A DNA stretch of 64,000 nt from Lingula anatina (taxonomy: Eukaryota; Animalia; Brachiopoda), in the NCBI GenBank assembly GCA_051362555.1, contig CM120645.1, positions 620,001-684,000 of the forward strand, written 5' to 3'. This document shows, piece after piece, positions 1 to 64,000 of this stretch. Under the pieces are notes generated by a model. That model had not been told where the DNA came from. It did not search any database and was given only the letters and a program-made list of their open reading frames with translations. Each line of letters starts with the position of its first letter. Positions within the stretch are counted from its first letter, which is position 1. The position numbers and the translations under genes are program-made.

Positions 1-1594
1 ATAATAGGTGGTTGCATTGTAGGCCTAACCTTGTTCATTTTAGTCGACAGACTAAGCTAGAAGAAAGAACAGATCATTATCGCCTCTCTTTACTTAGGAA
101 CAATAAGGATGGCTAGTGGCAGCATTTATAAGTTCTTTTATTTAGAAACTTTCCGATCCCTTGTCTGGGACTGCGTCCGGGAAACGGCGATAACGACAGA
201 GACGTCCTCGAACATTTTGGACTCAGTGCAAAAAAAAAAAAAAAATCCGTTAAGAAGTAGCCTTTAAATGTCCTGGCAAATAACTTTGCGATGGCTCAGA
301 GAGTTCTAGAATGAATGACAAGCAACGACATTAGGGTTAATAATAGACTAAAAACTATCAGAGTGTAGGCCTGTCTTACTTCATTTCTAAGGCCATCTTG
401 TGATACGAGTCATGCTACACTACAAAAGAGGGGGTAGCAGTGGATGATTTAATACAGGGATACCATCGATAGTATATCAATAGAAAATCGCAATCCTCAA
501 ATGTTTTTAATTCATTAAATATAAACGGTCTTTTCTCGTACAATGGGTCTGGTATAGTTGTATTGGCCTATCAGTTGGAAACACGTGGTTCGTCTACAAT
601 TGCAAATGGCGGAGGTGCCGTGGTAGTTATTGTCGTAAAATTAGCTGGATACGGTGCACGTGAGAAAAATATTCATTAAATTTAGTTTTCGAGCGTCAGC
701 TTAATCTGGTAAAATGCGAGACGAAAAAAATGATAGATAGAGCCTTATGACCCACTGTAGAATGATGCCGAATAATACATCAACGACGTAGTTTATCGGC
801 AGATAAACGTGTTTTCATTCTCGGCTGACTGAGGAAAGGTTTGAGAGAGCATTTAAGGAAGAGGCGGTCGAACCAATAGTGAGTAGGAAGTGTGCTGCAA
901 TCAAGACGCACAATACCGATCATAAGTGGACAGCTAATAACCCCTAATTAAGCCCGGGTTACGCGCTGCTGTGTTAAGTCCTTGCTGGGAAGGGGTAGCG
1001 GCCTCCTACTGCTGTGCGTAATCAAACATTGTCTTCTAACATGCGGCTACACGACGGTTGCATTGTATTAATAAAGTAATACCTATTCATAAGGAAGGGG
1101 GCGGATGGTAATCTTACGAGAATTAAATCAGTTATCGATCACACGCGTACCAATAGTCGTGTTTTTTTTTAGCTATACGGTACGATACTATAATAACATT
1201 ACCACAGCACTTCTCTAGTTTCTCTTTTTTACGTACATATCTTTTCTGAAAAAATGTTGTCAAACTGCTCTCACCTGAACATGACATCAAAAAAATTCAC
1301 TAAAGAGAAGAATCTGATTTTGTTAAGCACAGCGTTTTGTTAAAATAGCATTGATTTCTGTTACTTAGTATTTTTGTAAAAATGTTCACATATTATTTCC
1401 ATGCACTTAGTAAACATGTTCTTACAGCAGTGTGGATATTTTCTTGTAAATATTTTGTATTTTTATACACTTGTCTCTGCTTATGTGTCAAAGCCTTGTT
1501 ATTAATTATCAACTACAATTACTGTTTTTCATAATGATTACAGGAATTTTTTTCATATGTGATTAATTTTAAAAAACAGTTAAATTGTTTTCAG

Positions 1595-1884
1595 TTCTGC
1601 ATGAAAAACAATCAAGGCTTTGTGAAAAAATCACAGAACCCTGTCTCAAGGACATGTTAAATGAGTTCCTCCAAGAAGGCATCATCACATACCGTGAAGC
1701 TGAAATGGTGAGAGCAGAACCTCCTGAACACCATGACCAAACCTCAACTACCAGGGTGGTATGTCCAGAGAAAACTGCTGTCTTCCTTGACATTCTCAAA
1801 ACCAGAGGAGATGAGGCATTTGATTTATTAAAGAAATGTCTCACTGAAAATGGACAAAGTGAGCTTGCTTCCCTCCTTAAATAA
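1595..1884 (+). CDS. Terminal CARD-encoding exon of a ROCO paralog (upstream exons not in window, or orphaned)
   Basis: Acceptor ttttcag ends at 1594. Translation (V)LHEKQSRLCEKITEPCLKDMLNEFLQEGIITYREAEMV...FLDILKTRGDEAFDLLKKCLTENGQSELA has the hydrophobic pattern of a CARD/death fold. Paralogous to 28510-28799, including the upstream intron (~1184-1594 vs ~24380-24715 plus 28417-28509). Confidence 0.7.
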
Positions 1885-2098
1885 ACTAAGTGGTCAACAA
1901 AACTGACTGACTTTCTGCAGCAACCGTGCTACAAATTTAATTGTATTTTCAGAAATTCTTTGATATTATCAAATATTTAGGCCTTACATCTCAGTTTATA
2001 AAAGCTTTTAGAAATGGAAAAACAAACAATGAATCTTGGTCAGTTAGACTAAAGAACTGTTACTGCAGTGACCTTTATCCATCCATAGACAGTAAGCC

Positions 2099-4745
2099 AT
2101 GAATGAGAAAGGGGACATCCCAGTTACTAAGGTTGGGGAGACCACTGTCCTGGAATGCCTGGCTGCAGGGAGCCTCAAACCCAAACTGACCTGGCTCAAG
2201 AACGATAAACCACTGGGGGTGACAGAACGCCATTTCCTTACAGCCAATGACCAGTTACTGGTCATTGTCCAGACACGGCCAGAGGATGCCGGGAGGTATA
2301 CGTGTGAGATGTCCAACACTCTGGGGATGGAAAGAGGGACGTCCCAGCTGACTGTTATCAATTTGGAGTCCCCCTCACGTGGAAACAATGGCGGTGGATT
2401 GGATGACGAGTCCACAACGACAGGGATTATAATAATAGCTGTGGTGTGCTGCGTGGTGGGAACGTCCTTGGTCTGGGTGATCATTATTTATCAGACCAGG
2501 AAGAGGAGTGACACATACAGCAGTACACCTACAGGTGAGAACATGTGATATGATATTCCTTTATTGTTTTATTAGATGAAGATGTCTGTTCAGTTCTTTA
2601 TCAGTATTGGAGGGATAGGGGGGTGAAAAATATCTCACAGTGGGATGCTGCTTGGGGAAGTTGGAGAGCTACTAAAAACTTGTCATTGAGAAAGTCTGAA
2701 TGCACTATATTTCATTAAATGAAACTTCCTTTATATAAAGTTATAATAATACAAAAACAGCTATAAGTTTTTATTACCACTGCAATATTTCAGCGTCACA
2801 CAAAAACGTGGCTTTAGGTGTGCTAATACTGATGGAAAAACGGAATATTGTAATTTTGAATGCATAACACAGCTGATGATTTTTTTTTTCTGCTGGATCC
2901 TTAATAAAATATTATAACCTTTACAGATGAGACAACTTTACCTGGTGACTTGACACCATATAATCCATCAGATGAAGAACGGGAAAGCTCAAAGTCAGAC
3001 CAGTTCCTGGAGTATCAGGGACATGTGTTACCCATGTTCCAGTCACACCCCCGGTACGCCAAGGCGGAGTGTGGGCGCACGGCAGCCATCTTTCCAAGTG
3101 ATGTGGAGGATGACGATCTAAAACAGTCAGTGCCACTGACTTGTGATGAACACCAGCCGGCTGCAGAGTCAGGTTTGTACTGAGACAATTTAAAAGATTT
3201 TTTAACCTATTTTTACATTTTTAAGATTGGTTAAAAATTGTGAAGACAATTTAAACCAAATGTATCTGATATTTTATCTGCCTCAATAAGGACCATTCAA
3301 GCTTTAGGGTTAGAAACCTCATGTGAGGTATATTCTGGGGCGAGCCGAAATTACAAATTGATACCTGTCTTAAATAGAAAAAAAATAGAATAGAAAAAGT
3401 AACTTTCATGTTATCCTGTGGAGATATAAAATATTATTTTTTCTGTTTTCCACAGAGCACAGTATCAACAGTTTATCTCTGCCAAGCAGTGCGTCAGACA
3501 GTAGCTCTCCCAGCACACGGAGCACCAGCAGCACTGGACTGAACTCTCTGCAAACTTTTAACCCTCATCCTAAACTAGCCAATCACAATGGGGTCCGAGA
3601 CAGGTCACCAAGCCCAGTGGCCATGATTCATCAGCCACCGCAGTGGTTTAACGCCAGCTCCCTGCCTCACACCAGATCAACAGCAGATAGTTATCACTGC
3701 TCCAAGTCACCCACAGACAATCCAGGTATTTTTAGCATTTGGATGACATTTTCTTAGCCATTACAATTGTTTATTGTCTTTGTTTATAGATAAATAACAT
3801 TTTTCAAAATGTAGTAGTAGAGTTACTAGTTGAGATTAATAGAACACAGATAGGTCTGATTTAAGGAAAATAGTTTGTTCTTACTGGAAAAACGCCCTGC
3901 ATTTTAATTATTATAATTATTATTTTGTAATTTGGAATTATATTGAATTAAACCTTTCCTCCTTGCCACAGTACTCATGTGTCCCTGGACATAATTCTCA
4001 CACCACATCTTTATATTTGTGTTCAATTTCAGAGCCCCCTGCCCCCCACACTGCCTCCTTGCCACAATACTCATGTGTCCCTGGACATAATTCTCACACC
4101 ACATCTCACACATTGCCAATACCATATGAAGGTAATGCATTTATTTATTTGTTTATAATTTTAAAAATGCTCAGTTAACATTATGATTATGTGAGGTCGT
4201 CATTATTTCGTAACTTAACTGTTGACTTTGGTAGTATTTAGACAGATTTTTTTTATACCTATGATGCTTGAATTGATAAAAGTTTAGTATTTATGTAAAT
4301 AATGTGAATCGTTCCAGATCTGTATCCAGACTCTGAGGTTCATCCCAATCATCACTCATCCAGTGCCAGTTGTCCAAAGTCACCAAGTCACCATACCAGT
4401 AGTAATAGTAGTAGTCATCCTCAGCTCAGCCACCTCAGCTCACATCATAATATAGACTCTGGGGACATCCCCAGTGAAAACAATCATAATCACAGACACT
4501 TTGATAGTGCTGAACGCCGCCATCGCGGAAGACAAGCGCCTCCTATAGGGGGCAGGTCACAACACAAACAACATGGCGGAAGGACTTTAAGTTCTCCATC
4601 TCAACAACACCATAGACACTTGTATGTGAATCCAATGGATGAAACGTTAGAAACAGCAGGGAGCATTCCAGAGGTTGGTTTGAAATCACCTTCTTCAAAA
4701 CAAAAGGTGGCGCTGCCTCACAGGACAGGAGATGACAGAGTTTAG
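2099..4745 (+). CDS. LRIG: LRIG-family receptor, 3' exons (last Ig domain, TM, cytoplasmic tail); possibly a 5'-truncated copy
   Basis: Exons ~2097/2099-2534, 2927-3172, 3456-3725, 4033-4131, 4318-4745(TAG); the four introns are GT-AG and phase 1 and splice into one open frame. Ig motif VGETTVLEC...W...DAGRYTCEMSNTLG, TM TTTGIIIIAVVCCVVGTSLVWVIIIYQTRKR and the spliced PT/DETTLP are LRIG hallmarks. Confidence 0.85.
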
Positions 4746-6094
4746 CAAACAGAGTTGTGTATGTTAAGTTCTGGAGAGGAATGCACAGTGGAAAGATGAC
4801 TGGATTTATTCTTTTGAGAAATAAGTTCACAATGTGATCACAGCTATGGCAGCCATGCTGCTTAACTGTTCACTTAACATTATGCAAATCAAGAAACCCA
4901 TTTCTTTGCCAAATCTCACAATTGTATAGTTATTATTATATCTTACTACTTATTAAAGTGAATTGGTTGTTTTTCTCTTTTTTTTTACTCATACAAAATA
5001 AGGGTAAGTGGTATTACTGTAGTGTATTTCTGTTTCATGTGTTCTTTCTTCACACTTTGTGTGTGTAAGTGTATAGTGATTAATTAACTTGACAAGGTTA
5101 TGTAAATATTGTACAGGTATTCCTTGTATATTATGTACAGTGTATGAATCATGCAATAGAATTTTTTGTTGGTGGGAGCTAAATTTGATCTTCTAAAAGA
5201 TACTATATAAGGATGTATGGTGGATGTGGCATTTCTATGAAGTAGGTCAAAAATTACCTTAGTTGTATTGTTTCATATCATGATATGTTGCATCACAAAA
5301 TCCTAAGACACCAATATTTTGATTTGGCTTTGGGGGATAAAAGTTGGCATTGTTTAGCCAATTGTATAGCATAATACTTTATCTGGTACAACTTGTTGAA
5401 TACTTGTTATTTATGTTATGACCAAGGTTACAAGATCTAGACATTTCTTTAATTTCCCTATTAATCACTACAATCTATGACATGTAATAGATTTGTCTAC
5501 CATCTAATGTGTGCGTGCGTGTTTGTGTGTGTGCGTGTGTTTGTATGGCACATGATTGCTCATATTAAACCAGTCAAACCAAAGTATTGCTCAAAGATTC
5601 AAGAATCCATAACTTCCTAAAGTTGATGCAGTTTTTCTTGTTTCGTAGAAAGCAAATTTATAGCTGGGATGTCTCGAACTGAAAATAGTTATATGGGAAA
5701 CACTAATCCTCAGAGAATCTAATCTCATGGAGTGAGAGGTGTTTCACTTCTTATCTCTTAATATACCACATCCTGCAAAGTGGAGAAGTAAATTGGGAAG
5801 TAATTTTTTTTTCGAAACAGACCTAGTCATATTTGACATAAACTGCACTGACATTTGATTGAGTTTTTGAGCCATCTCTTGTTCCCAATATTTGTATCCT
5901 AATTAAGAAACAGTTCACAAACCAAGATCAGAGCTACCTCAGCCATTGTAGAACAAATAAAAAAGTGAATTTGAGATATAGATCATGTATCGTTATTTTT
6001 TTTTTAATTTGGGGGCCTCTTGATGCAACTTTTGGTGTTTAACTGACATATTTGCTAAAATCTGCACATTCTCATAGATCAGTATTATTACCAG

Positions 6095-9000
6095 CCCAGA
6101 TAGCAAGCATACGTTGGGCCAACGTAAGGGAATCGTTGGTTTGGTGGCACATGGTTGGCGTTGGTAGTAATACGTTGGCCCAACGTTGGCCCAACCACAT
6201 CATAATATGCACAACATAACTGCAATATGCTCACGTTGGCCCAACGTTGGGCCAACGTGTGCATATTTGTTGCATACGTTGGCCTAACGTTGGGCCAACG
6301 TATCTAATTAACAACTCAATAGAAATGAATAATGTTTCTGTTATAATAAAAATGTTTCTGTTCACAACTGAGAATCACATGTGCTTATCTATTGATCAGT
6401 AACATATAGTTTTTAGGATTAATTTTTTTTTTTTATTAAGAGTTTGTCAAATTCCTTGGGCTAAAAAACAGTGTTCTACTTTTATTTGTCTTCCAAGCTA
6501 TATACTCTCATATATATATATTTTTTTTTTTCATTTTGTCTTTTTTTCTGAATGGATATAGTGTATAGTACATAGACTTCACCTATAAAAAAATTACTGA
6601 GTGAACAGATTTATATTTTTAAATAATGCTGTGAAACATATTTATTATTATTGCTATTATTATTATTGTTATTGAAATCAGACAAATGATTGAAATCTTA
6701 TTATAATGTACAATTGCACAATATATAAATTTTAAACTTTATAGTTAGCATCAATTGACTTTTGATTAAAGTACACTGGTAACTTTCACTGGACCAGATT
6801 CATTACAAGCCAGGTGTTTATCTTAACTGTCAGTTTGATATAAACAGTCTGCCTACTGCCTGCTCAAACAGGTCAAATAACTATACATAGCACAGTCTTA
6901 AGCGCGCTGACCGCTGACCGTTGAGCCAATTCAAAAATCTAAGCCAGAAGGTCAGAAATGTTCTAAGGAAGAGGCAAGAATTACGGCTGAAAGCATTGAT
7001 TTCTGGATATAAAAAGAAGACATCTTTTTGGAAATTAGAAAATGAAGAGATAAAGAGAGAGGATAAGAAGTGAGCATGTACTGGTAAGTGACTTTTTAAT
7101 TGTGTATTTTCCCATTATTTACTGATGCACCAGGATCCATACAGCCTTGAAAAGTGTTCAAATTTAGACCAGCACTTTGGACTAGTTTAAATGTAACTAG
7201 TTTAAATGTAACTTTGAAAAGTACTTGAAAATGCTATTAGGCTTGAAAAAGGTTTGCATTTCAGCATTTTGTCTTTGTAAAAATATTATTTAGAACTTTG
7301 TAGTTTATTGAGATGAATACAGACAATAATTCACAGATGGGGGTAATACCTTTTAATACATCATTACTTGTACTTTTATTTTCAACTTTTCATCATCAAT
7401 GTGTTACAAAGACAAAGTTTAAATGAAATGAGTCCTTTTTCCTTTGGTATGTACACTTTAATATAACTGTATTAATGTATAACTTGCCCTCATTAGTTAA
7501 AATCATTGAAAATGATTTGAATTAGAGCCTTAAAAGTCCTTGGAAGCCAATTGTTCTTATGTGTCTGTATGAATCCTGGCCAGTAAATTCTGTGATAGAG
7601 TTGTTGGAATGATTAAATGATATGTAATTTAGTGGTACATTACAGTTGTCTAAAAAACGAATTCATGGTCAAGTGTACATGTAAGAACTAATTTAAATAA
7701 ATCACTATAAATTACTGCACACAAGACACACACTTTTAAAGTTAAGATATTGGCTTTTGCCTAACTTAGAAAAGGTGGGGAGATTATCATATAATACACA
7801 CCTACTAGTACTAGTATGTATATGAAATATGGGGGAAGAGGTACAGTCATGTTATGTACCATACCAATTCTAGCATTATATTTCAAGTGTTTTTAATATT
7901 TAAATTTGTAGGTGCAGCACACTCTTCTGTGACTGTTCAGAAAAAGATGTTGAAGATACACCTAACTACTCGTGCTTTGCCAAAGATCATGCAGGTGCAG
8001 GACAGGAAAGAGAGAAAAAAAACATAAAGATTGAACTCATATGACCACTGATTTGATTTTTAAAGAGACAATGTCTGAGATTTTGCCTGACGGAAGAGAC
8101 TGTAATTTTATAGGCTTGACATATAACTTATGAAAGTTCCTATGAAAAGCATCTTACCTGACATTAACAAGGGTTTCAGGTTTAAAATTTAATTTAATGA
8201 AAATATTTTTAAAAATTGAAATGGGGCAAAAAAGACTTTACTAGTAGAAAAATGCCTTGACTCCAGGAATAAGGTGAAAAGTCATAGGACTGTTAAAATT
8301 TTTTTGATGTGAATCATTTAACAATTGATATAAGACACACTTATTAATGTTTAAATTTAATATTATAATATCTTATAAAAATTTTCTTTGTTGTCTTTTT
8401 GTATTATATTTCAATTCACATATCATTATTTAGTTGGTGTAATGTATTTGTTTTATGTTATGTTATGAATTAATTAAACAGTTCAAAATATATCACTAAT
8501 CTTTTTGTTTCAACTACAATTATTAATTGACAATTTTCCAGGTGTAGTGTAAATGATCACAGGCAGATCAAGTCCTCTAAAGGATTCATCCCTTAGAAAC
8601 CTTGCCAATTTTTCAGCCATATCTTGCAGTTTGCAGATTTCAGATGCTCAAGATATTTCATCAGGACATTGATCTGCCTGTGCATCAGATGTGTAATTAC
8701 AGTGCCCTACTACTAGTACGTATGTGATTCCAAAATAAAAAGATTATGCCTTTAGCTCAATGTTGGGTTACTGTAAATCACTGTGCCCCTGGTTTTAGGT
8801 TGGATCATAATTTGTTGTGCAAATTGCAGATAACTTGGTGACCAGTTGGCCTACCGTTGGGCCAACGCGGATACATTGTTGGTTTGAGGTTGGGTAATTG
8901 TTGGACTGATGTTGGTTATTAGTAGAACCAACGTAATTGCACTGTTGGTTACAGGTTGGGTAATTGTTGGACCAATGTTGGTTATTAGTTGGCCCAATGT

Positions 9001-9306
9001 AGGGCCAACGCAGTTTGGTTGGGTAATCGTTGGACTGATGTTGGTTATTAGTAGGACCAACGTAAATACACTGTTGGTTACAGGTTGGGTAATTGTTGGA
9101 CCAATGTTGGTTATTAGTTGGCCTAATGTAGGGCCAACGCAGTTTGGTTGGGAATACGTTGGCAATGTGTTGGCATTAAAAAAACGTTCAGCCAACCGTT
9201 GGCCAAAGTGAGCACTTAGATGGAAACCCAACGTTGGGCCAACGTTGCATGGTCAACCAAGGCAACATTGGGCCAACGTTGGCCCAACGTATGCATGCTA
9301 TCTGGG
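6095..9306. mobile_element. Non-autonomous EnSpm/CACTA (CMC)-type DNA transposon
   Basis: Inverted termini CCCAGATAGCA...TGCTATCTGGG with a 2-bp TSD (ag/ag). Dense subterminal arrays of the quasi-palindrome acgttgg(g/c)ccaacgt at both ends. Decayed exon near 7911-8030 (KDVEDT...FAKDHAGAGQER) resembles the C-terminus of accessory proteins of animal CMC elements (inference). Confidence 0.8.
7131..7578. mobile_element. MITE nested in the EnSpm element
   Basis: Inverted ends caggatccatacag...ctgtatgaatcctg; TSD not preserved. Confidence 0.45.
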
Positions 9307-9719
9307 AGGCTTTATTTATTAGGGTATGTTGCCATGGATACTATGAAAACACTGGTTGTCATGGATACATGGTAAACAGCACAGTCAAACTGTCCCTGTA
9401 CCAGAGGTAGTGGTATCATGTTGTTCCTAAGTTGTAGTATGAAACAAATATCTCTGTTTGTAGTGGATGAATTCTTTGTTATACAATACATAGCACAGAT
9501 GGAGTGGACTAGATGTATGTACTGGGAAATATAGAAGTAGAAGGAAATTATATCAAGTTTAGGATTCATAAATTTATGAGGAAGTCTAATGCCATCTACC
9601 ATGTGTTAAAAATTGATCTTCAAATATAAAGATTGTTAGATTTATGTCAGCATGTCTTGTATACATTTTGGCCAGTTGAATGAAAGTCTCAAATAATAAC
9701 ATTTGATAAGTTCACTTAG

Positions 9720-10800
9720 GAGCAGAAACATTTTGTAAACATATTTGGTAGATAACATTTTTGGTTTTGAAATGTACATTATTTAAAGAGCACGTCAGCT
9801 TAATTTTAGGGCTGATTTTCCTCTAGATTTTGTTTGGCGGTGGTCATTAACCATCATCTATCAATGTTGTCTGTCCTAAGGTGAGATAGATCTGGTTACT
9901 GGTCATAAAGTCATGGCATGCAGCACCCAGGTTCCTCTTTGTTGCAGCTCCATTCAGGTGCTAAAAACCCTTTGATAGTTGCTCAAATGCCGATATCAAG
10001 TCTTGCCATGAGGGGTTTGAACTGCAAGAATTGGTCACAACTATATATACAGGTTATATAGAGCTGGCTTTGTTTGTTCTAGAAAATGGATCAAGTGAAG
10101 TAGTATTGGTTACATTTTAGGAAAGTGTGTAAAAAAGTCCACTCCATCTGCTGTGTGAAGGTTTGGATTATGCTGTGCTAAGATGTTAACTTGTCTGTCC
10201 TTGAAATTATTTTGTAAAAAGACTAATTTTTGAAGCCTGTTTGGTTATTTATTTATTTATTTATTTTGAATTCCCAAACAAAAGACAGTTTAGATGTCTT
10301 AAATGCTTTTATTTCCATAAGACTAGGTAAGTTAATGTACATGATGTCTATGGATAAGACACAATATACATTTTGTCATTATTTACCCAAAGTCATAAGT
10401 AGACTGGGATTTTTATACATCATATTTGATCAACATGTATTCAGAATGGTGACAACTTAGCAAGAGCATGTCTACAGTCTTCTGTTCATCACTTTTGTTA
10501 CTGGTCCACGTGTCCACTTGGTTGGTATTTATTTAAAGTCACGGATACCACTTGACCAGTGTTCTCCCCACAGGATTTGTACAGCAAGAAAATAAAGGAT
10601 TTAATAAATAATTTAAACTATACAAACTGACTTGTGTTTTTTTTTTTCATGGCAAATTCCATGTACGTACAGGTTTTCTTAATGTAAAAATTTAGTTGAA
10701 GGGCACATTCCCAGTGAAATTATCAGTCCATGTTATTCAATCCAACTTGTTGGGGACTATTGCTGAATGCAATCAGTTGAACAGGTAAACATGTCTCTTG
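9720..10800 (+). repeat. Segmental-duplication block (distal LRIG 3' region with poly(A) signals), copied at ~30490-31160
   Basis: ~10400-10620 is nearly identical to ~30743-30960; ~9750-9870 matches ~30520-30637. AATAAA at ~10591 and ~10603. Confidence 0.85.
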
Positions 10801-12502
10801 GCAGGATTATTTGAAGGGGTGGTATGGGCTTTTTGTTTGTTTTAGGAAGGAGAGGCCTTGCATGGGAAGATGACCATCACCCACCCCCTTTGACGAGGGT
10901 TCAAGGGCCCACTTAAGGGCTCTGGAAAATGTTGTTTTTTTGGAGGGCAAACAGGCTATTTGTTATAGTTGAGAACTATGATTCAGCTAGTCACAATTCT
11001 AATTTCAAGAGGGGACTATTGGTGTGACTGTTTTTCAGAAACCTAATTATGGGGGGGGGGGGGGGGGGGGGGGAGAGAGAGAGAGGTCAGGACCCCCCTG
11101 ACACCCCCTCCTAAATCCTCTTAGGGGCCCATAGAGTCAATAAATACTGGATGAGTTCCCAGTAATTAATTCCCATATACATGTACATTGTATACAGAGT
11201 CCCAGCTTAGTTCTCCACACCTGTCTGCTGGGCTGTTTGACGGTCAGTCGGGTCAAGTTGCATGTTTTAGTGACATACGGTTTCCACGACATAAATAATA
11301 TGACATTATTCACTCGAAAAGTACCATATGACCTTGAATTTTGTTTATAATCTTGGCCTTAATTTTCGTGACCTTGAAAATAGTTGCAAGTGTTTGGCAG
11401 TGGACGTCTCACTTGGTTGGTATTGTTTCTTCTAACATGTTTCTATGACAATGGAAAACTGTAATATAGACATGCATGGCTTTTTAGCTCAAAAAATGCC
11501 TTGACCTTGTAATAAATTAAGTCATTACCTTGACCTTAGGTGACCTTGGCAATAGTTGCAATAGACTGGCAATACCTTACTTAGTAGAAATTGATACTTA
11601 AAGCATATTTCTGTGACATTGGGTTCCCATGCTATGGACTTCAAGGTGACCAACCCCATCAACTGGCGGCCTTTTTGGATTTTTGTGAAAAACAAGACTT
11701 TGCCATGGGGGGGATTCATGGGGGAATTTTTTGGGCTATATTGGGCCTTCAATGGACCAGAATCAGTTGAGAAACCTTTGTCACCAATTTTTTCCAACTT
11801 AAGTTGTTTATTGACTGGCCTCGTGCTGCTCGTGTCCTTATTAATTACCTACCCCCCCCCCCCACCCCCCCTCCCTGCTGAAAAAAAAACATGGGAGTGG
11901 TTGTTTTTTAATTTATCAAAACTATTTTGTCAAGGCCAGTTTTATCAGTAAGTCATAAAAACATGTACATGGAACCCAGTGGACAATAATTAATTTATTT
12001 TAAAAATTTGTCTGGAGTGTCTAGTAGATAGCCACATTGGAAAGTGACACCTGCGATATATATAGTTTTTAATTTGATCGTGAAAAAATAGTTCTGCACA
12101 CTTTTGTAGCGCCTGTCTCTTTAAGTGTTGTTGATCTATTGAATATAATACAAGAATGATAAAAACTTAACAAAGTATACATTATCCCCATGGCGGTTAA
12201 TTTATAAATTTTGATGTTAATAATTTTTGAAAACTTATCATGTTTGCTAGTTCTACCTGAAATGAAGTAAGTGAGCGCGGCCTGATACAATATTTGTTTA
12301 GGGACGATAAGCTTTGATTTGACTGCAGAACTGCGACACGCTAGCAGCAATTAGAGAGAGAAAACCAGAGAAAATATCTGCAGTTAACTAGAGAGCTGTT
12401 ACTGACTGTTATTTACCTTAGTAACAGCACCGAGTCCACACAGAAAGTAACTGTACGTCATAGAACTGAAAGAGAAGGTACTTCCACTGACATAAGTAAC
12501 AG

Positions 12503-12676
12503 GGGGCCGTAGCGATAGTCCGAAGGTTCAATAGTCCGAAGGTTCATTGGTCCGAATGTTCACTATAAAACCTTCGGACCAATGAACCCTTGATTAAAAA
12601 ATCGATGAAAATGTTACCACTTTTCGGACCAATGAACCTTCGGACCAATGAACCTTCGGACTATCGAGACGCCCCC
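12503..12676. mobile_element. 174-bp foldback MITE with 8-bp TSD
   Basis: TSD agtaacag (12495-12502 / 12677-12684); GGGG...CCCC ends; arms built from tandem gtccgaaggttca units in inverted orientation. Confidence 0.8.
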
Positions 12677-13059
12677 AGTAACAGTGAGTACTGAAGTCTA
12701 GCGAAAGTTAAAACTAAAAGTAGATGTTCATGTTGTAATGTTACTTTTAATCACTCACAACACTTCTAAATCTTAGTACAAGCTTCTGAAACAGGCATGT
12801 ACCACATCACGGGTTCTGAGAAAGTGGAAATGGACTCGTGATATTAGTTTCGCTAACAGTTTTATTTCCTGATTGCCGCCATTTCTTATCCCATCGGGAT
12901 CACGTAGTGCTGACATAGAAAAATCTGGGCCCAATTTTATCAGCTGGGAGCAACCGGTCTGCCGCTAGGTGGCTTTAAGACAAACCGGAGGTCTTAGACT
13001 TTTAAATTGGGTAAAATTTTGGATATATATAGGGTGTAATTGTAATTGTTACATGATTC

Positions 13060-13595
13060 ATGTCAAGAAAATTATTACCAGTCCTTTGAAACTTTTCACC
13101 TTATTCCTGGAGTCAAGGCATATTACTCCACTATTGTAGTTTTTTTTCACCCAATCCAGTATTCACGTTTATTTCAATGAAAAAAAAAATTCATTGAATT
13201 AAATTAAAATCCAGATACCCTTGTTAATATCAGGTAAAATGCTTTTCAAAAGAACTGACATATACTAAATAAATTAAGTCTGTAAATTCACATAACGTCT
13301 CTTCCTTCAGGCCAAATCTCAGACATTATCTCTTTAAGTGGTCATATGACTGCAATCTTTGTTTTTTTTCCTCTGTACTAATGCTAGAATTGGTATGTGC
13401 ATAACATTTTTACATGCTTGACTGTATCTCTTTCCACATCACTGTGTTCATATATATATACTAGTAGTTGTGTATTATATGATAACCTCCCCACCTTTTT
13501 TTAAGCTAATATCTTAACTTATAAAGTGTGTGTCTGTGTGCAGTAATTTTAGCAAAATTTATTAGTTCCTGCATATACACTTGACCATGAATTTA
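13060..13595 (-). mobile_element. Inverted relic of the EnSpm internal sequence (continues at ~20073-20240)
   Basis: Reverse complement matches ~7660-8300; the segment after 20073 matches ~7500-7650. The Helentron block splits a once-contiguous sequence. Confidence 0.7.
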
Positions 13596-13596
13596 T

Positions 13597-14079
13597 TGTA
13601 CCACCAGCGTAGGCGCTGGCAGTACACATGGTTTTAGTCCCGTCCGGATCGTTCCGCCGGCTCCACCGGCTCTGCCGGCATGTCACCGTTACCGCTTCTC
13701 CTCCTAGAAGGTAAGGGCCTCCGTACCCATCTCTTGGATTTAGGTCACCTATACTCTCAACTCGTTCCACATAAAATTTGGGCTTTGCCGGTATTGGGGT
13801 CTAGGTGTGGCACTCATTGCAATTAATGCACCCTTGTCCAAAAGTGGCAAAATTAAATACTAATTATCTACCCTACGGAAGGAATGATGGGAAAAATTTC
13901 TACTGACAGCTTTCCAAAAGTCATGTGTGTAGATTTCAAATATGCCCTTGGATTTGACCTTTGACCTTTATTTCAAGGTCAAATGGGCCAAAATTTTCAA
14001 AAAAACGAATTTTTTTACGAAAAAAAAATTATTTGCGCTGTTATTCAGACACCACACAGACTTAACCAATAATATTATT
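13597..14079 (+). mobile_element. Helentron-type non-autonomous element A (5' part only)
   Basis: 5' subTIR plus inverted repeat tgtaccaccagc-gtaggc-gctggcagtaca; colinear with 24716-25192; interrupted at a TT-rich site by element B. Confidence 0.75.
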
Positions 14080-14879
14080 AGTACCACCAGCGTGTACGCT
14101 GGCGGTACTCATGGTTTTAGTCCCGACCCGTCTCGTACAGCTCCGCCGGCTCCTGCGGCTCCGCCGGCTCCTGCAGCTCCGCCGGCTCCGCAGTCGGGCG
14201 CCGGAAATAAGTCACCGTTACCGCTTCTCCTCCTAGACCGCAAGGACCTGTGTCCCCATCTCTTGGATTTAGGTCACATATAATCTCAACTTGAACACCC
14301 TGGCTTTTTTGTCTCCGTCGGTGCACTGGCCTGGGCGTGACGCTTGTTGAAATGCACCCATGTCAAAATTTTTGAAAATTCAATGCTAAATATCTCCCAA
14401 ACCAAAGGAATTATGGGAAAAATTACTACAGAAGTCTGACTGAAAGTCATATGTGGAGATTCCAAATATGCCCTTGGATTTGACTTTTGACCTTTTTTTC
14501 AAGGTCAAACAAGCCAAAATTTTCTAAAAATGGGAATTTTCTGTAAAAAAATATTTGTTTGTGCTAATTTTTGGAAACTACGCAGCCCTAAGCTCTCCTG
14601 TTATAGTGAGGGGTTACCATTGGGGACTCCTTTCATCTGTGAGAGTTTGGGGTCAATCAGTGCATTTTCACGCGAGTAGAAGCCATTAGATACTGAAACT
14701 GAAAACTCGCTCTAAATCTGGAACGGTAAATGCCAGAGACCTCTTTTTTATTGCATTTTGTAGACCTTGTCAAGTGCAATACTGGGGGTGGTGTCCATTT
14801 TTTGTTTTTGATATGGCTTAGGCGTTGCCCTATATCAAAAATTACAACATTGCAATATTCAGTGGGGAAAATGTGAAAT

Positions 14880-16570
14880 ACTCCAAAATTAGCAGAGATA
14901 CGCCCATAGTTACTATTGAACTTGAATAGGAAGTCATATACTGGTAATCTAACTGTGACCTTGAAATTGACCTTTGACCTACTTTTCATTATGAACTGCA
15001 CTTTGCAAGTTTTCTGATCTTTATATCTCCAAAACTGGCAAAGATATGCCCATAGTTACTATTGAACTTGAATAGGAAGTCGTATACTAGTAATCTAACT
15101 GTGACCTTGAAATTGACCTTTGACATACTTTTCAGTACTGCACTTTGCAAGTTTTCTGATCTTTATATATCCAAAACTGGCAAAGATACGCCCATAGTTA
15201 CTATTGAACTTTAATAGGAAGTTATATACTGGTAATCTAACTGTGACCTTGAAATTGACCTTTGACCTACTTTTCACCATGAACTGAACTTTGCAAATTT
15301 TTCAACCCTTATATCTCCAAAACTGGCAGAGATACACCCATAGTTACTATTGAACTTGAATAGGAAGTCATATACTGGCAATCTAAATGTGACCTTGAAA
15401 TTGACCTTTGACCTACTTTTCATCATGAATTGAACTTGGCAAATTTTTGTTCCCTTTTATCTCCAAAACTATTGAACTTGAATAGGAAGCCATATACTGG
15501 CAATCTAAATGTGACCTTGAAATTGACCTTTGACCTACTTTTCATCATGAATTGAACTTGGCAAATTTTGGTTCCCTTTTATCTCCAAAACTGGCAGAGA
15601 TAGGTCCATAGTTACTATTGAACTTGAATAGGAAGTCATATAGTAACAATCTAAATGTGACCTTGAAATTGACTTTTGACCTACCTTTCATCATGAATTG
15701 AACTTTGCAATTTTTGTTCCCTTTTATCTCCAAAACTGGCAGAGATAGGTCCATAGTTACTATTGAACTTGAATAGGAAGTTATATACTGGCAATCTAAA
15801 TGTGACCTTGAAATTGACCTTTGACCTACTTTTCATCATGAATTGAACTTTGCAAATTTTGGTTCCCTTTTTATCTCCAAAACTGGCAGAGATAGGTCCA
15901 TAATTACTGTTGAACTTGAATGGGAAGTCATATACTGGCAATCTAAATGTGACCTTGAAATTGACCTTTGACCTACTTTTTATCATGAATTGAACTTTGC
16001 AAATTTTGGTTCCCATTTATCTCCAAAACTGGCAGAGATAGGTCCATAGTTATTATTGAACTTGAATATTAAGTCATATACTGGCAATCTAAATGTGGCC
16101 TTGAAATTGACCTTTGACCTACTTTTTATCATGAATTGAACTTCGCAAATTTTGGTTCCCTTTTATCTGCAAGACTGGCAATGATATGTCCATAGTTATT
16201 ATTGAATTTGAATAGGAAGTCATTAAAGTCAATTTACTGTGACCTTAAAATTGAGCTTTGACCTACTTTTTACCATGAACTTAACATTGCAAATTTTGGT
16301 TCCCTTTTATCTCCAAAACTGGCAAAGATACGCCTATAGTTACTATTGAATTTGAATAGGAAGTCACATACTGGCAATCTAAGTGTGACCTTGAAATTGA
16401 CCTTTGACCTACTTTTTATCATGAATTGAACTTGGCAAATTTTGGTTCCCTTTTATCTCCAAAACTAGCAGAGATAGGTCCATAGTTGCTATTGAACTTG
16501 AATAGGAAGTCATATACTGAAAATTTACTGTGACCTTGAAATTGACCTTTGACCTACCTTACTATGAACT
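14880..16570 (+). repeat. 146-bp tandem satellite array (~11-12 units)
   Basis: Repeated unit atctccaaaactggcagagataggtccatagttactattgaacttgaataggaagtcatatactggcaatctaaatgtgaccttgaaattgacctttgacctac...; one unit is internally deleted near 15465. Confidence 0.95.
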
Positions 16571-17265
16571 AAACTTTGATTGTACCATTTTTAGTTATAT
16601 ATATTTTTTTGCATTTTTTGAGAATTCTTGTTGATTGCATTTTTTTACAGATTGTCAAGCACAAGACTGGTGGTGGTGTCCCTTTTTTGTGTGTGTGTGG
16701 GTCAATACGATCACACTTACTCCAGCTGGTGGTACAATATTTGTAGGCGGTATCCAGCGTTTGACACTCACACTCGCCAATGCGAGTTAAAATTAAATCT
16801 GGCGAGTGAAAATTATGGTGCAAGTCGCCATTTTGGCGATTTATGTCAACTTACTGTATTAATTATGTTTATCGGCAAAATTTAGACCCAATTTAAGTCC
16901 AACTCGTATGCCAAAATTTACAGGGAAGTTCATGGGATTACCCTTACTGCTAACCTCGTTTTCACTTTCATAATCGTGATTGGTTGAAGTTGGGGAATTC
17001 CGTAATGACGTATTCACAGTCTCGCTGTTGTTTTTGAAAGCATCTAGCCTTCGTTTGCACGCCGGATTTTGACGAAGTATAGGAAATGCTGTCTGTTTCG
17101 TTTCACTTACGTCTTGCGATTTTGCGCAGTTGACGCTTCCGGGAGAAAACGTGATGCACGTGGATCATCAAGCTGCATGGAGAAGTTTTTAAAAATTTCA
17201 AAACGCCAAGTAGAAGAGACTGAGAGTGAGAGCGTTGCAGAATCAGCTTCAACTTCAAGTGGTAA

Positions 17266-18257
17266 GGCCACACTTTTTTATTTTTATGGATGACATCCTG
17301 CGCGCGTACCGATTTTTGCCCGTTCTCCAAAAAAAAAAAAAAAAAAATCCCCCCCCCCCCAGCCCCCAACGAAGTCGGTTGTCGCAAACGTCGTTATTGA
17401 ATTTGCCTGGAAATGAGCTTTCTGCGCATGTGTATTATTGCCACGTGGAAATGCTGCCGCTTTGCCGTCAAATATTCATCTCTAGGATTACTTTCAAATT
17501 ACACAACAATAAAAGTCATAAAGAGAATGGGTGCCATCGTTTTGGATTGGTATGCCATTGATATTGGGCATGGAGATATCACCTTTTTACAATTGTGCGA
17601 AAGGCTGGCGGCGGCCAGCAATTATCGCCCGAAAAATTTCTGTGACATTCTGTACAAAGCAGCACATTAATACCAGGTTTTTCTGTAGCGAATAAAGGGT
17701 CGACAAGGGCGTCGAGGTATTTAGTGGGCTGAAGGTCGGACAGGCCACCTGACAGTTTGGCTGCTTCGTGTGAAATGAAGTAGACAAAATGGCATCGTCC
17801 GAAATGACCTTTAATAGATTTGGTAGTATTAAGCATATCTTTGCATCATTTTTTAAACATTTCTGTGAAGTGTTCAAAATGCTTTAATATTTTGAGAATA
17901 CAAATAAAGACACACTGTTTGACTGATATTTGTTTTATTGATTGCTATACCAACTAAATGCATGAAATAACCTTAAATAGATTTGGTAATATGAAGTAGG
18001 CCTATACCTATTCATGACTTTTTTTTTACATTTCTAGGAAGTATTCACAATGCTTTAATATTTTGATAGCATGGATTAAGAGATATTGTTAGTTTGATAC
18101 ATGTTTCTGTGGTAAAATTTGTGTTTCCAGCTGTGTACTGACAGCATTCCTTTACTTAAGCAGTATTTTTTTTTTGGACTGTTTTTTTTTTTCGCCCTCT
18201 CGCACCGATTTTGGGGTACCCAGAGGATGTCATCCATAAAAATAAAAAAGTGTGGCC
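17266..18257. mobile_element. MITE with TAA TSD (PIF/Harbinger- or Zator-type) inserted in the hAT splice donor
   Basis: TIR ggccacacttttttatttttatggatgacatcct at both ends; TSD TAA (17263-65 / 18258-60). Removing it restores a consensus donor g|gtaagt. Confidence 0.8.
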
Positions 18258-18654
18258 TAAGTACACAAAATCAAAGCAGAAACGAGTCTGAGCTCTTTGA
18301 CCCAACGCATGTTTTTGACGTTTTCTGATTTTTTTTCCTGAGCGGAACAAAAAAAAAAAAAGGGGGGGGGGGGAGGGGGTTAAATGCGTGCGATGTGCAA
18401 CGTGTGTAGGGTAAGAGAACTTGAATTACCTAGCGCACGCTATTACAGTACAGTGCAATACTATACAAATAATACAAAATAATGAATTTTATTTCAACTC
18501 ATATACAATTGAATCTCAATCTCGTTAGGTTTTCAGCAGTTCACTGACTGCATCTCCATCAGAGCAACTTACGGAGTTCACCCTGAATATCACAAGTTCT
18601 CTAATAATGATAGTGCTTAATTTAACCTCATTTTAATATTTATTTTGAAACGAG

Positions 18655-18660
<6 letters not shown>

Positions 18661-18712
<52 letters not shown>
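18661..18712. repeat. (TA)n microsatellite
   Basis: Direct read; another (TA)n at ~37783-37824. Confidence 0.95.
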
Positions 18713-18717
<5 letters not shown>

Positions 18718-18875
18718 TTATTAAGACCCCATATCTGAATGGTCTACTGGTTTGTCCCAATTGTTGATTTTAACGTTGTTAAATGTTTAGCTCTTTATCA
18801 CATGTACCAGTAATTGATTATGTTTATAAATAGATAAAATGTATGTGTACTTGAACAATACTAAATTATTTTCAG

Positions 18876-19468
18876 GTATAAAGATGATGTACATAGTTTG
18901 TCATGGCCTCTGGTTTGGAGAGAATACCACTTCCCTGCAGTTCAATCTGTCATTGACATTTGTCTGACTTTGCCGTCTAGCAGTGCCGAAACTGAGCGGG
19001 GCTTCAGTGTTATGAAGAGAACCAAGACAGATGGCCGAGCATGCCTACTATCAACAGCCCTCAATATCTGCATGTCCGTTGATATGCTGACACCTTCTGT
19101 GAGAGATTTTGACCCCACACCAGCTGTTGAACATTGGCTTTGTAAGTCAGTTGCTCCAAGGAGGCCACTCTTCATGGAGAATAAGAAGGGTCCTCAGATT
19201 AAGGCATATCAGTCTGAGCCATCCATTGATGTGACAACTTTCAGAGTCTTCCAGTGATGTGACAACTCCCAGTATCCACTCTGAGCCATCCATTGATTTG
19301 ACAATTTCTGAGTCTTCCATTGATGTGACAACTCCCAGTATCCACTCTGAGCAGGCAGAGATGTCAGACAGTGACAGTGATGAGGGGTTTGATGACTGTT
19401 ATAGTGATTCAGATGAAGAGAATGAAATGACTGAGAAGGATGTGGAGCAGTTTTTAAGACAAAATTGA
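18876..19468 (+). pseudogene. hAT transposase C-terminal dimerisation-domain exon, frameshifted
   Basis: ICLTLPSSSAETERGFSVMKRTKTDGRACL matches the hATC motif LPxSSAxxERxFS; acceptor ttcag at 18875; frameshift near 19257 within short tandem repeats, followed by an acidic tail. Confidence 0.85.
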
Positions 19469-20606
19469 TCTTTATACTGACTTTTATCTCTTCATCAGTA
19501 TCAGCTAGGACAATTTTCCCCCGGCCGATTCCCCCCAAAGAATATATATTTATGTACAAATATATAGTAAAGAGCATGAAGCTTAAATCCTTCTATCTAT
19601 CCATCTATTGTATGAATATTTCTTGGTGTGATGATGCAACTTAAAGATACAAAATATAAATTTCATTAAACAAATTATGTTCATGAAGTACAAGTTAAGA
19701 AAATTTTAGAAATATAAGTACAGAAAATTTTATTAAAAATATAATCAAAGTATCTCTAGGTAAAGTGGGGTAAATAAAGATGCATATAGTTTATGTTTAA
19801 TTTAGATTAGAATGTGCAAAATCTGTAGACTAAAGAATAAACACAGTTCTAGGTTTAAAAAAGGTTTTAATTTTTTTTTCTTTATTTGCATATGATAACA
19901 TCTCCATCATGAGTCATTACCACATTGGCCAGTAACTTCGTAATAAAGCTGGCCAAAGTCTGGCTTGTGCATTTTCGGTTTGGCCAGTAACTTTCAGAGC
20001 ACACTGGCCAAATTGGCCTGTACTATTTCAAACGAAGGTCAAACACTGGGTAACGCCTCTCTGATCCTCTAGTTTTTAAAGGGTTCAAAATTCCATACAA
20101 CTGTACTGTACGTACCACTGAATACTATATTATTTAATCATTCCAACAACTCTATCTCAGAATTCACTGGCCTGGATTAATACAGACACATAAGAACAAT
20201 TGGTTTTCAAGGTCTGTTAAGGCTATAATTCAAGTAATTTTCAGGGATTTTTAGCTGTTGGCCCAGGCAAGCTACTTAAAATTTTTATATGTTCAGAAAT
20301 GATTGCCAAACTATGAAAAAACAGGAACAGGTTAAGAAAAAACCCTTTAAGCTACGTTTGGCACTATTCAAAAGTCAATGTTTACAATGATGTTTTGTGT
20401 GCAGCCATTTTGCTACTCGCCAGTTACTTAAGAGAACTTAGTGAAATCGATATGTGCATGGTTTATAAAATGTTATGCAATTATATACTGTTTAGTCTGT
20501 CAAGTTCATTAGTATAAAACGCGAAAGGCCACTGTATAAACATCTCTACATCTTACCGGTTTCTGTGCCATGTTTGTGTTAAGGTGTATATTGTTTCATA
20601 TTTCAG

Positions 20607-20697
20607 GTACATAAGACCTCCAGCAGCAGAAATGTTGGTAATAGCTGGTGTCTGACTTCACCTATCTTAATAGATATCCAGAACTAACAGACTGAAG
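20607..20697 (+). other. Probable non-coding 5' UTR exon of the ROCO gene
   Basis: tttcag| acceptor and |gtatgt donor around a 91-bp segment; next acceptor caatttcag at 21419 precedes the ATG at 21551. Confidence 0.4.
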
Positions 20698-21550
20698 GTA
20701 TGTCATCATGTATGAACTGATATATTGCCTAATTAAATTTTATTTTATGTAACCTTTAATATTAAATACATTTAATTTGCTCTAAGTACAATTTTTATGT
20801 TAACCACCCCAAATCCTGATCATAAACTTTTGTGATGCAAATGAATATATTATAATTTATAACATTAATTTGAGAAATTTTAAAAGAAAGTCATTCATGA
20901 ACGCTATCCATCCAGCTTTTCATCAGTCTTTTCCTTATTATTTTTTTCAGATAACTCATATTTTGTCCAAATGCACATTTAATCCACATAAGGTAATAGA
21001 GTTACTGCCTACTCAACAAAAATTGTATATCAAGTTAAAATGCTTGAAATACATGATTTACCAGAGTACTTATAAATGTAAACTTGCCTTTTGTCAAGTG
21101 AAACCACATGGAAATAATTTTATTGTGGAATTTTTTGCCACAAAATACCATATATAATTATGTTGTGCATAGCTGATTAAGTCAAACAAAAGAAGTGCAT
21201 GTCACACTTTTTGTATCATATTATATTTTATTTCTTTCACACAAAGACAACAAAACAGTAGACCTATGACTTAGTTATGTATTTTAAGATAAGGTACCTG
21301 TCATCAGAGGGAAGTAGAGATAAAATGTTTTATTTTGTCAACAAAACCCCAATACTGTGCATGACTCATTTTTAACAAAATTAAAATTTTGCTACCAATT
21401 TATCTTTTTTCAATTTCAGACAAAGAAAAGACAATAAAAGACATGTATGCACAGTAATGGAGGAAGTCAAAGAACATTTAGCACATTTTCCAAGTGACCA
21501 TATATAACATAAAGCAGTGACATTTCTTCCTACTGCTCCATTCCTGAGAC

Positions 21551-24500
21551 ATGGCTTACAGACAAGTAACAGCAGGTAGAGAGAGTCTTGATGTCTTACA
21601 TAGGCTACAGTTGTCTCCACAGTCCACGACACCAGACACTGTGCTGGAGTGGACTGAGCTTCATATAAACTATGCTTATATATACAACCTACCAGAGTCC
21701 ATTGACAGGTGTAAAAATGTTAAGAAGATCAATGCAGCATGCAATTGGTTATCTTCTTTACCACAGTCCATATCCAAACTGCCATACCTCACAGTGTTGG
21801 ACCTATCCCACAATGCCTTCACTACATTCCCCAAAGCACTGTGTGGCTTGACTAACCTAAAGATGCTGTACCTGAATAACAACCAGCTATCTGACATACC
21901 ATTGGATATCACTAGTATGACAAGACTTAAAATATTCAGCCTCCATCACAATGCCTTCACTACATTCCCCATAGCACTGTGTGGCTTGACTAACCTAGAG
22001 GAGCTGTACCTGAATAACAACCATCTATCTGACATATCAGTGGATATCACCAGGTTAACTAAACTTATGAGTCTTAGTCTGGGTTACAATAACATCACCC
22101 ACCTGCCACCTCAGATGAAGAGTATGGAAAGTCTAAGACAACTAGTTGTGAAAGGTAATCCTCTTGTACAACCACCTAAACATATTGCCAGTAGGGGACT
22201 AGATGCTATCAAGAGGTATTTTGAGGCATTAGCTGACACCAAGGCAATCCAGTCAAGTAGAATACAGGTCAACTTTCTTGGTGAAACAGGAGCAGGAAAA
22301 ACTAGCATTTCTCGTACATTGCAACTTGGACAGTCTGCCCTCACAAAGAAGGCAGACAGGACAAGAGTGGTGGAGCAGAGAACATGGGTATTTGACCAAG
22401 ATATTGCTTTTAATATGAATGACTTCGGTGGACATGATGTCTATAAGATTGGCCATCCTATTTTTATATCCAAACATGGTTTGATTTTGATAACATTTAA
22501 CCTTTGTAAATATGACCCAAACAATGAGGCTCATTACCAGCTCTACATTGGAAACTGGATTGACAAGGTGCAAGCACAGATGCCAGGGATAAAAATGGCA
22601 CTTGTTGGAACTCATGTTGATAAAGTTGATGATGATTTGAGAAGTGCAAAATGTTTGGTTTTAAAGAAAGAACTTACAGTTCACAAGAGGAAAAAGCAAG
22701 AATGGTTTGAAACTCAAATGAAGAAAACCAAGCTAAAAATATCAGAAACAGATCCAACACAAATTTCCGTACTCGAGGCCTACAAGAACAAAGTTGACAA
22801 GCTGCATACCTTAAAAGATCAAGTAATTGATATCCATGAGCATATATTCCTGGTGAGTTCTAGGACCAAAGAAGGACTTAATGAGCTAAAACACTATCTT
22901 ATTTCTTTTGCAAGACAGCATGCAGTCATTCTACCAGGGATGTGGGTTGAAGCAGCCACTGCCATCTATGAAAAAAGGCAAGATAGTGCTGAAAATACAC
23001 TTAACTTGGATACTCTTAAACAGGCTCTAAGCATACAGTTTAAGCCAAAATCTTGGAGGACATTCATTATGAAGTGGGTGCGCTACTCCAAACAGGATAT
23101 TGACCAAAGAGTCTATGAGATCCTTTCCTTCTTGGCCCACCGTGGAGACATCATCTGGTTTGAGACAAGTCCCTTGCTACAACAGACAGTATTTCACAAG
23201 CAAGAGATCCTTGCAAATCTTCTCAAGGCAATCCTAAATCATGACATGGATGCTACCATCAGGACCCTGCAAGATTCACTGACAATGACAGCACCCAAAA
23301 AACATGATTTAATTGAAGATCTGAGAACAAGGGGAATGGTTTCCAAAGAAGCCATGTTTTGTTTGTGGCAGTCTTTCGATCTCCGTACTGAAGAAGAAGA
23401 TGCCATGACAGAACTCCTGAAGAAACTGGAGCTGTGCTATCAAATCCAGGATGAAGAATCCCTTCCATCCAATACTTCATTCCACTTTCCATGGCTCCTC
23501 ACTGAAGAAAGACAAGCTGAACTAGACACCAAATGGCCCAGCAAGGTTCCCCCCGACACCACACAACTTACCCTGCAGGTTCTCTTTCCATACAGATGTC
23601 CAGATGGCTTATATGAGAAATTTTCTGTCCGCCAGCACAAACACCTTGGACTCATGAAGACCATGCGAATGGATTGGAAGGATGGAGTGTATGCAGAACT
23701 TGAAGGATGCAAAATGCAGCTTACGCGGGGGAAAAATCAGCAAAATCCTGATCCAGTTAGCCAAGATCCAGACTGGGTTATCAGCATTGCTGTCCGTGGA
23801 TCACATCGCTCAGACATGTGGCGTGTTCTCACACAAGGTCACAGTGACCTCGTGGCCATCATTAAAGAGGACTGGCCTGGGCTGTCATATGACAAGTACC
23901 TGGTGTGTCCCCACTGTGTGAGTGAGGACAGTGAGCACCCAACCCTCTTCCCTGGAGAGATACTTGACCAAACCAATGGAACAGCTTCCAAATCAAGACA
24001 GGTGTCATGTATCAATACTGGTGTCTCCATTCCTGCTGACCTGGTCTACCCACCACACCTGGTCATGAGCTGGCAGGAAGGTAAGCACAGTACTATTATG
24101 GCCTTAAGTTTAACCCAAAGATTCACCAGTTTCTATTTTTAATGTCTCTATTTTCAAAAATATTGCCAATCTGCCCTCACCTGAATGTGACTTCCAAAAA
24201 AAATTTACTAACAAGAAGGGTTATTTTGTGTGATTTTTCTCATTTTAATGAGAAAGTGCAAAAAAAGTGCAGTATTTTAGTTACATGCATAATAATGCCC
24301 CCAATGATTGACCTCCCATATCATAGTATGTACATGTGTCATCTCCATGCACTTACTTTTAACTTAAAACATGAAAATAAGTACTATGAGAACATTATCA
24401 CAAAGATTCACTAGTTTCTCTTTTTTATGTACATATCTTTTCTCAAACATGTTGTCAAACTGCCCTCATCTGAACATGACATCCAAAAAATGCACAAAAG

Positions 24501-27500
24501 AGAAGAATCTGATTTTGTTAAGCACAGCATTTTGCTATAATAGCACTGATTTCTAGTGTTTAGTATTTTTGTGAAAATGTTCACATATTATTTCCATGCA
24601 CTTAGTAAACATGAAAATAAGTGTTTTTACAGCAGTGGGGATTTTTTCTTTTAAGTGTTTTGTATATTTATAAACTTGCCTCAGAATCTACCTATGTTGA
24701 AGCCTTGTTATTAATTGTACCACCAGCGTAGGCGCTGGCGGTACACATGGTTTTAGTCCCGTCCGGTCCGTTCCGCCGGCTCCGCTGGCTCCGCCGCCAT
24801 GTTACCGTTACCGCTTCTCCTCCTAGACGGTAAGGGCCCCCATACCCATCTCTTGGATTTAGGTCACCTATAATCTCAACTCGTTCCATGTAAAATTTGG
24901 GCTTTGTCGGTATTGGGGTCTAGGTGTGGCATTCATTGCAATGCACCCTTGTCCAAAAATGGCAAAATTAAATGCTAATTATCTACCCTACGGAAGGAAT
25001 TATGGGAAAAATTTCTACAGACGGCTTTCCAAAAGTCATATGTGTAGATTTCAAATATGCTCTTGGATTTGACCTTTGACCTTTATTTCAAGGTCAAACG
25101 GGCCAAAATTTTCAAAAAAATGAATTTTTTTACGAAAAAAAAATTATTTGCGCGGTTATTCAGACACCACACAGACTAACCAATAATATTATTGGAAAAT
25201 GTTACCCTTCAGGTCATCTTTCATCTCCGTGAATTTGGGGTCAATTGGTGCATTTTCACGGGAGTAGCGGCCATAAGATACCGAAACTGAAAACTGTCTC
25301 TAATTTGGGAACCGTTAATGCTAGAGACCCATTCTTTTTTGCATTTAGTAGAGCATGTAAAGCCCAACACTGGGGGTGGTCTTCGTTTTTTTGTATTCCA
25401 TACGGTTTTCGAGTTACGCTTTATCAAAAAGTACATATTGGTGGTGAAAGCAAAATGTGCAGGCTTGGCAAAGCAGACGACTTGTGGTCAAAAATGACAT
25501 TATTTCATCAAATTTGAACATCTGGAACTTCAGAGCACCTCCCATTTCAAGAATTTTGACCAAAATGACCTTTTCTTTATCTTAATTAATTTTTTTCTGT
25601 AGAAAATTTATGGCACACTATGGTAACTCCAAAATTATACCATTTAGTCCCTTATATCTCCAAAACTGGCAGAGATAGGTCCATAGTTTCTATTGAACTT
25701 GAATAGGAAGTCATATACTGGCAATGTAAATGTGACCTTAAAATTGACCTTTGACCTACTTTTCACCATGAACTGAACTTTGCAAATTTTGCTTCCCTTT
25801 TATCTCCAAAACTGGCAGAGATAGGTCCATAGTTTCTATTGAACTTGAATAGGAAGTCATATACTGGCAATCTAAATGTGACCTTAAAATTGACCTTTGA
25901 CCTACTTTTCACCATGAACTGAACTTTGCAAATTTTGCTTCCCTTTTATCTCCAAAACTGGCAGAGATAGGTCCATAGTTTCTATTGAACTTGAGTAGAA
26001 AGTCATATACTGGCAATCTACATGTGACCTTAAAATTGACCTTTGACCTACTTATTATCAAATTTATTTCTCTTTTAACTCCAAACCTGGCAGAGATAGG
26101 CCCATAGTTACTATTGAAGTTGAATAGGAAGTCATATACTGGCAATCTTAAAGTGACCTTAAAATTGACCTTTGACCTACTTTTCACCATGAACTGAACT
26201 TTGCATATTTTGCTTCCCCTTTATCTCCAAAACTGGCAGAGATAGGTCCATAGTTACTATTGAACTTGAATAGGAAGTCATATACTGGCAATCTATATGT
26301 GACCTTAAAATTGACCTTTGACCTACTTTTCACCATGAACTGAACTTTGCAAATTTTGATTCCCTTTTATCTCCAAAACTGGCAGAGATAGGTCCATAGT
26401 TTCTATTGAACTTGAATAGGAAGTCATATACTGGCAATCTACATGTGACCTTAAAATTGACCTTTGACCTACTTTTCACCATGAACTGAACTTTGCAAAT
26501 TTTGCTTCCCTTTTATCTCCAAAACTGGCAGAGATAGGTCCATAGTTACTATTGAAGTTGAATAGAAAGTCATTAGTGGCATTTTATTGTGACCTTAAAA
26601 TTGACCTTTAACCTACTTTTCACTATGAACTGAACTTTGCAAATTTTCGTTCCCTTATATCTCCAAAACAGGCAGAGATAGGTCCATAGTTACTATTGAA
26701 CTTGAATAGGAAGTTATAAACTGGCAATCTAAGTGTGACCTTGAAATTGACCTTTGACCTACTTTTCATCATGAATTGAACTTTGCAGATTTTGCTTCCC
26801 TTTTATCTCCAAAACTGGCAGAGATAGGTCCATAGTTACTATTGAAGTTGAATAGGAAGCCATATACTGGCAATCTAAATGTGACCTTAAAATTGACCTT
26901 TGACCTACTTTTCATTATGAACTGAACTCTGCTAATTTCTTTCTCTTTTAACTCCTAACCTGGCAGAGATTGGTCCATAGTTACTATTGAACTTGAATAG
27001 GAAGTAATACACTAGCAGTCTGTGACCTTGAAATTGACCTTTGACCTACTTTTGCATGTTTTCTGGCCTTTAAATCTGCAAAATTGGCAAAGATATCCCC
27101 ATGGTTGCTATTGAACTTGAATAGAAATTCATATACTATGATATTGAAATTGACCTTTGACCTACTTTTTCACCATGAACTGAGCTTTGCATATTTTCTT
27201 GCCTCTCATATCTTTAAAACTAGCAGAGATGTGCCCTTTGTTTCCCCTAGGTTTTCTCTTTTGTCAGCATATATGCACCATTGACAACACATTTCAAGGA
27301 AAACCAATAGGCCTTTTGTCTAGATAATACAGTAGTGATCAAGGGTAGGAAAATGCAAGTCAATTCGAAAATCTGCTTGATTGTACCATTTTTAGTTATA
27401 TTTTTTTGCATATTTTGAGAACTCTTGTTGATTGCATCTTATAGAGCTTGTCAAACACAATGATGATGGTGTCCCTTTTAGGAGGGGGGGGGGGTCCATA

Positions 27501-28799
27501 CGAATGCGCTTACTCCAGCTGGTGGTACAATATCCGGAGGCGGTATCGCCTCTCTGATCCTCTAGTTTGTTTAAGTGGAATCTAACTAGGACATGAGCCG
27601 ACCAGCCCCAACACAGCGCCGGATACAAGTCAGCGTTACCGTTTCTCCTCCTAGACCGCAAGGACTGGTGTCCCCATCTCTTGGATTTAAGTTGCATATA
27701 ATCTCAACTTGAACCTCCTGTTTGTTTTTTTTTGTTTTTTTTTTTTTTGTCTCAGTCGGTTCATTGGTCTGGGCGTGACACTTGTTGAAACGCACCCTTG
27801 TCAAAAATTTAGAAAATTCAGTGCCAAATATCTCCCAAACCAAAGGAATTATAGTAAAAATCACTACAGAAGTTTGCCCGAAAGTCATATGTGAAGTTTC
27901 CAAATATGCCCTTGGATTTGACCTTTGACCTTTATTTCAAGGTCAAACAGGCCAAAATTTTCTATTAACTAGAATTTTTTTCAAAAAAATATTTGTCTGT
28001 ACCAATTTTCAGAAACTTCAGAGACCTAAGCTTTCAAATTATAGTGATGTGTTACAATTAGGTACTCCTTCCATATCTTTGGGAAATTTTGGGTCAATCA
28101 GTGCACCTTCACAGGAGAAGCAGCCGTTAGATAATTTTTTCCATACGTGTTAGGAGTTGTGCTGTATGAAAAAGTACATTGCAATATTCAGTAGTGAAAT
28201 AAAATGTGAAATACTCCAAAATTGGCAAAGATACACCCATAGTTACTATTGGCCTTGAGTAGGAAAAATGATGATTATCTACAAAAAATGAAAACCCTTT
28301 TTTACTGCATTTCCTACATGTCCCCCCTTCTTTTTCTTTCCCATACGAATGAGCTAACTCCAGCTGGTGGTACAATACCAGGAGATGGTATTGCCTCTCT
28401 GATCTTCTATAGCTAGTTATCAACTATAATTAATATTTTTACAAACTGACTATAGGATTTTTTTTCCTTAATGAATAATAAAAAAAAAAAACAGTTTATT
28501 TGTTTTCAGTTCTACATAAAGAAAAATCAATTCTTTGTGAAAAAATCACAGAACCCTGTCTCAAGGACATGTTGAATGAGTTCCTGCAAGATGGCATCAT
28601 CACCCTTCGTGAAGCTGAAATGGTGAAAGCAGAGCCTCCTCAACACCATGACCAAACCTCAACTACCAGGGTGGTATGTCCAGAGAAAACTGCTGTCTTC
28701 CTGGACATTATAACCAGGAAACCTGTCAGGGCACACGATACACTTTGTCAATGTCTTCAGGAACAAGGACAGACTGATCTTCTTAAACTGATCAAGTAA
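21551..28799 (+). CDS. LRR-Roc-COR-CARD protein (ROCO family, MFHAS1-like core), ~939 aa; exons 21551-24080 and 28510-28799
   Basis: About 7 LRRs (LxxLxLxxN); Roc motifs G1 GETGAGKT, G2 RT, G3 DFGG, G4 GTHVD, G5 VSS; COR region ending in CPHC. Donor gaag|gtaagc at 24080 (phase 1) joins in frame to acceptor ttttcag| at 28510, giving SWQE/VLHKEKSILCEKITEPCLKDMLNEFLQDGIIT (CARD). Confidence 0.88.
24716..27565 (+). mobile_element. Complete Helentron-type element C with 146-bp satellite, in the ROCO intron
   Basis: 5' tgtaccaccagc hairpin; 3' gctggtggtacaata, palindrome ggaggcggtatcgcctct, then ctag|ttt. The empty site survives in the paralog at ~1500 (aagccttgttattaattatcaactac). Confidence 0.85.
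25650..27240 (+). repeat. 146-bp tandem satellite array (~11 units)
   Basis: caaaactggc recurs at 25661, 25807, 25953 (period 146); same family as 14880-16570. Confidence 0.95.
27570..28416 (+). mobile_element. Helentron-type element D, 5'-truncated, no satellite array
   Basis: Homologous to the body of element B; own 3' subTIR cagctggtggtacaata at 28361, palindrome and ctag end. Confidence 0.75.
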
Positions 28800-29112
28800 G
28801 GGAAATTTTCCTAGTCATGCATGTCATTTCACATTTGATTACTGTTAGCTAAGCATTACATGATATTGCTGCTTTAGTATATTAAAAATTTTGTATTTCT
28901 GACATTGTCGCATGCCTCTATATGAAGATACACTGTCACTGATATCTATTTTTCTGATCTGATGGGTCACTTCCTACTACCAAAAAGAGGGCCATGAGGA
29001 AGACAGCTTTGATATTTACCATGTTTTAACATTTAACAATGATATAAAAAAATTAAAAAATGAAATACCCATAACCTTTATTTGCAGACAGTCAAAGATA
29101 TCTATTTTTCAG

Positions 29113-29688
29113 GCCATCAGTTGACGTGTTACTTCCTGTTACCAAAAGGACTGGCAGGTCTTTGGAAAGCACAATTGTTCCTTCAGCTGAGGGCAGAGAA
29201 TATGAAGTTGACACAGAAATGGCCTGTTTTTCTAGATGTGTCAGGTTTTTCAGTTGTTGCAAAAGATGAATAAGATTTTTAATTTATATTTTGAGGTTCG
29301 TTACTTAATTAATTTTAGATTTGAAATTGTCAACGTATGGTTTATGGAAGGTCAGCTTTGTAATATATGTTTGCAGAGAACACTTTGGAGCTGATATTGA
29401 ATCTAAAGTAGTAGATGTATTAAATACCTTAGTTGAGGATAGAATGGATTACTATGTCATTGTATGTGCCATCTGCTCAGTGGCGGATATTCGCCAGCTG
29501 TTTCAAGACACCACCCAGGTCAGGGGCAAAAAGTGTTACAGTAAGAGTGAAGAAGATTCAAAAGTTTGTCCTCACCAAACTGCATGTTGCCTTCTTTTTG
29601 ATGCAACCAAGTGGCCCTCACAATCAAGTTCTCATGTATACCTGCATGAATATGTTGGAAAACATTGTTGGGAAATCAATTTTACATG
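29113..29688 (+). pseudogene. Unassigned two-exon gene fragment, apparently frameshifted
   Basis: Exons 29113-29244 (132 bp) and 29377-29688 have canonical splice sites and compatible phase (PSVDVLLPVTK...MACFSRCV/REHFGADIESKVVDVLN); family not recognised. Confidence 0.35.
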
Positions 29689-30489
29689 GTGAGGTTATAT
29701 GGTTCCTTTTTGTAATACGCCACACAGATTCACGTATCTATATATGGTGGCCTTCTCCTTGTAAAAGTAGCACTAACATGTATTACATTATGTATGCTAT
29801 AAAAGGGTCTGTATTTCGTTTATTGGGATAATTAGTTTTTCTAGTGTTTACTCGATCAGCATTTAATGCCAGATTCAAAATTGTATATAAATATAAATAT
29901 ATATATTTTACTAATAATTTACTTTATGATACATGTATATCATTTTGCTAAAAAAGATACAAGCTTTTGTTAAACAGTAAGTATATATAGCTGTATTTGA
30001 CTGAAAGGTTTGTGTCATACATGTTTAACATTGATAATCCATCATACATGACTGTGTATTTGTTGGAGCTTGTTATGAATAAAAAGCTTTAAGTTATTTC
30101 TACTACAGTCAGAGCTGGGACACAACAGTAAACAAAAATGAGCATGTAAAGTGTTTGCTCTTGAAATATTTTGAGGGCGCAGGCTCTGAGAGATCAATAT
30201 CATTTTTACCTTCAGTAATATTTACCTTGATTGTCCCCTTTATTTAAAACTGGTCAGCATGATGAAGAGCTCTAGTGCTGGCGAGTGTTACCATTATGGA
30301 CATTATATATGCTAGATGTTCTGGCAATGAAGGGATATCATCTTTTGTGAAACAAAATATGTTTGTGGCAAAATCTCCCCATGATGGAGGGGGTGGGGGA
30401 GAATGGGTATTCTTTTCATTTTTATTTACAACTGTACAGTATAATATATTTATCTAACATTATTGCTAATTATAATGATTTTAACATGT

Positions 30490-31160
30490 ATTCTGCAGTA
30501 GAAACTACTTTTTGGTATATAACATTTTTGGTTTTAAAACGTGCATTATTTAATGAGCATGTCAGCTTAATTTTAGGGTTAATTTTCCTCTAGATTACAT
30601 TTGGTCGTGGTCATGAACCAACATCTATCAATGTTGTGAGATATTGTTTTATTGTTATAAGACTATAGGCAAGTTTAGATACAAGATGTCTATGATAAGA
30701 CGAACTATACATTTTATCATTTATTTCCTAAACGCACAACTCGACTGGGATTTTTATACATCATATTTGATCAACATGTATTCAGAATGGTAACAACTTA
30801 GCAAGAGCATGTCTACAGTCTTCTGTTCATCACTTTTGTTACTGGTCCACGTGTCCACTTGGTTGGTATTTATTTAAAGTCACGGATACCACTTGACCAG
30901 TGTTCTCCCCACAGGATTTCTACAGCAAGAAAATAAAGGATTTAATAAATAATTTAAAGTAAACAAACTGACTTTTTTTAAATTTTATTTTATTATTATT
31001 TTCATGGCAAATTCCATGCCCGTACAGGTTTTCTCAAAGTATAAATTTAGTTGAAGGGGCCATTCCCAGTGAAACTATTTGTCCATGGTATTCAATCCAA
31101 CTTGTCAGGGACTGTTGCTGAATGCAATCAGTTGAACAGATTAACATGTCTCCTGGCACT
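30490..31160 (+). repeat. Duplicate of the 9720-10800 block
   Basis: Direct match, with a ~430-bp gap relative to the first copy. Confidence 0.85.
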
Positions 31161-31712
31161 GAGTTGAATACAGAGAAGCTGCATATGGTGATAATTACAC
31201 ATACAGCATTTCTAAAAGTTTAAGCCAGTGAAAACGAATGCTACCTGAAAAATAGAAAGGCACTTTTTAATACAGATGCTTAAATGGATAATATTAAACT
31301 CTTCGTATGAGATCTATATTTCACAATAAAAACATTGTGAACAACTCATTGAAATATAATATATATTCAGTTGTGCCACAAAAATGGCAGTTATAGCTAT
31401 TATCCTGATATCTGAGCTTGTCTTTAGACCATGTGACACCCCTATATGGCTATATACTCTCTTATAATCTCTTAAGAGATTATTACAAAAAAAAAAAAAA
31501 AAACAGGTGTGCTATTAAAATTTGACCCCCCCCCCAAATGTGACTCCCCAGTCAGATTTTCATTATGAAATTGTGACTCACCAGTAAAATATTGAAATGA
31601 AAATTTGACTACCCCATTAAATTTTGACTCCCCCCACAAAACTTTATAAATCTGATTTTATTTGAGTATATGACATTTATATTGTATAATGGAGGATTTT
31701 CATGTTACAACG

Positions 31713-31865
31713 GTACCCGACATCACAGCACCTACCACTGCGAGATTGCTATTTGATGAAATAATATGTAAGCATGGGGTACCCAAAACACTTTTGAGTG
31801 ATAGAGGCATCTAATGACAAACGACCAAGTAGAGAGATTAAATGGGCTGATCATGAAAACATTGA
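31713..31865 (+). pseudogene. Gypsy/Ginger-type integrase core relic
   Basis: VPDITAPTTARLLFDEIICKHGVPKTLLSDRG, then after a deletion VERLNGLIMKTL (rve core). Preceded by short tandem tgactcccc repeats at 31515-31640. Confidence 0.7.
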
Positions 31866-32429
31866 ATTTTAATTTATTAATTTAGTCAATGTGATATCGT
31901 GTATTTTGGAATTAGATTTCTCTCTGTTATAATATCTTATCACGGCAGAGAATTCCTCTATAATCTTATGGAAGAAATCTGCAGTAAAACCAAGAATGAG
32001 AGGGAAGTGACAAGGCCTTATCACCCACAGTTTAAAAGACTAACTGGTACGTAAACATTCAGAAAACAGTTTATATTTCATGACAAATATACAAAACTAT
32101 GTATCCATTGTACCTTTGTACACCTCTCTTGATTAACAACATGGCTTAACGTGATGCTGCTTAGTAGGAATGATTGGTAGGAGAATTTCTGTGCACTGAA
32201 ATTTGAATTGTTTTTATCTGTAACCATCTGATTACCATATTAGCCGATATACCACCACATAAAATGGTTCACTGAATGGACAGTTCAATTAGATATTACA
32301 GTAAAGTATGACCAAACTGTCCAATGTAGGCTATGGTTGGTAAATCTACTTGGGACCCACAAGAGTGGGACCAGGTCCTAGCAGAGTGCGTGCTTTCCTA
32401 CAGCACTTCCCAGTAAGAAAGCACCTCAT

Positions 32430-32468
<39 letters not shown>

Positions 32469-33647
32469 ATGTAAGTAAACGAGTAAGCAGGCACCATGTA
32501 TAAAAACAACACATGTACATGTACTGTTTATGATCTCTCTCTCTTTCTCTCTTTCATTCTAGTATCTTCTGCATGTACATGCGTGAATGCATTTTTAAAA
32601 AATTTTTTTGAATGATGTGGCACTCCGAGTCCCCACACTAAGTGTGCAAACGAAGCCATAGGAAGCATTTCGGTACAGAAAACGAATTACGACAAATTTC
32701 GTTCAAATGAGATATTATTTTTTATGTTATACTTTATTGTAAAAAGCCACTTTTAATTTGTATTGAAAAAATACTACTTTATAATGAAATGCTAAAAAAG
32801 TTGAAAACCATTATTAGGCAATATATTTTAAAATATCCTTTTTATTTAGAAGTTGATATTTTATTTTGGACAAAATTTAATTTTTTACAAATTAACAGAC
32901 GGAAAAAGACAGATGTTAGAAGTCCCTGTCAGTTCTATGAATTTAAAAGTATACAATATCAATGATAAATAAACGAATGAAATTGATATTCATTGTTAGT
33001 AAATGCATGGCGGTTTGACATTTGTGTCTTTTTATGTAATATACTAATAGGCATCCCTACCACATGTTTTCATGCATTTATGAATGGGACTCTTGGTTCC
33101 AACTTGGAATCTCTGTTTTGAAAATGAGAGCCCCAGGATTCTTTGTTCAAAATCTACCGTTACCCGGACCCTGAGATTTAAAACTTAGCGTCCTGAGGCT
33201 CCTAGTTTAAAAATGCAGTCTGTTGGACTGCTAGTTTAAAAAAAGGCCCCGACGGAGACTGACCTGACTGAATATGTACTGTCGCGTCACACAGGTATTC
33301 CGTTTCACGACGTTTGTACGTTTTTAGACTATATATTTAAATTGATCACCACAAGCATCATATGATGACTATAAGATTAAAACTTTTTGTGTCCCATTAA
33401 AACCCCCAATACTTTCTGTTAAACCATATAATTTGCACTGATTCCACGGGACTCTGAGCTGCCATTTCTTGTTCTACCATTTCTGTTCAGCAGGTTTGTG
33501 TAGAGGTTGTATACGGACAGATCTGGGTTCATTACAGAGTATGTTTTTTTATTTATTTTGTTGCATGTATGATCAAAGAAATGGCGTGCATGAAGGTTGA
33601 TGAAGAGAGTCGCGTTCTAATCACTCGCTACTGGAAGTCTCTGCATC

Positions 33648-33896
33648 CAGTGGCGGATTTAGGGGGGGGGGGGTTCAGAGGGGTTTCGACCTTCGATTTC
33701 CTAAAAAAAGTGGTTCCTCTTGAAATCAGACTTTTGACAAGGTGAATCATGGTTCTAAACCGTACGAAATGGCACCTTTCGCCCTCTCAATTACCAACAC
33801 TTTTCAGAGCCATTCAGCAGTCTCCGAACCCAACGCCAAGGGAGGGGGGAGGGTCGGCTTTGTATCCGCGGACCCCCCATCCTGGATCCGCCCCTG
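33648..33896. mobile_element. MITE upstream of the SMB gene
   Basis: Inverted ends cagtggcggattt...ggatccgcccctg; no TSD visible. Confidence 0.6.
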
Positions 33897-34263
33897 AATT
33901 CATTATGTCGCACATAAAAAAAGCACACTAGGTGATCAACAAGACGGCGGTGATCTCCAACTCACGAACTCCTGTTGACGTGGATTACTCGAAATAATGA
34001 ACTAATTATTCCAATTAGCGTGACGGTTACAACGGCATGCCCTACCGTGACTCTAAGTATTCTTGTTTGCCAGCGCTCAATGCACGCTACTCGAGTGTAT
34101 ACCTCAAGACTTATGCAAGGCCGGCAACGTGATTCAGTAATTTCTTGCTCAGTGGCTAGAAATCGTATCTTCCAAGAAGAGTGGGAGATGTATAAATGAC
34201 CAGCAAACGCTGATCTGCGTCACTTATGTGCAACGACTGCACAGAGTTTTCAAAGTCAAAAAC

Positions 34264-37200
34264 ATGATGATCATCCGCCTTGCTTTAAGCGCGCTGATAA
34301 TTGTTCATCTTGCCCATGAAAATGGTCAACTTGCCGGATTAGCCCAAAAGTCGCCCAACGTTGAGATTTGGACGCTTGCAGGACTCACGGGGGACCCAAA
34401 GCGTCTACGAGATGGAGTGCAAGAGATAACCACTAAAAGGGCGCCCATTACTGAGGGAAGAATTCACAGGGGAATCACACAGGAGTCGTCCACTGATGAG
34501 GGTAGAATTCAAGAGGGAACCACAGAGAAGTCGGCGCCCACTACTGAGAGGGGAGTTCACGTCACACAAGAGATGCCAACCACTAAGGGTGGAATGCACA
34601 ATGAAGTCAGTCAAAAGGATACATTTCGTGAAATATCTGATAACGGCAGCGAAACCTCTTCTTTCCCAGACGTCACTCTGACGCCGTATAGATGGCTCTG
34701 TGCAAAAAGTGGTAAATACAGCATCCAGGTCCACTGCAACTGCGATCCCGTGTGTGTCCTGTATGGTGACTGCTGTTATGGGGTGATAGAAAATGCTACT
34801 GTCTGCGCTGCCTCTGTCAGATTAAGAGGGACATACGACACAATGCAATCTGCAACTGTTCCTGGAACCAACGTGGCAGAAGTTCAAAGTGACAGCACCA
34901 CCTCGCCTGCATCCCCAAACAAAACATCTTCGATAAGGGGGAAAAAACAAGTCGATCCTGTGTCTATTTCTCTGGCACATAAAAGCTCCTGTAGAAAAAG
35001 TCCAACATTATATCTAAGAAAACGACAAACCACACCACCCTATGTGGATAATTATGCACTGAGTTTTTGGATGGTGGACCAGTGTCCCAAGTCTTGGCTG
35101 GAAGAGGAAAGTCGTATTAAGTGCACTGATACCTCAAATAGTAGCTTCACAGAAGAACCTCTATTGTACCAGCCAGTCACCGACCCGGATACGATGATCA
35201 CTTTCAAGAACAAGTACTGTGCAACCTGTAATGGTATCAAGGGTGGTTGGGAACCGTGGGAACTCGCCGTCTATTCCACTAAGTACTTACCATTAGACTT
35301 CTTTGCAAATTGCAGCTCCTCGGATTGCGCGTTAAAAAGACTAAAAGATGTCGGAGGTAATGCTATTTTCGAGCCGAAACCGGAATGGAATTTAAGAACA
35401 TGCTTCAAGGAAGTTGGGGACGATGTCTTTGGTCCTTGTCAGTTCACTTTTATCAATGGAAGCGTGCGTCGTGTACCTCGTCCACTCCCCCTGCACTCAG
35501 CTTTACGAGATGCCTGTATGACGTACAACAACCCTGTTGTCATTGGCGCTTTTGATAACAGTTACAAGAACTTCCACTGCCTGGTGTGTTATCTGGGTGA
35601 TTTTCTACTCTGTGAAGGTGAGTGGTACGTTGAAATATATAAGACGTCATATGTAAACAAATTAGAACCGTGTATTATTGGCGTGAATAATTTTCAATAA
35701 CCATCCTTGCCTCCTTCGTAATATCAACTAGTAGGATTGTGGAACCTAAGAAATAAAATATACTTGATCAGGAAAACATTTTTGTTTTCTAGAGGCGTAG
35801 GTTTGGCCTGTGTTCCCTAGATAAATGGTATAATTCAGTTTCGCCAATAATATCACAAAGAAAATGGCTTAATGTAATTGATATTGCCAAGATTCATTTT
35901 ATGTTGTGTGATATCTTTTGAATCAGTTTATGTGTGGAAATTACATACATACCTGAAGGTAGGAGAAATATCAGTTTAAATAAGATTTCATTTATAATCC
36001 AGCAAAGGCAACTATTGATTGTATATTGACGGAAAACTGACATGAATTACTGAGAAAGTTGCGTTTATTTGTGGAGATATGAAGGAAGCCATTAGCACTC
36101 CGATATAAGGTATATTAGCTTTTGCAGCTTGGGATTGAGCGTTATGTACTACACTTGTTTTGTATAATAGCAGTCAGTGTTAAGATCGAGTATCTGTTAA
36201 GTTAGACGTAAACGAGCGTGGATTCCAATTGACGTACATAAAAAACTTTTAATAGTGTCCCAAACGACAAAAATAAAATCGATATGCCAAGGGATAAATA
36301 ATAATAATAATAATAATAATAAAAATAATAATAATAATAATTTTTATTATTTATTTATAGTCTAAAATCCATATATAAAATGTTCAGTAGACTTTACATG
36401 GGTAAAATGACTAAAATAAATGAAAAGGTAGTTAAAATTATAAGTTATGAACTAAAGATGTGAACTAAAATGTAATTGAATTGATAAGATATCAAAAATA
36501 AACTGTACAGTGTAAAAGACAACAGCCAGTCAAATCGATTGTAAAGTTTTTTGAAGATATAAGTTTTTAATTATTTTTTAAAATTGTCCTCAGACTATTG
36601 TTTTAAAATAAATAGGGAGATCGTTCCACTCAATTGGCCCATAGACCTGCAGAGCAACATCACCGTACGCTCTGAATCTGGAATTACAAGGCGTTAAATC
36701 GAACCGATCACTCCAAAAAGCATGGAACGATGTCCTTTGGACTCTGTAGTGGCCGTACTATTTGAAAGCCTACGGTGGCGTATTTCAGGTTTTGAGTTAA
36801 AACCACGGACTTTAAATGCGCCTGTAGATGGGAGTATATTTTTGAACATCAAAAATGGCAGAATTTTGTTATTAAAAAAGGGCTTAAATGTCTCACACGC
36901 GTTTTTGGTTTGCTAGGGAGTAATTAACTAATTAAATTGCTACTCAAGGAGGCGTGTTAGACAGTTAAGATGATTACACTGAATGCATTTTAGCAGCTCG
37001 ATCCATCTGTAGTCCAGGAATTTGGTGAAAAATTGTGCATTTTTTACCTACAAGCATGAAATTTGGCACACTTATGGACAATGAAATTCTAAGCAAATCT
37101 GGATATATGTGCATGTCTGAAAATTCAAAAATGGCCGTCAAATCCAAGATGGCCGCCGAAATACCTTTTCAAATTAAAACTTCAAGTACATAGTCTTCTA

Positions 37201-37778
37201 ATAACTTAAAATATCATATAAAGGTTAGAAAACACCATGGTATAAATCCTTTAGGTGTGTAAAATCCAAAATGGCCGCCAAAAGTAAACAAGGCAGCAAA
37301 GCTGTCAAATGTACAGACAAAAACCAGAAAATAAAAACGCAGGAAATAGGATACTGTCAATTCTGATGAACTAATGTATTATGCTTACTGTAACTGCATA
37401 GCCAACATCAAATTCTTATTCTGCATAACATTGGATTAGGATGAAAGTAAAATGTGTATCAAGCATTAGACTAAGTTCCCATACCTAGATCAATCTAACA
37501 GGATCAATCCAACTCCAAGGGGTTTCTCACTAAATTGCTTTCAGTTTGAGAGTCTTAGGATTCTGGCATGCCAGTTTCAGTAGGCGTGACAGACAACTAA
37601 GCCACTTACATTGATTGCAATTTAGCGAGAATTCCCATGGAGATAGATCGATCCACAGTTAGCGTGATAGGCTCTGGAAATAGTCCCTAAGGTGTCAGGC
37701 TGATAAGAGTTAAACTTTGGAAATGCCAGAATGAGGTACAGTGAAAATTACACACAAAAAAAAAAATTGCTTAAACTC

Positions 37779-37833
<55 letters not shown>

Positions 37834-40800
37834 TTTTAATTTTTTTTTTTTTGGCTGTATGTCAATCCTAAGAATCATTTTTGTAACTTAACAAAATACA
37901 AAAAATGTTACAAAGTAAGAGTACAGGGCTCCTGGCAGATGGGAGTGATAAGTCACAACTTGAAAATGCCAGTATAGCACTCTATAAACCTGCATTGCCT
38001 CCAAAACAGAAAACAATCACACTGGTTTTAAAACACAAGCTGCGCACTTCTGTCTTATGAAACTTTTCACTAAGTTTCAGTATCGTAAGTAACATGGTTT
38101 TCCCTTAATCGCTATCCTGGCAGCAGTGTCTAAAATAGGGTTTTCTTCAACTTTCATGCAATAAAACATGACATAATGACCATCAAATTTTTTATAAAAA
38201 AATAAAAGTATCATGAATATTCAGAAAATGTGATTTGGGAAGGTCTTCAAGGCCATGGAAGTTCAGAGTCACACTTTCAAAATGCCAAAATGTAAACAAC
38301 AGATAACTGTACTAAAATGATTTTCTTTCCATTTTCAACACCTTTTTTAAAACAAAATGATCAATAAACTGTCATTTTTAAATGTTCAACTAGGAAAATT
38401 GTTGACATAGGAAAAATATCAATAGAACAATTTTCAATGTCCAATTTGCTCCATTTGCAGATGCTGAACATAGTGAATGATTAAATCTGACAAACTGCAA
38501 TGATGAGTTCCTTTCCATTTATGATACTTTATTACACAATGCACAATATTATAACAGGTTTACCGTCATTTTTATATAATCAACAAACAATATTGTTAAG
38601 AAGCAGAAAATGTCAAAACAACACTTTTACATATCTTATTAGTTCCATAATGAGACTGTTAACATGCCTAAGAATTAAATCTGAAGAAATAACAATTATA
38701 TACAAAAATACAGAAAATGCACAGCACTTCTGGTGGATGGGAGTATAAAATCACATCTTGAAGATGCTAGTGTTTGAAAAATAATTTTAAAAAAATTTTA
38801 AATAAAACGTAAAAAATTCCAATAAAGCTGCTATTCAAACTTTTAATCTAGCTGTATTAACTTGATATTAATAACCCCACTAAGTTTGAGAAAAATAAAG
38901 CACTGTTATGCATCTATAGCATGTTGGCATAACACATTCTTTTTGTTGTAAATTATTTGCAATGTTAAACACCATTTATCTGCACAATTATCACCAAATC
39001 CTAATTTTGTGACACAGTTAAGAGAGCTAAACCTATGGGACTTTACAGGGAAATCTCAAGGAGTGTTTTATGTAATCTCATTTAATGGCCAATTGAAAAT
39101 TAATGAGTAGGCAAGTGACTTTATAGACCTTAATTTAATTAGTGATCACCCAAGGGACAATTTTAAAGACTGCTATCCATACAGTACCGTCATATAGCAC
39201 AAAGGTGTTGCATACATGCTGAAAAAAGTGAAAAAACAGCATTACTTCCCTAAAAATGACCCGATCATGCTGATTTTCAAACTTGACCTGCGTATTATGA
39301 ATATTCATTAGTTCTGCAAGTTTCAAACCAAAAGGTTAAATGGTTTTCCACTTATCATGTTATCAGTGTTGCATATATGCTGAAAAAAGTTAAAAACAGC
39401 ATAACTTCCTTAAAAATGACCCAATCATACTGATTTTCAAACTTGACCTGCGTATTATGAATATTCATCAGTTCTGTAAGTTTCAAGCCAAAAGGTAAAA
39501 TGATTTTTCACTTATCATGTTATCAGTGTTGTATATATGGTGAAAAAAGTGAAAAACAGCATAACTTCCCTAAAAATGACCCGATCATGCTGATTTTCGA
39601 ACTTGACCTGCGTATTATGAATATTCATCAGTTTTGTAAGTTTCAAGGGAAAAGGTAAAATGGTTTTCCACTTATCGTGTTATCGGTGCTGCATATATGC
39701 TGAAACAAGACAGCACTGTTCTGCAATGGGTTTACTTCCATTTTTAAAACACTTTTTTAACATAAAACAAAATAAACAGTTTTCTACCATTTGTATATGA
39801 TCAACTAAGAAAATTGATGAGATGGGAAAAATATCAATAGAACAGTGTTAAATGTCCAATTTCCTCCATTCTGAGATAATGAATATAGTAGATGATTGAA
39901 TCTGACAAACTGCAATGATATTTGTTTATTTCCATTTTTGACACTTTATAACATAATACACAATAACAAGTTTACCATCATTTTTACATAATCAACTAAC
40001 AATGTTATTAAGATGCAGGAAATGTCAAACAAACACTTTTACGTATCTTATTAGTTCAATAATGAGACTGTTAACATGCCTAACAATTGAATCTGAGGAA
40101 ATAAGAAAAAACAGCATAACTTCTAAAAGAATGGCCCGATTATGCTGATTTTGGAACTCAACCAGCATTTTAGTTAGTTTGACTACTCCTGTGAGTATAA
40201 TGACAATTGGCCTATCTGTTTTTCTTATATTGTGTTATTAGCGTTGCATATATGTTGAAAGAAGTGAAAAAACAGCATAACTTCCCTAAAAATGGCCCGA
40301 TCATGCTGATTTTCGAACTTTACCTGCGTATTATGAATATTCATCAGTTCTGTAAGTTTCAAGCCAAAAGGTAAAATGGTTTTCCATTTATGGTGTTATC
40401 GGTGCTGCATATATGCTGAAAAAAGGGAAAAAACAGCCTAAATTCACTAAAAATGACCCAATCACGCTGATTTTCGAACTTGACCTGCGTATTATAAATA
40501 TTCATCAGATCTGTAAGTTTCAAGCCAAAAAAAAAATGGTTTTCCACTTATCGTGTTATCGGTGCTGTATACAGTCATAAGATTATGTATGTGTGCATTT
40601 ATTCCATCTAACGTAAGAAGATTAGATACAATTATAACGTCAGAAAATACAATAGAGGGAGTGTGATAATGATAGGGTCGCTAAACGATTTTGACGGAAT
40701 ATAGTGACTAGCCTAATCCTCTTGTCGCCTGTGTAGGCACGCCCCCTTAGAGTTCTTATGTAAACAAAAGGTCTTCCATAGAGAACTATCCTTATGTTCA

Positions 40801-43800
40801 ACAGCGTCGCGCGTGCAGCGGATTATGTATATAGTGACGCTATACAGCTACAGGTAAATGCAGTTAAATCTGTGAAAGCTGTTACTTAATTTATTCTGCT
40901 GTGTCGGACGTTGTGGGCCAGCCCAATGGTTCATTCACTCATTCTTTTCTGAAGATTGGTGATGCATATTTCGAATGCTTAATTATTTGCCCTCCTTCTT
41001 ACAAGAGAAAGGAAAAAGGGAGAGAAACGGAGACAGTGTCAAATAAAAAGGGTAAAGAGTAATATAATACATTAATCTTGGACCTAAATAGAGAAGGACA
41101 AGTAACGCGGAGAAAGATCAAAGGATAATCGGCTTAGCGCGAGCTCTTCGCGAAACGATGTGCGTTCGGATCACGTGACCTCCCGTACAGGTAGCGAGCA
41201 TATCGCGGCTGTTGATGACTTTTTGTGTCATTTGGACAGGTAGCTGGTGATAACGCGAGGAAAACGTTCGGGTGGATGAGTCAAGACACTTATAGAGATA
41301 AAATGTAAGTACAATTTCTTTTGCTATTTTGGATGCTAGATGAGAATAAGGTATGTTTGTTCATGGAGGAATTCAAAATGCCCAATATGGTGAAGGCAAT
41401 CGTGTTTGTTGCCGTAAAATGAGTGTTTAAAATTGTACAACTGCGGTGTCGAATACTTGTCTTTAGCTATGATCCGATAGAAAAATATTTCTAGTCTCGA
41501 AATTTTACCTCTATGTAAAGAATTAGCCTTAGATGCGGCAATAATTTAACCTCAAATCGTGTTTTGAATTAAAATGACGCAATTCCTCTCCGATTTATTC
41601 GACTCGCCGACATCGTTTTAGGTCTGGTATTATTTACGTACGGTTTAGATAAAGGTGTCATCAACACCGCTGTGTACTATATGTATAGGTTTATGTTACT
41701 TGCTTAAGTGAGCCCGAATTATGGAATGATAATTAATATTTTTAACTCTTAATATGGGCTCTCGTTGCAACATGGCACCACACATGCAATTGTGACACAC
41801 AAAAACGCACCTGTGATCCTTTTAATATCCTTTTATCAAAGTTGACATTAACACTGCTCTGAAGTATATATATATTTACACATTACCGGCTACAGTCAGC
41901 TCCGGTCTGAGAATGATAATTATTATTTTGATAACTCTCAATATGGGCTATCATTGCAATATGGCACAACACATGCAATTATGACACACAAAAACGCACC
42001 TGTGATCCTTTTAATATCTTTTTATCAAAGTTGACATTAACACTGATCGAAAGTATATATATATTTACACATTACCGGCTACAGTCAGCTCCAGTCTGAG
42101 AATGATAATTATTATTTTTTTAACTCTTAATATGGGCTATCATTGCAATATGGCACCACCCATGCAATTGTGACACACAAAAACGCACCTGTGGGCCTTT
42201 TAATATCCTTTTATCAAAGTTGACATTAACTCTACTCTGAAGTATATATGTATATTCACATGACCGGCTAAAGTCTTCTCCAGTTTGAGAATAATAATTA
42301 TTAGTTTTTCATTTTTAAATTGGATTCCCTAAACAGAATAAAGACGATTGACAAACACCCTCATTGGTCTTATAGTGAAAGTGTATATGTGGACATGTAC
42401 ACATGCAAAGTTCATGATTATATTTACTCGGGTAATGGTCATAAAAGTAGATCTTGATCACATTTGTGATAAGAGTCTCACCTCTGTAATTGCCTTGCTA
42501 CATTGCATTATCTTGTTATCAGGTGCTTGAAATCTTTGAAATAATCCTGAGACATGCCTTTGGATAGCACCTAGCTGGCTTTATCAAATCATCAAAGGGC
42601 CAGACGGCTTTGTTACCTGGCTGATAATGATCTAGAAAGTCCATGCCTAACAAGGGAAGTAAATTTAACTAGAGCCTAGTAGAGGGAAAATCTACCTGAC
42701 AGGTAGAATCTTGAGATGCATTTGATAAGGCTTACCTGTGGCTCAAATGTCCAAGTAGAAGTAAAAAAGGCAATTGCCATTTATAGTAGTTTGTGATAAA
42801 AACATTCTTATTCTCTTCCAGATTCTCTCCACAAGATGCCGGAAAGTTAAAATTGGACAATGCACCATTACCCAAGAGGAGACTCACTAATTAAACATTT
42901 GGACAGTAATTCACATAGGTCAATGAGAAATTAGTTTATACCTTTTATAAATAAGTTAATACTACTTGGATACAAATAGGAAAGAACTCCAACAAGCATT
43001 TTAAAATTTTAATGTTTACTTTTTTAATAATAAATATTGGAATGTACTCAAGTTGTTTTATATTTCCTATCTTATAATGAAAAAAAAATCAAATGTAAAA
43101 AACATGGATTATATGTTTAGACAGTTTTTTCTTGCTTGATTGAAATTGCATATTCAATTACCTCAGAATACACTAACTACAGGTTTAAAAAATCTGATCC
43201 TGATAAAATTCATACTCACATTTGACATTGACCCTCTTGCAGTGATATGCGTCTTATTTGTCAAATCTTTTATTATTTAAAGTTGTGTAAAAAAAAGGAA
43301 GTGAAAAGAAATAAAAAGAAGATTTTTATATCAAATATATGCATTTTTTTATCTCACGGACAGGAAAAGACAGCAGGTATTGCAAACAAACTTCACAACC
43401 CGTTTTTATAAGGTAACGGGGGAAAAATGCCGAAAACCCCTCAATAAATTTCCACGTGTTGACGGAAACCTGTGTGCTCGCAACTGCAAGATGGTGGCAA
43501 TGCTGTATCATAGCAACCACGAGGGACTGCGAGAAATTGCGTTATCAATGCAGAGAAACAATAGAAATGCACTGAAGCACAGCGCGCGCTACCTTAATAA
43601 TAAGCTGTTCAGACGCCCGTGGAGCTATCAAAACAGATTATGTGAGACAATGGGCGAATGTTTACCCGAACGCACATAGCTTCAAAGGAAGATGCCGCGT
43701 TACTTGTCCTTCTCTATTTAGGTCCAAGCATTAATTAAAGGGACTCGAGGTGGAAGAAACGATAGACTGTTTTGCATCAAGGTAGGCAATTATAATCCCA

Positions 43801-46800
43801 CATGGCCATCGCATATACGGCCGTAGTTTAAATACATTACTCATAGTTGTATTTAATTACATTATTTTGCTGAATAGACATACATTTAAAAGTTGGTCTT
43901 TCAGGAAATCGTTTTGTTTGAAATAACACACACGACAGAGGTAAAATCACATATAAATTTATTTTGAAATAAAATGTTTCGCTAGATCTTGTTAACACTC
44001 AGCGAAATGCACCTAGTGATTATATTCAATGTGCCATCATTTAATTGCTTTCTCGGTTTCATTAATGGACGATAATAATTGCAGTAAGCAAGAAGGAGGA
44101 AATACTGAAGACAAAACAACGCCGTAGGTATGTGTGACTTTCTCCCTTAACATTTTCTATGATGCTGTCAAAGAAAAAGGAACCGAGATAGCGATCATTT
44201 AAACCGCTGCTGTTTACAGGTGGACTTCTTCGTTTACCATTTAAATGCCCCCCTCCCCCAGCAGACCCAACTTGAGGAATGCCATTGTAGCTACAGTACA
44301 CTGTATATCAAACTTCGGTCCAAGTTATGAAATGTTTAAGCACAAAACGATAATTTGAGGGTATTTTTTCATTCAAGACAAAATTCAATAACTATGATGT
44401 GTGACAAAAGAGACTTTATAAAGCTTTACGTGTACTTAGATATATTCCAGTAACCTATGGAGATAGGCTAGCGACGTAATTGTAACCTCAACAGGCAGTG
44501 TCCCCGATGAAAGCAAGCACCACAATAAACACTGAAAGGCGGGGTACAAAAATTAACTTTTTTAAATATCGATTACAACATGCTGTACAATGACTGAGTC
44601 GTGAAAGGGGTTTTGGACTTCTTTGCGTTAAAAACAAATTCATTTCGAAATCAAAAGAGCATTTTTTGGGGGGCGCGTGGGGGGGATAAATAGTAACTCA
44701 TTCCGTAATCCTTCCTGAACATTTATTTAATCGTATCAGAACGTTTGATACACAATGTTCACTAGTGTCATAATTTTGGCGATGTATTAAAACCATAATT
44801 GTACAAAGTAGGTTAGCATAAGTTAGGCAACAACCAGTGTGAAGAATAACTCCCTTTTTAAGTGAGGCAAGACAACCTATTCAAACTGATTATAACCTTG
44901 ATAAAGACACAAGGTAAAGGAGTTATGTAAACTAGCGTGTGAAAACACATTCTTTGTCAGTGTTACAAGACAATGGAGGCGACCAAGTGGGGTAATTACA
45001 ATATACCCCTGTACAGTCAAAGAGAAATTTGTTATGAAAGCTTACATCGGGTCAGCCCTTAATTTGCTTGTCCGAAAGAAAGAGATAGATGTCGCAACGC
45101 GAATCCTTTTATTAACCCTTCATGAGTTTGTGTAAAAGTGTGAAAGACAGGCCACGATCTCGAGTCGCTGTTGATATTGTTCGCAATTAATATTGGAGTA
45201 TACCGCCTACATGTAAACATCAGACAAGGCGTTGAGATTGATAAAAGTGCAGGTTTATCTGAAAAATTAGATGCCATTTTTGTGATATGACTTATTAAGT
45301 GATGTGCATGTACCGAACATGTTTAAATTCTTGATTTTTATTATTTGAAACATCTTCATACACGGCCTCATATTTATATTTCTCTCAGGCCATACTCATT
45401 TTATTGTATAACATGGGACTCTAAAGCACAGGACATTGTGAAAGTTAATTGGCTACAGAGACTTGTTATCCTTTATGCAGTTTTATAGCGTGGATAAACT
45501 AGAAACAGGCTTTACTTAGCTTTACTTAATTTACAAAAATTTAAACAAAATCAATCTGCAAGGCTTGCTTTGACTTGATGTTAACCTAACACTGGTTTTA
45601 AAAGGAGAAATATAAATATGTTGGATGGATTAAATCACCGACACCGTTCTATTTTAACTTAACGTGGTCATATACACAGTAACACAGATAATATTTATAA
45701 GTTGTCTGTCGTTCAGCACGCATTATAGGCGAGTAGCCAAACAGTGACGATGATCAATCCAAGTAAAATCTAGGCAAGTATTGTTTACAAAATAGATCAT
45801 GATGAATAAACCTACGCTTTAATAAATAATTACCACACGGTTCTGTTTTTGTCTCTTAAAAAACTTTCGTTTAAAGACGCTCAATGATATCAAAAATGAT
45901 TCGACGCTTTAAAAATGGACCGGTTCAAGGGGCATTTTTTGTTTCAGCTAGGGACTTCAGGTAGAGGATTCAGTGTAGGTGTTTCCTCGGATGATAACAG
46001 CATCACACCCTAGGTCTAAGCGAGTTGACTAGAAGCTTTTTGTCCAAGCATCCTATTCCTACTACTAAACTAATAACTCTAAACCACAAAGGTTTGTGCG
46101 GTAAAAATATTTAAACTAAATGAGGTGCATTGACAGAGGCACAAGTACAATCCAACGCCAACGTGCAACAGGGGAAAGTCTGACAGTGAATTACATAATA
46201 TATGAAAGTGCGGTCAATATTAACAGTGTAAGACATCAGTTAAAGAGGAGGGGGTCTTACTATCTTTTGTTAAACGCGACTGTTATTATCTCTCGAACAA
46301 GCTTAAACCATGCCTTATACAATTACTGTGTCTCCGGCTGTCGTGCAGAAACGGCATGTCGAACATATTTTGCTACAGTTACAAACAGGGAAAACTAGCG
46401 ACTTAGTTGTTCTAGATCGCTCTAGTAAGAAAGCATAAGTGCGGCGCCCGGGCAAAACAATCAACTACCCGGTATAACATTCATATCTTAGCGTTTACAT
46501 ATGACGCGCAAAGAGCTAAGCAATTAGCCTTGACAAAGTGGTCCGTTTTTAAACAACAACGAGAAAAAAGAACACCTTGTCACAGTTATGAGACAAATCG
46601 CTTGCAACGTGCAACAAGGGGGATGGCTGACAGTGTGGTCACACTACATGTTTATGAAAGTACGTTGAATTAACAGTCTTCGACATCGCCCAAAGAGGAG
46701 GGACTTACTGTAGCCCTCAATCTATTGTTAAACGCGATCATTATCTTTTCTCATACAACCTTAAACAAAACCTAAACAATAAGATTGTTAAATCAGATAA

Positions 46801-49800
46801 GTGATGTAAAATCATATTGGAAATTTACGTTGACGACGGAGACTTCCATTCGCAAAGTTAATGAAACAAGACTGGTCCAAGTTAACTGCCCATATTGAAT
46901 AAATCTTGGACTGTTAAACCTAAAGCCATGCTTCACTTTGGTAATAGTTATTTAGTAAGCTAGGTTTATTCACATATATCACAAAGCATAAGGGCGTTAT
47001 GCTGCAAACAACCCATTTTGAACGCAATCGTCATCGCTGCCGTACAACCTGAAATCATGCCTATACAATATTAGGAGATGCACGTCGAGTAAAAGATTCA
47101 ACACCTGGGTGCCCAGCACTATTATGAAAAGGAAAAATGACTTGACGTTTCATGCACAATCATCATGCATGCGCAATATGCTGCATGCGCAGTCGATTTT
47201 TATCAAAATAAAAAGTGTGTTTCATACAAGCAAAATCTAACTTTCCTTTATAACTGTTACTGAACAGCGAAGAGTTACATAAACCCAGTTATAAAATTAC
47301 AAATGAAATTATGAGGCTAATTTCTCTAATGTGGAATGAAATATTTTGTTGGCTTTCAAATGATATGACACTCACTTTAATCTTAAAAGAAGTTAGTTAA
47401 TGTGCTCGTTCCCCTAACGCGCGTGCCAAAAGGTCCCATCAAATAACCAGATACACATCTGTCTATACTGGTAACTAGTGAAAATCTATCTGTGGCTTTT
47501 GATAATGGGTAGACACTCACCGCGTTAGTTGCGACAATGATTATTTCTTCACAGCGATTTATTCATTTAATTATTAAATCATAATATATTTATTAAATTA
47601 TTTGAAATAATTTACCTTTTTTAATGATTTATACCATCTAATTTTTATCTTTTTTATTTGATTCTTAATGTCATCAAATTATTTACTTAATTCTTTAAAT
47701 AATTTATTTATTTATCAAGCCTGTAGCCAGCAATTTCAAAAGGGGGGGGGGGGGGTCTTTTTCTGAAAAAGTGGACCTTTTACCGAAAAATCCCCATGTA
47801 CTTTATGTCCAGTGAAACGTCTGACGAGGAATATGATAGAAGTGGGAAACTAAAAGTAGGTAACTGAATCGGCATAACATGTGCCCATGCGATATTCATT
47901 AAATTTCGGGACATTGCGTCCGCCTATGTCATCAGGTGACTGGAGATTCTACACGCAAGGACCCTTAATTTCTTTGTGCAGTCGCAGTGACCGCTATCGG
48001 AGCAAACAAGCGACTCCTGGATAAAGAACATATTGTCAACTGCAACTGCTAAATAGCTAGAGAAACTAAAACTTACCGCATCCATGTAACAGTCAGCAAT
48101 TTGTACTGTTGATCCTTGCTTGAAGTTGTGCAGAATCTGTCACTGTACGCTTCAACAGATCGAGTGAACTGCTGGAAAGTTCTCATAGAGGTAAAATGAA
48201 ATTTTTTGAACTGAAGATTTCAGTTGCAGATTTGAGATAACTTGTAGCTTAATTGTATCATGCTCGTGAACAGAATGAATCAAGCAAAATGAGGCCAGGC
48301 AGTGATGCCCCATGGTATAAGTAGCACCAGGCTGCAGGCCTGTTTATTTATTTATTCATTTATTTTTTTTTTTATTAAGATTTTCTATTATTATCCTTTT
48401 ACGGATTCGCTCTATTATTTTATATAAAATGTAACTTAATGTAGTAATTGAGGCAACACGCCAGCTTGTAATGTGAATAAATTGTTTTAATATTGTTTCT
48501 TTGTTATTTCTTTAATATTGTTTCTTTGTTATTTCTACCCGCACGAAAATGCAGTAGTATCGAAGTAGCAAAAAAGCATTAACGCGGTAGTGGTGTGGAG
48601 CATATTTGCAGTAGAAATGCAGTATAGCCTACTGCAATTCTACTTCAAAAATTACATAGGGTTGTACAGAGGAGGAGCATTAATGCAGTAGATTAGCAGC
48701 ATGATAGAAACATGTTTCAAATATGCTAATTAGCTCCCCTATCGAAGCAGATTTTAAGCATGTTTGCAGTATGATTGCAGTAGTCTACTGCGCTGGAGTA
48801 TCTACTTCGTTTTTGTGCGGGTAAACAGTAATCTATTTTTACACAGGTCGCGATGATGACAATTTGTGTACGGAGCATCTTTAAACTTTTTGAGACGGGG
48901 TGATTTGTTGATCATGCTGATGTACGATGTTGATGCATGTTTATCAAATTCAATTTTTGACTACAGAACACTTCATATTGAATTAAATAACTGATACTAA
49001 ATTAAACTAGCAGTTATCTTGCAACACTTAAAACATGATCAGCTGCGCGTGCCAAGCTAGTGAACATAAGGATAGGTGGCCACGGGAGTGGCACGCGTTA
49101 GCATGGGTTCTAGCATCTTAAAGCTATAATCCTATCGCCGCAACAAACAATGGGCACCTTCTGGCTGATGTATCCTGCTGTTAATTACACCTAGTCACAG
49201 CGGATTGTCGCGCTCGCGCTGGACCACAGAAACAGGCGTCATGGGGTTCACTCGCCTAAGGTATTGTGTGTTATTACGTCAAACTATTGTGTTTTTGCGT
49301 TCGAATTTTGAAGGGATTAGACGGCTTTCCATTGTTTGTCCGCCCCCTTCTATTCACAGGATAGGGATTAAAACATTCTGACGCTTTTAAAACGTCGTAC
49401 AACGGAAACATAATTATTATTTCTACTGTATATGCCGAAAAAAGTGAAAAAACAGCATAAATTCCCTATAAGTGACCCGATCATGCTGATTTTCGAACTT
49501 GACCTGCGTATTATGAACATTCATCAGTTCTGTAAGTTTCAAGCCAAAAGGTAAAATGGTTTTCCACTTATCGTGTTATCGGTGCTGCATACAGTGGTCG
49601 GAATAATTTTGTTTCCGTTGTACACCGGTGTGACCACGTTCGAAATGTTTTAATCCCTATCTTGTGAATAGAAGGGGGCGGACAAACAATGGAGGGCCGT
49701 ATAAATCCCTTCAAAATTCGAACGCACAAACACAATAGCTTAGGTGGAATAACATAATACTTAATACGTGTGAACCCCATGACGCCGGTTTCTGTGGCCC

Positions 49801-52800
49801 AGCGCGAGCGTGACAATCCGCTGTAACTAGGTGTAATTAACAGCAGGATACATCAGCCAGAAGGTCCCTATTGTTTGTTGCGGTGATAGGATTATAGCTT
49901 GAAGAGGCTAAACCCATGCTAAGGCGTGCCACGCGAAGAGAACTGTCCTTTTGTTCACTAGTTTGGCACGCGCAGCTGGTTTTTAGTGTTGCTAACAAAC
50001 TGCTAGTTAAATTTATCAGTTATTTCATCCTATATGAAATTTCCGCAGTCAAAAATTGAACTAATTATTGTTTGTTTGGTTGAAATGCATGAGCGTCAGC
50101 ATCAATCTGTCTCAAAAAATTCCTATTGCATTAATTTATAAATGTATAATTTATTTATGTACTTACGTTTTAATGTGAAATATCTGCATTCAAGCGTTCA
50201 AGTATTTATAAAACATGAATGATAATGAAAGAGGAATAAGGAAATAACATATTACTTATATTATGCTTATATTATAATATTGGAATTAAATGAGGTGCAT
50301 TGACATAGGCGCAATGACAATCCAACTACAACGTGCAACAGGGGGAAGTCTGGCTGTATGATCATACAATATACGAAAGTACGGTCAATTAAAAGTGTAA
50401 ATCATCAGTTAAATAGGAGGGGGTCTTACTATGGTCGCTTTCTATTGTTAAACCCGACTGTTATTGTCTCTCGAACAAGCTTAAAGCATGCCTATACAAT
50501 TACTGTGTCTCCGGCTGCCGTTCAGAAACACCATGTCGAACGTATTTTGCTACAGTGAGAAACATGGTACACTAGCGACTTGTTTTAGATCACTCAAGAA
50601 AGGATGCATACGTGCGACACCAGAGGAAAAACAATCAAGTATGCGTCTGATCCATTAATAGTAATTGCACAGTGCATGTTACTAGACCTTTGTCCTAACT
50701 CAGTAGTTAGGAATAGGATGTTTGGATAAAAAGCTTCTATTCAACTCGCTTAGACCTAAGATCTAATAAACAGAAAGATTGGACACTCGGCGATTCTTCA
50801 AAGGGTAATCCGATTAACTGTGGAAAGACGTTCGTACGGCGGAAGTAGTCAGTCGCGTTGTGATCGTGCGCAGGTAGAGCTCTGTTGCATGTGGGCGATT
50901 TCAAGGTAGGTAAATTACCTCTTTTAGTCTTGTAGTTTCCATGAGAATGTTTGTGCAGAAGGGAAAACTAACAGTGTTCACTTGTGTGTAAAATATGCAA
51001 TATTTTGGAGCAGATATTATCGTGAAAATTTGCCTTCAATCCGTTGTTGCATTCAAATTAGCAATATGGCGACAGACAAGCGAGTTTGAATGCTTTAATT
51101 GTTACCTAAGGTCTAACACGAGGAGTTTAACTTTATGTACGTTGGTTTTTATATTACTGATGACTGAATAACACTGTCGTTTTATTGGTTGATAATTTAA
51201 TTTATAGTAGCTTCGTTTTCTATGAAAATTTAAACAATACTTCGGGCAATAAAGCAAAATGGCGGTGCTGATCATAATCGCCGGGGTTAAAATGCACAGC
51301 CGAACACGAAAGTGGATCTAAACAATGCGTTGGCAGTTTAACTGTGTCCATCTAAACAAGTAGTGGAAGGTCGTAGGGTCAAACTTAGCTAAAATTTAGC
51401 TTTTTTTCTTAAGAATATTTAACGGTAAAAATGACAATAACACAAGATGGCGGCGACTTTTGTTATCGATGGGCTTCAAATGCATAGCCGAACACGAAAT
51501 TAGATCTGTACTATGCATTGACAGTTAAACTGTGTTCATCTAAAAAAGTAGAAGAAGGTCGTAGGGTCAAACTTAGCTAAACTTAAGCTTTTTTTCTTAT
51601 GAATATTTAACGGTAAAGATGACAATAAAACAAGATGGCGGCGACTTTTGTTATCGATGGGCTTCAAATGCACAGCCGAACACGAAATTAGATATGTACT
51701 ATGCATTGGCAGTTAACCTGTGTTCATCTAAAAAAGTAGTGGAAGGTCGTAGGGTCAAACTTAGCTCAAATTTAGTTTTTTTTCTTGGAAATATTTATCG
51801 GTAAAGATGACAATAAAACAAGATGGCGGGGACTACAACTGGTGATATTTTTATCCAGGATTTATACCTAAGTAATGAGAAGATTGCGTCAAATTGTGCC
51901 TCACATCCTTATTATTATTATTTTTTGTTTTGTTTTGTTTTCAGATGCCATTAAAATGGGTCAAGGCCCGCAGGAGAAAAAATAAAGAGCAAAATCAAAA
52001 GGTAAGCTTTCTGGTCTATAACTAGGACTTTTTAGTTTATGGAGTTGAAAGTAAAATGTCTTACATACATGGGCACTATCAATCTGTCCCTTGTGTGTCA
52101 TCATCAGTAAGATATTTCCACTGTACCGACAACATTATTACAAGTATCGGATTTCCACTGTACCAACAACATTATTACCAGTATCGGATACAAAAAGGCA
52201 GGTGCAATCACCACAGTGGATTGAGTGGAATTATACAAATGACAAATAATAAGAGACTAGCACATGTCAGAACCTTTTTAACAGTAAAATATTATTTTAT
52301 TATTTCGGGTGAATGTCATAATGCAAGTGTTGCAGATGATTTAGATGCACCACTGTCAAGTTTGCAAAGTGATTGTAAACAATCAAAAAGACACACAGAT
52401 GTATTAAATAAGCAAAATGGTAAGCTGCCCGAAATTAATTATTTAATTTTTGCTCGATAGTTTTTCAAGTGCACGAAAAGCTAGGTCAGTGTTGTCCGTA
52501 CAGTGGACTTTAACATTACATGAGCAATTAACACGTCAGCATCTTTTTAACTGTGTGATAATATTTTTTTCAGATATATGTTGCAATGTAAGTGATTCTG
52601 ATGACGACGTACCTCTGTCAAGTTAACTCGGTGCTACTCAAGAACCTGACAGGCACATTGATATTTCAGCAAATGGACCACCTTGAAACTAGCCATATGT
52701 TGTTCTTCATGAAAAACAAATATATCACTATAAATTGTCTCCCTTCTGTCAACTCTGAAGTTTAGTTTACTGTCAAGTCTAGGTTGGAATTAGTCAGTAG

Positions 52801-55800
52801 TGCTCTTAGCAATAGATAAATATTATCATCACGTGCATAATTTTTATTGAATGAGATATTAATGTTGAAACAAGTCAAAATAGGGGGAAAATGCTATAAT
52901 TCTTTGTCATGTGAAACTAGTACTCCTAAATAAATAACCTATCTGTTGTGATTGTGTAACAGTCAGTGGTATCTAAAGGTGTTAACATTTTTATTTGCAT
53001 TTCAATATCTGTGCCTTATTAAATCTATAATAAAATGCTTATGGACAGAATATGGATTGTATTATGTTACTATATCAGCCAGAAATGAATGATCAGTTTT
53101 AAATGCTGAATCTGATGAAATATTGATAATTTTAGCAATCACCTTTTATTTAGTCATTTTTAGTGAGATGGCAAACAAAATTGTTACACATATTATTCTT
53201 CCAATACATTCTGTGGAAGATGTTCAAAAGACATATGTTTCAAAACAGATTTTGCAGAGTTTAAAAATATGTGCATGATTATGAAGTCACAAGGAAACTA
53301 TATTGCATGTGTTCTTTATAAATATGAAAAAACGAGTTTACTTTTATTTGATTGTCAGTATAAAGATATGTCTTACCTTTCACTATCATTATGAAGTAGG
53401 TTCCCAAATTAGTGTTTGTGAAAGTGAAATTAAAAACTACTTTTTCTTTAAGGATTTTTTTTTCAGTCCATTTTGTTTCACTGATTTGCTACGAATATTC
53501 TGGTGAATTTGAATTGATTATGCTCTAAAGGAATGACCGCCAGTAGTGACAAAGTTTTACAAACATGCATAATAGATCAAGTTTCTGTTTTGGTGTAGCT
53601 TCACCATTCAGTTTTCTCCCAGTGATTAGCATGACCTTATTGTCCAAAACGGCATCGAATATCACTATCTGTTACGTTGATGATCTCGTCACGTTTCCGG
53701 CTATATCTCCACGTTGAGTCAATTTCTATAAAATGGCAGCTGTTGTTACAGGTAGTGCGCTATTGGGTATTGCCTCCTCTGAATATAAAATATTAAGACA
53801 ACTACGAAATGTAAACAAACTGTACATCTTTAGAACTTTTTAATAAAAAAACTCCACGTGTGCCATTGCTTATCCAATATGGCGGATCTACTTGACGACG
53901 ATATGGCGTCCGCGAGAATGCACGAGAAATCACGCTATTAGCTAAACACGGGTTAGGTACAATGGGGATTAAAATTAAGCCCGGCTATCAAAACAACTTA
54001 AGGGGAACAATAGAGCAATGTTTACCCGTACGCACGTCTGGTCAAAGGGAAAATGCCGCTGTCCAATCTTTCTGTTTATTAGATCTTAGGTCTAAGCGAG
54101 TTGAATAGAAGCTTTTTATCCAAACATCCTATTCCTAACTACTGAGTTAGGACAAAGGTCTAGTAACATGCACTGTGCAATTACTATTAATGGATCAGAC
54201 GCATACTTGATTGTTTTTCCTCTGGTGTCGCACGTATGCATCCTTTCTTGAGTGATCTGTTTATTAGATCTTAGCTTAGACCTAGGGCGTGATGCTATCA
54301 TCCGATGAAACACGTAACTGCACCCTCTACCTGAACCTGAAGTCCCTTTATCTGAAACAAAAACTGCCCCTTGAACATGTCCATTTTTTAATCGTCAAAT
54401 GATTTGTGATTTCATTGAACGTCTTTGATCGAAAGCTTTCAAGTGACAATAACCGAACCATGTGTTGATTATTTATTAAAGCGTAATTAAGTTTATTCAA
54501 CATGATCTATTTTGTAAACGATACTTGCCAAGATTGAGCTTGGATTGATCACCGTCACTATTTAGCTACTCGCCTATAATGCGTGCTGAACGACAGACAA
54601 CTTAAAAATATTATCTGTGTAACTGTGCAAATGCAAATGTTAAAATATAACAAAGCCGGCATCTAATCCATCGAACATATTTATATTTGTTCTTTTTAAA
54701 CCAGTGTAAGGGTAACGCCAAATCAAAGCAAGCCTTGCAGACTGGTTTTGTTTAAACTGTCGTGCATCAAGTAAAGCTAAGTAAAGCCTGTTTCTACTTC
54801 GCAGTGTTCATCCCAGCCATAAAACTGCATGAAGGATAACATGACTCCGTAGACCTGTGCTTCAGGTTTCCAGGAGTCCCGTGTAACACAATAATATCGA
54901 AGGCCTGAGAGTAATACATATATGAGGCCGTGTATGAAAGATTTAACAAATTAGAAATTCAAGAATTTAAACATGCTAGGTACATGCACATCACTTAATA
55001 AGTCATTTCACAAAAATCGCATCTAATTGTTTAGATTAACCTTTACTTTTATCGATCTCATCCCATTGTCTCAACCACCTAAAAGAAATATAGAGAACAT
55101 GAGGAAAAGTAACACGTTTACATGCAGGCGAAGGAGTTATACTTCAATATTAATCGCGAACAATATCAACAGCGACTAAAGACCGTTGCCTGTCTTTCAC
55201 ACTTTTACACAAACACACGAAGGTTTAATAAAGGGAGTCGCGGCGCGATATCTACAGGTATCTCTTTCATTCGAACAAGCAAAGGGCTGACCCGAAGTAA
55301 GCTTTCTATACTAATGTCCTTTTTATTGTGTATTGTAATTACTCTACTTGCTCGCCTCCATTGTCTTATAAAAGTGACAAAGACTGTGTTGTATTCACAC
55401 ACGAGATGAAAGAACTCCTTTACCTTAAGTTGCATAATGTCTTTCTCAAGGTTATAATCAGTGTGAAGAGGGTGTCTTGCCTCATTTAAAAAGGGTGTTG
55501 TTCTTCATACTGGTTGTTGCTTAACTTATGCTAATCTTAAACTTTTATGTACCAATATGGTTTTAATAAATCGCTAAAATTATTAATTTAATGAACATTG
55601 TGTATCAAACGTTTTGATACGATTTAAATAAATGGACGAGGAGGATTACGGTATTAGGTTCTATTTACCTCTGGCTTTAACTTCGCCCTGCTATATAAAT
55701 GAACAAATGTTGCAGATCGTAACAAAAAACTTTCTTATAGTGTTTTATGACATATATGATTTACACATTTGATAGTGAAACACTCCTCGACTTTAACGAA

Positions 55801-58800
55801 TCACCTGACGTAAACTGTCTACCCGCGCTCCCCGAAAAAAACTGTTTCTTTTAATTTTGAAATGAATTGCTTTTAAGGCAAAGAAGTCCATTAAACCCTT
55901 TAGTCTCAATATCATTGTACAGCATGTTGTAATCGGTATTTAAAAAAGTTAATTTTTGTACTCCGCTTTCATCGAGGATACCTCAAGTTGAGGTTACAAT
56001 TACGTCGCTCGCCTATGCTACTGGAATATATATTTAAGGACAAATTAAGCTTTGTAAAGTCCCTATTGTCACACACCATAGATACTTTATTTTGTCTTGA
56101 ATGAAAAAATAGCCTCAAATTATCGTTTTGTGCTTAAACCTTTCATTACTTGAACCAAGATCTGTACTATAGCTACCAAGACGTACATGCATCAAGTTGG
56201 GTCTGCTGGCGGAGGGGAGCATTTAAATGATAAACGAGGAAGTCTACCTGCAAAAGCAGCAGCAGTGGTTTAAATAATCGCTATCTAGACTCCTTTTTCT
56301 TTGACAGCAACATAAAAAGTGTTTAGGGAGAAAGTCACACAAAGACCCGACGTTGTTTTGTCTTCAGCATTTCCTCTTCCTTGTTATCTGCAATTACTAT
56401 CGTCAATTAATGAAATCGAGAAAGCAATTAAGTGACGGCACATTGAATATAGTCACTAGGTGCATTTCGCTGAGTGTTTACAAGATCTAGCGACACATTT
56501 TATCGCCACGCGTTCTAGTTTGATTAGTTTAGAAAATTAAACAGTTACTCTGTCGGCTCTCCGTCATTGCTATGAATCTGACATCGAATTTAGTCCAAAA
56601 TATTAGTAAATTCAGAATTATTAGCTAAAAGGTAAATTGCCCTAATTTGTCAGATAATCAAAAATGCCGGTGATCCACGCGGAGGGTACGCTTTCCTGAA
56701 GGTAGCGGCGACGAACGGCGACGATATTTTTCTGAATAGTGAACCTTTATTAGTTACGAAAAGCCCCCTTTTCAACAGGCGCGTTTTATTAATTACTTCA
56801 TGTCACAAAGTTAATTTATACAGGCAAAACTTTATTTTAAGGAAATAGTTTCACGAAATGAACGAGAGTAAAATATTAGTCGGCACAAATATAAGGCATA
56901 CAACAATGAGTCATGTTATGGATCATGTTATGGGCCATGTCGGATTATAATGGCATACCTTGATGAAAAACAGTCTATCGTTTCTTCCACCGCGAGTCCC
57001 TTTATTTAATGTAATGTATTACTCATTACCCGTTTCATTTGACACTCTCTCTTTTTATCTCCCTTCCCCTTTCTCTTGTTAGAAGGAGGGTACATAATTA
57101 AGCACTCAAAATCTGCACCACCAATCTTCAGAAAAACAGAAGTCAACGAACCAGTGGGCTGATCCACAACATCTGACACAGCAGAATGAATCAAATAACA
57201 GCTAGCACAGATTTATATGCAGTTAGCTATAGTGTCACTACATACATAATCAGCTGCACGCGCGAAGCTGTTGAACAAAAGGATAGTTCGCTACGGGAGA
57301 CCGTTTGTTTACATAAGTACTCTAAGGGGGCGTGGCTACCCAGGCGACCAAGGGATTAGGCTAGTTACTATATGCCGTCAACAATCGTTTAGCGACCCTA
57401 TCATTATACACTCTCTCTATTGTATTTTCCACCGCATTAATCGCAGTGTAATCTTCAAATGGTCCACGGGGTAAATGTACACATTCTTAATCCGAGTACG
57501 GTATATGCTGAAAAAAGAGAAAAAATAGCCTAAATTCACTAAAAATGACCCAATCACGCTGATTTTCGAACTTGACCTGCGTATTATAAATATTCATCAG
57601 ATCTGTAAGTTTCAAGCCAAAAAGTAAAATGGTTTTCCACTTATCGTGTTATCGGTGCTGTATATATGCTGAAAAAAGTGAAAAAACAGCATAAATTCCC
57701 TATAAGTGACCCGATCATGCTGATTTTCGAACTTGACCTGCGTATTATGAATATTCATCAGTTCTGTAAGTTTCAAGCCAAAAGAAAAAACAGTTTTCCA
57801 CTTATCGTGTTATCGGTAAAAGTGCACGGCGACGACGGCGACGGCGACGGCGACGGCGACGACAGACGCAGATGATGGCTATATGTACAGACACATCTGT
57901 GTCTGTACATAAAAAGCAGACCATTTATTCAAGATATCCATTAGAATGGCGAATTAATCATGCACTTAAAACTACAGGCAAAAAGTTTGGCACATTTGTG
58001 GAAAATGAAATTCTAAGCAAATTTGGATATATGGGCATGTCCGAAAATTAAAAAATGGCCGCCAAATCCAAGATGGCCTCCAAAAATACAGCTTCTAATT
58101 AAATCTTCAAGTATATAGTCTTTAAAGGGCTTAAATATCATATAAAGGTTAAAAAACACCACAGTATGAATTCAGCATCCATATCTGCTTCTTTAGGTGC
58201 ATTAAATCCAAAATGGCCGCCAATAGTAAAAAGCACTCTATTAATCCAAGATATCCAGCATAGTGGTGAATTCATCAAAAACTATAAGCATGGCATTTGG
58301 CACAGTTGTAAAACGGGATTCCAAGCACTTAAAGGTATATGGGCATGTCTAAAAATTCCAATATATGGCCCCCAAATCCAATATGGCCACCACACATACC
58401 TGTTTAAATTAAAACTTCAAGTATATAATCCTATCATAGCTTAAGATAACATTTTATGGTTAAACAAAATTATGGTATGCATGAAGTATCAATATTTGCT
58501 TCTTTAGGTGTATAGAAATCCAAAATGGCCTCCAAAAATTAGAAAACAGACCACTCACAGCAGCAGTATGGTGAATTCATCATGCATTTAAAACTACAAG
58601 CATGAAAATTGGCACAATTGTAGAGAACAGGATTCTAAGCAATTTTTTTATATAGGGACGTGTCTGAAAATTCTAATATGGCCACTAAAACCCTTTGAAA
58701 GTAAAAATTCTACTTCATAATCTGACTTATAACAGTCTTTAATCTTTTTTCGTTTGAAAACAATGCTCAGTTTAGATGAATTATCAAAAACCGCTCCTTT

Positions 58801-61800
58801 AGTTACATTAAGATCCAAATGACCATAAAAAAAGGAACAGGACTCCTTTTGGTCCAGTTGTGACACCACATGCAGCAATTATGTAAATGCCAAGGATATA
58901 AAAAAGGAAAAGTTATTTTCACAAATAAGTATTCAAGTTGGTGTTGCACATTTTATGGGCGAGCAACCTATTACTTTAGTAAATGGACAATATCTCAACA
59001 GAGGATATCAGCTTCTACTTATTTGGTTAAATAATATTCATTCATTAATGTGTGCCTAGCTTTAGTTGTGTTTCCCTCAGCTTTCCCAGAATTTGCCTGA
59101 AGCTATAGCTTCTTCATGTAATCCACTTTCCCCAACAAAATACCAAGAGGCATTGGTCATTTTTAACACCAGAAAGCATCAGTTTACATGCATGAGGGGC
59201 AATATGAATATGAAAGTGTGGTAGGGCATATTAGTAGATGTAGGTTACTAGTGTGAACCCATATAGGACCAGTCTTCCAATGCTTCTGACTCCCCTCACC
59301 ACAGTTAGCAATTGCACACATAACTACGAACAAATGTGGTAGGTGCTACATGCGAAAGGTAAGTTTTGTTATCTGGGTAAGTGAATACTCCTCATGGCTT
59401 CATTCTGGATTGTTCCACAGAGACAATGATGCCGGAAATCTCGATGAATATTTACCTTTCAAAGTCCATATCGCAATAAAATTCTTGGTATAATCCTCAG
59501 AATACACCGTGAATTTTTGAAGCTTTGTATGTATTAACTTTCTGAAGGATTTTAATTTTTTTATTATCATGTTCAGTTATTTGAAAGTATAAGTTTGTAA
59601 CTAAACAATTTGCCAAATGGTCAAATGAAAACCAAAGTTTGGTGCCTACTTTTTTAGTGCACGAAGTTTGAAGCCTGCAATGCAACTCTTGGATACAGCA
59701 CGTATCAACACCTGCCCTCTGTTTGGGGTATTTCTTTGCTCATGAATTTTCACTAAATTCTCGGTATCCAGTACTGCGGATGTACTAAATCCATTTCTTG
59801 AAATTAGAAGCTTTTCTTATTCACTTTTGAAGCACAAGATAACATCATAAGATTACCGAGTGCAAATGTGCCCCTGCCTTTAGTACTTTACCAATGCACC
59901 ACACCAAATTGTTGAGACCTGTATGTTTGATTAGCTGTCATTTTTGTTATATTTGTGAGCATTTGATGAAGCGCCATGCACTGAGCTAGCTGAAGAATAA
60001 TAACCAACAGACAAAATTGGTACACCCCAAGCTTTTTTTATATTTGCCTCTTTGAGGCTAAGTTATTTTTGTTTCTATCACATTTTATGGATTTTGCACG
60101 ATACTTTTTTTTCTTAGAAAGGGGGAGTTGCCCATGAGTGCCATATAAGTAGATCGCTAACTGGGAATTGATCTAAATGAGAATCCAGAGCAAAAAGCCA
60201 AACTACTTATTTTGGTTTAGCAAAATAAGGACTGTTTTCAGTATATAATAAATGTATCATGCTTGATGCTTTTTTACAAACTCTGTAGAATAGCTCCTGC
60301 ACAAGTAGAAATATGCTGATTATACAGGTAGTTGCAAAGCCCACGTGCCTTTTCACGAGTGATTACAATTCAATACTTGTGGCCCACTGACTTTTGGAGG
60401 CCATTTTGGAATTTAAAAACCTAAAATGGCAGATACTGATGCTACATACATACTATGGTATTTTCTAACCATTAGATGATATTTTCATCAAAGACTATTC
60501 AAATAACTTACACCTTGAAAGGGTATTTTGGGGGCCATATTGAAATTGACTGCCATATTGGAATTTTTAGACATGCCCCTATATCCAATGTTGCTTAGAA
60601 TCATGTTCTCCACTACTGTGCCAATTTTTATGCTTGTAATTGTAAGTGCTTGATGATTTCATAAAACTACTGCATATTTTGAGTAAGTAGACTGCTTATT
60701 TTACTTTTGGAGGCCATTTTGGAATTCTATACTCCTGTAGAAGCGGATATTGACAATTCATTCATAGCATGATATTTTCCAGCTATAAAATGATATTTTA
60801 AACAATTATAGGACTATATATTAGAGGTTTTCATTGAAAAGAGTATTTGTGGCGGCCATATTGGATTTGGCGGCCATATTAGAATTTTCAGACATGCCCA
60901 TATATCCAAAATTGCTTAGAATTTCATTCTCTACCACTGTGCCAAATTTCATGCTTGTAGGTAAAAAATGCACAATTCACCCTTTTTTCTGCACCAAATT
61001 CTTGGACTGCTGGTACGATATTCCAATCTAAAAGTTGTGTAAACTACAACTACAAAAACCAGGCCGGTTGAAGAACACGTAGCTGTTCTTGTTTGCCGAG
61101 CTAATTAATTCACTAAATTAAATGTTATCTTTATTTAGATCAGAATTCCACACCGCCACCAGTCAGATTCTTCGGTCTCTCTCTCCGCGCCCTGTTGTAC
61201 CTGGGAGACCAAGGCAAGGAACAGAGTGATTACGTCATGACTAGGGTGAGAAAAAGAACTGCAATAGTCATAAATAATGCGGATGATGATTAAAATTGCA
61301 TTTAGATAAAAGATAGTAAATTATTACTTCATTTATTCTTTCCCTCATTTTTCATGTTAATATTCTGATGTAATTATTGTCAGAAGTTTTTTTTCTCGAC
61401 TTAATGGATGTTAACTGCCGCCCTGAGCCGTATGGCGTAAAACCTTGCATGTATATACAATGTACATCTTCACACGTGTCTTTTTTCCAGCCAGTAGATC
61501 AGGAGGTAGTGTGCCCCCCTGGTTTTGTTCCTGGTGTCCAGGATTGCCGCCCCCTTCTGTACAATTTCACGGTAATGCGGTCACTCGTTCTCTTACATTT
61601 TGAACCGTGTGGCTGGGTTCCAACTCCTAGAGATGGCTGTGGAGATATCATACGAGATGGTCGACTGGGAGCTGTAGTAAGAGCTGCACAGGCACAGGCT
61701 TTTACCTGTGGTCAGAAACGCGGCGCGGATAACACGTCCATCATCTTTGTCCTTGGAACAATGGTCACTCTACGCGTGAGACTAGCCGACTACGAGGAAG

Positions 61801-62063
61801 GTCGCAACATGTTCAACCAAGTACAAGCATGGATGGAAAACGCTCTGCAAAACGTGCAGTTGAAGATTTCCGGAGAACCAGTGGGTATACGCTCAGGATC
61901 GTTCTCTGCCTGCATGAAGAACGCCACGATCCACAGCCTCGTGCCGCCATTTTATGGAGCCACCACGCTGTCAACCCCGAAGCAGAGCCAAGGAAACAGT
62001 CCTGTCGGTAACGTTACACTTTTGATGTTAGTGGCGCTGGTGGCAGCGGTGTGGGATATCTAA
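34264..62063 (+). CDS. Secreted, probably GPI-anchored SMB-like/Cys-rich protein, 677 aa; exons 34264-35617, 61139-61245, 61491-62063
   Basis: Signal peptide MMIIRLALSALIIVHLA; Thr/Glu-rich repeats; somatomedin-B-like CNCDPVCVLYGDCC; two Cys modules (FKNKYCATCN, YKNFHCLVC). Splice phases match (1 then 0); total 2034 nt. Hydrophobic C-terminus VTLLMLVALVAAVWDI*. Confidence 0.75.
36340..36700 (-). mobile_element. L2/CR1-clade LINE 3' fragment
   Basis: Minus strand reads RAYGDVALQVYGPIEWNDLP...LKTYIF, resembling the GDRAF..GP..WN.LP..FK..LKT.LF end of L2/Crack ORF2, next to an AT-rich simple-repeat tail. Confidence 0.65.
39215..40571. repeat. 161-bp satellite units (about five here; further units at 49429-49591 and 57502-57815)
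   Basis: Unit tatgctgaaaaaagtgaaaaacagcataacttccctaaaaatgacccgatcatgctgattttcgaacttgacctgcg...atcggtgctgca; period 160-163. Interrupted at ~39710-40105 by a copy of ~38300-38700. Confidence 0.95.
41077..43728. mobile_element. Non-autonomous TIR element with 7-bp TSD (possibly P superfamily) inside X
   Basis: Perfect 34-bp TIR cttggacctaaatagagaaggacaagtaacgcgg; TSD cattaat; empty site visible in Y at ~57005; internal 3x ~188-bp repeat at 41724-42300. Confidence 0.85.
47716..48342. mobile_element. hAT-like MITE inside X
   Basis: Ends caagcctgtagcc...ggctgcaggcctg, sitting in a (ttat)n tract. Confidence 0.5.
48538..48821. mobile_element. EnSpm-type MITE inside X
   Basis: Termini CCCGCAC...GTGCGGG; 2-bp TSD ta; internal gcagtag repeats. 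Confidence 0.7.
49592..57501. mobile_element. Unclassified non-coding element Y, inverted relative of X
   Basis: Flanked by gctgcaTA|...|TAtatgctg. 49592-50120 is the reverse complement of ~48870-49428; ~54275-57501 corresponds to 40572-41076 plus 43736-46020. Confidence 0.75.
50756..54089. mobile_element. Non-autonomous TIR element with 7-bp TSD (possibly P superfamily) inside Y
   Basis: 30-bp TIR ctaagatctaataaacagaaagattggaca; TSD cttagac (50749-55 / 54275-81, after a rearranged right end); internal 3x 188-bp repeat at ~51255-51830. Confidence 0.85.
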
Positions 62064-62250
62064 CTTTGGGTTAGATGTTATAACAATGATATAGGATTGG
62101 GCACTACTATTACTTATCAATCTATAGACGGATATCTAAGATTTTTCATTGTTGTTTTGTAATTTATCGTTTTTAGTTATTATTAAGTTTTAAAAACAGT
62201 TACAGTTTTACGATTCAGCAAAATTATTCTGAAATAGTTTTGTGGACGTC

Positions 62251-62477
62251 ATGACCCCCGCCAACAAGCTTCCGTTTTGCCCTTGGTTTGTTTTCAAGTT
62301 AACAGCCTAACTCAAAAAGTTATGGGCCCATTTTGATAAACTGTTTAGGATAAGTCAGAAATGGACCCGCTTAGAAGCGATTACATTTTGGTGGCGGTTC
62401 TTTATTTGATTAATTAATATTGAGAAGTGATCCGCATTTGGCGGTGGTGTGTTGCGGGGTTTTTGAGTGCTCTTTAG
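62251..62477 (+). mobile_element. Short degenerate Helitron/Helentron-type element
   Basis: 5' acccccgccaa and 3' ttggcggtggt subTIR pair; ends gagtgctctttag|ttt. Confidence 0.5.
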
Positions 62478-64000
62478 TTTTGGTTATCATGACGCTTTAT
62501 TCTGTATTCAGTTAGAATAATTCGTGCATGCAGCAGACTAGAGCTCTATACAAGAGGCCATAGCAAAGTCCCATCATAGTCTTGCTTGACAGTACAGATA
62601 AGTGTATAGAATTGGCAAGAGACATTTCTGTGAATTTCTAGTAAAAAATCAATCTGTGGTCCTGGTAGAGAGTAAAGGATTAGCTTTGGTTCTCTTTTTG
62701 ATTCACTGCTAAAACAGTCACAGGTCTTGTACTAGTAGTGTATGTTTGGTATTATAAATGTGAATTGATCTTTGTGAGATAGTTAAACTATATAGCATGA
62801 ATTTATTCATAATTAAGTAATTTGCTATCAATTTGATGAATAAAAATTAGACGACTTAGAGGTCGATAATTTGCAAAAGGCAATGCATTAATTCCATGTA
62901 CATGTAATTATGCATTCTTCTCAATTTTTTCGGAAACTGAACAAATTGCATGAATTTATTGCATCATCCCAAGAACATTGTGTATGGATTTATGATTAAT
63001 CGATTATTTGATGATTGGTGTAAGGTACATTTCAGGGTATCTCGATTACATTATTTTATTTAAATAAAGCGTAAATTATAGTAGGACAATATTTTTACAA
63101 ATCCTGGATTACATTGGCCTAATTGGTATACGATTTTCCGTGCAATTTTTTGACGTCATTAATGGCTACGGCGAAAATTTTACTTTACGCGCGAGAGCCG
63201 TGCCTTTTTTCCGACATGACCTTGAGGTCAAGTAAAAAAAAATTCGGCTGAAAAATGAGGACACGAAGCCCTTTCAGTGTCAGCGCAGTTGCCGAGCGCC
63301 TTTCCTTGAAGATTGATACGTTGTCAGTGCAGCCCCCCCCCCCCTCACCCCCTACGATTTTAGCACCCATATGGTCAGAATATGGTAACACGCCACTTCC
63401 TTTTCCTATAAGTGATAACCGCTAAGTTATTAACAACTTAATTTTGTTTGCCTAGATTACGTTTGCCATTTGATGCCCGTATATGACGTTTTCGTGCGGC
63501 GTCTGTGCGGAGGTAGACGATGGCCGTGCGAAACCGTGCGACTTCACGGCCACCAGAGGTTCTACAATTTTGTCAAGTTAAAATTTTTAAAAATTTTTTG
63601 AAAATACATTATCATAGTTGGCAGTGCACAGTCCCCATACGTACATTGTGCGGTGGACTTGCCGTGATGGTGATAATGGTGAAACCTGTTATTGGACTGG
63701 TTCCTTTCCACCTTTGGTGGTTTAGGGCGGATAACAACAGTCTCTCTCTATCTTCAAGTATCTTGTATTTGTAGGACGTTGGCTGCTTTGTACCTCCACA
63801 GTAAAGATGTTTAAGACTGTTTTATTCACTCGCATGAATTTTAATTACTGTTTTTATTATTCCGACCACGGGTGAAAAACTGTAAGGGCGCAGCTGCGCC
63901 GCAAACGTATCGATCTTCATGCCAATACGGAAGGCAGGGAAGGAACCAGTAACCTGCGCTAAAGTTCTAGAATCCGATGACTTTTCTAAAATGTTGTGAA

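What the first reader, a model, noticed from the sequence alone, without database searches (positions are those of the whole stretch)
21551..28799. ROCO protein with a C-terminal CARD: NLR-like sensor-switch-effector layout built on a GTPase
Seen: the 863-aa ORF reads through a donor at 24080 and splices in frame to a CARD exon 4.4 kb away. Established: MFHAS1 is LRR-Roc-COR with no death-fold domain, DAPK1 pairs Roc-COR with a death domain, and NLRs pair LRRs, an NTPase and a CARD. Inference: an intracellular immune receptor in which Roc-COR dimerisation replaces NACHT oligomerisation to cluster CARDs. A second CARD exon at 1595 points to a tandem family.
Basis: partly seen in the sequence, partly recalled or inferred. 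Interest (0 to 1): 0.75.

Follow-up and report, generated by a model that had tools for sequence, protein, structure and literature searches.

The report
Brachiopod GTPase-switch cell-death sensor family
A lamp-shell (brachiopod) gene, one of about two dozen similar copies, carries variable leucine-rich repeats and an LRRK2-type GTP switch that are most likely spliced to a cell-death recruitment domain (CARD), and it likely acts as an inside-the-cell danger sensor that would switch on caspases in an animal reported to lack the usual activator Apaf-1; that job is untested.

Summary
ORF 21551-24142 is LRR-Roc-COR with intact GTPase motifs. A GTAAG donor after 24080 joins in frame to a CARD exon at 28510 (Pfam 3e-10; model matches caspase-1, NLRC4 and Apaf-1 CARDs, Z about 12). 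The window is Lingula anatina or very close. Its RefSeq holds a lineage-specific family of such genes: 15 of the top 24 hits carry a CARD, 9 with the same junction. No read across 24080/28510 was displayed, and the RNA reads come from alleles or paralogs 90-95% alike. Reads add a further exon (28795 to 29113) giving a 51-aa Cys-rich tail. The CARD at 1595 is likely the last exon of a paralog left of the window. The layout is not unique: Roc-COR with CARD is in print for Trichoplax, sits in amphioxus records, and this scan met it on other DNA; LRR-Roc-COR-effector proteins were already proposed as NLR-like. It is not an NLR (no NACHT, reversed order). 'Dimerisation clusters CARDs' is unproven, since a bacterial Roco monomerises on GTP. 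What seems undescribed is the expanded, mosaic, LRR-variable family in a species reported to lack Apaf-1, PIDD and ASC but to have six caspase-Y paralogs.

The parts
20607..20697 (+). 5' non-coding exon (3' end from reads; 5' end inferred from an AG acceptor)
   Evidence: Joint from 20697 (GT) in 8 reads of run X7, continuing with the letters that follow the acceptor at 21419/21420; sequence
21551..24080 (+). Large coding exon part: N-cap, LRRs, Roc GTPase, COR-A, COR-B (843 codons plus 1 base); the exon likely starts at 21420
   Evidence: RNA depth from related alleles or paralogs
21716..22204 (+). LRR region: six 23-aa repeats by pattern, including a 138-bp two-repeat tandem duplication
   Evidence: Pfam, TRF
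22268..22621 (+). Roc G-domain core with P-loop GETGAGKT, DFGG and GTHVD motifs; a helical hairpin insert and the last strand follow
   Evidence: Pfam Roc 9.5e-10; motifs; LRRK2 Roc hit 1.9e-10; homolog model
23093..23974 (+). COR-A and COR-B
   Evidence: Pfam; the homolog P0010 model matches LRRK1, C. tepidum Roco and LRRK2
24081..28509 (+). Phase-1 GT-AG intron; 24716-28413 is an inserted repeat element with a 146-bp tandem core, absent from the paralogous intron before the CARD at 1595
28510..28799 (+). CARD exon (96 aa); ends at the stop at 28799 or is spliced at 28795
   Evidence: Pfam CARD 3e-10; model pLDDT 80; VIA Z 12.3 to caspase-1 CARD; RNA depth in 3 of 4 runs
29113..29269 (+). Extra coding exon part: 51-aa tail with a Cys-rich end (990-aa form); the 3' UTR follows
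   Evidence: Joint 28795 to 29113 GT..AG in 5, 4 and 10 reads of X7, X8 and X9, none in X3; translation
1595..1884 (+). Second CARD exon, likely the last exon of a paralogous LRR-Roc-COR-CARD gene left of the window
   Evidence: Pfam 1.9e-12; shared intron sequence; 90% to the CARD of XP_013416859, whose next accession XP_013416860 on a contig of the same length is the truncated LRIG piece that follows here

Best explanation
This is a kinase-less Roco gene of a Lingula-specific expanded family whose LRR-Roc-COR exon is most likely spliced to a C-terminal CARD, and whose protein likely works as a cytosolic danger sensor that would recruit and activate CARD caspases. Shown: the domains, intact GTP-binding motifs, the CARD fold, the family expansion, variable LRR number and surface, and expression of close family members. 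Inferred: the LRR concave face binds a microbial or damage ligand; this shifts the Roc nucleotide state and the COR-dependent monomer/dimer or higher-order state; the CARD is freed or clustered and binds the CARD of a caspase-Y or of the CRADD adaptor, activating it by proximity. The Cys-rich tail of the 990-aa form would tie the platform to a membrane (speculative). Which nucleotide state is 'on' is unknown. By the C. tepidum precedent the GDP or empty dimer could be the resting state, so release of the CARD on GTP binding is as likely as clustering by dimerisation.
For: Domains and motifs. CARD fold: the top rows are caspase-1, NLRC4 and Apaf-1 CARDs at Z 12.1-12.3, rmsd 1.5-2.1 over 80-83 residues; the best DED is at Z 8.5. 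Family: the top 24 hits are all L. anatina, 15 with a CARD; 21 Lingula rows form one clade, SH-aLRT 99 in a quick tree. LRR count by pattern runs from 4 to 17. Entropy at concave exposed positions is 2.41 against 0.75 bits (type A, 45 repeats) and 2.0 against 1.25 bits (type B, 45 repeats) in 12 proteins. The best-matching paralog changes from segment to segment. Relatives carry CARD, two CARDs, Death, OTU, GT4 or a caspase domain in the same slot. L. anatina is reported to lack Apaf-1 and caspase-2, lophotrochozoans to lack PIDD and PYCARD; Lingula has six caspase-Y paralogs and Owenia has a caspase-Y with a ROC pro-domain (PMC11463336 passages). Precedent for a GTPase with a C-terminal CARD: zebrafish Gbp4 (PMC4932187 abstract).
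Against: No ligand, partner, induction or phenotype was tested. No read across 24080/28510 was displayed, and almost no read matches this allele (at least 99% alike: 6 of 846, 20 of 590). CtRoco monomerises on GTP (PMC5714945 abstract), which runs against a simple activating dimer. Lingula is reported to have classical CARD-NACHT-LRR NLRs (PMC11508797 passages) and CRADD (PMC11463336), so the Roco family is not needed to explain caspase activation. Concave LRR positions vary in many non-immune LRR proteins (general knowledge), and entropy across paralogs is not a test of positive selection. The caspase-fused relative P0261 is an old gene model that could be a mis-join.
Confidence: 0.5

Rival explanations
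1. The family is a set of MFHAS1-like signalling scaffolds or CARD decoys that dampen or tune caspase, TLR or stress pathways rather than sense invaders.
For: Human MASL1/MFHAS1 is a GTP-regulated scaffold bound to HSP60 (PMC3995007 abstract). Mollusc and annelid relatives have a Death domain in the same slot and few copies turned up in my searches. The CARD has a loop insert of variable length and swapped C-terminal halves among paralogs.
Against: Strong lineage-specific expansion, LRR number and surface variation, and effector swapping in relatives fit a receptor arms race better.
Confidence: 0.22
2. The family is functional, but this copy is a silent or decaying paralog in a birth-and-death array.
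For: At the best-supported differing sites nearly all reads carry the other letter (for example 61 of 62 X7 reads at 22290). No RefSeq protein among the hits is above 68% over the whole length, or 82% over 57%, while the neighbouring LRIG piece is 98-100% identical. It has only six LRRs and a 3.7-kb insertion in the intron.
Against: An 843-codon open exon, intact G motifs, and canonical splice sites at all three introns, including the read-supported 28795/29113 sites. Among 46 displayed coding differences to reads, 16 are synonymous against 21.6% expected (p 0.027) and none is a stop (a selected subset).
Confidence: 0.2
3. The main product is the unspliced 863-aa LRR-Roc-COR protein without a CARD.
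For: The frame stays open for 20 codons past the donor; 2 of 24 homolog models also read through.
Against: The read-through tails are not conserved. Depth falls from about 27 to 0 between bins 23922-24118 and 24119-24315 in X7 and is 0 there in all four runs (weak, because paralog introns would not map). The CARD exon is covered by reads, and most full-length paralogs are modelled with the CARD.
Confidence: 0.05

Closest known systems
L. anatina RefSeq 'MFHAS1 homolog' proteins (XP_013412426, XP_013416859, XP_013397950 and others)
   Same: Same LRR-Roc-COR-CARD order, same junction, 55-68% identity over the length for the closest dozen
   Different: Database models only. None has the window's tail among the 407 proteins held, and the window's copy is a mosaic of several paralog types.
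Trichoplax adhaerens ROCO repertoire (Civiero et al. 2014, PMC4104024)
   Same: At least 17 ROCO genes with CARD, death, TPR and LRR domains around Roc-COR (section 5 read)
   Different: The figure was not seen, so whether LRR and CARD share one protein there is unknown to me; another lineage, not included in my trees.
Amphioxus and mollusc kinase-less Rocos (XP_019643705 LRR-Roc-COR-CARD; XP_019625512 with Death; Biomphalaria with a weak Death match)
   Same: LRR-Roc-COR plus a C-terminal death-fold domain
   Different: Only 26-30% identical in Roc-COR; amphioxus copies fall outside the Lingula clade and also carry OTU, GT4 or caspase domains.
Bacterial LRR-AP-GTPase-COR-effector conflict systems (Kaur et al. 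2021, PMC8195603) and brown-algal LRR-ROCO candidate receptors (PMC11378527)
   Same: Proposed sensor-switch-effector logic with rapidly evolving LRRs (passages)
   Different: No animal CARD version in the passages read. Algal LRRs lie one per exon, whereas here all LRRs lie in one exon.
NLRs (NLRC4, NOD1/2) and Apaf-1
   Same: Repeat sensor, NTPase switch and CARD in one chain
   Different: Ras-like GTPase instead of a STAND ATPase; CARD C-terminal and LRRs N-terminal; no known ring-forming module.
Zebrafish Gbp4 (PMC4932187)
   Same: GTPase with a C-terminal CARD whose GTPase activity is needed for inflammasome activation (abstract)
   Different: Dynamin-like GBP without LRRs, and it needs Asc, which is reported absent outside vertebrates.

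Membership tests
ROCO family | Roc G-domain directly followed by COR | tested here: met
   Pfam Roc, COR-A (under the cut-off) and COR-B in order; LRRK2 Roc hits; the homolog model matches LRRK1, CtRoco and LRRK2 at E 1e-29 to 1e-24
ROCO family | Intact G1, G3, G4 motifs | tested here: met
   GETGAGKTS, DFGGH, GTHVD, as in paralogs
ROCO family | GTP binding and hydrolysis; COR-mediated dimer | not testable with these tools
   Needs biochemistry
Kinase-less LRR-Roco (MFHAS1-like architecture) | N-terminal LRRs, no kinase | tested here: met
   no kinase family reported for the ORF
Vertebrate MFHAS1 orthologs | Roc-COR groups with vertebrate MFHAS1; no C-terminal death fold | tested here: not met
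   In two quick trees the Lingula clade does not group with fish MFHAS1 (deep nodes weak); a CARD is present
CARD (death-fold superfamily) | Six-helix death fold closest to CARDs | tested here: met
   Six helices, pLDDT 80; Pfam 40.4 bits against a cut-off of 23.9; VIA top rows are CARDs. Foldseek had no match at E 0.001 or better; its best was the Apaf-1 CARD at 0.022.
NLR | NACHT or NB-ARC STAND ATPase | tested here: not met
   No such family at E 0.1 or better for the ORF; the switch is a Roc GTPase
NLR | N-terminal effector, C-terminal LRRs | tested here: not met
   The order is LRR, Roc, COR, CARD
NLR (works like) | Ligand-triggered oligomerisation that activates a caspase or kinase | not testable with these tools
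   Inference only
DAPK1 / LRRK1/2 | Protein kinase domain | tested here: not met
   No kinase in the ORF, the CARD exon or the tail

The most novel reading that the evidence does not exclude
Lingula has built a polymorphic, recombining repertoire of two dozen or more GTP-switched LRR-Roc-COR-CARD receptors that act as its main platforms for activating caspase-Y, a GTPase-based stand-in for the lost Apaf-1 apoptosome and for inflammasomes, with alternative lipid-anchored tails aiming some of them at membranes.
Probability: 0.25. Interest if true: 0.8.

Novelty: new variant of a known kind. Interest (0 to 1): 0.47.

Why it matters
How CARD caspases are activated in molluscs, annelids and brachiopods, which are reported to lack Apaf-1, PIDD and ASC, is an open question (PMC11463336 proposes CRADD). 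This family gives a concrete candidate that can be rebuilt in cell culture with the six Lingula caspase-Y paralogs. It is also a compact, kinase-free animal Roco with a simple read-out (CARD exposure), which could show what the Roc-COR nucleotide cycle does in LRRK2-type proteins. If the tests fail, it is an ordinary lineage-specific expansion of MFHAS1-like genes that is already in RefSeq.

Tried and rejected
No whole genome is held, so paralogs could not be counted genome-wide; counts come from RefSeq-derived hits clustered at 90% identity and may include alleles. The run search listed no indexed RNA holder, only 9 raw-read runs with the same species label; 7 of the 9 were laid (X7 twice), 6-30% of each. 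The two sides of the long intron were laid separately, so no 24080/28510 joint could appear; loose-end tables were cut to the top rows (39 and 42 rows hidden) and showed none at those places. The complex prediction for two copies of the COR-CARD part of homolog P0010 gave 'no answer' (score 0.00, alignment not used); it is no evidence either way. The CARD search among longer proteins found only 8 hits among 67 candidates, all Lingula family members and no caspase or adaptor (weak search). The CARD had only E of about 0.6 to Apaf-1 by sequence in the PDB. The tail had no meaningful match among the 407 proteins held. The careful tree did not finish; both trees are quick ones, and four incomplete Lingula models (P0016, P0019, P0024, P0025) were left out. 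The CARD profile was built from the proteins it scores and is circular for them. Rejected: that the CARD at 1595 is an alternative exon of this gene (it lies upstream, with its own copy of the intron); that it is part of LRIG (LRIG homology begins mid-exon at 2126). The Lingula immunome paper (Gerdol et al. 2018) is not held and may already list this family. Paper searches that showed no description of the Lingula family in their listings: (open-licence library only; listings and selected passages read; no supplements opened).
Full report
Observation. The ORF at 21551-24142 is 863 aa and the longest in the window. Pfam finds LRRs, Roc (aa 240-357), COR-A (under its curated cut-off) and COR-B. 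The P-loop, DFGG and GTHVD motifs are intact and match those of paralogs, and the Roc part hits LRRK2 Roc structures at 1.9e-10. A GTAAG donor follows 24080 and a pyrimidine-rich AG acceptor precedes 28510; the join is in frame and gives 939 aa. The 96-aa exon scores Pfam CARD at 3e-10. Its model has six helices (pLDDT 80) and aligns best to caspase-1, NLRC4 and Apaf-1 CARDs (Z 12.1-12.3, rmsd 1.5-2.1, 80-83 residues), above the best DED (Z 8.5). Foldseek had no match at E 0.001 or better, but its top rows were CARDs too. Most of the 4.4-kb intron is an inserted repeat element (24716-28413) with a 146-bp tandem core; the paralogous intron before the CARD at 1595 lacks it.

Organism and family. 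The LRIG piece at 2126-4745 is 98-100% identical to L. anatina XP_013398463, so the window is that brachiopod or a very close form. Of 344 hits among 7991 scored candidates, the top 24 are all L. anatina 'MFHAS1 homolog' models, and 15 of them carry a precomputed CARD. Nine of the 24 read WQE|V into the CARD exactly as predicted here; two read through the donor with unrelated tails. Nineteen of 26 Lingula homologs align to the CARD exon, 15 from the split codon. Later searches added more Lingula members: 32 Lingula records in all, 19 with a Pfam-level CARD and 5 more with a weak or own-profile match. Some may be alleles. In quick trees of Roc-COR the Lingula rows form one clade (21 of 39 rows, SH-aLRT 99; 12 of 30 rows, 99), next to mollusc Rocos with a Death domain (support 91) and apart from fish MFHAS1. 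A natural full-length paralog (P0010) folds at pLDDT 85 and matches LRRK1, C. tepidum Roco and LRRK2.

Second CARD. It shares about 600 bases of intron and exon with the first at 84-86%. It is followed by an LRIG piece that begins mid-exon. RefSeq has the same truncated LRIG piece (XP_013416860) one accession after a full LRR-Roc-COR-CARD model (XP_013416859) on a contig of the same length, and that model's CARD is 90% identical to the one at 1595. So this CARD is likely the last exon of a paralog left of the window.

RNA. Seven of nine same-species runs were laid on two stretches that leave out the repeat-filled part of the intron. Reads cover the large exon (mainly X7) and the CARD exon (X7, X8, X9), and depth is zero just after the donor bin. 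But they are mostly 90-95% alike (at least 99% alike: 6 of 846 and 20 of 590), so they show expression of alleles or paralogs, not of this allele, and no 24080/28510 junction was displayed. Two new joints appeared. A non-coding exon ends at 20697 (8 reads of X7). A GT..AG joint from 28795 to 29113 (5, 4 and 10 reads in X7, X8 and X9; none in X3) removes the stop and adds 51 aa with a Cys-rich end (990 aa). No run covers 28844-29002, and reads that run unspliced through the stop go on in unlike sequence, so the tailed form is likely the main one for genes of this type. The five listed indels lie outside the tail frame. A lipid anchor is my guess from recalled palmitoylation and CCXX motifs, not a tool result.

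Signs of receptor-like evolution. LRR number by pattern runs from 4 to 17 among paralogs, six here (some models are incomplete). Within each of the two alternating repeat types, variation is highest on the concave face (2.41 against 0.75 bits, and 2.0 against 1.25 bits; 45 repeats each from 12 proteins). The window's own tandem repeat pair differs at 14 non-synonymous and 4 synonymous codons. The best-matching paralog changes by segment: N-cap P0004, Roc insert P0016, COR-A P0122, CARD first half P0007, CARD second half P0122 and P0005. The two CARD exons are 77-100% alike per 30 bases for 210 bases and then fall to 37-70%, and reads break at the same point (28707-28709). This fits recombination or gene conversion among copies. 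None of it is a formal test of positive selection.

Mechanism. In amphioxus and molluscs the slot after COR holds Death, CARD, two CARDs, OTU, GT4 or a caspase domain, which marks it as an effector slot. Kaur et al. describe the same sensor-switch-effector layout for bacterial LRR-AP-GTPase-COR proteins and liken the LRRs to those of NLRs (PMC8195603 passages). PMC11463336 (passages) reports no Apaf-1 or caspase-2 in L. anatina, no PIDD or PYCARD in lophotrochozoans, six caspase-Y paralogs in Lingula, and an Owenia caspase-Y with a ROC pro-domain; the passages read do not propose Roco-CARD proteins as activators. I therefore commit to a ligand-gated, GTP-switched platform that recruits caspase-Y or CRADD through the CARD (0.5). 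But CtRoco is a dimer when empty or GDP-bound and a monomer with GTP (PMC5714945 abstract), so release of the CARD on GTP binding is as plausible. Against necessity: Lingula is reported to have CARD-NACHT-LRR NLRs (PMC11508797 passages) and CRADD. Rivals are a scaffold or decoy role (0.22), a silent copy (0.2) and a CARD-less product (0.05).

Comparison and novelty. It is a ROCO by domain order, motifs and fold. It is not an NLR (no NACHT or NB-ARC, reversed order), not a DAPK or LRRK (no kinase), and not shown to be an MFHAS1 ortholog despite the database label. ROCO genes with CARD and death domains are in print for Trichoplax (PMC4104024 section 5; figure not seen); ROCO-TIR and ROCO-Death-TIR proteins for Aplysia (PMC9334734 passages); expanded LRR-ROCO candidate receptors for brown algae (PMC11378527 passages); and a GTPase-CARD inflammasome protein for zebrafish (PMC4932187 abstract). 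Two earlier notes of this scan describe LRR-less Roc-COR-CARD genes in other genomes. Eight searches listed no paper on the Lingula family, but Gerdol et al. 2018 is not held and no supplements were opened. PMC6321704, PMC6337361 and PMC8662601 (passages) and PMC3995007 (abstract) added only background.

Verdict. A real gene of a real, database-known but apparently undescribed brachiopod expansion: a new variant of a known kind. Interest 0.47; 0.8 if it proves to be a GTPase-based caspase-activating receptor repertoire (probability 0.25).

Noticed in passing
window 2126-4745 +: 3' part of an LRIG gene (third Ig domain, membrane helix, tail exons), 98-100% identical to L. anatina XP_013398463 but starting mid-exon 240 bases after the CARD at 1595; RefSeq has the same truncated piece (XP_013416860). 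Likely a partial duplicate.
   Followed up: partly
window 13590-16760 and 24716-28413: Related non-coding repeat elements with a 146-bp tandem core; copies in the intron end in a short hairpin followed by CTAG or similar, which recalls non-autonomous Helitron-type elements (label recalled, not tested). The intron seems to hold two nested or adjacent copies.
   Followed up: partly
window 1-1185: Sequence unrelated to the Roco intron sits directly upstream of the intron remnant of the CARD at 1595; possibly another insertion separating that CARD from its Roc-COR exon.
   Followed up: no
window 34141-35700 and 61374-62063 +: A 519-aa frame with a signal-peptide-like start, a Thr/Glu-rich stretch and a weak Somatomedin B match (E 0.0036), and a 229-aa Cys-containing frame with a hydrophobic end; possibly exons of one surface protein.
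   Followed up: no
window 18865-19257 +: Frame resembling the C-terminal end of a hAT-type transposase (motif recalled, not tested), about 1.3 kb upstream of the gene's non-coding exon.
   Followed up: no
protein P0029 (XP_013421530): A Lingula protein with the same N-cap and LRRs as this family but a Nal1-type peptidase-like domain in place of Roc-COR-CARD: the sensor module appears to be shuffled onto another effector.
   Followed up: no
proteins P0250, P0251, P0261, P0266, P0301 (amphioxus): LRR-Roc(-COR) proteins ending in GT4 glycosyltransferase, OTU, caspase, OTU plus GT4, or two CARDs; the two-CARD form is conserved across several Branchiostoma species.
   Followed up: partly
window about 22620-22840 (after the GTHVD motif): A helical hairpin of about 65 residues is inserted in the Roc domain of the homolog model and is among the least conserved segments between paralogs (median 40% identity); role unknown.
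   Followed up: partly

What the first reader, a model, noticed from the sequence alone, without database searches (positions are those of the whole stretch)
40572..57501. Two diverged elements inserted at the identical TA of consecutive satellite monomers: candidate satellite-targeting transposon family
Seen: X (40572-49428) and Y (49592-57501) are homologous over several kb (roughly 80% by eye, many indels), lie in opposite orientation, and are separated by exactly one 161-bp monomer. Both sit in the middle TA of ggtgctg(c/t)aTAtatgc and duplicate it. All satellite monomers keep one orientation and are far more alike than X and Y, which argues against a simple inverted duplication. Ends are CAGT/CCGT-like (as in Tc1/pogo), but terminal repeats are short and poor and no ORF is present. 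Inference: two independent, sequence-specific insertions into a satellite that is itself carried by a Helentron, i.e. a transposon using another mobile element's repeat as a multicopy safe harbour. The result is a ~17-kb quasi-palindrome.
Basis: partly seen in the sequence, partly recalled or inferred. Interest (0 to 1): 0.85.

Follow-up and report, generated by a model that had tools for sequence, protein, structure and literature searches.

The report
Two DNA transposons in adjacent repeats
Two related non-coding DNA transposons sit at the same TA of neighbouring 161-base repeats in a brachiopod, but the family's other copies are joined to unrelated DNA, so this is likely ordinary nesting at a generally attractive TA rather than a satellite-targeting transposon.

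Summary
X (40572-49428) and Y (49592-57501) are inverted, one 161-bp monomer apart, and each duplicates the same TA; empty paralogous junctions in the same array confirm both duplications. They share about 3.5 kb at 78-93% identity (BLAST) and have no coding trace. Their flanking monomers match paralogues at 96-98%, so these are two independent insertions. The repeat is the central array of a Helentron-type non-autonomous element (about 37288-57911) in a Lingula brachiopod. The targeting claim failed its own test. In contigs of four DNA runs the Y-type right end is multicopy, but depth on the satellite flank is 0 in three runs and 61 in one, against 10,000-20,000 on the end. Twenty-two listed contigs continue into long, heterogeneous, non-satellite flanks. 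The used TA scores best (once tied with its neighbour) against the Tc1/Sleeping Beauty target motif in both monomers scanned. Best reading: a multicopy non-autonomous family, probably Tc1/mariner-like, with generic ATAT preference. Two things remain open: the adjacency is improbable by chance (0.0001-0.06 expected pairs), and only one end in one orientation was tested directly.

The parts
40572..49428 (+). Element X: non-autonomous DNA transposon, ends CAGT...ACTG, imperfect terminal inverted repeats (13 of the first 20 nt match)
49592..57501 (-). Element Y: same family, other subfamily, inverted relative to X, ends CCGT/CAGT (13 of the first 20 nt match)
40570..40571 (.). TA target duplication of X, left copy (right copy 49429-49430)
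   Evidence: empty paralogue at 57663
49590..49591 (.). TA target duplication of Y, left copy (right copy 57502-57503)
   Evidence: empty paralogue at 40410
49429..49589 (+). Monomer b between X and Y; chimeric: head of b' type, tail of m3/m5 type
39205..40571 (+). Monomers m1-m5 and a of the 161-bp array, interrupted at about 39710-40100 by a second copy of a 400-bp internal segment (38294-38695, 81% alike)
57502..57817 (+). Monomers a' and b' (a/a' 98.1%, b/b' 96.1%); their junction is the empty form of X's site
37288..57911 (-). Host: Helentron-associated non-autonomous element (HINE); boundaries good to a few nt. 5' subTIR 57900-57910 with its IR 57883-57893, microsatellite 57826-57863, 3' subTIR 37309-37319, hairpin 37292-37306; inserted in an A/T run of a 320-bp repeat without a visible duplication
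   Evidence: anatomy compared with passages of PMC7492417
41077..43728 (.). Nested element V in X: about 35-nt inverted ends, 7-bp duplication CATTAAT, internal 189-bp x3 repeat; absent from Y
50757..54088 (.). Nested element Z in Y: inverted ends of about 29 nt, 9-bp duplication GGTCTAAGC, internal 188-bp x3 repeat; a third 17-nt end at 54257-54273 and a perfect 199-bp inverted duplication (50587-50785 / 54060-54258); absent from X
40786..40836 (+). Subterminal motif of 50-64 nt shared, inverted, by the left and right ends of both elements (also 49025-49088, 49934-49981, 57236-57299)

Best explanation
X and Y are two copies of a multicopy, non-coding DNA transposon family that inserted independently, each duplicating a TA, and they were likely moved by a Tc1/mariner-type transposase encoded elsewhere that prefers ATAT-like TA sites rather than this repeat. 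Shown: TA duplications, independence, a multicopy right end, unrelated flanks of other copies, and that the used TA is the monomer's best match to the Tc1/Sleeping Beauty motif. That motif match explains why two hits in this repeat fall on the same base and in either orientation. Inferred: the enzyme class (from TA plus C[A/C]GT ends only) and cut-and-paste movement. Also inferred: that landing in neighbouring monomers is a low-probability coincidence in an insertion-tolerant nest (320-bp repeat, then HINE, then X and Y, then V and Z), perhaps brought in cis by unequal crossover between two alleles.
For: laid 17 nt of satellite left arm plus Y's right end on contigs of runs X1, X2, X3, X7 (90, 84, 69, 77 contigs laid). 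Summed depth at 49595-49599 is 19711, 16450, 13780, 10254; on the satellite flank 49575-49584 it is 0, 61, 0, 0. Depth at the -2 base is 1.1-4.5% of the terminus. Six listed loose-end rows at 49589/49590 hold 22 contigs, median loose length 24-255 nt, agreement 0.49-0.70, no consensus resembling either satellite arm (arms printed); a diverged right end stops matching at 49430-49434 while the contig runs on for 278, 420 and 683 nt (records 22, 5, 28; probably one locus); the used TA scores 9 of 12 against RCAYATATRTGY, top of 14 TAs in one monomer and joint top of 12 in another; 251 of 5226 window TAs score 9 or more; no coding signal (10 of 52 indels are multiples of 3; no codon periodicity).
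Against: The adjacency is not well explained by chance: 0.0001 to 0.065 neighbour pairs expected per genome for this family, on rough copy numbers. One contig in X2 (depth 61) does join a Y-type end to the monomer at the neighbouring TA (table 4). Only the Y-type right end against the left arm was tested directly; left ends, X-type ends and the opposite orientation were not. 47 loose-end rows and 817 were not shown. Contig assemblers may drop low-depth links between two high-depth repeats (recalled, not tested). No transposase was found, and terminal repeats this poor with long asymmetric conserved ends are unusual for Tc1/mariner (recalled).
Confidence: 0.7

Rival explanations
1. The family has a real but leaky preference for this site in the HINE monomer, as Pokey prefers 28S rDNA yet also inserts elsewhere, and uses it as a multicopy safe harbour.
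For: Two diverged copies at the same base of neighbouring monomers; low chance expectation; a third insertion 2 nt away in run X2; the monomer is very abundant (summed depth 0.7-6 million).
Against: 0 depth on the satellite flank in 3 of 4 runs; at most 1.1-4.5% of terminal depth shares even two flank bases with Y's site; opposite orientations; no similarity between element ends and target arms (at most 8 of 20 nt).
Confidence: 0.12
2. The second element was drawn in by the first: transposase bound at X's right end, or an open stretch beside it, captured Y at the nearest good TA, giving a tail-to-tail pair 163 nt apart.
For: It accounts for the adjacency without satellite targeting. PMC2577343 (passages) discusses P elements re-using occupied sites in inverted orientation.
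Against: One case only; no call tested it; the P-element case rests on regenerating an 8-bp target, which does not apply here.
Confidence: 0.1
3. X and Y inserted on two haplotypes of this HINE (m5-a[X]b' and m5[Y]a-b') and were joined through monomer b by unequal crossover or by the assembler. This is compatible with the best explanation and changes only how they came to lie in cis.
For: Monomer b is a chimera with a b'-type head and an m3/m5-type tail; a and a' differ at 3 sites plus one gap, b and b' heads at 2 of 122, close to the 1.6% heterozygosity published for L. anatina (passage). No contig carried Y's exact junction in the 4 runs.
Against: A plain dimer duplication followed by two insertions gives the same pattern. 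The window has no N. No listed run holds more than 0.56 of X's words, so absence in these runs says little about the assembly.
Confidence: 0.3
4. One insertion was duplicated and inverted in place, then diverged.
For: Opposite orientation and close spacing.
Against: X/Y distance is K2P 0.14-0.18 against about 2-4% for paralogous flanking monomers; both right-end types are multicopy in other individuals; each element has its own duplication and empty paralogue.
Confidence: 0.02
5. The elements are Crypton-like, moved by a tyrosine recombinase through a circle, with TA as the crossover core.
For: Poor terminal repeats and conserved asymmetric ends of about 500 nt; non-autonomous Cryptons keep a few hundred nt of each end (passage of PMC3212892); CryptonV includes target-specific families (passage of PMC8869645).
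Against: That paper reports 4-6-bp terminal direct repeats for fungal Cryptons and no terminal repeats for animal ones; here all four ends begin C[A/C]GT with a TA duplication, as in Tc1-like elements (passage of PMC7093834). No recombinase remnant.
Confidence: 0.08

Closest known systems
Non-autonomous IS630-Tc1-mariner elements (Tc1, Sleeping Beauty, Traveler; pogo-like CCGT ends recalled)
   Same: TA duplication; ends starting CAGT; insertion in either orientation; target resembling CAYATATRTG / RCAYATATRTGY.
   Different: Much longer (8-9 kb; about 6.2 and 4.4 kb without the nested inserts); terminal repeats only 13 of 20 nt; about 500 nt of asymmetric conserved end sequence; no transposase seen.
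Cg_HINE elements of Crassostrea gigas (Helentron-associated, PMC7492417)
   Same: Host element: 5' subTIR with IR and microsatellite, short array of 140-180-bp monomers, 3' subTIR with hairpin, insertion in a T run without duplication.
   Different: Brachiopod host; sequence relation to Cg_HINE not tested; this copy is swollen to 20.6 kb by X and Y.
Target-specific DNA transposons Dada, Pokey and CryptonV
   Same: Insertion at a fixed base of a multicopy sequence (at this locus only).
   Different: Dada makes 6-7-bp duplications in RNA genes and shares a short motif with its target; Pokey is a piggyBac in 28S rDNA; CryptonV targets microsatellites. Here the duplication is TA, no motif is shared with the target, and most tested ends lie outside the repeat.

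Membership tests
IS630-Tc1-mariner (non-autonomous) | TA target site duplication | tested here: met
   Both elements, against empty paralogues
IS630-Tc1-mariner (non-autonomous) | Terminal inverted repeats beginning CAG | tested here: inconclusive
   Three ends begin CAGT, one CCGT; only 13 of 20 nt match within each element
IS630-Tc1-mariner (non-autonomous) | DDE/D transposase in the element or in an autonomous partner with the same ends | not testable with these tools
   None in X or Y (0 of 88 frames); no genome held to find a partner
IS630-Tc1-mariner (non-autonomous) | Many dispersed copies at unrelated TA sites | tested here: met
   right end only
Target-specific DNA transposon (Dada/CryptonV type) | Nearly all copies at one site of one multicopy target | tested here: not met
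   Flank/terminus depth 0, 0.004, 0, 0; 22 contigs with other flanks
Dada | 6-7-bp duplication; subterminal motif shared with the target; RNA-gene target | tested here: not met
   TA duplication; no end/target similarity; 0 Rfam matches in 36500-59000
Pokey-like leaky preference | Enrichment in one repeat over its share of suitable sites | tested here: inconclusive
   One junction contig in 1 of 4 runs; one end and one orientation only
Crypton | Tyrosine recombinase; 4-6-bp direct repeats or no terminal repeats | tested here: inconclusive
   No recombinase in X or Y; TA plus weak inverted ends do not fit; partner unknown
Helentron HINE (host) | 5' subTIR + IR + microsatellite; central tandem repeats; 3' subTIR + hairpin; T-run insertion without duplication | tested here: met
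   against passages of PMC7492417
Helentron HINE (host) | Autonomous Rep-helicase partner with the same subTIRs | not testable with these tools
   No genome held

The most novel reading that the evidence does not exclude
A long non-autonomous TA-duplicating family whose transposase is biased, though not restricted, to the GCATATATGC site of a Helentron-borne repeat, or to DNA beside an already inserted family end. It would then hitch-hike on another mobile element's central repeat and be spread by it.
Probability: 0.15. Interest if true: 0.65.

Novelty: new member of a known kind. Interest (0 to 1): 0.22.

Why it matters
As it stands it is a clean example of nested transposons and an uncharacterised brachiopod DNA transposon family with two subfamilies. 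It also shows how a generic ATAT preference makes separate insertions fall on one base of a repeat and mimic targeting. If a real bias for the Helentron repeat were shown, it would add to the short list of target-biased eukaryotic DNA transposons (Pokey, CryptonV and Dada in the passages read) and would be a case of one DNA transposon exploiting another's repeat.

Tried and rejected
No whole genome is held, so the direct flank count could not be run. Exact-pattern scans for conserved end motifs found 0 matches in metagenome contigs and viral contigs. Four look-ups of earlier findings returned nothing. tblastx of X against Y showed no shared long open frame; Pfam gave 13 weak hits on 11 of 88 frames, all below cut-off and none transposase-like; Rfam gave 0 matches. 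An 8-bp (hAT-like) duplication was rejected by reading the junctions. A Dada-like motif shared by ends and target was not found. Summed contig depth was not used as a copy number, since overlapping contigs inflate it; 'tens to a few hundred copies' is a rough inference from 10,000-20,000 against single-contig depths of about 20-130. Paper searches for a satellite-targeting DNA transposon gave 0 papers and 'CryptonV' gave 3; Repbase and Dfam were not available, so the family may already be named there. No supplements were read.
Full report
Setting. An exon at 2096-2545 is 98% identical to LRIG3 of the brachiopod Lingula anatina, so the window is from that species or a very close one. No whole genome was available. 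L. anatina is reported at 425 Mb with 1.6% heterozygosity (PMC4595640, passages).

Observation. X is 40572-49428 (8857 nt) and Y is 49592-57501 (7910 nt). They are inverted and separated by one 161-bp monomer. Each is flanked by TA on both sides at the same base of the monomer, in GGTGCTG(C/T)A-TA-TATGC. The order of monomers is m5, a, [X], b, [Y], a', b', with a/a' 98.1% and b/b' 96.1% alike while other pairs are 87-94%. The a'|b' junction is therefore an empty copy of X's site and m5|a an empty copy of Y's site; both read with a single TA, which fixes a TA duplication. X and Y share 3510 nt in seven blocks at 78-93%. K2P distance in the four long blocks is 0.14-0.18, several times that between paralogous flanking monomers, so they diverged long before they inserted. 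Independent insertion is well supported.

Anatomy of X and Y. All four ends begin C[A/C]GT, but only 13 of the first 20 nt match within each element. About 500 nt at the left end and 470 nt at the right end are conserved between X and Y, and a 50-64-nt motif is shared, inverted, by left and right ends. X holds a nested 2652-nt element with a 7-bp duplication; Y holds a nested 3332-nt element with a 9-bp duplication and a 199-bp inverted duplication beside it; each site is empty in the other element. There is no coding trace: 0 of 88 frames of 50 aa or more reach a Pfam cut-off, 10 of 52 indels are multiples of three, and mismatches show no codon periodicity. Rfam finds nothing in 36500-59000.

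Host. The array is the central repeat of a Helentron-associated non-autonomous element on the minus strand, about 37288-57911. It has a subTIR with adjacent IR and a microsatellite at one end and a subTIR with hairpin at the other, and sits in an A/T run of a 320-bp repeat without a visible duplication. This matches the anatomy given for oyster Cg_HINEs (PMC7492417, passages).

Test of targeting. Ten of 21 listed runs hold part of X, none more than 0.56 of its words. I laid contigs of 5 of those 10 runs in two calls. One search (48800-50200; X1, X2, X3, X5) showed both right-end types at summed depths of thousands to tens of thousands (lower in X5), and the monomer at 0.7-6 million. It also showed a diverged right end whose match stops at 49430-49434 while the contig runs on for 278-683 nt (three records, probably one locus). 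(17 nt of satellite left arm plus Y's right end; X1, X2, X3, X7) is the direct test. Depth at 49595-49599 is 19711, 16450, 13780 and 10254. At the base two before the TA it is 489, 741, 469 and 110, and on 49575-49584 it is 0, 61, 0 and 0. The 61 is one X2 contig with an extra AT, that is, a Y-type end at the neighbouring TA of the monomer. Six listed rows of loose ends at 49589/49590 hold 22 contigs with median loose lengths of 24-255 nt and agreement of 0.49-0.70; none resembles either satellite arm. Runs may share loci, so 22 is not a count of insertions.

Limits of that test. Only the Y-type right end against the left arm was read directly. Left ends, X-type ends and the opposite orientation were not. 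Tables were cut (47 loose-end rows unseen, 817). Assemblers may remove low-depth links between two high-depth repeats (recalled), although one such link survived in X2. Summed depth is not a copy number.

Why the same base. Tc1 prefers CAYATATRTG and Sleeping Beauty RCAYATATRTGY (PMC2577343, Table 1 passage). The used TA scores 9 of 12 against the latter. It is the top of 14 TAs in one monomer and joint top of 12 in another, tied with the neighbouring TA that the X2 contig uses; 251 of 5226 window TAs score as high. About 25-43% of terminal depth has A before the TA in three runs and 16-19% in the fourth, which is compatible with such a preference but does not prove it. A generic preference thus explains the shared base and the free orientation.

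What stays unexplained. Under that model, with 200-1000 family copies and 5,000-90,000 monomers (rough guesses), 0.0001-0.065 neighbour pairs are expected per genome. The adjacency is thus a rare event for this one family, though less so over all families and windows scanned. The locus is plainly insertion-tolerant, with four levels of nesting. Monomer b is a chimera with a b'-type head and an m3/m5-type tail, and a/a' differ by about 2%. The cis arrangement may therefore come from unequal crossover, or an assembly merge, of two haplotypes that each carried one element. That changes how they were joined, not the need for two hits in one array.

Comparison. It works like a non-autonomous Tc1/mariner element: TA duplication and CAGT ends (PMC7093834, passages). 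Membership is not proven, since the terminal repeats are poor and no transposase could be sought. It fails the defining test of target-specific families: Dada has 6-7-bp duplications and a motif shared with its RNA-gene target (PMC3706591, passages), and Pokey and CryptonV are the other cases named in PMC8869645 (passages). A Crypton origin is possible but fits the ends less well (PMC3212892, passages). PMC5753468 (passages) gave only the superfamily list. Two full-text searches for a satellite-targeting DNA transposon returned 0 papers; the other searches were seen as listings, and Repbase and Dfam could not be consulted.

Verdict. The structure is real, the insertions are independent and the host is as described, but satellite targeting is not supported. 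New member of a known kind; interest 0.22. A leaky bias for the repeat or for neighbouring family ends remains at about 0.15.

Noticed in passing
window 40572-40581, 49419-49428, 49592-49601, 57492-57501: The terminal 10 nt are less conserved between X and Y than the sequence just inside; Y carries TCGG at positions 7-10 of both ends while X does not, as if the two ends of each subfamily co-evolve.
   Followed up: partly
window 50587-50785, 54060-54273: Nested element Z has a third, 17-nt end followed by a perfect 199-bp inverted copy of its far flank and end; likely a template switch during or after its insertion. The 9-bp duplication suggests a Mutator-like element (recalled).
   Followed up: partly
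window 41077-43728: Nested element V in X with a 7-bp duplication (CATTAAT) and about 35-nt inverted ends; superfamily not determined.
   Followed up: partly
window 46780-48949: X-only block of 2.2 kb with several short inverted repeats near 48240-48820; possibly a further nested element.
   Followed up: no
window 21548-24142 (+): Uninterrupted 864-aa frame with LRR, Roc and COR domains, a Roco-type protein; CARD frames at 1573-1884 and 28482-28799 look paralogous.
   Followed up: partly
window 14881-16578 and 25634-27244: Two arrays of a 146-bp monomer, about 85% alike, with shared flanks; probably a second HINE family. 27252-27396 is 70-73% like the 161-bp monomer, inverted.
   Followed up: no
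window 37011-37288, 57910-58692, 60390-61008: A roughly 320-bp repeat in inverted arrays, a foldback-like element into which the HINE inserted.
   Followed up: partly
window 18865-19257 (+): Fragment of a hAT transposase dimerisation domain.
   Followed up: no
window 34141-35700 (+): 519-aa frame with a cysteine-rich segment and no Pfam hit at E 0.001.
   Followed up: no
window 2096-2548 (+) and downstream to about 4750: Exons of an LRIG-family gene, 98% identical to L. anatina LRIG3 over the exon tested.
   Followed up: partly
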